Shown: positions 1-64,000 of the stretch, piece after piece
Layout of the letters: the number at the start of each line of letters is the position of its first letter
Numbering within the stretch: the first letter of the stretch is position 1
Assembly (NCBI GenBank): GCA_963693365.1
Contig: CAVNZM010000001.1
Coordinates: forward strand, 2,620,907 to 2,684,906
From: Amoebidium appalachense
Taxonomy: Eukaryota > Protista > Ichthyosporea
Direction of reading: 5' to 3'
Length of the DNA: 64,000 nucleotides
Notes under the pieces: generated by a model
Told to the model about the DNA's origin: nothing
Database searches by the model: none
Seen by the model: the letters and a program-made list of their open reading frames with translations, nothing else
Translations under genes and position numbers: made by a program

Positions 1-117
1 GGGCTCGGAGGAGCAAAGGAACGAGTTCTGCAAACACTTCACTGAGGTAATGCTGTGCTCTCTCTGCACATACCATACGTAGTTTGGGGGTGTATATGGA
101 GTGAGAAAGAGAGAGAG

Positions 118-184
<67 letters not shown>

Positions 185-407
185 TATTGTTTTTTTTGGT
201 TTGTTTTGTTTTGTTTTCTTTTCTTTTTTTTTTTCTTTCTTTTCTTTTTTTTTTTTTTTTTGTTTGTTTGGGGGGGGGGGGGGGGGGGGGGGGGGATGGG
301 TGAAAAGGGGGAGAAGGGGGGGGGTTAACGGTCCGTGTGTGCGTGTACAGTGGCAAGTGCGTGTACAAGGAGCCGTGTGTGTATTTGAGCACGTGCTGGT
401 GTGCGTA

Positions 408-515
408 TGTGCCTGTGCATATGCCTGTGTGTGTATGTGCCTGTGCATATGCCTGTGTGTGTATGTGCCTGTGCATATGCCTGTGTGTGTATGTGCCTGT
501 GCATATGCCTGTGTG
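408..515. repeat. Minisatellite, ~28-bp unit GTGCCTGTGCATATGCCTGTGTGTGTAT, about 4 copies
   Basis: Direct tandem repetition visible in the sequence. Confidence 0.85.
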
Positions 516-996
516 CGTACGCAAGTCAAAGCTGGAGCACTGTGGATGACATAGGGCCTTCCTGAAGATGTGCTCTGGTTCAATTAATGCAAACTCATAA
601 ATTTGGAGGTGTGCTTGCAATCTGCATTGTGTTGCCCGTGTAAACCTGTGCGCTCTGTAATGCATTATATCCCCCCCCCCCCCCCCCCCCCCCCCCCTTC
701 TGAATGGGACAATTTGCTCAGCTAACACCATCTTTTTCTCTCGGCCTCTTTCGTCCCCCCCCCCCCCCTCCCCCCCCCCCCCCCCCATGTGTCTCCCTTA
801 CCTCCACTTCTACACAGGCATGCACACCTGGATTCTTCACCCGCTGTGACTGACAGCATCGGCTCGTGCTTGCTTGCATGCTTGTGTACACTACCCCGTG
901 ACCTTTCACCTCTCCTCGACCCTAACCCCCCAAACCCCAAGCCGGCCCTTGACCCCTTCCCCCCCCCCCCTCCTCATTACCCAACACACACACAGA

Positions 997-1027
<31 letters not shown>

Positions 1028-1098
1028 TACACACACACACATACCCACACACACTGACACTCACAAAAGAACAAAAAGAAACACACGAACACACAAAT

Positions 1099-1183
<85 letters not shown>

Positions 1184-1443
1184 CTCAACCCATGCCTTTC
1201 CGCCTTTTATATTCCTTGCTAACCCCGTCTCCCATGGCCATATAGATCTCCCCCCCCCCCCCTTCCCCCCCTCCTCCCCCCCCCCCCCCCCCCCCCTCAA
1301 AAAAAATAAAATAATAAAATATATACGGCAATCCACACCTGAATGCAAACACGCTTATCTCATTACTGACTTTTCAGCACACACAGCTACGGGTTGGGTC
1401 CACCCCCTTGTTTACAGTCATGGAGTCCATGCCCCACTATTAC

Positions 1444-1596
1444 CAGGTGGGTCTGTGGTGCATTGCATGCGGCCTCTCTTTCTTCCTTTTTTGCTTTCAC
1501 CTTTTGTGATTTTGGGGCTTTGCGGTGTCTTGGTTTTGGTTTGTCGTTCGACTTGACCCTCATCGTGACGGCCAGGTTATTGGTTCTGGAAGATTG
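1444..1596 (-). CDS. Possible internal exon of an unidentified spliced minus-strand gene
   Basis: A pyrimidine tract and AAG precede an open Lys-rich frame (QSSRTNNLAVTMRVKSNDKPKPRHRKAPKSQKVKAKKEERE...) that ends at CTG|GTAATA. No recognisable homology, and no full model could be built. Confidence 0.25.
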
Positions 1597-1688
1597 CTTG
1601 AGAGGAGGAGAAGGGGGGGGGGGGTTACTGACATGAGATTTCTACAATTTGCCTTCTTTTCTCTTTTTCTCTAGAAGTGGAAGGAGCG

Positions 1689-1719
<31 letters not shown>

Positions 1720-2585
1720 GGGGGGGGGTTAGTTTGTGCTAGCTGACATACAGGTTTATACTTTATTGGGTTGACAGAGGAGGAGAGGGTGTGGTATGAG
1801 AGATAGGATAGGGTGTGGTATGCATAGTTTACACGTGGATGCATGGGGTGGGGGGCTGAGTCGAGGTGGGCGGAGTGATTAGTTTTTTTTTTTTCTTGGG
1901 GGGGGGGGGGGGGGGGGGGGGGGGAGGGGGGGGGAGGGGGGTCATTTGACAATCAGGGAGTGTTTGGGGGGGGGGGGGGGGGGAGGGGGGGCTGGTATCA
2001 TGTTTATGGGGTGTAGGGAGGGAGGTGGGGACGTATTGGTGGATGTATGGGTGATGGCATGTGAGATCTCTGTTGAGTTTTTTTTTGTTTTTCTTTCATC
2101 TATTTTCAAATTTTTTGTTGTTATTGTTTTTGGTGTGTGTGTGGGGGGGGGGGGGGGGAGGGGGGGGGGAGGATAAGTGGGACGTGGTGACTCCAAGCTC
2201 GCTATAACACAGTTCATGTACAACCAGACACAGACTCAATCAAAGTGTCTTTTGTGGGTCGTGGTGTGTGTGTGTGGTCTATGTGTGTGTGTGTGTGTGC
2301 GTGCGTGCGTGTGTGCGTGCGTGCGTGCGTGTGTGCGTGCGTGCGTGCGTGCGTGCGTGCATCCGTGCATCCGTGCATCCGTGCATCCGTGCGTGCGTGC
2401 GTGTTGGGGAGGTAGTGGAGTTTAGAAGGGGGGATCAACACGTGTGAGTTAACCAGTGATTGTGTGTGCAGGAGGGGAATACACAGATTACGAGAGTACC
2501 TTCAGTACAAGAAGATGATGAGAGGGATGACGAATATGACTTTGTATGAGCGTGGGGGATAGGAGACACCGGGTGGGGGGTGGGG

Positions 2586-2624
<39 letters not shown>

Positions 2625-2712
2625 AGGATGTGTTACAAACTTGTAAGTACACATTACTTCTGTCAACACAACGCAAACTGCAAAGCCCACATAAATAGTT
2701 TTTTTTTTTTTT

Positions 2713-2756
<44 letters not shown>

Positions 2757-3393
2757 AGGAAGAATATCGGTGGAGGTATGTGAAGCATTTGCTAGGGCAA
2801 GCATTGGATGGTTCTGCATCTTGTTCAGTATATTATACATTTTATGTTTTCGGTTCAACACTATCTTGCGGTTTTGTAGCCGAGAGAGGGGGGGGGGGGG
2901 GGGGAGGGGGGGGATCGAGGGATATTTGATGTACGTATGTCGAACCTTTTTTTTTTTTTTAATAGTTGACGTGACCTGGTGTGCTTCACACTTGCACCGT
3001 GTACATACGATCACCACACAGTGACATAAATGTAACTTAGCCCGCTTGGTGGGCAGTGCTTGGCCACGGGACTATGTGTAAGAAAGACGTTCAAGTTCAG
3101 TTGACATATATATTTCGACGCATCTAATAAATGCGTAGCTTCAGTTGTGACGCAAAGTCATACAAAAAAGGTTAAGCCCGTTAGGCTAGCTCGTGTGTGC
3201 ACCCATATATTTGGGCCTCTGATGCTTGCCGGTGTAAGATGCCAAGAGAACTCAGATCTGCCCTATGCGAGAAAACATGCCGGCCGAGGGAGCGAAAAAT
3301 CCGACCTTTCCTTCTCCCCTCACCCAACCACCCACTCGCCCACCGCCACCCCACACACACACTCACACACACACAGACCGTGTGACACCCCCA

Positions 3394-3536
<143 letters not shown>

Positions 3537-5299
3537 GAAAAGAAATGAAAGAAAAGAGGGCAATGAAAGAAAGAACAACTCACACAAGTCCTAAAAGAAA
3601 TTGAAAAGGGGGAGGTAATACAGTGTGTATACGCACTGCCTTGGCTCTGTGCAGCCTCATACTAACGCAAGTTCTCATTTGGTCATGGGGGATCTCGATG
3701 GCTCTACATTATTGTAGATGCTCGTTCGCAAGTGTGCTATTGTGAGTGCATCAGGGCATGAATGAATGCATGCAACTACCAAAGCGTGTGTACAGGAGGC
3801 CTTTTCGTTTGAATTATGGTAGTAGATTAGTGACGTAGGAACAAGCCCGGTCAGGTTCATCCTTACTCCGGGGAAAAAAAAAGACCGGGTTGTCTTCACT
3901 CAGAGGTAGGGGTTCAAACACAACATTCCGAGCATCCACGCCCACATCAGCATCCCGTACTAACTACAATAGACATGGACTTACGTGCATACCATTATAA
4001 CAGATGCCCCTTTTTAAGCAACACTAGGAGTCCTTACACAGTAATGGAAATAGACGGTACAAATCATGTCCACGTTGTAGAGCTGAATAGTGAAGTGACC
4101 AGGCCCCGCGAAATACAGGGATCGACACTTCCACCTAAGGTATCATAGGTCAATCAAGGCGTGCGTGCACACATGCAACAAGAATATATTTGGTAGTAGT
4201 CTCGCTCAAAGATAACCATATTGAACTTCTACGCGTTGACCGTTTACTTTCTGTTCAGCTGCATCACACTTTGTGAAACTATCGAAGCAAAGCAAACCAC
4301 AAAACACGTGGCCAACTGAACGGAGGAGCACTACATTCCAACCATTCCTACAGACTCGATGCGCCAATCCACTGCGAGAGGCTACCGAATCGACCAATCG
4401 CTACATGACTCTTTATTACCAGGCTTATCGTCTGGTATGTGGACTGACATGTTTAGGTTTTTAAATCTTTTTTCCTATTCGTATGTTAGTCGCTAATGGT
4501 TTGATGTAAACAATGCAACACCTTGTTTCATCTCAACCCGGTATATCTATCTTTCAGCGTTTAGGGCCAAAATAACAGTGTAAAAATCTTTTTTACACTT
4601 ATTTTTTCATTATATCGCAACATTACAATCAGCAACTAGGTCCAACATATTTAAACCTAGAGCAGCCTCAGGTCGTCGAAGTTCTCGTGTCAATTTAAAA
4701 TCACGTACGACTTTGTTCGTGTCGAGACGAGCCCGAAATCCTGTTCGTTGTGCCGGATGGTCCCGGCCGTCGTGTGTCTCGGGTTTTGCAGCCTCAGTTC
4801 CTCGTGTGGAGGGCCCAAACCTCATGAAACATGTGGAAAATTGTTCAGCTGGCACAGCAAAAACTTGCGTGCTTGTAGGATTTTATCGGTTTGAAAGAGT
4901 GAATGTGTAAGGAAACACAGCCTTCAGTTAATGCAGGCAACCTTTAGTAGTCTCTGGCCGAGGAAACACACACAGGGGCACCATCTTTGAAACAGGAGAA
5001 AGAACCAAAAAACAACCCATATCCACTCTTTCATGTGACACTGCTTCCAGCCTTTTCTGTCGCTCATAATAGTTTTTCTGTAGGCAAAACCATTATACCT
5101 AGCTAAGTATCAGCTAGGGGGTGTCTGAAACAACTGCGGGGGCAGACCAGACACCTTTCCAACGTTATCCGACCTGGATTTCGTCGATATTCAACATAAA
5201 GAAACAGAAACACACATAGATAGTTTATCTCTGTGCAGTGGGACAGGCCATGAGAGCGGGGAGATGGTTTCCTGGCTGGGTGCCTCCTGAGACTCGGAC

Positions 5300-5394
5300 A
5301 TGCAGCTGCTGCGTGCTGCGCTCACCGCTGCCCTGTGCGCGTTACGCCCAGCAATAGGTAAAAATTGCCCCACGTGTGCGTGTCAAACAAATGT

Positions 5395-5450
<56 letters not shown>

Positions 5451-5482
5451 AATTGTCGGTGCCTGTGTCATTTGATCCGGTA

Positions 5483-5575
<93 letters not shown>

Positions 5576-6558
5576 ATGTATGGCGTGTGCATGTACGTGT
5601 ATTTTTGTGTTGTATGTGTGCATGTGTGTCACAGCATGTACCCATGTGTATCCTGCATGTAGGTGGTTTGTGCCAGTGTGTGTGTATTTGTATGTGTACG
5701 TGTGTGTGTGTGTGTGTGTGTGTGCGTGTGCGTATGGTGTGTGTGTGCTTGTGCTGCCGCAGGTGTGTGTGCACGTCACAGTGTGTGTGTGTGTGTGTGT
5801 GTGTTCCGATGTGCGTATGTGTGTTCATTGCTTCAGTGCTTTATGCAATGTGTTTAATATGACGTATGTGTTAGTGACCGTGCCACGGTTAGGCTTGTGT
5901 TTTTCTCTGTTGATCGCATAAGCTGACTTGCGCTAACCACCCGTAGTTAAATGTGATTCTTTTTTGATCTTTCAGAATAGCTAGTTGGGCATCTGTTTAA
6001 AAGTTTTCTGCAGATTTTTTTTGCGACATATATTCCTCGTGTTTTCTATTTTCTACGTGTGTGCATGCTCGTGTGGTTCCACGTGCTCTGAACATGGTGA
6101 GTAGAAAACAAACATCATGATTTTTTTTAAGTCTGGATGATGGTTTTGATAGTCGGCTGCTGTGGAAAACCTCTGTGTAGCCCGTGTGTTATTAGGGTGT
6201 ATTGCCGTGTATCTCGTTTCTCTAAAGCTTCAATCGGATCTATGGACCATCGAATTGTTGTTTTTCTTCTTTTTCTTCTTTTTTTTTGTGGGGGGAGGGG
6301 GGGAGGGGGGGGGGGGGGGGGGGGGGAACCTTTCATGCTGTGTAGCTGTCCCTGATGAATAGGTAGTTACCGTTAGTTAACCGGCCATGTGTGTATGTGG
6401 TGCAGGGGAATATGAATGTATCAAAGAATATGTTGGAATCAAGTGCTCGATTATATGGATAGTGGACCTGCACACTTTAAGGTCATTGGTCCAGCTTCCT
6501 GCGCTACTCCTGGCACTCTCCGTCTTTCCATTCCTTGCTCACCCCCTCTTCCCTTCAA

Positions 6559-6589
<31 letters not shown>

Positions 6590-6656
6590 ACACACTACCA
6601 CCCCCACCATCCCCCCCCCCCCCCCCCTCCCCTCCTCAGCCTTTCCTCCTCATAAA

Positions 6657-6731
<75 letters not shown>

Positions 6732-9275
6732 CAACACAAACACAACCACAATCACAATCAGGCACACACACACACACACACATGCATACAGTATATACAC
6801 ACACTGGGTACTGGGGGTTATAGAGTGTCATGAGAGCATTTTCAGACTGCTCGTCATGGTGTATATTATCATTGGTGACAGGGTGTTTGTGGTTTTTGTC
6901 CTATCTTCTTTTCATGCGTGTAAGAAAGTGGTGGAGCGGAGGTGCAGGGGGTAATGGAACAAGTAACTGACACAGTGAGGGGGAGCAGTTGCAGCTGAGA
7001 TGCAGGCGGGGAGGGCAGGGAGTAATTCCGTACGGTTGCAGCGCAGCAGCGGATTGGTGGAGCTTCTTGGGGACCGCCACACCTCCCCCCTGGCAGTCTT
7101 TGGGGCCGCAAAGTCGATCCCAAAGGCAACCGTACAGAGGAGGTAGGCTATGTGAATCAATTATGACCCTCCCCCCCCCCCCCCCCCCCCCCCAACATAC
7201 ACACACACATAGACGCGCGCACACACATACACACATAGACACGCACACACACACACACACACACAGACACACATACACACACCGTGCACGCATCCCCCTC
7301 CCCCCTCTCCTCCCCCCCCCCCCCCCCCCCACAAAAGAAAAATAAAAAATAATCTAAAGGTTGCGATGCTCCGGCAGGTTGACAAAATACTTGTCTGATC
7401 AGAAGATGGTGCATGTAAGAACCGTATTGTGGTTTAGATTTTACATTCATGCAGTAAACTTAGAAAGCATAACAAAACACAAACGTGTCATGCTCATAGG
7501 TTGTCTCTGGGTGTCTCCCTTTACCTTTCTTGCGTCTGGAGGTCATGTAAACGGAGAGGGGTGGTATTAATAAATGGGAACATGGTATCTAACCCACTTC
7601 AATGTCGGGTGAAAGTATAGTGGGTATGTCCTGTGATGTGCTTACTGGGAGCTCCCGTCCATGTGTGTATGGGTACGTGGGTGGGTGGGTGAGTGTCCTT
7701 GGGAATGTGCCTGTGTATGTTTTTGGGAGTTTTTTGTTTTTTTTTGTTTCTTTTTTTTTTGGGCCCAGGGGGGGGGGGGGAGGGGGGGGGGGGGGGGTAG
7801 CATGTTTAGCCATCAATATATGTATAAGCCTCTCACCCACTAACCTGTGTGCACTGCAGAGCAACATCAGTGCGGCTATGTGGCCAGGTGGCGGTCTACT
7901 TCTTCACTGAGCCCGAGTACAGAGGATTAAATACTGCACTAAGGTAGAACTCCCTAAACACCTACACAACACATACGAATGCATGCACACCCTTGCACAC
8001 ACACACACATATACACACACACAAAGTATTCTTTACCTCTTGCACATGTGCTCTCATAACTCGACAACACACACAGGCACACGCAGGCACTTACACAGTT
8101 AAATATTCACACGTGGCTGTGATCATGGGCCGGACCTTATTGTGCAGTTCGCTTCAAAATTCTACCACTGTGCCTATGCATGTACACGCGGAGTAACATG
8201 GTTTGCATTGGATTCTGTCGTGTTGTTCCTGGGAGAGAGGGGGGGGGGGGGGGGGGGGGGGGGGGATGGGAACGACGGGAACAAATAAGTATTGTTGTGC
8301 TCGTGCCTACACCCTGCATCTGTGTGCATATGTCATGGATGAAGGGCTGGAGTTCATGCTCTCGACTTGAGCTGACATGCACATGTGCCCATCTGCAGGC
8401 TCAACCAAAGCACAATCGATGACTGCACCGTACAACCAATAGGAGACAACGTGGCAAAGCACATCCAATCACTGATCGTTTTGACGCACGAACCGACCCT
8501 ATGCAACAAAATTGAATACAGCCACAACGAATGCATTACGGGGTATAAATGTATCACCGACTGTGAATGTGACGGTCTACGTACGTGCGGCCCAACCGGC
8601 AAATGCCAGGGACACGTGGGCAAAGACCCACACAGTTTCGGCCAATCATGTACCTCACCACATTACCTGTTTAGGGGAGACACTCATGGAGGAAGCACGT
8701 TGATTGGTCAATTGTCATCCAACCGCGAGAACCAACACGAGGGAGAGTCGTTTAGCAGACCTAGGAATAGCCAATCAGATCAGCCGGCTGCTTCGACCAC
8801 CGATTCGATTGGTCGATGCAGTGATGACTGCGAATGCGACGGCCAACGAAAATGCATCAATGGGCACTGTTCGGGGGAGGCACGAGCCCCATGTAGCGCC
8901 CGAGAACACGTGTTTGACGAAACAAAAACACGGGGAAGATGTATAACAGATTGCGAGTGCGGGGGCACGCGCATCTGCAACCGCTATGGAATGTGCCAGG
9001 CACACACGTGCAGATCATTCAACCATTTTTTCCACGAACACCCTTCGGGCACGTGCACGGACGATTGTCAATGTGACGGGCAGAGGCGGTGTGTTGAGGG
9101 AAAATGTGCGGGATTTGCACGGCATTGCTTGAGCCCCAATTATGAGTACGATGAGGGAAGGATGGGGGGGAGGTGTCGGGATGATTGTGGGTGCAACGGT
9201 ATGCGATATTGTGGACCGTATGGGTTTTGTGCGGAACCATTACCGCGACCGGATAGAACGGTGCTAATCAGGTAA
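5300..9275 (+). CDS. Probably secreted cysteine-rich repeat protein with 5 copies of CxxDCxCxGxRxCx(2-3)GxC
   Basis: The last exon 8399-9275 lies in a 296-aa ORF with repeats [52 protein letters not shown] and [13 protein letters not shown]. Proposed upstream exons are 5300-5357 ([19 protein letters not shown], signal-peptide-like, G|GTAAA) and 6989/6995-7142 (AG|GTAGG). Their phases (1, 2) match the TGCAG| acceptor at 8398. The upstream exons are less certain than the last. Confidence 0.75.
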
Positions 9276-10009
9276 CAATAAAATAATAGTTGTGTCGGAA
9301 ATTTATTGAATATAGCGGAAGGACATACAAGTGGGTGGGGCATGGCATACTCACAAGAACGATTGCTCTTCTCCAACACTGGCTTCAGGATAAGGGGATG
9401 CTGTTTAGCATATACACTTAGATGTTCTTAATTGAAGCAAACATCCAACTTCAGATTTTAAAGGTAGCCGTTTGATTTCTGTTTTTAATTTGCTGGGCAC
9501 ATCCTGGCACACAGTAAAAAAGAAAAAACCTGAACTGTTTTCTCCCATACTGTGGTGCCCTATCCTCCCCCCTCCCCCCCTCCCCCTCCCCCCACCACCA
9601 CCACGACCACCATCACCACCCCTGCCCCCGCACCACCCACCCTAACCGCCTTCGCCGAGGGAAAATAGGGAAAGGGAAAATGGGGGCCGCACACAGCCCT
9701 CACACACGCACACACTCCCTCTCTTTGTCTCTCTCTCCTCCCTCGAGGCTCGCTATCACTCTCTTGCGCTCTCTCTCCCGCTAGCACACACAAACGTGTA
9801 CACACACACGCACACACACCCTCTCCCACCATGTTTATAAAATGGGCAATCGAGGCTCGGAAAACCTGTGTCAATGGCTTTCCCGGCCCCCGGGCCTTTC
9901 TAGATCTGTACGTGTGTGTGTGTATGTGCTGGGGAGTGTGTTGGTGGGTGTGTGTTTATGTGCGTACACGCACGCATGTGTGTGTATATGTGTGCACGCA
10001 TGGGCACAC

Positions 10010-10044
<35 letters not shown>

Positions 10045-10932
10045 CGTGTGTGTGTGTATGTGTGCGTGTGTGTGCGTGTGTGCATGCGTGTGTGCGTGCT
10101 TGCGTGCGTGCGTGTGTGCATACGCGTGCGTGCGTGTGCGCGTGTGTGCGTGCATGTGCGTGGTGCGTGAGTGCGTGTGTGTGTGTATCATGTGTGAATG
10201 GAGGTGTTCGTGTTAGTACTCGAAAAAGCGGGGGAAAGCTACTGAGTTCTGATTCCAGTAATATTGTGTGAGTGTACAGTGGTTGGGCATGTCCTGACTG
10301 CCCACACCTCCCTCCTCTCCCCCCCCCCCCACACCCCCAACCCCACCCATGGCCTACTTCTCGCAAGTTCTCTTACCCGAAGAAACTAGGTTCTCAGCTC
10401 GAGGCTAATCAAGAGAAGATAAGCAAGTGATCTGTTTCAATGCTACTATCCAACTTAGTGTAGGTGTGCCGCCAAAGTTGTTTGTGACTGCATTGGTCAA
10501 TCCATTGCAACTTGTGGCACTTGCAGGGAGACATGCGTACTACATGCTGTCTGTTGGAGGGGCCCCGCGGGGGGGGAGGGGAGGGAGGGGGAAGGGGGGG
10601 AGGGGGGAGGAGGGAGGGATGGGGGAGGGGGGACTCGAGTAATGTAATGGGAGGGTTGGGTGGGCAAAGCATCGTATTATCATTATCTACCATGCCCTGG
10701 CGGGTCACTTGGTAGACACCAGCACCACTTCTATTAGTGCGAGAAAAAAAAATATTGGAGCAAGGTGAGCAACCACCATGTACCACAACCTGACTACCTA
10801 GCAATGAAGGCGATGCTCTCAGTTCTTCGTTTGAACCGGTGTACTTGGGTGCTTGGGTAGTTTTTTTTTTTTTTTTTTTTTTTTTTGTTGTGTGTGTGTG
10901 TCTGTCTGTCACGGTGTGTGTGTGTGTGTGGT

Positions 10933-10971
<39 letters not shown>

Positions 10972-11030
10972 GAAGGGGGGGGGATGGGAGGGTGGGAGGG
11001 GAAGAGGGGAAGGGGATGGTGTGTGTGTGT

Positions 11031-11066
<36 letters not shown>

Positions 11067-11341
11067 TTTTTGCTGCCGCCGGGTAGTTTCGATAGATAGT
11101 TTACTGGCCAGTGCTACTGTTTAGTTAAGTAGGACATAGTAATGCATAGTTATGCATAGGATCAGAATGACATTTGGTAAAACCCATTATCAGTCATTTG
11201 TGAATACTATGGATAACGATTTTCCTCGAGCTCCGAGGTCCAATTTTTTCACGGATTAAACATATAGGGAAGAGAAAACACGCCAATTATGATTTCTCGC
11301 CTTCATAATTAGTTCAAGTCATCGAGCTAAACCTAACCTAA

Positions 11342-11823
11342 TCACGATTTCTTCCCAGGAAACAACTGCCGATAGAGTTTGGGATCGCGCCACCACGTTC
11401 CCGTACTGATATGCCTCGGGTTGTTTTTTCTCACCACCACCGCCCCCTTAACAAGTGTGTTTTCAGGCCCGCCAAACGCAGTTTCTGTGAGCACATCTGG
11501 GCCGGTAGTGTAGATCACATAGTAGAGTTGACCTCTACCCGGTGGTTTGACGCTATCGAGATTGTTGCCAAGAAGGTTGTTGGTGAGTACGCGGAATGAT
11601 TGAAGGTGGATGGCGGCTAGTACCTGTGTGTGTGAGGGGTAAAGGGGATGAGTAAGTTTGGGTGGGTGGGTAGGTGATGGTTTGTAATGACGCGGTGGTA
11701 TCACTTAGCCTTAGTTCCATGCGAGTGCGTACTCGTGTATGTGCACATCATGTATAAGGCCTATGCAACCCGTAATGTGCATGTTTTCTTTTACATCTCG
11801 GCATTTTTCTAAGGGCTTTGTGT

Positions 11824-11881
<58 letters not shown>

Positions 11882-11911
11882 GGGGAAGGGGGGGGAGGGG
11901 AATGGGTGGGT

Positions 11912-11954
<43 letters not shown>

Positions 11955-12867
11955 TTTTGAAGAGTGAGAGAGTGCCGGAAATGGGTGACGGATGCGAGGA
12001 GGAGGTGAATGGGTGGAGAGTGTCAGAAAGAAGGCCTAGGAGGGAGGGAGGGGGAGGAGGGATGGGGTGGGGTGAGGAAGGGAGGGAGGGAGTTCGAGGG
12101 AGAGACGGGAGAGAGAGTGTGTGTGTGTGTTTGAGCGTTATTTTGTGTTTTGGGGGGAGGGGTCTATGTTTAGAGCCTACTTGTAGGAGGGCAAACTTTT
12201 GTTAATTTTGACCGCAAAAGCCAAATGCATCAACACGACTATGCCTATGTACGAATATTGGGCATGTTATATTATATAGTATATCAACTGTTTGCCATGG
12301 TGCATTTACTTTCCGCAACGTGGTAAGAATGTTAAGCCCAGTAATCACCTTCCAACCTTCATTCTCCCTCCCCCTCCCCCCACCCACCCACCCCTCCCTT
12401 CCTCTTTCTGATACCTTTCACCCATTTCCCCCCTCCCCTCTTTCATCCGTACACTGTGACATTTAAGTTACCTGGGGGGCACGGGGCAGTGCAAACAGTG
12501 CATAGTTTGCAAGGCGGGTGCGCAGTTCAGTCTGGCCGTGCCTGATTGGGTGCACCATCTTGTACATCATTGCAGCAACACCAAGCTCAATTTCGTGGAA
12601 GTACGCCACCTGTTGGTGGGAGGGGGCAGAAGGGGGAGGGGGTGGGGGGGGGAGGGGGTGGGGGAGGAGGGGGGGGGGGGGGGGGGGGGGGGAGGATGTG
12701 GGGAAGGGGAAAAGAGTGGTATAGGTGGGGATGCAAGATGGTTGTGATGATGTGAGGTAACTTTTAAATAGCGAAGAAGGGGGGTTATACGGTAGTGGGG
12801 TCCCTGGGAAGATGACGGGCCAGCGGCTAAGCTGGCAAGGGGGCAAGGGGGTGGGTGGGTAGAAGAG

Positions 12868-12898
<31 letters not shown>

Positions 12899-15146
12899 AG
12901 ATAAGATAGACTCGTAAGTGCCGGAGCAGCATGAGCCGTAGTTGTGCTTGTATCAGGTGTAGGTATTACCGTGTACATGCATGCTAGTGCACACTGCTCA
13001 TATCACTGTGGGGGAGGCAGGGATCGAAAACCACACAGAGGTAAAAAAATCAACGTGGCCCCGTGTTAACAAAAAATGCGGAAAAGCAAGTGCGGAAAAG
13101 CAATCTGATAGTAAATAAAGAAATCTAGTTTTTTTTCCGGGGGGGGGGGGGGGGGGGTCTAGGACTTTGATAAATGCTGTGAGCAAGAACATCAGTGGGC
13201 AGTGATGGTTGTTGCACGAGGAAATTGGGCAAAGAGTTGCAAGTGTACAGCTTGCAGTGGAGATCACATGTGCCCGTACACAGCGAATATTTGCGAAAAT
13301 GAACACTGCATAGTAGTAACCACGATCACATTTCATCTTAAGCCTAATTTCTGGCACGCTAGTATTAGCCCATGTACCAAACAAGTAAGGCAAGTCAAAC
13401 ACTACGTACCTCCCGTTTCTGTGCTCCTGGCCATGCACATTGATCAATATAAAAAAAGACTGCGACCGAATCACGGTCACATACCCCCCACCTCCCCCGC
13501 CCCCCCTTCCCCACAACCACCCCCCTACAATACCCCTCAATTCACCTTCACCATTTCCCCTTCCCCCTTCTTCCTTCCCCTATCCTTTCATTCCCTCACC
13601 CCAATCCTGCGCTCCAACCCCACCCCTCAGTTCCCCTTCCCTCTTCCCCTGCCCCCTCCTTCCTGCCCCTCGCCTCCCCTTCCACCCCACCTCCCCTCCA
13701 CCCCATCTCTCAATTCCCTTTCCTCCTTCCCCCTTAACCCTTCCCCCCCCCCCCCCCCCCCTTCGCCTCCCCTTCTGCCCCACCTACCCTCCACCCCATC
13801 CCTCAATTCCCTTTCCTCCTTCCCCCTTAACCCTTCCCCCCCCCCCCCCCCCTTCCCCCTCTTCCTTTTCCCCCCTCCCTGCAAACCCCCACACCCACAC
13901 TCTTCCTCCCACTCCGCAAAGAAAGCCTCAGTATTACTTGGCAAATCCTGTTCCAGGGACACCATGCTTCACCACAATATGTGCACACACGCACGCATGA
14001 CACCTCACAGACTTAGTTATGCGATGCTTGTGCGCACGCACAAAACCAATATTAGCAGACATGAATGCGACAGCACAAGCACAAAACGTTACCCTAGGAT
14101 CAACTACTAGCATCCACACGTGCATACACACACTTCCTCCTCCCCAACCCTCCCCTCCGGTCCCCCACCAACAAAAAAGAAGAAAGATAAGAGGAAGCAC
14201 AGCTCAAGGAAAAGCAGTAGTTTTCTAAACGTGCTGTTGTAAAGAAAAATCACAGTAATACGACTTGTGATTTTCAAGCGCTTACCTGGTGGTTGCTTGG
14301 GTCGAACCCGTTTGAGCCCAGAATGCACTCTATTGAGCAATTTGTAGGTGCAACGACATCTGTGTCGATATACAGCCCTCCGTAGTGATAGAGGATAAGG
14401 TTCCGTGCTATGTCCCACTTCTGTATGTCCCCACAAACAGTGAGAACGCGTTGAAATTCTGGGAAATGCTCCGAAACCAACCGATTTATGTCGTTTTCCG
14501 TGTGCACCATCATTTTCCACCGGGGGTTCAGCCTGCGCCACAGAGCAAGACGAGTTCTTGGTTCCTCGTTTACGTTGCAGTTTCCAGCACACACGACGTG
14601 TATGGTTTTTACTCCTTGCGGCAGAACTTTGTCAAGATACAGGTGGTGTTTTTCTGGAAAAGTGGGAATAGAAGGTGTCCGCTGTTCGATTAGTGTCTTT
14701 ATGCTTCTACACACGGTGTCGGTGTCTACGTGCTCCGTGTCATCTCTATGAGGGGTGAGAAAACTGAGTTCTGAGCAGGAGTAAGGGAGCTGGGAGATAG
14801 CAAACGGGTCCTTAGCATTTGAGCTAGCCAAAGGTGGGAAAGTGTATTGAGGTGCCAATAGCATCCCTTTACCGTGCTTGATTTCGTTTTTCAGGTGGGG
14901 GTTGTGGAGGTTTGTTCCCTTGTTGTTCTGTGCACGCGTGTGTTTCCCTTCGAAGACAACTGTTGCTTGGTGAAGACCTACGGAGGGGCAAAGAGAAGCG
15001 ATAAATGCCAACTGGATAAGGAGAACAGCACAAACGACAAAAGAGCGAAACAATGTCAAAGAGGAGCGACCTTTTCTCGACTCTCCACCCAAACCAGAAG
15101 CGTTTTGAGGCGACTCTGCATGTCCTAGCGTCTTAGCTAGTGCCAT
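11342..15146 (-). CDS. Glycosyltransferase family 32 (DXD motif, Och1/Sur1-like), type II membrane protein, ~426 aa
   Basis: Exons 15146-14286, 12609-12472 and 11623-11342 with GT-AG phase-0 junctions. N-terminal TM segment FVVCAVLLIQLAFIASL. Motifs WRRLNPRW, KWDIARNLILYHYGGLYIDTDV, TTGPDVLT and HISTGTW are typical of GT32. Confidence 0.9.
13664..13860. repeat. Tandem duplication of a ~96-bp pyrimidine-rich unit in GT32 intron 1
   Basis: CCTCCACCCCATC..TCAATTCCCTTTCCTCCTTCCCCCTTAACCCTTCCCCC occurs twice in tandem. Confidence 0.8.
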
Positions 15147-16634
15147 TGTGTCAGAAGTACCTTACGAACGCTATAATGCTTGTTTGTTTTTTCACGAGGC
15201 AAAATTCACCGGGTGTATATTTCCCCAGCTTTTTTACCTACACGAACGCCAGCGCACAGATGTGTGCGCTATATGTCAGACTCCCTCGCAGAGTACGATA
15301 CCAATACTTATCACTACAGGGCAAAAGAAACTATACGGTAATGTGGCTGGAAGCGTGAAGACTAAATGCAAAGGAAAAACAAAACATCCCTTCGGAAAGT
15401 TTTGCTACTTGTATCTCGTCGCTAGCCGCAACTAAAACTGAAAAGCGCACCGCCGCGCGACTGCCTTTTTGTTCCCATTGCTGTCGACACTCCACAGTCG
15501 ATACTCGAGTACTCGCCGAGCCGACCGTCAGCGTTCCCACCAAGGGATTTGGCGGGAATTATAGACCAATCAATATTGAAAAGTTCATGAATGGTAACCA
15601 TATTGGGAGTTTTACAAAAAATTGATTGGTACAAATACCAACTCAAATCATTCTTGCGCATCATTGACGCAGCGGACACAACATAGCAGCACCACTGTGA
15701 CTCTCCGTGAGATGTGTTGTTAGTAGGCTAAGGTGAATACATGGTGGGAGTACATACAAAGCCGAGGCAATAGCGAGGAAATGGATGAAAGGAGGGAGAT
15801 ATTTGCTAACCGTTGAATACAGCTTGGTGTGAAGAAGACATGATCATATTTCATCGGAATGAATGCAGTGTAAACGCTGCAAGCACAAGTACTTCTTTGG
15901 GTCGTGAACATTATGGCATATGATCGATATAGGAATCGATATCGACCTAGTATAACAATGTTGCTATTACATAGTAGGATCGCCCTTGGGTACATACAGT
16001 GGGGGATTAGAAGCATTATTGCATACTGCCAACAACCATGATACTGAGGCCGGCCGTTAACAGAGGTGTACACGACGTGTACATGTCATGAGTATTAGAT
16101 CTATCACAGATGGACATGTGTGCTTCGGAAAGGGTAAAGTTTACATAATCTTCTTAGGGACTTTGCATAAAAGTATCTAGATCTCCATACATACGATATG
16201 CCATCTGCGGATATGGAACGAGTGAGTAATTGCACGGTGTACATCATGGGTGCGTACTGAGTGTGCACGTGGGGGCCCGGGAGTCAGCCTACAAAGCACC
16301 GCGGGGGGAGGGGGGAGGGGACGGGGAGGGGAGGGGGGGGGGGGGGGGGGAGGGGGGGAGGGGGTGTCACCGTTCGAATGGAGGGTTGGGGGGATCCGGA
16401 AGGGGAGGGAGACGGGTGGGGGGGGGGGGGGGAGGGGGGGGGGCGGGGGAGGAAGGGAGGGGAAGGGGAGGGGGGAGCCTGCGGGAGGGGGGCAGCTAGA
16501 GTATTAATTTTCGTCTTGGCTACACAGACTCGATCTACATAGACAGGATCCGGTGAAACAAGCTTAAGGCTAAAAAAAGTATGTGTGTGCACGCGCATGC
16601 GCGAGGGTGTGTGTGTGTGTGTTGAGGGCGAGGA

Positions 16635-16670
<36 letters not shown>

Positions 16671-17808
16671 ATCACATGCAGTACACGACACCGCGAGTGC
16701 CTAGATTATGGCTGTGGCGTAATTCCGAATGAGCACAATTATTTTTGATACATACTGTACGATGCACTGGGTTGCATACATGCACTGTTCTAGATAGTTA
16801 GTGACTGTCGCATTATAATCCCAAAAAAATTATGTGACCAAACAGCAGCACCATCATGATGGTAACGTCGTGCAAAGCCCTGAAACAGTATAGCGAAAGC
16901 GCTGGCCTCACAGGGACTGGGCATGTTGAGAAATTGAAAACGGTATGTCCATAGCCATCACATAAGCTTTTCTGTTAATCAACTGTGCACCCATTGTTCA
17001 TGCACCGTGAGGCGGGGGCACTGAAAAAAGCCTCGGAGGGGGAGGGTTGGGGAGGGGGGAGGAGAGGGGCGGGAGGGATGGAGGGGGAGGGTTGGGGAGG
17101 GGGGAGGAGAGGGGCGGGAGGGATGGAGGGGGAGGGGGGAGGGGGAGAAGGGGAAGAGAGGGAGGCCTGTGAGGGTGTACGGAGTAAGCATAGCTTGCGG
17201 TCCTGCCGCACTGCCTTTAAGGTCTGTTTATAAAACTGCTGTCCATGAAGATTATTACTGACTTACTGATTTTTAGGCTCCCCTCAAAATCCGATCGCGA
17301 GTGCCTATGTTTGCACCACGATTCAGATGGCCAGGACATCATACTTAGAAATCGTAGAGGCTATGTATATACCTACAAACGCTTACAAAAACCTTTGACT
17401 ACCGGTTTAAAAGGGCGGGTCTGTTAACCAGTTACAGGTAGGCCACCTTTATACAGTTTGAAAGGAGGAATTAGGTCGTATTAATCTAAGCCCGCAAGTT
17501 TCGGGTTCCTGGAATTAAGTAGGCCGTGCAACTGAGTAGCCAGGGTGAAAATTATCGACGGCCTTTTCCCGTAAAAAAGGTACAACAATCAAGAGACTGC
17601 AAGTCTTGTGGGCATGTGGTATGCACACCATTCTGTAATAGCTAAAACTATTGGACATGCATCATGCGTTTGACCACATGCTGTACACAGACATACCGTG
17701 CCTAAAAAAAAAAAGGTGGTGGTGGAAGGGGAGGGGGGGGGGGGGGGGGGGGGGGGGGAGAATCTCAGAGGGGGAGGGGGAGGGGAGAGGGAGAGGGAGA
17801 GAGAGAGG

Positions 17809-17854
<46 letters not shown>

Positions 17855-18095
17855 CGAACGAAGATGAGAAAGGAAAAGGCGGGCGCAGTAATACATAAAA
17901 CTACAAGCGGTACCGGAGTGGCGCTATCTTCAAATCCGAATCCAAAGCAGTATACAGTACTTTGCATACTGTTTATTGGCCATTTATGCCTATAAAAAAA
18001 GACTGCCACACTAATATTGCCAAATCGCGATTCGTTAAAGAGTCTGCACCAGTTGCCCTTGCCGGGCCATGCAAGACATCATCGAATAGAACACA

Positions 18096-19142
18096 CTATC
18101 CAGCATTTACAAGGTGACCCGACTGCGAGGGCACGGAAAAAAACGAAGACCCGTAGCTGCTGTAGCCGTCAGAGTTTTGTTCCAGGTCCACCGTGGGTGC
18201 CATATGGAACTCATCATACGACCCCAGCGAGGGATTCACCTGGTCGTCCAGGTTGCCCGCAGGGAGGCACCCTAGTGACCAGCTGGCGGCTGAGTGTCGC
18301 TGGTCCATATACTCCCACAACCCATCCTCCTCGGACGAGGTGTAAGGGGAAGAAAGAGCAGTGAGTTGAACACCAGCCACGGATGATCGGTGCTCCTGCT
18401 TAGTGCCGATAGTTGGGTTTGGTGGCGTAGATCTGGTGGGTACATCGGCTGCGAATCGTGATCGGGAGTGCACATGAGGCCAAGGAGGTGGAACCCAGGC
18501 ACACTCAACTGTCGCCTTGAAGTTCTTCCCCTCGTTGTTGTCCCAATACGATGTTCCACCCATGTTTACGGACAGTGCAAACTCGACCTCCATTCCAACA
18601 ATCATCAGCGATGATGGTAGTAGAAGGACAAACGTGAAGATGTCTACTGTCCCGGAAGAGCGGCTCCAGGAATACGACGAGCGCACATCTTGAAACGTAC
18701 ACCAGTGGTCTGTGGTGTATCGAACAAAAGCATCCTTCTCGTATTGCCAATTCTTAACAGAAAAGGATCCAGTAATTGCGTTGAGCCTCTCGTCGTATCT
18801 CGCAAACCCCAGGGAAATGACAGCGTTGTCGCGCCCACTTGGTCGCGTCAGAATCGTCAATGTGACACCGCGGGTGAAGGTGTTTTCCGATAATTGTTGC
18901 TCTGAGCATGAGGTTGAACGCTGGGTTCTTGACGGGTGTTCCAGTTTCCTAACATGTAAATGAGGCGCATTGCCGCAAAATGATGGGGGATCGTGCTTGC
19001 AAAACTCTTTCACGGCTGTGAGCGACTTCCCGGGGACAGCGTCCGCAAAGGAAACGCGTCGACGGGATAGTTCTTGGACGGTGACTGCGCTCAGGCAAGG
19101 TCTGAGCCACAGCTCGGACTTGGAGTCCAGTGTGTTGCACAT
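18096..19142 (-). CDS. Protein phosphatase 1 glycogen-targeting regulatory subunit (PPP1R3/Gac1-like; RVxF motif + CBM21 domain), intronless, ~348 aa
   Basis: RRRVSFADA is a PP1-docking motif. CBM21 signatures are GSFSVKNWQYEKDAFVRYTTDHW and YWDNNEGKNF. First ATG at 19142 (the ORF track starts at a non-ATG codon at 19199). Confidence 0.92.
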   Translation of the reverse strand: MCNTLDSKSELWLRPCLSAVTVQELSRRRVSFADAVPGKSLTAVKEFCKHDPPSFCGNAPHLHVRKLEHPSRTQRSTSCSEQQLSENTFTRGVTLTILTRPSGRDNAVISLGFARYDERLNAITGSFSVKNWQYEKDAFVRYTTDHWCTFQDVRSSYSWSRSSGTVDIFTFVLLLPSSLMIVGMEVEFALSVNMGGTSYWDNNEGKNFKATVECAWVPPPWPHVHSRSRFAADVPTRSTPPNPTIGTKQEHRSSVAGVQLTALSSPYTSSEEDGLWEYMDQRHSAASWSLGCLPAGNLDDQVNPSLGSYDEFHMAPTVDLEQNSDGYSSYGSSFFSVPSQSGHLVNAG

Positions 19143-20977
19143 TGCGATGTGCTTAGTGGCAAGGGCTGCCAGGATACGCGGGAAACGGGTGATAATCAAT
19201 TAACCTATCCACGAGCCTGCTTGTAATTCTAAATAATGAGAACTAGAACGCTAGATGTTGTCTATAATTATACTAGCCGGCATTGACTCCAGAGCTCTGC
19301 ACTGCCTTCTCAGTGTGCACCATGGACACGTGTTCGTGTGATTTCTTTCTTCTAACTTCAGCAACCAATCGAGTTCATCTTGTGTCCTACAATATAGAAC
19401 ACTCGCGGCGGAACAGTGTTGTGAAACTTGTTCACTAACTGGCAGTCTGTAGTAGAAATACTCAACACAGGCGGCATAGTAAGCGGGGTATATGCTCGTT
19501 GCCACGGCACAAGCAAGTTCTAGGGAAGGGGCCGCAGTGTTCACCGTTTGCAGACCGTCCAGAAGAAAAATTGAAGCAGGCGCTGATTGGTGTTTTTTGC
19601 AATTGTAATGAACGGGTGCAAACATTCTGTGAGATGACCACTCACATGCTGTTTGAAGACGTCGTCAACGTTGACACAATAGGTTGAAGCTGGAAAACTT
19701 TCCCACGAATAAAGAAAAATAAAAACATGGATTTTTGAAAATTCTGGCATATCAGTTAACCCTCGTAGTCCTCTTTTTTTTAATTTTTTTTAATAAGTTT
19801 TTTGTGATTGCGAATCAATGCCATTCATTCAAATAACCGTCACCATGACCCAGTCGCTGGCTGGTCGCAAATGTGCCTCACCAGTAGGATTTTGCACCCC
19901 CTCAGGGAATGGTTTTCCAGAACTGTAAGTATTACCAAATATGGTTGCTGGAAGATTCCCCGGCGAATCCCCGGCGGCCCCGCGGGCCCCGCCCAGGAGG
20001 TAGGCGTCATGATTGGATTCAGCGCCAGTTTTGTGCAGCCTACCAACCAATTAGGTACTATCCCTGGGATTCTTTCGTTTTCTACCAAAAAAATCTTTCA
20101 AAAAAAGTTGCCACCCCAGTGTAACATTTGTTCCACGAGACAGCGCCGGCGGCCCCAGCGCCGCAGTGGCCATTACAAAGTAGATAGGTCTCCCCTCGAC
20201 CAGTACTTTTCCGCCGGATTCGGTATGGACCGTGCTCTCCCGTTACTGTTACCCCTCTCGGAAATCATGCGGGCCCGACGGTATCCCGTGTGCACTGCTT
20301 AAAATCCTTGTCCCCCCCCGGCCAGACAAGGAAGAAGACCGTCCCCCCGGCCCCCCCCCCCCCCCCCCCCCCCCTCGTTGACGGTCATTCTTAGCACACT
20401 CTTCACATGGTTCTACAATACAGGTATGATTCCCTCGACAACGGTTAGACACTCTGGTGGTTCCCATTCGGAAGCAGGCAGCACATAGTACCATCGACGA
20501 GTTGGGGCCGAGGGGAAGTGACGTACATTTATCCAATAGAGTTGTGCAGTATTTTTGTGTGTTGGTCTGCATAACGGTTACGACTATTGTAAATATTCTC
20601 ACACCGTTACATACGTACCCTGTAAACACAAATTTTCGGATTTTAACCCCTAGCCGTTCGCCGATGCATTTTTGCATCATTTTCAAAAATAAATGCATCA
20701 GCGACCTTCGAAAATAAATAGCGCCTGGCGCGTAATAGTCATGACGCTAGGAATTTAAATTTGGCCTAACTTAGTATATGTTTTCTACTTTCAAAAACCC
20801 CAAAAAACACCGGGGTCGACTATGTTTTTCTGTTTCTCGTGGGTGGTTTGCCTAACTGTGTCTATATTTTCATCGAGCGGCCCCCAAATTTTCGAAGGCT
20901 GGCGGCAGGATCGGATGCCCGGGATTCACGGATTCCAACCCTGGAATCGATCGGCTGATATGTGCATCAATCCGATT

Positions 20978-21970
20978 CACCCCTCCATCCTTCTATTAGA
21001 CTTACATTTATTCGCACTTTTGTCTTCCCGGCATGTGAATATGGTTTACCCCTTCTCGCCGCTTGGATCAAGAAAGAGAGAACTAGAGCGCTTAAACCCT
21101 TGGCAAATTTCCTTGAAGCAGAAGTTGCCTCCTTTCTATCTAACAACTGTTGTAAACCTGGGCCTGTAACGCTCTCGATATATGGTCTGGTCCCAATAGC
21201 TGCTAGAGTATCCTATCTCGCGCTGAAATTCAATAAGCACATAAGCCGCTTAAAGAAGTATTTGCCCTCCCACCCTCTCTTCTCTATCCGACCTGTCCCC
21301 TCCTCACCTCTCCCCTCTTTCCTCCCCTCTCCCCCCGCTTCTCCCCTGGGCACAAATACATATAAACCCCGCAATAGTGTGTGTGTGACTTTAAATTTGG
21401 ACTGCCACTTACTTACTAAACATGTACACAATCACAAGATAATCACGCAATATAACAAATGGAAAAAGATACCACACGACACTAGACCCGATGAAAGCAT
21501 ACACCTTGAAAAACTAAGCCTTATGTCTCGTTTTATATATACTGACCGCCTCAACCATATTGCCAAATATGGCACTCGCAAATGTATAACACCTAAATAC
21601 ATATTACCTTCCTGTAGAACTGGTCTTTCTCTAGCTGATGGTATTATTGATCAATTACCACGCTTTTACTGTACACGTGCTATACAGTGGAGATCTAATA
21701 AGTATAAGGTGGCATCATTTGCATGCCCAAACAACACACACACACACCAGTTTAACCGGTCATGTATCGCCAAATACAGTTTGATAGACCACATAATACC
21801 GCAACACACACGTCACATTCACAACAGACACCCAGAAAGATAGCCTACCTGTAAATTACAACATCCTTGATTTTATACTAAACACGCGTAACTACGACCT
21901 GTTTATTAGATGTATTGATTGGCTTGAGAAACACATCACTACAAAATTATAGCGCACGCGCACACACACA

Positions 21971-22047
<77 letters not shown>

Positions 22048-22081
22048 CCAGCTGATACCGAGTGTCCCAAGGGGAGCCCCT

Positions 22082-22112
<31 letters not shown>

Positions 22113-22320
22113 TAAAAAAAAGGGGAACCCCAACTAATTGATTTCTCCTTGTAGTCTTTATGGTGTCTCGTAGAGAAAGTAAACCCTGATATATAGTCAC
22201 CACCCGACATCTATGTACGTGATCATGATATACCGCTGAGGGGATATTCCGAGCAACCCCCCCCCCCCCATACCTGAGACTGGTTCTCTTTGCCTCGAGT
22301 AAACAGCGTAAACCCCCTCC
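20978..22320 (+). mobile_element. 5'-truncated non-LTR retrotransposon, copy 1 (C-terminal ORF fragment + 3' region)
   Basis: 10-bp TSD CAATCCGATT at 20968-20977 and 22321-22330. ORF fragment IRLTFIRTFVFPACEYGLPLL resembles the post-RT region of LINE ORF2, followed by a Cys/His region. A 2-bp frameshift in a CA run near 21805 distinguishes it from copy 2. Near-identical to 39288-40377 (-). Confidence 0.85.
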
Positions 22321-22539
22321 CAATCCGATTTGCTAATATCTTTACGGGGATTCATGAATTTCATATTACGTGCACACTCGCACACGCGCGCACACATACG
22401 CATACACACAATGTCATGTACACTTACCACACACACACATGTACACACAGCCTACAGGCTACAGCACACACACACACGCACGTTTACACACCGTGGCACA
22501 CACTCCTCACTCAGTGTACACACACACACACATGTACAC

Positions 22540-22573
<34 letters not shown>

Positions 22574-22759
22574 TTGCAACCCATGCACACACGCGCTGGC
22601 ATATGCATGAGCGCACGCGTGCGCGCTAACACACACACACACTCACTCGCACACACACACACACTCACGCGCGCGCGCGTGCGCACACACACACCCACAC
22701 TCGCATCGTTTACACAGAAACCTCATTTCGGGATAACAACACCCAAGGTTTCTACCTAG

Positions 22760-22919
22760 CCGGTCAGCCCGGTGACCGACCCGGCTCGGAACTTTCGTGA
22801 CCGATCGATCGCGACTGACCGACCGACGATGTCCCAAAATTTCTACGACCCGACCGTGACCGACCCGGCAAGTTCGGAACCCGACCGACCCGACCCGTGA
22901 AACTTTTGACACATCCCTG
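22760..22919. mobile_element. Terminal fragment of a hAT-like DNA transposon
   Basis: A dense cluster of (CC)GACC(C)G subterminal repeats ends in ACATCCCTG. Its reverse complement CAGGGATGT resembles the Ac-type TIR CAGGGATG. No partner end was found in the window. Confidence 0.55.
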
Positions 22920-23265
22920 CCAATGAACCTGCAACCTTCCCTGCTACCTTCTGAGGACAGGACTGATCACGTGACTCACCTGCCCAGCGTCGAATCTATC
23001 GTAATCGGCTAGAGGGCACAGTCAGTACGTGCCAGCAACCTTCCTCGCGACTCCCGACTCGAGTCCCGAGCCCTTTGAATGGTCGTGCACGTGCCCCACG
23101 AGTCACGACTACGTGCACACGTGTGCAATGACTGATAAAAAATCACCAACACTTTATCTGCTCAAAACTGCATTTGTACATGTCTTCGAGTCTGCACTCT
23201 GCAGCCAGCTCACAACATGATCCCGAATATTAAAAGTTGTCACATTTGGTCCAAACGGGGGGGGG

Positions 23266-23348
23266 TGCCGTGCCGACGGGCTGTGACTGCCACTGAGACA
23301 TGACAAGTGCCGTGCCGACGGGCTGTGACTGCCACTGAGATATGACAT
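23266..23348. repeat. Tandem duplication of a 42-bp unit
   Basis: GTGCCGTGCCGACGGGCTGTGACTGCCACTGAGA(C/T)ATGACA occurs twice. Confidence 0.9.
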
Positions 23349-23610
23349 CCACTCAGTCTAGCATAGCTGTGCATGTGGCAGTGCCGCAGCATCCACGTGT
23401 GTCTGCATTAAGTGTCTACGATACAGGGGGGGAGGATGGAGGGAGCGAGAAGGGAGGGAGAGAGAGAGGGGGGGGGGGGGGGGGGGGGGGGGAGAGAGAG
23501 AGAGAGAGAGAGAGATCTAGAAGGAGAGAGGAGCGGAAGAGGGAGGAAGACTCTGAGAAGAAGAGCCGGGGAGGGAGGGCTCGAGAGAGAGAGAGAGAGA
23601 AACTAGAGAG

Positions 23611-23653
<43 letters not shown>

Positions 23654-23805
23654 CTAGAGAGAGAGAGAAAGAGAATAGAGAGAGGAAGGGGAGAGAGGGG
23701 GGAAGGGGGGGGGGGGGGGGACGCAGAGACTAGAGAGAGAGAGAGAAAAAAAGAGAGAGAGGGAGATGGAGAGAAGAGGAGGGGGAGAGAGGGGGGGAGG
23801 GGGGA

Positions 23806-23984
<179 letters not shown>

Positions 23985-25151
23985 TGTGTGTGTGTGTACA
24001 GTTGCTGTAGTAGTGTGTGCAAGTGTGGCATGCCACAACGAGCGCGCGGGCGCGTGTGTGTGCGTGGGATAATCACTTAGCGTGTGTGTGTGGTGTGTCA
24101 GGTTGTCACAAAAGTGCCAAATTCAACACGGCCCATCATGGTCATTGCTCATGATCAGACGCGCGTCACAGTGTGCACATGTTGCTGATCACACCAGCCA
24201 GAGTGCAGGACAGTCACTGGAGTCAAACATGCATACATATATATGTGTAACTCAATCAATACATGTACGTGTGTTAAGTGTGTGTGTGCATGTGCACGTG
24301 CTCTTCAGTGGTACCACGCTTCTTCGCGCATGTGCAAGCTGTTCAATCATTCAAGGTAACGAAATGCCTGGGTAACGCTGCAGATGGCAGGCAGAAAAAC
24401 GATCCACCTCTTTCCCATGCTTGATGTTACATTTGAGCAGTGTTGCAAGTTGCAAATCGTCAAAATCATGCGTCAAGACAACACCCCTTGCTTCGAGTCA
24501 GTAGATGCAAACTTCAAATTTAATACGTGATTCGACGAGTTGTGTAAAGCTTGGCGCGCATGTTTTTTCGAACTACTACTATCTGAACAACATTTGTCAT
24601 GCCAGACTAAGTAATGACACTGTCGGGGACACACAGAAAATATTCAACGGCATGTGCTGCGCGACAATTGGGTCGAATGGGTTAGGAAAAATGCATTTAT
24701 CATTAGCCACTAGGCATACAAAGTAAAACCAACAACCATAAACTAAACACATTCGCAAACTCGAAAGTACTAGACGAGCGTGATATAAAACCTTGTGTGG
24801 TAACAGATCTATGTGTCGGCGTGAATTTCATACTTTTACCTATCAACACTCATATCATTACATTCTCTGTGGTTGGTCGGACTAGAGGTATCCTGCCCCT
24901 GCCAATGATTCCTACCAAATTGAATGCCTTCACACACACAACTCTTCGTAAATTATACATATGTAGTGTCACACGACGGGATATGGACATGATTTCTAGC
25001 AATTCTTCTTACTGAATGACTCAACTTTTCAACTGCGCGCTATCAGCTAACAACAGCACGTCCAGGGATAGCCATGTGTACAGGTGAATGCTTTCTCATG
25101 ACCGGCCAAAGCACACACAAGAGCACACACGCACACGCACACGCACACACA

Positions 25152-25182
<31 letters not shown>

Positions 25183-25381
25183 CCACACACACACCCACCC
25201 ACCCACCCACCCACCCACACACACACACAACAAAACACATCCACACACAGAGTGTCACAACAAAACACATCAACTACATGGAGGCATACGAGGCACACAT
25301 GCACGAGCTGTACAAACGACATGGAAGGTCCTACCATACATCAAGGAACATTCGAGCATCTGTGCACGTGGAAGACACCCC

Positions 25382-37949
<12,568 letters not shown>

Positions 37950-39287
37950 GCTGCGCCACCTCACCCAAATACATCACGGTGCCCTGTAGCCATATACAAG
38001 CACCTGGAAACGGTGTCCAGAGGTGTTAGGAAGAGACCATGATGAACCAAGAGGGTGATAGACAAACAGCAGTTGCTAAGAAGATTGGATATGATGAAGA
38101 TTGATTGCTCTTGGTAAAGAGTTGAAGGGAGAGAGAGTGAGAAGAGTAAGGAGTGTAGGGAGCAGGAGGACGGGTGTGGGAGGACGGCCTGGGGAGGGGG
38201 TGGGGGGGAGGGAGGGGGGCGGGGAAGCTAGGGAAGTCTGCCTGAAAGTTAATGTGGCATAGGAAACTAGAGCTTGCCTTGCACATCGTGAAGCTCTTAT
38301 AAACGTATCATCTGCGTACACACAAACGAAACTATGGAAAAATGCAGGTGCACCATGGGAAGTGCAGGTCATAGCACAACGTTTGTGTAGGTACCGTTAG
38401 CGCCAATGTATAGAAATAGCGTGCTTACTTGGCTTGCTCGTTTGGTCAATTTCAGTGAAAAACTACGCAGGATGTAAGGTCCCAAGTCTGGTTTTGTCAC
38501 TCAGGATGACTAAGCGTCTGAGTGAGGCAGCAGTCGGTTAGCAGTCGCTTAATTTTGTATATGAAGTCGAGAAAATATATAGGGAAAAAACGTGCCATGT
38601 GCATGTGCCAGGAGGTAACATGGAGGGGTGGGCAACACACAACCAGAAAAGGGAAAGTCGTTGGCCGAGCGTAAGGGGAAGCTACTCAGTCACTTACGTG
38701 TACAGCGGTTTGGCGGTCAGAGTGATGTGTCTCTAATTTTACGGATCAGGTCTCGCGGTGCACCAGAAATAAGCCTCCCGTTGTATGGATCTGACGTTCA
38801 TGAAAAACTGTCTACCCACGGTGCAATTTGAATGTACGTACGAGTTGCCACTGATGGTAACTCAGTGATGTGAGATTCAATAGGTAAAGCGGACGTCAAC
38901 CATAAATGGTATACTTGGTGAGGCGTATTATGCCACCAATACGATAAAACCCTCGTTGCACGTGTAACCCAACAAAACATCGGCTCCAAAGCCCGTGTCT
39001 GTGCTTCAGAGGTGTGTCAGCACGCCACAGATGTAATGGTCAGAACACCACAACGCGTGGTGTCCAGACCATAATATCAAACCCTCTTCTTCGTGTGTGG
39101 AATATCTATCATAAAAAGGCTGAACTTCAACACAGCAACCTTTACATATGATACCTTCTAAGTAGGTAAACTGAACAGTCTCTGTTAACGTTGAAACTGC
39201 GCCTTTTTTGCCCGCCAAAAATCACCGGCCGGCGGGCCGGCGCCAGCTGGCGATTTTTTTGTTTACGGCTCAGAGACGTCATCAAGG

Positions 39288-39481
39288 GGGTTTACGCTGT
39301 TTACTCGAGGCAAAGAGAACCAGTCTCAGGTATGGGGGGGGGGGGTTTGCTCGGAATATCCCCTCAGCGGTATATCATGATCACGTACATAGATGTCGGG
39401 TGGTGACTATATATCAGGGTTTACTTTCTCTACGAGACACCATAAAGACTACAAGGAGAAATCAATTAGTTGGGGTTCCCC

Positions 39482-39526
<45 letters not shown>

Positions 39527-39558
39527 GGGCTCCCCTCGGGACACTCGGTATCAGCTGG

Positions 39559-39611
<53 letters not shown>

Positions 39612-40377
39612 TGTGTGTGTGTGCGCGTGCGCTATAATTTTGTAGTGATGTGTTTCTCAAGCCAATCAATACATCTAATAAACAGGTCGTAGTTACGCGT
39701 GTTTAGTATAAAATCAAGGATGTTGTAATTTACAGGTAGGCTATCTTTCTGGGTGTCTGTTGTGAATGTGACGTGTGTGTGTTGCGGTATTATGTGGTCT
39801 ATCAAACTACATTTGGCGATACATGACCGGTTAAACTGGTGTGTGTGTGTGTTGTTTGGGCATGCAAATGATGCCACCTTATACTTATTAGATCTCCACT
39901 GTATAGCACGTGTACAGTAAAAGCGTGGTAATTGATCAATAATACCATCAGCTAGAGAAAGACCAGTTCTACAGGAAGGTAATATGTATTTAGGTGTTAT
40001 ACACTTGCGAGTGCCATATTTGGCAATATGGTTGAGGCGGTCAGTATATATAAAACGAGACATAAGGCTTAGTTTTTCAAGGTGTATGCTTTCATCGGGT
40101 CTAGTGTCGTGTGGTATCTTTTTCCATTTGTTATATTGCGTGATTATCTTGTGATTGTGTACATGTTTAATAAGTAAGTGGCAGTCCAAAGTCACACACA
40201 CACTATTGCGGGGTTTATTTGTATTTGTGCCCAGGGGAGAAGGGGAGAGAGAGGGGAGGAAAGAGGGGAGAGGTGAGGAGGGGACAGGTCGGATAGAGAA
40301 GAGAGGGTGGGAGGGCAAATACTTCTTTAAGCGGCTTATGTGCTTATTGAATTTCAGCGCGAGATAGGATACTCTAG
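39288..40377 (-). mobile_element. 5'-truncated non-LTR retrotransposon, copy 2
   Basis: TSD CATCAAGG at 39280-39287 and 40378-40385. The ORF fragment is open to ...YNILDFILNTRNYDLFIRCIDWLEKHITTKL*. Truncated ~220 bp further 3' than copy 1, with the same 3' end. Confidence 0.85.
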
Positions 40378-41310
40378 CATCAAGGTTATGACGAGCGGTC
40401 GACGGGCCACCGGCCAGCCAGCCGGCCCCCAGCCCCGGCTGCCCGGGGCCCTGGCCCTCAGGCTCTCTCGGCTGAGCTTTTTGTAGATAGATTTGCTGTT
40501 CTTGTATAAATGCAGTCACTCTTCATTTTAATCGATCCTCACCCTTCCCTTTATCACCAGGCAGAAGATTTTCTTTACCATGATGAATAGGGCTCCGAAT
40601 TCATGTGGAGTTCACTTTCGGCCTTGGCCATGCATTTGACACCCCCTCCTTCATTTGTCATAAACCAATCATACAGAACAAAGCTCATTAGTTAAAACAA
40701 CTAGATAGCCACAAAGATAACCATTTTTGGAAGTACTTTGAAGTGAAGTCTTGATATTCTTATCTAACTCAAATATTTAGCTTGCAGCCAGCAATTTTTT
40801 AAAAAAAAATGTATATTTTATAGTTTTATAAACAACCTCTTTTTACTATTTAGCCAAGCAAGGGACATATTTATAATATGCCGCTGCTTCTTCATGATTT
40901 TGCATAGCTCAATTTTCTTAGAGGGGGTGCAAATTCATTTACATGTCGCACTCTAAAAAGAATCTGTTCAGTTTCACTTGTTGAAGCTTTCCCTCACACA
41001 AGCAAACGCAGACACAGAACCAGAACAGCCTTTTACGGTTTGACCATCCTTCGTAACATCGTGGGTCGGTAAAGAATTAGAAGCTGAGGAGCGTCCACAT
41101 TGAACCTTTTTTCCCCCTCCTTAATAAGGCTTTTCACATGATATGGTATTCTTGGTACTCGTTCTTTGAACAAAGTTTGAATTATAGGAAGCAGAAGTAG
41201 TCAGCTTTGATAGGTCTGGTTGTTTGGACGCGATAGCCCAAGAAGCGTATTTACTCGAATTGGGAAAGCATCTAAGTCACCGAAGTTTCTTCTGACGCAC
41301 AAACTACAAG

Positions 41311-43539
41311 ATGGCTGAGGTAAGCCCATGGTGCTTTCTTCGCTGTTTTCCTTCTCTGTTTGGGATACACGAATCAGTTGGTAAACGGGAGAGAGTTTTG
41401 GACTTCTTGGCCATGTTTATTCAGTAACTTGTGATCGAATTAAGAAAAAGACTTGCCACTTATTTCTATGCTTACAAGTTACACGTTTTTTTTTTGTTTT
41501 TTTTCTTTTTTGCTTTTCTTGTTCTAAAGGGCAATTCATGAAAGGATGGTAGGCCATTGTGTTATGGTATGCCGGGGGGAGATTTTTTGCGGCATGCCTG
41601 AGCACTACTTGAAAGAGAGCCTTTTTGTAGTGTGCGTCTTTGGGTTAGTTAAGCATGTCTTGAGGTTCACGTGGGGGGGTTTAAATTGTGTGGGCCTTCA
41701 AAGCATTCCTACACTTTCACCCTCAACTCCTTCCACTTCAACTCTGACTCTTCAGACGGAGTTTAGTTCCTTAGACTGTGCGTAGACGCATATTTGGTCC
41801 CTTGTTTAAAGAGCGGAGAAAACACTCCTTTTTGTAGCAAGTGGACAAGTCTGGCTTACCTGTTGTAGGCACTGCATACAGAGATCGAAGTCTGATGCAA
41901 GAATACTGCATATACTGTGTTAGCTTGTGGGTCCACGTTTTTTTTTGTGTTGCTCTTTAAAGCGATCCTTTCGATCTGGGTCTCTGTGTGCACGTTCGTA
42001 TCCAGACACATCATTGGGCAAATTGTGGTGGGAAGAAAACTGTGGAAGCCCTCTAACACAGGGGTGTGAGGTTGTTTTGTTTCCTTGTGCCTGCTCGGGG
42101 TTAGCTTAAGGGTCAGCATATGGTGGTGGAAAGGTTTTATACCTTTTTCCGTGCTCTTTCTTTTGCCAACCCCCTGTGCAGGGAAGGGGGGGGGGGGGGG
42201 GAGTGGGGGGAGATTCGTGCCTTTTCGACGGAGGGGAAGGGGGGGGGGGTGGGACGGACGCGAATGTTAGTCTCACTGCCTTAGCTTAGGGAGGTGCCTG
42301 GGAATGGTTGTCTTGGTTTTCGACTGTGGTGGTGGTGGATTGTGTGTGTGTGTATGTGGGGAGGGGGGGGAGGGGAGGTGGATGGTTGGGGGGAGGGGCA
42401 GGGGCAGGGTTGCTTGTAGCAGGGGAGCCAGTCTGCTTGCTTCCAATTACTGATATGCTGTTTGGTTGTGCCATGGTTTTCTCGGAGTCGTATGTTGCAT
42501 GCTTGTGTGCGTTTGGAAGCAAGCAGCCTGGTTTCGTTTTATTCGGCCCACACCCGTTGCCCGTTGGCAGTGCTGTGTCCAGCAGGCGGCACGCCTGATG
42601 CCCCCGGATGCCTGTATACAAGTTATGTGTTTCTTGGAGCAGACTGGAAACTGGGCCTACCCCAATTGTGACCCCTCCGGTTGTGCATGTCGCCATCAAA
42701 CGCACCAGTATTAACACCCTCTCCACCCCTTGTGCAGCAAATGACGGAGGCTGAGTTCATGGCCAAGTATGGCCGCCCCATGCCTAAGAAGAAGACCTCG
42801 GTTGCCGACAAGGCCATGAAGCGAGGGGTATGCCTCCTCCCCCCCCTTTCCCCCTCCCCCTCTTGCTGATGGGCTCTACTTTTGTTGCATACTATGTGTT
42901 GCCGTTGCTGCATACTTGCATGTTCCTTTTGCATGTGTCTTGAATCGCGTTTCTAATAGCATGTTCCTTTTGCATGTGTCCTGCATCCTGTTTCTAATAG
43001 TGTAGTCGATTTCGTACTGTGTTCCGCAGTCCAAACCTCCCTTCTACATGCACACACATGTGCGCACGCACACGCAGGTACGCACGCACCATGCACATGC
43101 AAGAAACTTCATTGCCACCATCGTCACCATGCCTTGTGTGTATGTGCACACACGCACACAGCAACATCATGTCTATATGCCATGCTCGTGGTCTCTTTCT
43201 TACCCCCTGCGTGTCACTCCTGAAGTGTGCCCTCGCCATCATCTTTGAGTGTGTACTTTTTCCTCCAGCGCTTCCTTACCCCCTCCCCCCCCCCCCCCCC
43301 CCCCCCCCCCCTCTCTCCCCCTCTCCCCCCCCCTTCCCCCCCCCCCCCCCCCCCCCCTCTCTCTCTCCCCCCGCTCCTTTTCCCAAACAATTCCCCCGCC
43401 GTTCTTCTTTCTCAGCCGGCTAGGTTTTTTGGGTTGCCTGGTAAGTTTTGAAATGGAGGTCTCATCTCTGATCTGTCCACCACAGGGTTTTTTTTTTTTT
43501 TTTTTTTTTTTTTTCCCTCCCTCCCTCCCCTCCCTTCCC

Positions 43540-43571
<32 letters not shown>

Positions 43572-44135
43572 TTTTTTTTTTTTTTTTTTTTTCCCTTCTC
43601 CTCCCCCCCCCCCCCCCCCCCCCCCTTCCCCTCCTACCTTCTTTTCCCCCCCCCCCCCCTTCCCCCCCCCCCCCCCCCCCCTGGCCAAACCCTGTATACA
43701 CTCTTCTCATCAGCAGGTCTCTAACCCACTCTGCAGAACGTTTTACGCATTTCTCCCCTCGGAGAACTTGGTCGTTGGTGCGTTTTTGTCTGACATCTAA
43801 CGACTCTGCAGGGTCCCCTGAGACTACTGACACTCTAACATTCCCTCCCCTCTCTTACTTCCCCCCCCCCCCCCCCTCCCCCCCCCCCCCCCCCCCCCCC
43901 CTTTCCCTCCTCCTTCCCCTCCCATTTTCTCTGCACACTCAACAGGTCTTAACCAGCTCTGCACATCGTTAGTCACAATCTTCTCACATATATGAGAGAA
44001 TGATCGTATTGGTACGATTTGTCTAATATCTGACGATTCTGCAGCATCCCTAAGACCCCCCTCCCCCCTCCCCCTCCCCCTCCCCCCCCCCCCCACCTCT
44101 CTTCTCTCTCTCTCTCTCTCTCTCTCTCCCTCTCT

Positions 44136-44217
<82 letters not shown>

Positions 44218-44220
44218 CCT

Positions 44221-44255
<35 letters not shown>

Positions 44256-44316
44256 GTGCCTGTTGTTTTGCTTGTCATTTGTTGTTCTGGTTGATTACCT
44301 GTAATCTTCGCTTATT

Positions 44317-44358
<42 letters not shown>

Positions 44359-45682
44359 GTTGTGCGGGGTTGCACATACCGGTGTCTACTTTTCTTCTTA
44401 CTGTTTTTCTCTCCACACACTTCATCTGTCCACTTCTGCATACCCCCTTTCATAGCTATAGACACACTTCACACATTGCGTTACGCGCACGCATGCACAC
44501 ACCGCTCTGTTGGCGACAGCTCCCTTGGAACCCATGCGGCATGTTACCCGCCGGCGTAACATAACTCGGACTATCGGTTTGGCTTTTTTCAAGCCCAAAG
44601 CAATGGGTGATACCATATTTCCGGCTGACATCCGGGGGCATAGCTTTCCGTTCGAAGACGATAAAGTTCCGCCCTAGTAAGCGTGTTACTACCCTGCGGC
44701 GTGGGTCAAATCTCATATTTTCCCCTCTGATTACGAATTCTGCGGCCTTCGGGACTTAATTCTTTTCAGCTGGTGTAGTATGTTAGCCAGGGAAGTATCG
44801 ACTTAGGTATCGACGGGGGAGCTTCCTAGAAGCCCCGTCTCCTGAGTTCCTATCTATATTTTTCTTGCTTCTGCTTACTGCTGCAACTTTAACCCCCGGC
44901 CTTTCCCACTGCCCTTGCCTGCATAAGCAACCCTGCTCGTCTCTGATCAAGACGGGTGACCTACTCATGTTCAAGTGAAACAGTATCTGAGTTGGGTTTC
45001 GTTAACGAGGGGAATAGGTCGAAACTCGGGTACTGTGGATGACGTGGGCCCCCCCTGAGGATGGGCTCTGCTTATTATGCATACTCTTTATGTATGGCTT
45101 GCATTCTGCATCGTGTTATCCGTTTGTTCTTGTGTACTTCGTACTTTTTGACGCATTCAAACCCCCCCCCCCCCCCCCCCCCCCCCCCGCCCCTGTATGA
45201 GTTATTTGCAATCTGCATAGTGCTCCCCGTCCTGAAGGTGTACTTCGTCCTCTTTAATGCATTCTACCCCCTCTTTCCCCCCCTCTCTCTTTGCACCCCC
45301 CCTCCCCCCCCCTCCCCCCCCCCCCCCCCCCCCCCCTTCCCCGTGACGGATACTTTTCATGTGTACGGTGGACTGTGTATTGTGTTGTACGTTATGGTTG
45401 TGTATTTCGTAGTCTGTAACACATTCTAAAAGCCTTCTCCCTCCCCCACAAACCACCACCACCACCATTATCGCATGGCGTGTGTACGTGCACGGACACA
45501 CATGCGTGTACACACACGCCATAACAAACCTATGTTTGGTTCTTTTTGTCAATTTTTACCACTCCTCATGCGTGTTGTTTTCTATAGGATCTTCTCTGTG
45601 TGTTTTCTTTTTGTTCCCCCCCCCCCCCCCCCCCCCACCGTATAACGTAATGCACGTGCACACGTGCACACATATCACCACA

Positions 45683-45739
<57 letters not shown>

Positions 45740-45997
45740 CCATCGCATCACCTCCATCATCTCTTGCCTCCTCCATATTCCGTCGTTCCAGCACGTGTGG
45801 GGTCCTTGTTGTGTGCACGCACGTGCCCATGCCTCTCTCGTGTCTCTTGTGTCCTACGTCGTGCTTTTTGCGCATTTCCTGGACCTTGCACTGCTTCTAC
45901 TGCTTCCCCACTCGTCTATTTATGTTGCTGACCTGTGTTTAAATTTCTGGTGGACTCTCTCTCTCTCTCTCTCTCTCTCTCCCCCCCCCCCCCCTCT

Positions 45998-46047
<50 letters not shown>

Positions 46048-46234
46048 CCCCCCCCCCCCCTCTCTCTCTCCATCTCTTATCGCTACCTCTATCTCACGCT
46101 TTCTCTTCTCTTCCTCCCCCCTCCCCCCTCCACCCTTGGGGCTCTGCTTCTGATGCATGTTGATTGTGTGATTCGCGAAGTTAGCATAATGTTATCCGTT
46201 GCGAATGTATACATCGTGATCTGTAATGCATCCT

Positions 46235-46268
<34 letters not shown>

Positions 46269-46292
46269 ATCCCCCCCCCTCCCCCTTCCCCT

Positions 46293-46335
<43 letters not shown>

Positions 46336-47098
46336 TGCCTTTCTGATCGTCTTCCTCTCCTTCTCTCTGGCAAGTCCCTCAGACAACCTTAGATCTAATT
46401 CCCTTGTGGCGAACAGCATTCCCTTCCCCCATGCATGCATGCAAGAGGCTGAAGAGCTGTACCTTGATTTCTTTTGGAGCATTGTGAAATCCCCTGGTGG
46501 TGGGCTCTGCTCAATTGCCTTTTGCCTGCATATTCTTTTGGTGTCTGTTTGTGAAAGTGACGTTGTTTGCTCATGTTTGTTTTTGTTTCACATAATGCCC
46601 CCCCCCCCCCCCCCCCCCCCCCTCCCCCCGCGCGGCCCCTGAACCCCACCCCCGCCACCACAGTGACAACTACCACCACACTCTCATACTTGCACTCACT
46701 CACACTCACACATGCCCCACCACCATCCACTCCCAAACACCAACCTCCCTGGTTCCCTGACTCCTGTGCGCATCCACACCCCGTCCACACATCCACACAA
46801 CCACCCATTCCGTTACCTCCTTAACTTTCCTGATATTGGGGGTGTTTTGGTTTTTGGCCTATATTTTTCCTCTCCCTTTAACAAACTGACACCCACACCT
46901 GTTCCTGTGCAGGAGCGCAAGTACTTTGACAGCGGGGACCATTTCATGTGCCAGGCAGGCAAGGGCACGGGTCTTCCCCTGGGCCAGGTCCCACCACCCA
47001 TGCCCACCCCCGAGACCATACCCCACCCGAGCGAGCACAAGGAACATAAGCCCAGCAACCTGATGCAGAGCGCAACCACCACCACCACCGCGTCATGA
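41311..47098 (+). CDS. ENSA: Endosulfine (ENSA/ARPP19/Igo1-like; Greatwall/Rim15 substrate, PP2A-B55 inhibitor), 94 aa
   Basis: Exons 41311-41319 (ATGGCTGAG|GTAAGC), 42738-42827 and 46913-47098, all phase 0. The protein MAEQMTEAEFMAKYGRPMPKKKTSVADKAMKRGERKYFDSGDHFM...PTPETIP contains KYG, the diagnostic KYFDSGD and PTP motifs. Confidence 0.93.
44501..45161 (+). mobile_element. Longest (C)n-tailed family copy (subfamily B) with an upstream hairpin-rich region; 5' boundary uncertain
   Basis: 44956-45161 is nearly identical to 47475-47689 and is followed by a ~27-nt C-run. The upstream ~450 bp is microsatellite-free and hairpin-rich, so its membership in the element is inferred. Confidence 0.7.
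44921..45080 (+). ncRNA. Candidate structured RNA / permuted hammerhead-like ribozyme
   Basis: Stem 44981-44992/45024-45035 with G-U pairs, kink-turn AGU-GA/GA, pseudoknot GACCTA (44958-63)/TAGGTC (45015-20), GAAA at 45021-24, CTGAGGA at 45055-61. Compensatory changes are seen against the copy at 26153-26348. Confidence 0.55.
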
Positions 47099-47474
47099 AA
47101 TACCGAACCCTGTGTACATCCTGCATGACCGTCGTACCTGCCTCTAGCTAGAATATCCCGATGTGAACACCGCTACAAACAGCACAAAAGACAGTCCTGA
47201 TGACACGTAATTTAAAAATCTTTTCGTTTTTCCTGGAAAGTTGTATCCTGATGCATGATGCGTAAATCCATGTTTCCACCCGCGATGTCAGGTCAAGTGT
47301 ATGCTCAGGTCTGGTGTTGGTGTGCCCCTGGCCAACTGTTTAAAGGAACATGCCTGGGGCTGTGCCCTGTCCCCAGTAAACATGCGACATACGTGTACGT
47401 AAAATTTGGGCAAGAAATGCAAGAAATGGACCAAGTCTTTGTAACAACCCCCCCCCCCCCCCCCCCCCCCCCCA

Positions 47475-47759
47475 GTGACCTACTCATGTTCAAGTGAAAC
47501 AGTATCTGAGTTGGGTTTCGTTAACGAGGGGAATAGGTCGAAACTGGGGTACTGTGGATGACGTGGGCCCCCCCTGAGGATGGGCTCGATGGGCTCTGCT
47601 TATTATGCATACTCTTTATGTATGGCTTGCATTCTGCATCGTGTTATCCGTTTGTTCTTGTGTACTTCGTACTTTTTGACGCATTCAAACCCCCCTGCAT
47701 GTGTCCTGCACCACGCTTCTCGTCGTGTATGCGTACTTCGTACCGTGTTCCGCATTCAA
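47475..47759 (+). mobile_element. (C)n-tailed family: subfamily B copy (47475-47689) followed in tandem by a subfamily A fragment (47696-47759)
   Basis: C-runs lie before, between and after the two pieces. The B copy has an internal 9-bp duplication GATGGGCTC. Confidence 0.85.
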
Positions 47760-47955
47760 CCCCCCCCCCCCCCCCCCAGTTACCACTAGGGCCTTCCCGT
47801 TCCAAAATCAAACCCAGCCTACAATGCACATGCATGCCCAGCCAAAATAACAGTCAAGGGACGTCCCCCCCCCCCTCCCCCCGCCCCAAAGCCCCATCTG
47901 GCCCCACATGGCCCGCCCGGTCCCCCTTACATACCCCACACAAAAACACGCACAA

Positions 47956-47987
<32 letters not shown>

Positions 47988-48117
47988 GCGCACACACACG
48001 CAGTGCACACGCGCATGCACGTGCGCGCACACACACGTGTACACACACAAATTAAAAAAAAAAAATAATAATAAAATAAAAAAATAAAATAAAAACAAAA
48101 AAATAAAAACGTTTTGG

Positions 48118-48808
48118 CACACATCCGGATCCATCATGTAGCCCATTCAAATGTATATATGCAGAGCAATATTTTTTTAGATTGCCAACGGTGGTTCTGG
48201 GGTACACACAGTGCCCCCTGCCACGTCATGAGATAGCATTAGTAGAATTAAAAATTAAGATTTAACTCACTGGCTACGAAAGAGCTGCCTCGCACAAGCA
48301 CTGAATTGCATAGGGGCAGATAGTCACAACCGCTGGACTGGGCCGGGAATAAGATAAAATAAAATATAATATGCCGATTGGATCCGCAATTCCACTATTA
48401 AAAATGTGAGTCGTTTGATTGGATCCGCAATTCCACTTTAAAAATTTCGGTTGTGACTATTCGGCCAGATGGTAAGCTACCAGAACGTTTTTTGTTCTCG
48501 CTAAGAAAATAAAAAAAAAAAAGTGTGGCAATTTATCGCAAACTATGTACATGGGCAACCCATAATAGGCAATAAACATATGGTGCCAGAGAGGAACCAG
48601 CCATGCCCTGATAGCTTACCAATTCAGTGCTTGTGCAAGGCAACCCTTTAGTAACCAGTGAGTTTTATACCGTATTGTGAATCTACGAATGATATATCAG
48701 AGTCTCTCACGACGTGGCAGGGGGCACTGTGTGTGCCCCGGAACCACCCAAAGTTTAGGAAAACTTGCTGTGTCAATACAATTAAATGGCATAGGACTCG
48801 GATGTGTG
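48118..48808. mobile_element. MITE/foldback element with ~200-bp imperfect TIRs
   Basis: Inverted blocks are CACACATCCG/CGGATGTGTG, GGTGGTTCTGGGGTACACACAGTGCCCCCTGCCACGTCATGAGA versus its near-perfect reverse complement ending at 48748, and AACTCACTGG..GCACAAGCACTGAATTG versus CAATTCAGTGCTTGTGC..CCAGTGAGTT. Internal direct repeat GATTGGATCCGCAATTCCACT occurs twice. Confidence 0.8.
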
Positions 48809-48839
48809 TGCATTCCTTTTTTTGTTGTTTGTGTGGGTC

Positions 48840-48878
<39 letters not shown>

Positions 48879-48879
48879 A

Positions 48880-48926
<47 letters not shown>

Positions 48927-49054
48927 CTTTGCATGTCCGTTTTAGTGTATAAGCTTGTGGGGTAAGGGAGACCGGGCGGGCCAGGTCAGGTGGGGCCAGG
49001 TGGGGCTTGGTGGGTGGGGGGGATGGGGGATGGAGGGGGAGGATCACATTATTC

Positions 49055-49340
49055 CGTACGACGAACCCTCCCTCGCATTCTCTCGCATCCGATTGGACAG
49101 GACACGATCTGATGACGTAAAATCAGGGCGGAACAGCTCGATCCCCGAGCGACATACAAGGGGACCCTCTAGCGGGGGGTTGGGGGGGCGGCAGCCCCCC
49201 CCATTTAGGGCCCAGGCACACATAGGGTTTTGGTTATTGGGTTTATGTCTTTATTTTGGTAATTTAAATTTTATCAAATTCTGTTTTTTTTACATGCTTA
49301 TGTGAGCGATCTCCCTATACCTAGGGGCCTCCGTCGTACA
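49055..49340. mobile_element. Possible small MITE
   Basis: Short inverted repeat GTACGACG/CGTCGTAC at the ends, and an internal GGGGGGCGGCAGCCCCCC hairpin of a type common in non-autonomous DNA elements. Confidence 0.35.
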
Positions 49341-49662
49341 GACTTACCTCGGGGAGGATGTCCATTGACTGTTTATCTGGGCTGGGCATGCATGTGCATT
49401 GCTGGGTGCAACTGTGAGGCTTAGTTGTGGAGAAGAAGGAAGGGGGTGAGGGTGGAGGAGTTGGGAGGGAGAGGGGGGGGGGGGGGGGGGAGGCCCGGTG
49501 TCTTTCGACAATGTGTGTGCGCAATCGTGTCCGAAGTTGGGAGACTGCTTCCTGCTCCATAGGCGTATGCCTATACCACATAGGCGCATGCCTATGGTTG
49601 AAACGAATTGTCTTCAATAACTTATGCATATGTTTTTGGGATAATGTATGCAATAATAAATG

Positions 49663-49772
<110 letters not shown>

Positions 49773-49842
49773 CCCCCCCCTCTCCCTCCAGAGAATCTTT
49801 CTCTCCCTAATAGTATATCTCTTGCCCCCTCTTTCCCTCTCT

Positions 49843-49958
<116 letters not shown>

Positions 49959-49959
49959 C

Positions 49960-49994
<35 letters not shown>

Positions 49995-50068
49995 CCCCCC
50001 CCCCCCCCCCCCCGTCCGTCCTACCTCCACCACCGTGACATCCACATCCACACACACACACACAGACA

Positions 50069-50156
<88 letters not shown>

Positions 50157-50481
50157 CATACTCATACACTCAGACACAGCAAGTTAGTAGTAAACCGGAC
50201 TGGCGTCTAGATGAATATTCAGGATCCTTGCTTATGAATTCGCTTAAGCGTAAATTGACCAACATATAAGATTATTACACCATCATCATGTCAGAGTTTT
50301 GAAGTAAATTTGACTTATTATTATCCTCCTCTACCCTTACCCCCCCCCTCCCCCCCTCGTCCCCGCCCCTCTCTTGCCCCCTCCCTCCTCCTCCTCCTCC
50401 TCTTTGTGTGTCCTCTTTTCTGCAAAGTCTGTATTGTTGTGTAGGGTTGTGTATGTGTACTGTGTACTCGTCTAATGCAAT

Positions 50482-50527
<46 letters not shown>

Positions 50528-50780
50528 AGCTCACCCGCTCAGTCATTGCTGGTCAGAGGAGTGACCCACCCACATTCACACGAAGCAGTATTTGAAGTTG
50601 GGTGACCCGTGCAATGAAAATTTGGTTCAAACCTCGGATGCTCTACTGAGGTATTCTTTGTGAACATTGCCAAATGATGTCGCATCTATACTCCTCCCCT
50701 CCTCCCCCGCCCCTCCCTCCCCCCCCTCCCCCCCCTCTTCCCCCCTCCCCCCAACAACACCACCACCACCACCACCACCA

Positions 50781-50817
<37 letters not shown>

Positions 50818-51370
50818 ACCCTTCAGCTATATGCATCAACACGGCCACCCAAAAAACAAGAAGAGCTGCATGCTATCCGTGTGTTTTTAGCTCACCGTGG
50901 CCCTGATCATGATCGTTCCTGATATGCTTTATTGCGTATCCCTCCCCCCCCCCCCCTCCCCTCCCCCTCCTCCCCCTCCCCTTCTTTAAATCCCCCCCCC
51001 CCCCCCCCCCCCCCTCACCCTCACCCACACACACACATACACTTGACGTTGAAAAATATCTGCATGCCCAGGGAGGTCTCCCGAACTGGATGGGAGGGTT
51101 GGGAGGGTGGGAAGGGTTGGGTTGAGTTGGGTTGGGTTGCAAGTTTTTTTTTCTTTTTTTTTGGGGGGGGGGGGGGGGAGGGGGGGGGAGGGGGGAGGGG
51201 GGGGGGGAGGGGGGGGGGGGGGGGAGGGAAGGGGGGGGGGGGGGGGGGGATAACAAATGTACTAGCACAGCGAGTTAATTAGCAGGCTTGCAATGTCTAT
51301 TGTGTGTCATATCGACAATGTGCCCATGCACACATCCATACGAGCTCCACGTACCCTCTAGCCCCCCTAG

Positions 51371-51444
<74 letters not shown>

Positions 51445-51923
51445 ACCCCCCCCCCCCCACCCCCACCCCACCCCACCTCTCCCCTCCCTCCGATTCTCTA
51501 GGCGCTTTGGGCACCCATCCAGCCAACCCCTACCGGTACCCACAGTCACTTGCACCAGCATGTACACACACCACCACAAAACTCTACACTTAGCTTCGTA
51601 ATATCATGAGAGTTAACGTTTCTCTATACCTGGTTCCTTCCTCCCCCCCTCCCCCCCCCCCCCCCCCCTCTCTCTCTCCACCCCTCCCCCCCCCCCCTCT
51701 CCTCCACAGACATTATTGCCAGACATGCTAACTTACGATTATCCATGTAAATCGATTGAAGAATATTTCGATAAATGAAAAATTCGGTAGTGATATCCGC
51801 TTATCCCCCTTCAGACGTAAAGGGCAACAGTAGATTCAATGATGCCTGTACTCACACGGATAGGAATACGGTACCACCATGCACGTGCCATTCTCACACC
51901 AGCTAGTAGTACATGTGTTGGTG

Positions 51924-53081
51924 CTAATTCTGTGCCTGGCGAAGGCCGACCAACTCAGCCTTCAGCTGCTCATTTTCCCGCGACAACTCGGCAACTCTTT
52001 GCTGTAGGGCTGATATGTTCATACTCTGTGCCAAAATATCCTCATCTGTCCTTGCATCAGGGCCAGGAATCATTGGTGCACTATCAGGTGCAGGAATCGC
52101 ATTGGTTGCTAGTTCTTGGGATCTGTTTTCGGCACCCAGGTCTGGAAGGGGAACCAACACAACTTCGCTCTGACTTGGTCCGTGTGGTGTAATCATTGCC
52201 AATGCAGAATTCGACGGGGTAGATCGACGCAAATGTGCAAGCGATCCACCACGAGTAATCGACGTTGCTGATTGGCTGCAACCAGCTGCGGGCTCTTTCA
52301 ATTCTTCGATCTCAGGATCGCTGCATCGTGTTTGTTCACGAGCCTTTTGTGAATGACGTGCCTCCTGTCGTAGGCCAGCCGACATGCGGTAACCGGCCGT
52401 CTGCCTGCCCAGATGTGTTGACATGGATGAGGACCTGGTGCCAATGCCACTGTGCGATTTAAAATTACGATCGCGATCGGTGGTGCCGGCAGTGGATTCC
52501 GACCACGATGAGAACCCGTGCAGGTGGCGTGCACACCCCCAGAGGGATAAGACTTTTGGAAGGAGGAAAACGGTTAAGGCGCCAACAAGTGCAAAGAAGA
52601 GGCAGGCGCTGTAGAGGATAAGCATGGCTTCGGTGCTGCCCAAATTTTGAAGTGCAACTCCCGCCAATATGCCGACCAATAGGACGTTGTAGACGAACAC
52701 GGTGAGGAATTTGCCTTCCTGGTACTCGGAGGGCACATGGTACACCTGCAGGGTGTGGGTGGGTGGGTGGGTGGGTCAGTGGTTGGGGGGGGGGTGTGGG
52801 AGGGCTTCGGTAGTGATGATAGTGGTGGAGGAGGGGTGGGGGGAAGGGGGGGGGACACGGGAAGGGGAGGGGGGGGGGGGGAGGGAGAGGGAGGGGGGAA
52901 GGGGGGAGGTAAACATTCGGCAATGGTGGATGGGGGCAGGGAGGGGGGGGAAGGTGAGAGCTGGGCGGCCGGGGGAGGAGGGGCGGAAGAGAGAGAAAAG
53001 GGGGGGGGAGGGGAGGGGGGCGGGGGGGGGGGGACATCTCAGTGTGTGCTGGCAGAGCGAAAAAAGGGTGGACGGGGGGAA

Positions 53082-53117
<36 letters not shown>

Positions 53118-53641
53118 AATGAGCCATAAAATACGAAGTACACATTCACAAGTGACAACACCATGCAGAGTGCAAACCACAAAGAGTATGCATAAAAAGC
53201 AGAGCCCATCCCCCCCGGGGGGTGAGGGGCGGGGAGGGGGAGGAGGGGGGGGAAGGGGGGGGAGGGGGGGGGGGGGGGTCAGAATTTAGCGAGAAATATG
53301 CACTAGCGAGAAATGTGGACTGAGTTTGAAAAACTATGCCGGATGTGTTCCAGTTACCCAGTTAGCTATGGTGCTGTACAGGCCAGATTTACGGGTGTAA
53401 ATCGTGCTGATGGATATTTCTGAGTCACGGAACCGGGAGGTCCGAGGGGATGGCTCCTAAGTGTCTTCTTGAGACAGAGAGGGAGGAGTGTAAGGGGCAC
53501 CGAGACTCGCCACGCGGGGGGAGGGGGGAGGGGGGGGGGGGGGGGGGGGGGGGGGGCTATGTATCTTAATCGAAAGAAAGGAGGGGTGTAGGGGAGGGGA
53601 AGGGAAGGGGTGGGAAGGGGTGGGGGGGGGGGGGTTGGGGG

Positions 53642-53686
<45 letters not shown>

Positions 53687-55748
53687 CTATCTACACCTTG
53701 AATGACAGGATGCAGCAGGCGAGCAGTAGCAGCAGTGTGTAAGCAATCAGAAGACCCAGGGCAGGCCCCATGACCACTCGGGGCACCATGATGGGCACAC
53801 TGGTCGTGAGGGATGTCGACTCCTCTCCGTCCCCTCCCAAAGCCGTCACACTCACCCCGCTCACTTGCACCTCTACTGGCGTGGTGAGAACCATCGCAAT
53901 TAAAAGTACTACTTGCACACCAACAAAAATGGCAAGCGGCACGAGGAGCGTGGTGTCTGTAAGCCGCCATGGAATCCACTTACGGATGCGTTTCCCACTG
54001 AAGCACGCGAAAATGCGAATAATTTTGACTAGGAGACTAGCGAGAACCACACCCATCCCTTGGAAGAACACCCACGCCGCCGCCGTATACCGTGCGGAGC
54101 TAGGTGGCCCGGCCAGAAGAGGAATGGAGAGGAGGGCAAGGGCACAGCCCAAGGCCATCACACAGCAATAGAAGGGACTGGCACTACGCATGACCTTGTA
54201 GTTGCGCAAAACAAGGACTAGAATGGCAACAAAACTACTGTACGCAATCCCAATCGCGCCAAAAATGGTAACAGCAACACCTGCTGTGGACGTCCAGGCG
54301 ACGTGTTCGCACTTAACGGTGGAAGGCGGCGGAAGGAAGTCGCTGGTTTCCGGATTCACGCGGCACGACGGCACGTGTTCGCCGGTGCTCATGTTGTACT
54401 CGCGCCAATCATAGCTCACCGTGATGATGTTGGTGGTGGGATCACACTCGGATATGGTAGGGGCCAGGTGGCGGCGGTATGTGCACGTGGGTAGAAACAC
54501 GTGATCCATCACGCGACATGCTGCATGTGTGGCCTCGATTAAGGTCGCGTTTTTGGCAATTAAGGCCGCCATCATATGACGCAACGGCTTGGCCTCGGTA
54601 AAGTCAGAAATCATTGGTGGGGCACCGAACGGATTGCCCAATGAAACACCGTGAGGGTACTCCGTTGCTATTCTCTGGAATCTGGCTGTGCCCGTTTGGT
54701 TCATCCATTTGTGCATGTGGGTGCCTGCAAACGTAAAAGGCGGCACCATCCCCATTGCGTTGTTCATCGATGCGAAAAACCTGAGAGAAGTGGTCGTGAG
54801 GTCAAAAAGCAGTTGCCACGATCCCATGAAATTCCGATTGCGCGATGTGATTGAAATTCCGTATCCGAAGAGGGTAGAGGTCGCGTTGGGGGGAACACCG
54901 AGCCTGATATCCGGGTCAGTGGGGGGCGGCTCGTCCGATTGGGTGAGGGAAAGTGGAGGCACCGGGCGGGCTGGATCGTAAAAAACGAATGGTGGGCTGG
55001 GTGGAAGTGGAATTTCGGGCCAGGATTCTGCCCATCTGATGAAATTCGGGTCATTCGTGGGGAGGAATGTGCGGTCTAGGAGGTTTTCGTTGATCAGCGG
55101 CATTATTGATTGGTTGAGGGCTGATAGGAAGCGGGGGGACTGCAGGTTGCATATGTAGTCACTGGGGCTGTCACTGATGGACCTGCATGGGGGTGGGTGT
55201 AAGTGCATGTGCGTGCAAACGGGGGGAAGGGGGGGAGGGGAGGGAGAGGGGGGGGAAAGAGGAGAAAGGGGGAGGAGGGCTTATGTAGAAGAGTTGAGCC
55301 TGGCACCCAGAATGTGAGGGGATTGGGTGCAGGCGAGAAGAGGTGAGGGGGGAGGGAGAGAGGAGGCGGGGAGGGGGCGGACGGAGGTGGGTGGGTGGGG
55401 AAAGGGGCTGCAGGGGTGGAGGTGGGGAGGGTTTACGGGGGTGGTGGGAAGATGTGGGGGGTGGAGGGGGCCGAGGGGGAAGGGGGGAAGGGGGGGGGGG
55501 GGGGGGGGGGGGGGAGGGGAGGGGGGACTGTGTGCTATTAATGGCGCCCACATGTGGCTGGTGTGTCTGTGCCTGAGTGCTCTCCTTTGCCTGACGCTCA
55601 GAGTGCGCCTGCACGTGCGCAAAGGCCCATTGTGCATAGGGATGTGTTCGTACAGTAGTACTATAGTGTTGCTGTTGGGAAGAGGGGCAGGCGGAGGTGG
55701 GGAGGTGGTGAGGGGGAAAATTTGAAGGTGGAAGGGGGGAAGGGGCGC

Positions 55749-55779
<31 letters not shown>

Positions 55780-57948
55780 AGGGGGTAGGGAGAGAGAGGG
55801 TGTGGCTACGGTTAAGGGAGATAGGAGTGAGGGCGGTTACTTGAAATGAGGTAAGCGAAAATGTAATGAAGGGAGAGTTGCCCAGGGGCCACAGGAGGAA
55901 GCAAAAGAAGAGGTGGGAGAGGGGCAGGGGAGCAAGTTAAGGGGAGTGCAAGTGTTTCAGCCTGTCGTTTTGTGATTCTGTGGGTGTAAAATACAACAAA
56001 AGGGAAAAAGAAAGGGGGGGGTAAAAAAAGGCAAAAAAAAAAAAAAAAAAACCCACCACACACATACCTCAGGAACATGTCACCCTGGATGGTGTTGATC
56101 AGACCCAGCTCCTCATCATACCCGGTGGCAAACCCCACCGAGGGCTTGCTGGTGTTCTTGCTGATGGCCCGGGCTGCATTGACAAAGTCCTCCCACAGCC
56201 AGCGGTTGTAGATGCCGTCGGTGCTCCCATTGGTAAGCGCCTTCCAGTACAGGCCTGGTGGGGTGAAGTTGTGTGAGTGTCTCGTCCTTTATCAGATAAT
56301 GCTTTTTCCTTTCTTTCTTTTTTTTTTTTGGGGGGGGGGGGGGGAGGGGGGGGAGGGGGGGGGAGAGGGGGGGGGGGGGGGGGGAGGATAAGGGTGCGTT
56401 GTGTGTTCATGCATGTTAAATGGGTTGTGTAGGGGGGTTTTTTGGTACCGAGGGGGGAGAGGGGGTTGGGAGGTTGGGGTTACAGAGTTTGTGTGTGTGT
56501 GTTTATGTGTGTGTGTGTGGGGGGGGGGGGGGGGGGGGGGCTGACCTGAAAGCTTAAAAAGAACGGCAATTTGACAAATATCTTTTGGGATTGGCGGGGC
56601 ATGAGAGGAAAGGGTATGGACCGAAAGTTGTGTGGAATGGGTGCCCATTTGTCTATCTTTTGATTTCTAGGAGTCATTCCTCGGACGATCCGTCCGACAA
56701 AAGAGGGGAAGAGGAAGGGAGAAGGGAGGGTGGGGTGGGGGGGGGGGGGGAGGAGGGGAAGGGGGGGGGGGGGGGGGGGGGGGGAGAGGGCGAGGTTTTG
56801 TGAAATGAGTAAAAAGATAGAACAGTGGCTGTCAGGGGTAGAAGCAGAACAGTGTTTTTTTTCCTTTTTCTTTTTCTTTTCTTTTTTTTTTTTTTTGTTG
56901 GGGGGGGGGGAGGGGGGGGGCATACCATATTCCCTTTCATCTAAAATCATTGGTGGAGGGTCAACACCTGCGGCTTCGAATGCGCTTTTACTGTACTGGG
57001 TCAGCTGGGTGCCCATCATGAAGGGGATAGCAGCCCAATCATCCATGGCAATGCGGAAATAGGGCACAAGGGGTGGGTGCACCATGTCGAACATTAGTGG
57101 CCGAATCATGGCCGTTGTGCTTCTATCACGCTGCCGATAGTGCATGACGCGTATTTGCGGATTCATGTCGGCCAGAAGTCCCTTTCGGCGCAGGAGACGC
57201 ACGTCTGTATGCCGCATTATGACAAGGTCTGGATATTCGTAGGGGTCAATCTCTACTTTTTGTTCGTTTTCTACTTGTGTTGTGTTTGTCGCTTTGATGA
57301 ACCGCTCCATTCCCACCCACCCGACAATGTAGAGGTCGATAATCACGTGGTTTCCCGTGAGACTAGCACTGTGGCGGGAACACATCTCGTACTGTGCAAA
57401 TCCATCATGAGTAAATGCAGAGAAAATTTCGTGAGAGAGTTGAGAGAAGGGGATTGTTGACGTGAAAGGAGAAGGAAAAGGCTCTGAGAAGGAAGGAAAG
57501 GGCAGGGAAGTAGTGTGTGTGTGTGTGCCAGTGTGTGTGCCTTGGGTATGGGTGTTGAGGGGCAGGGGGGAGGGGGGGGGAAGGGGGAGCCTGGGAATTG
57601 GGCGGGGTACGGAAGGGCCGGGGGGGGGGGGGGGGGGGGGGAAGGGGGGGGGGGGGGGGGGGGGAGGGATAATATAAGATTCTAAAAACGCAGCCCTATT
57701 AGGCCTCGCTCGACATTATTTTAGGACTCAGGAGACAAAAATCAATACACACACGATTGCATATTAGCACCATCGCACAAAAAGAAGAACTTGGCACACA
57801 CACACACACAATGCCGTGCAACACACACAAGTTACCCACACACACGCGCGCGCACACACGCACACGTGCTGCCGCTGGGCACACACACATGTGCACACAC
57901 ATATGCACACGGACACGCACATGCACACACACACGTGTGCGCGCGCGT

Positions 57949-58036
<88 letters not shown>

Positions 58037-58651
58037 TGCACGCATGCACACACACGCACACACACACACACATACACACACACACAACGCAAGCAAGGAA
58101 CGGAAACTGAAATTTCCAACCGTGATGCAATTATAATGCGAAGCTTTTAGGCATACAATTACATGTAGGTTGCCACATACCTGAAAGGCTTTCAGCATTT
58201 CCTTTGTGAACTCTGCAGCCCTAGGCTTGCTAAAAGGACTCCACACAACCACACGCTCCACGTCAGCCTCCGTCACATTTGTGTCGTTACGGTACATGTA
58301 CGCCTCAGCAACACGAAACCGATATGCACCCGGTGCCTGGTTTGGGTGACTTAGGTTGAAGCCAAGCTGCATGCCGTTCTTATCATATGCAGCCACTATC
58401 GGGTATTGGGCGGTAGCTGAGTCCGTTATCTCGCAGCCATAGGGCTCGCTGGCAAGACGGCGTCGCTGGTCGTGGAGGCTATCACCGGGTGTAAAAGGTG
58501 AATTCCTTTCTGCTGTTGCCATCATGTTGTCCCAAACTGGGTGGTCCACAAAGCCCCCTCCACACACAGGAGGGGCAAGGGTGGTAAGGAGCAAAATGGT
58601 GTATGTTTGGACGGCAACCTGCCGTAGCAGACCGTGGGATTTGGAAGCCAT
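51924..58651 (-). CDS. Class C (GABA-B-like, 7tm_3) GPCR with an N-terminal bacterial sugar-binding-protein-like ectodomain, 5 exons, ~1143 aa
   Basis: Exons 58651-58181, 57391-56926, 56254-56068, 55182-53697 and 52745-51924, phase-consistent (0, 1, 2, 0). Signal-peptide-like N-terminus. SBP-like motifs YSKSAFEAAGVDPPP and WLWEDFVNAARAI. 7TM motifs KVMRSASPFYC, LLVKIIRIFACF, VPSEYQEGKF and FLLPK. C-terminal coiled coil LQQRVAELSRENEQLKAEL. Confidence 0.88.
53117..53210 (-). mobile_element. (C)n-tailed family, diverged 3' fragment in GPCR intron 4
   Basis: TACGAAGTACAC...AAAGAGTATGCATAA..AGCAGAGCCCATCC next to a G-run. Confidence 0.75.
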
Positions 58652-60878
58652 TATTATATACTGTTCGGCGATCCAAAATATACTCGCTGGGGCAACTCTG
58701 TTGTCATGTAAACTTTTGACGGTGCGAGGTTTCAAGTCAAAGTTTAGGGTACAAACACGGTGTTCAAATGCAGTAGATGTACAGTACCCACTAACGCTAA
58801 GATGTTAATAGGCTGCTGTTCAATATTATCAACTAAACCTTCGATGATGATGCGCTGTATGTTTTTGTGGTGGGCTGAGTTGGCAGTTACTGTTGTAAGA
58901 TCATCATAGCATTGGAAGCTTAATTCGAAAAACGGGAGGAGCTGACGGCTGCTTTACTACCTCACTGAAATTTATGAGCTGTAGGCATGGCAGTGCAAGT
59001 TGTTAGCTCAACAATGTAAATGAACATGTAGTGTAACACAGCCTCTTCACGGGCACGGATCACATGGCAGTACTATTTTTAGTCAAGCAACCATGCATAT
59101 CACTATGTGATGGGATCCGAAAGTCATAATAATGCATATCCGTGATGCCAGGGAAAAGAGTGATTCAAATTTGAAGTTCTCGAAGCTCGGTACCCCTTCT
59201 TGTAGGCCTGGAGCCGTCGATATCCGGTCACGTCAAAGCCCATGTTCGGAGTCGTAGAACTTCCTTTTTTCATTGGCTTTGGCCGCATCTGGCTTGGGCG
59301 TTGAATTTTGAAGCCACTGCTACCTACCCGGAGCCTCGGAGAAAGTCCCGTGTACCGTAGATAGAATCACAGCAATACGGCTTGGCATGCATATGCATAA
59401 AACTGGGTTACGAATAAATACAACTGGCACGAACAGCTTGTATGTGGAAGCAAGACGTTTACATGTACAGCTCCAATGCGTCGTAGGTATATGCGTATGA
59501 TGATAGGTGGCCATGCAGAAGTATTTACAAATACGCGTGCACCCTACAGTACTGTACACATGCACGTGAGGATGAACAGGAGCTACACATCGGTCAGTAT
59601 GTGCCAACAGTGAACTATCCATATGCAGCGCTATGTGTGCAATGTGGCCCATGTGACCTGCAGGCTAGAAAACTATAGGGATTCCACAAATATTAGAACG
59701 ACTATCACATAACTTGTAGCCTACACGCTCTGATAACCATGCATGGTACATACATACGTATACATGATCCAGGTGGGATACATTTGTTTGCAGTTGCGTA
59801 ATCGCCGAATCGGAGTGTTGAATACGGTGCGTGCCGAGCCAATTAGAACGGTTCACGATTTGGAACCAAAATATTCAAAACCTCAGTTACCTCACACAAA
59901 CCGCACTTGCACGTGCACGTGTGAGTGAGAACGCATCAAACCGCATCATAAAGGAAGAGGGATGACCAAATTACCGTACCCCTGTATCCATGCCTTTGAA
60001 CTATTGTATATGCGCATATATGTTCATCAAGAGTAGCTCTCGAGATAGGGGTTAGGATCCATTGATCACATTACCAATCATGCCGGAGTTCTAACCTATA
60101 GTTACCTTAATTGTAGCTATAGGGCTCTACAGCTTTTTCTAAACCTATGCTAGGTAAGCCGGCCCTATGTAGCCGGCCCTGATCAGGCTCTACAAGTATC
60201 ATGTTACGTAGGGGGGAAGGGGCGGCAGGCTCGGCCTTCTTCCACATAATAGTTCTGGTCACAGTACAAGCCTGTGTACTGTAACAACGTCTTGCACCAA
60301 AGTGAATGCAAGTATGTACAAGCCTCACGTGCCGACATATGTATGTTGTAGGGTTGCCAATGGAGCGGTTAGCTTAAGGGTTCGGCTGAGTCCAGCTGCT
60401 GAGTCCTTGGTGCCCCGTTGTACACAGTTAGTGTGCAGCGTGCATGTTTCAAGCCCCTGCCGTATTCATTCCATATGTAGAGTGACCGTGGCACGATGGT
60501 CATGAACTCGTTAACTGCATCGCACAGGCTGTGCTTGCAGGTCACGACCTCTGTGGCAGTTCAGCTGCAGCTGCGGAACATCGGGCCGGTGATGCTCTGA
60601 TCAGGGTGATTCTTTGCATCCGGTGGCAGTACTACTAGTCACGTTAGTTCATTGCATGGGCTTTCAAGTGTTGACGCATTTTGCCGAGGCAAGTCCCACC
60701 AGCCAGGCAAACTATCGTAGGGAACTGGTACATATTTGACTCTGCAGCGGAGATACAACCTGAACAGACACAAGAGCTGCTTATACAAAAACCCCTTGGA
60801 GTTTTGTCTCCTGGCCAAGATGGAGATCGAGACATCACAAGTCTTATATAGCTAATTCAGTCCTGTGGGGGTGCATAT

Positions 60879-61210
60879 TGATGGTGGTGTATAAAGAAGA
60901 GAGAAGCCCCCCCCCCCCCCCCCCCTTCAACCCCTTCTTTCAGCACCACATCGCACAGACAGCATAAGAAGTTGCATTAAGGGGCCCTTAAGCTAATTGA
61001 ACCCTGAGGGATGTTGATGGTGAAAGAGAGCGAAAACTAGCGCCCCTCCCCCCCCCCCCCCCCCCCCCCCTCCCCTTTTCAGCACAACACACACAGACAC
61101 ACCCCTTCTTGTTCCCCTCCCCCCTAATAAAAAAAAGAGAAAACTAGCCCCTTCCTCCCACCTCTCCTACTTTCAGCAGAACATACACAGAAACACACCC
61201 TTCCTTGTTT
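60879..61210. repeat. Three degenerate direct repeats
   Basis: The blocks (TTGATGGTG)..AAAACTAGC..C-run..TTTCAGCA..CACAGA recur three times. Confidence 0.6.
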
Positions 61211-61952
61211 CCCACCTCCTTCCGACCCGCACTCCACCATACAGGCGATGTTCGGCATCAATAGGTGGTGTTTGATGAACAAGCGACATATTCTTAAGCA
61301 TTTATTTCACGCCAAAGCCCAGCCTGATGCTGGTGGCTGAGGTCAAATATGAAATATGACCCTTGGATTTGTATCCTCATATTAGCAAAGCCTGGGGAGG
61401 GAGAATTCAAAAGGACGCTACGAGTAGGGGCACAGCAAACTTCGTCACGTCTTTCATAATATACCAAAAAATTCGAAACAATCAAAAGAAACCACTTTAG
61501 TCAAACACGAGCTGGTGTGGTTCACGCTCGGAACGACCGTTGGCCACCCTGCAAAGCAAACTTTGTGACTCAAGGGAACTTTCGGAATTTCGTTTTATGT
61601 ACTTTGGAATTCGCGAGGGCCTGGAGGATTTAGAGTAAAACGGAGTATTCGAGAGTATTCGGGAGTAAGACGGACAAATGTGCAATCATTACAACGGCGA
61701 GAAACGTTGATGAAAGCTAACCCAATCACATGCATCAACTGTTTAAATGTTTTTAAAGTTATGACATGTGAGCTATTATAACTTTTAAATCTGAACTCTC
61801 TGGTGTTGATAAATTTTGTGTGCTAAAGGATCACGCCTTGTTATTGCCATCAACCTTATTCGTGGTATCCAGGCCTCAAAACCAAAGTGCATTTTTTCGC
61901 AGCGCCAGTTTTTTTGTCACCAGTTTGCCATCCCGTGAAAACTGTGTTGTAG

Positions 61953-62417
<465 letters not shown>

Positions 62418-63345
62418 ACGCTGCTTATAAGGCACGTTAAAAATCTTTTGTAAATGCGAATCCAAGTAAACCATACACCTGAAAGTGAAATATGAGACCT
62501 TTTAGTCTTTTGAAACCTTTAGGTCGACGGTTGTATCTATCGTAGGCAGGCATGACCAGCAAGCAATACATGTGCTCCAACCATGTCTGGTCTCGTGCAA
62601 TTAGGATAACCTTGCGCTGTCTGAAATTTATAGTTTGTTGGTCGTTTCTTGAAAGTAATTTAATATTTGAAGGTGAAAGGTCGTTCCTGTGAGTTGAATA
62701 AACTGTCACAGCCTTTTTCTGAAGACGTACGTGTGTGAGGAGAGGCTTCTGATTTTTTGAGAATGGTTGACCTGACTTGTTGCCTGCCTTCCCGTCTGTC
62801 TCCCTCGAGACTACCCCTTTTCTTCCAAACGTGCAACCTCTCTTACACACTTATGCAAACCCCCCCCCCCCCCCCCCCCCCGCCCCCTCGTTGTTGAAGT
62901 TTCATACTTCAGTGCTCGTTTGCATGTGTCCTGCACCGTGTTTCCCACTGTAGTTGTATCTCGTACGTTTTTCACATGATAACGCCCGGCCCCTTTCCCC
63001 CCCCTCTTTGTAAACTCCGGTGAGAATGGGCCGTTCTTGTGTCAAGCTGTTTTCTAACCGTGCTCTCCAAATAAGAACTCTTTCGCACGAAGTATGTTCG
63101 CCTCCACCCTTTATTCCCTTCCCCCTTAAACACAACCTGTACTTAAGGCGAAAGAATTATAACGGTTTGTTCTCTTGTTCCCCCCCCCCCCCCCCCCATT
63201 TCCCTTATCTCCCATGTTAAACTGACACACAGACGTACATGTTAGCTGTTTTGTCCTTCATATTTGATCACCCCCCCAGTCCTCAGCCTATGCAGTTGAA
63301 CATACCATGTGCACAAATATGCAGGCACCTTTCTGTGCTCTAAGC

Positions 63346-63377
<32 letters not shown>

Positions 63378-64000
63378 CCTTCCCCCAGGAGGGCTTCCCC
63401 GTTGCCCCCCGTTGTAAGTATGCACGGCCGTGCCCAATCCGGTAACCTGGTGCAGGGGCCCAATTCTCCACCTCCATACGTCTACAACCCCTAGAAATTT
63501 GCTCCCCCCAACCCTAAACCCGCTCCTCCTCCTCCTCCTCCTCCTCCTTTTCCTTTCTTCAAAACAGGTTGACTCACCTACAACTGTTGAAACGATAGGA
63601 TGCGTTGTACTGTAGACGGCACACGAGAAGTTAGGAGTCGATACACAATCTTTTGTGAAGGCATAGGAACCCCCTTCATGCTGAGCTTTGTTCCAGTGCT
63701 ATGCTGCCTACATACTATTTTGGTTTTGTGCTCTCTGTTTATGTTTTTTGTGCTCTTAACTGCCGGTTTTTTCAATGTTTGCCACCTAGCAACACATACA
63801 TCAGTTACCCGGGAAAGCTTTTATGCAGGGGGGAAAAAGAAGAGGTTTTTTTAAAAAGATGTGCTCAATTGAAATTTATTCTTGCTCTGCTTCAGACTAA
63901 GAACCCTCCATCCATTAAAGAATTATGTGTGTAAATTTCGCGGCAGAACGTTATATTGAAGTTTTTTGCGTCATAAATACAGCGTCGGATATTACTCAAT

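What the first reader, a model, noticed from the sequence alone, without database searches (positions are those of the whole stretch)
44921..45080. Covarying kink-turn/double-pseudoknot RNA that assembles a full hammerhead core in a non-canonical order
Seen: copy B (here, and at 47475) and diverged copy A (26153-26348, minus strand) share a fold supported by compensatory changes. (i) A long stem AUCUGAGU/ACUCGGGU in B versus GUCUGAGU/ACUCAGAC in A. (ii) A canonical-looking kink-turn GUUCA-NNU-GA...GA-UGAC in both. (iii) Pseudoknot 1, GACCUA/UAGGUC in B versus GACCCUU/AGGGGUC in A, immediately followed by GAAA. (iv) Pseudoknot 2, GGG/CCC in B versus GGAG/CUCC in A, immediately followed by CUGAGGA. 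(v) An inner hairpin of different sequence in each. G-U pairs indicate the strand. Known: the hammerhead core is stemI-CUGANGA-stemII-GAAA-stemIII-UH. Inference: pseudoknot 2 is stem I, pseudoknot 1 is stem II and the long stem is stem III, with cleavage after GUU at 44993. The strand order (UH, then GAAA, then CUGANGA) fits none of hammerhead types I-III. The k-turn could fold the apical loop back onto the base, and extra helices (44921-33/45063-80 and hairpin 44934-58) would sit between A9 and stem II. This could be an undescribed ribozyme topology that standard descriptors miss. Stem I is only 3-4 bp and only two distinct variants are available.
Basis: partly seen in the sequence, partly recalled or inferred. 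Interest (0 to 1): 0.92.

Follow-up and report, generated by a model that had tools for sequence, protein, structure and literature searches.

The report
Split-core rewired hammerhead in a retroelement
The tail of a small repeat that is scattered through this eukaryote's DNA, likely a jumping element, holds every conserved letter of a hammerhead self-cutting RNA in a knotted order with the core split in two, so it probably cuts RNA, most likely only when two copies come together, though cutting has not been tested.

Summary
Helices, kink-turn and all hammerhead core letters are present in two diverged families. Of 26 pairs, 5 change on both sides and 1 breaks. 0 of 20,000 shuffles match. The motif lies about 100 nt from the fixed 3' end of a non-coding, (C)n-flanked, 5'-truncated repeat of at least 795 nt, probably a non-autonomous Penelope-like element.

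The strand order is not new: it is type SGC (Eckert 2023). My searches found no description of one feature: stem II's G10.1 strand lies upstream, so the CUGANGA block that Eckert assumed unbreakable is split and bridged by two helices. By eye, 4 of 37 published Naiad tails (a ctenophore, three near-identical corals) show the same wiring in unrelated sequence. This scan noted similar rearranged kink-turn hammerheads earlier in animal genomes.

Most likely two copies complete each other; a switch that opens the arm is the main rival. Cleavage is untested (about 0.8 that it cuts in some form).

The parts
44367..45161 (+). Non-coding dispersed repeat, family B, longest copy in the window. The 5' edge may lie further upstream, in microsatellite that the read tool skipped.
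   Evidence: contigs of 4 of 4 laid runs cover it; summed depth in X3 rises towards the 3' end; no long open frame in 44250-45000
44920..44933 (+). P0 5' strand; pairs with 45063-45081
   Evidence: duplex -14.4 kcal/mol with B downstream, -15.0 with A downstream; family A shares 44913-44957
44935..44957 (+). P0a hairpin, 8 bp, self-complementary hexamer in the loop; ends directly before G10.1
   Evidence: a hairpin with the same first and last four letters sits at the same place in ctenophore and coral Naiads (by eye)
44958..44963 (+). Stem II 5' strand (G10.1 first), displaced upstream of the cleavage block
   Evidence: 2 two-sided changes B vs A; T44962C 3.7% with A45016G 3.1% in X3; -6.7 kcal/mol against +2.3 for the strand after the core
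44964..44973 (+). C-stem 5' strand; predicted equivalent of the helix that ties stems I and II in type SGC
   Evidence: T44965C (U.G to C-G) at 35% in X3
44974..44979 (+). Kink-turn bulged strand: 3-nt bulge, G1b, A2b, 3b
   Evidence: sequence; definition in PMC5061560
44980..44992 (+). NC helix and stem III, 5' strand, 13 bp with 45024-45036
   Evidence: mean pair probability 0.98-0.99; G45028A (G.U to A-U) 4.6% in X3
44991..44993 (+). GUU triplet; predicted cut after 44993
   Evidence: analogy to the hammerhead core; not tested
44994..44996 (+). Stem I 5' strand, 3 bp with 45052-54 (3-4 bp in A)
   Evidence: one two-sided change
44997..45010 (+). Inner hairpin; variable between families; its core is a palindrome in both B and A
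45015..45024 (+). Stem II 3' strand and GAAA
45024..45048 (+). Stem III/NC 3' strand, kink-turn GA, C-stem 3' strand; the same length in families A, B and C
45049..45062 (+). 3-nt linker, stem I 3' strand, CUGAGGA core, extra U after A9; the internal C-run where several short copies begin
45063..45081 (+). P0 3' strand
45082..45161 (+). 3' tail of the element, ending A-rich against a C-run (45162-45188)
47475..47689 (+). Copy B', 5'-truncated at the 3' foot of P0a; one stem III mismatch and a 9-nt duplication
26153..26348 (-). Copy A, diverged family, 5'-truncated at the same place
520..670 (+). Decayed copy of a third family: kink-turn strand kept, core CUGAAGA, GAAA block damaged

Best explanation
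The tail of this (C)n-flanked repeat, likely a non-autonomous Penelope-like retroelement, carries a complete set of hammerhead core letters in SGC order with the core split between A9 and G10.1, and it is predicted to cut after 44993, most likely when the apical loop of one copy docks on the basal loop of a second copy. Shown: the sequence, the covarying helices, the repeat context. Inferred: P0 and P0a stack as one helix whose nick holds A9 and G10.1 together, at the step where natural hammerheads tolerate an extra base. Inferred: the C-stem ties the far ends of stems I and II, as the I-II helix of type SGC does. Inferred: the kink-turn arm is too short for a single molecule to reach its own apical loop, so a lone copy (for example a unit-length or circular RNA) would be spared. 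Transcripts with two copies would be cut into units for retrotransposition by an autonomous partner that was not found here.
For: Core letters and stems in canonical register in two families, including G10.1-C11.1, A15.1-U16.1 and C15.2-G16.2. N7 alone varies in the third family's CUGANGA. Null 0 of 20,000. Read-level variants keep or improve pairs at 44962/45016, 44965 and 45028. Type SGC cleaves in vitro and needs its I-II helix (PMC10085705). An extra base between A9 and G10.1 is tolerated, and U is the best one (PMC3705267); it is common in PLE hammerheads (PMC4209133). The same split wiring with P0/P0a occurs in 4 of 37 Naiad tails read by eye, which are two independent sequences. Geometry: no closure in 0 of 20 parameter sets at 6-9 C-stem pairs; two copies need a 50-degree bend at each junction and three copies about 10 degrees. 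PLE hammerheads that work only as dimers are a precedent. 15 of 20 family pieces end at a C-run, against a 5% background.
Against: There are no cleavage data. Stem I is only 3 bp (-2.5 kcal/mol), and a rival hairpin (45046-51 with 45063-68) hides the core in several minimum-energy folds. No window copy begins at the predicted cut. The ctenophore homolog, and the coral homolog in a shifted register, have arm lengths that fit a single molecule (mismatch 4 and 1 A against 46 A here), so the class does not need two copies in general. Opening the C-stem costs only about 1.7 kcal/mol in A and 6-7 in B in a model without kink-turn stabilisation, and closure becomes possible at 4-5 retained pairs (12 and 4 of 20 sets). 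The geometry is a coarse axis model with recalled dimensions. Conservation of the core is not clearly above that of the 14 nt behind it, and the read-level test is not significant (P=0.33). No RT gene and no tandem full copy were found in the window. 0 of 20 green-algal Chlamys tails showed the motif by eye.
Confidence: 0.42

Rival explanations
1. The same split-core hammerhead cuts within one molecule after the outer C-stem, or all of it, opens. The paired kink-turn arm, perhaps clamped by Snu13/15.5K, would be the off state.
For: Low opening cost in A, 1.7-1.8 kcal/mol. Closure in 12-20 of 20 sets at 4 or fewer pairs. The inner four C-stem pairs are invariant while the outer ones vary. Single-molecule-compatible lengths in Naiad homologs, and two alternative registers in the coral one.
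Against: It discards the helix that ties stems I and II, which type SGC needs. The outer C-stem is kept by one two-sided and two one-sided changes. Opening costs 6-7 kcal/mol in B, about what stem II returns.
Confidence: 0.3
2. A hammerhead-derived fold that no longer cuts, or cuts negligibly, is kept as a protein-binding or RT-recognition signal at the element's tail.
For: 3-bp stem I and competing folds. No copies start at the cut. PLE minimal hammerheads cleave poorly in vitro.
Against: All catalytic letters are kept across families that differ at 21 of 80 positions, and in unrelated Naiads with the same wiring.
Confidence: 0.17
3. It is an ordinary type-SGC hammerhead: the strand right after the core forms stem II (with a U insertion and a bulge), and the upstream strand is an inhibitor.
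For: A G-C pair can form at 45063-45020; the A family can form 6 bp with one bulge.
Against: Energies are +2.3 (B) and -1.3 (A) against -6.7 and -9.3 kcal/mol for the upstream strand. Covariation follows the upstream strand. In the Naiad homologs the post-core strand pairs with P0. The same reach problem applies.
Confidence: 0.07
4. The resemblance to a hammerhead is chance within a structured repeat.
For: The descriptor was fitted after the fact. There are only two full variants in the window. Rfam finds no hammerhead.
Against: 0 of 20,000 shuffles, covariation, independent homologs.
Confidence: 0.02

Closest known systems
Type-SGC hammerhead ribozymes (HRIMA-1 and variants; Eckert et al. 2023, PMC10085705)
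   Same: Block order S, G, C; two pseudoknots in the core; a helix tying the far ends of stems I and II; all conserved core letters.
   Different: Here block C is split: the stem II strand lies upstream and P0/P0a bridge A9 and G10.1. The paper assumes at most 1-2 nt at that step, and the one descriptor I saw (type CSG) fixes G directly after CUGAUGA. Both strands of the I-II helix run into stem III through a kink-turn. Stem I is 3 bp against 5 bp. The host is a nuclear repeat, not a metatranscriptome RNA. Cleavage is not shown.
Tails of Naiad Penelope-like elements (Craig et al. 2021, PMC8557442, File S5; ctenophore Naiad_Bfor, coral Naiad_Amil/Aacu/Anas)
   Same: By eye the same split-core SGC wiring, with P0, a P0a hairpin with the same end letters, a 6-bp stem II from the upstream strand, and a C-stem. 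It is placed near the 3' end. The paper reports that these elements lack canonical hammerheads and flags only 'core' or 'half core' strings.
   Different: Unrelated sequence; no standard kink-turn in the coral copies (7-nt bulge); arm lengths fit one molecule. They are autonomous elements that prefer (TA)n. Five nematode Naiads instead carry an unsplit type-CSG form.
Chlamys Penelope-like elements (same paper)
   Same: Insertion at (C)n, frequent 5' truncation, 3' ends of A-rich letters against C-runs.
   Different: No RT or GIY-YIG gene was found here; 0 of 20 algal Chlamys tails viewed showed this motif.
Minimal dimer-dependent hammerheads of PLE pseudo-LTRs and retrozymes (Cervera and de la Pena 2014, PMC4209133)
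   Same: Position in the element's terminal repeat, extra base after A9, G10.1-C11.1, and the predicted need for two copies.
   Different: Those are type I with a missing or tiny stem III. Here stem III is long and the second copy would supply CUGANGA and half of stems I and II.
Standard kink-turns (HmKt-7, box C/D; PMC5061560)
   Same: 3-nt bulge with G.A and A.G pairs. 3b.3n is A.G in B, as in Kt-7, which folds with ions alone. It is U.U in A, box C/D-like (recalled).
   Different: The -1 pair is A-U, not C-G. One search found no paper describing a kink-turn in a retrotransposon hammerhead.

Membership tests
Hammerhead ribozyme | CUGANGA directly 3' of stem I | tested here: met
   45052-61 in B, same in A
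Hammerhead ribozyme | GAAA between stems II and III, A15.1-U16.1, NUH site before stem I | tested here: met
Hammerhead ribozyme | G10.1-C11.1 opens stem II | tested here: met
   44958-45020, but supplied by an upstream strand
Hammerhead ribozyme | Self-cleavage after H17 | not testable with these tools
   only contigs were listed, no raw RNA reads
Hammerhead types I, II, III | Three-way junction without pseudoknots (orders CGS, GSC, SCG); Rfam model match | tested here: not met
   order is S-G-C; Rfam 0 hits at gathering score and no hammerhead among 3 hits at E<=5
Type-SGC hammerhead | Order S, G, C | tested here: met
   sequence; definition
Type-SGC hammerhead | Block C unbroken: stem II strand within 1-2 nt after CUGANGA | tested here: not met
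   post-core strand +2.3/-1.3 against upstream strand -6.7/-9.3 kcal/mol; covariation follows the upstream strand
Type-SGC hammerhead | Helix joining the far ends of stems I and II | tested here: met
   C-stem, 9 pairs, 1 broken in A; its role is inferred
Type-SGC hammerhead | Folds as one molecule | tested here: inconclusive
   coarse model: no with 6 or more C-stem pairs, possible with 4-5 or fewer
Standard kink-turn | 3-nt bulge followed by G.A and A.G | tested here: met
   44974-78/45038-39 in B, same in A; definition
Standard kink-turn | Kinks and binds an L7Ae-family protein | not testable with these tools
   -1 pair is A-U, not the C-G of Kt-7 and U4
Naiad/Chlamys Penelope-like element | Microsatellite targeting, fixed 3' end, variable 5' truncation | tested here: met
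   15 of 20 pieces end at a C-run against 5% background; 10 of the 20 were used to build the model; depth gradient
Naiad/Chlamys Penelope-like element | ORF with N-terminal GIY-YIG and RT | tested here: not met
   no long frame in the element; no PLE RT motif in six frames; no RT among 12 of 133 long frames scanned with Pfam. At most a non-autonomous derivative.
Naiad/Chlamys Penelope-like element | Partial tandem copies (pseudo-LTRs) | tested here: inconclusive
   only nested head-to-tail 3' pieces in C-runs; the read tool skips the repeats at both ends
Non-LTR retrozyme | Tandem arrays and circular RNA | tested here: inconclusive
   no joint from the 3' end to the start was listed, but the ends were skipped; the whole element folds no better than shuffles, z=+0.97

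The most novel reading that the evidence does not exclude
A natural hammerhead whose catalytic block is cut in two and rebuilt by an inserted coaxial helix, shared by Penelope-like elements from ctenophores and corals to this microbial-type eukaryote.
Probability: 0.3. Interest if true: 0.9.

Novelty: new variant of a known kind. Interest (0 to 1): 0.7.

Why it matters
It would break the assumption that the three hammerhead blocks cannot be interrupted, which limits current descriptors to six permutations. It would also explain why the large Naiad/Chlamys clade was reported to lack canonical hammerheads while showing orphan core strings. A descriptor with a split block C is easy to write and could show many missed ribozymes in eukaryotic genomes. 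If two copies are required, it is a second, independent way in which Penelope-like elements make cleavage depend on tandem copies, and a natural kink-turn-shaped RNA assembly. One transcription gel with a few mutants decides it.

Tried and rejected
No whole genome is held, so copies could not be collected genome-wide. No read-level variant table for family A was obtained, so variation within that family is open.

Rfam: 0 hits at gathering score in the window; 3 weak unrelated hits at E<=5. ARAGORN: 0 genes, so no tRNA-derived head was found.

Pattern scans: 2 loci in viral contigs and 118 in metagenome contigs, where the scan stopped after 22 of 64 parts. Of these 120, none showed the helices: 11 loci (13 rows) passed a loose descriptor, with stem III of 4-6 bp only. 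The best-looking one (L085) has no stem II longer than 4 bp and appears to lie in coding sequence.

No RNA holder listed; three runs are only guessed to be RNA. Two X13 contigs end at 44995, next to the predicted cut, but this follows from the 31-letter graph (variant at 44965 plus 30), so I rejected it as evidence of cleavage. Summed depth is not a copy number.

HDV-like fold: considered by eye and dropped, because no nested P3/P1.1 arrangement fits. Viroid-like rod: z=+0.97 and +0.21 on the two strands. Minus-strand reading: no CUGANGA there and weaker folding, -45.8 against -54.8 kcal/mol.

Four short window motifs searched in the Craig supplement gave no sequence homolog. Sequence look-up in earlier findings: nothing; genome look-up: nothing; a second word look-up: nothing.

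Literature searches found no description of a split-block or kink-turn hammerhead. The library lacks most subscription papers, and figures are not held. Eckert's supplementary alignments were searched only by term, and bioRxiv supplements were not seen.

Full report
Setting. The window is eukaryotic, microsatellite-rich DNA with many C and G runs and calmodulin, class C GPCR and CBM21 genes. No genome is held. The finding lies about 100 nt upstream of the fixed 3' end (45161) of a dispersed repeat. A profile of ten window copies finds 25 stretches, 20 of them at E<0.01, and 15 of those 20 end at a C-run, against a 5% background; ten of them went into the model. Contigs of four public runs cover 44367 to about 45152 as one deeply covered unit, with summed depth in X3 rising from about 7e4 to 1e6 towards the 3' end (not a copy number). 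20 of 24 listed runs, from 7 studies, hold at least half of its words, and 6 may be the source of this DNA. The element has no long open frame, and the window shows no Penelope-type RT motif. (C)n targeting and 5' truncation are described for Chlamys Penelope-like elements (PMC8557442; passages and section 9 read), so a non-autonomous PLE is the likely identity. This is inferred; the partner was not seen.

Observation. B against A: 26 pairs, 16 same, 4 one-sided, 5 two-sided, 1 broken. None of 21 differences in 80 positions hits the 13 core positions (P=0.013), although the 14 nt after the core are equally conserved. In run X3, T44962C (3.7%) and A45016G (3.1%) have matching frequencies, and T44965C and G45028A turn wobbles into Watson-Crick pairs. 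G45011T, G45044T, C45049T and C45052T cannot be judged alone. The absence of core variants among these 8 positions is not significant (P=0.33). The strand from A15.1 to the core has the same length in families A, B and C. A post-hoc descriptor matches only B and A in the window, 0 of 20,000 element shuffles and nothing in 150 window shuffles. Family A shares 44913-44957, and that strand pairs with both families' post-core strands (-14.4 and -15.0 kcal/mol), so P0 and P0a belong to the motif.

What is known. Eckert et al. 2023 (PMC10085705; introduction, sections 7 and 13-16, part 1 of the discussion and supplement passages read) divide the hammerhead into blocks C, G and S and show that type SGC cleaves (0.007-0.19 per min) and needs a helix tying stems I and II. 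The order here is SGC, so the order is not new. They assume the blocks cannot be interrupted by more than 1-2 nt. Here the strand after CUGAGGA makes a poor stem II (+2.3 and -1.3 kcal/mol), the upstream strand a good one (-6.7 and -9.3), and covariation follows the upstream strand. The chain is therefore opened between A9 and G10.1. That step tolerates an extra base, best a U (PMC3705267, passages), and usually carries one in PLE hammerheads (PMC4209133, parts 1-2 of 4). A U follows A9 here. I infer that P0 and P0a stack as one helix whose nick keeps A9 next to G10.1. From recall, the metal site uses the A9 phosphate and N7 of G10.1, not the bond between them.

Independent homologs. Earlier notes of this scan reported rearranged kink-turn hammerheads in animal genomes and pointed to Naiad tails. 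I checked the published consensus file by eye, about the last 230-500 nt of 37 Naiad and 20 Chlamys records (not a computed search). 4 of 37 Naiads have the same split wiring in unrelated sequence: the ctenophore Naiad_Bfor and three near-identical coral records. They show P0, a P0a hairpin with the same first and last four letters as here, a 6-bp stem II from the upstream strand starting with G-C, a C-stem, stem III ending GUA, stem I and CUGAUGA. 5 of 37 (nematodes) carry an unsplit type-CSG form with the equivalent tying helix. Several others have core strings in wirings I did not resolve. 0 of 20 algal Chlamys tails showed the motif. The paper states that Naiads lack canonical hammerheads; it flags Bfor only as 'HHR_core' and does not flag the corals.

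Geometry. Stem III stacks on stem II, and a kink-turn has a 50-degree included angle (PMC5061560, passages). With recalled helix dimensions, the far end of stem II is 60-68 A from the kink, the C-stem is 9 bp, and the two join with no linker. The length mismatch is 46 A here, against 4 A for the ctenophore element and 37 or 1 A for the two registers of the coral one. So the paired kink-turn arm and an intramolecular core exclude each other in this family. Either a second copy supplies the basal half, or the arm opens (cost 6-7 kcal/mol in B, about 1.7 in A, without kink-turn stabilisation). A closed ring of two copies needs a 50-degree bend at each junction and a ring of three about 10 degrees. 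Engineered kink-turn rings exist (PMC5058347, search listing only). I favour two copies because that keeps the tying helix that type SGC needs and repeats the logic of dimer-only PLE hammerheads, which spares unit-length RNA. The margin over the switch is small, 0.42 against 0.30.

Against. No cleavage data; a 3-bp stem I; a competing hairpin over the core; no window copy starting at the predicted cut; no homolog among 120 scanned loci; no RNA holder on record. Family A's internal variation was not obtained. Two other papers were checked by passage and add nothing on this wiring (bioRxiv 10.64898/2026.07.22.740005, abstract and passages; PMC13725137, passages); PMC3376415 gave only a reference.

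Verdict. Real feature. It works like a type-SGC hammerhead but fails one defining feature of that type, so it is a new variant of a known kind. Nine literature searches found it undescribed, within a library that lacks most subscription papers. Probability that it cuts at 44993|44994 in some form is about 0.8. Interest 0.7.

Noticed in passing
window 44956-44957 (copies at 47475+ and 26348-): Both long truncated copies, from different families, begin within 2-5 nt of the 3' foot of the P0a hairpin, with no C-run there. This may be an RT stall at the hairpin or a second processing site.
   Followed up: partly
window 45000-45007, 26291-26300 (approx., minus strand), 44944-44949: The inner hairpin core is a perfect palindrome in both families (8 and 10 nt), and the P0a loop holds a palindromic hexamer; these are possible extra dimer contacts.
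   Followed up: no
window 45131-45143: A small hairpin around UUCG near the 3' end recurs in most family pieces; possible RT recognition signal.
   Followed up: no
window 45162-45430, 47690-47777, 33850-34040: 3' pieces of several related families are nested head-to-tail in C-runs, as expected if each insertion leaves a new C-run target.
   Followed up: partly
window 44600-44900: The element body holds a long imperfect hairpin (about 44720-44900) and several short ones, though the whole element folds no better than shuffles.
   Followed up: partly
window 21201-22318 and 39285-40379: Inverted pair, 95-99% alike over about 1.1 kb, with a 294-aa frame that looks by eye like the end of a non-LTR retrotransposon ORF; no Pfam match.
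   Followed up: partly
window 8376-9275 +: Cysteine-rich repeat frame with a scytovirin-like Pfam match, E=6e-8.
   Followed up: no
window 61953-62417 +; 51924-57715 -; 18096-19199 -; 14274-15161 -: Host genes: calmodulin, class C GPCR exons, CBM21 protein, DXD glycosyltransferase.
   Followed up: no
PMC8557442 File S5: Five nematode Naiad tails carry complete type-CSG hammerheads, a type known from only two sequences in Eckert 2023; spider and ostracod tails show further core wirings.
   Followed up: partly
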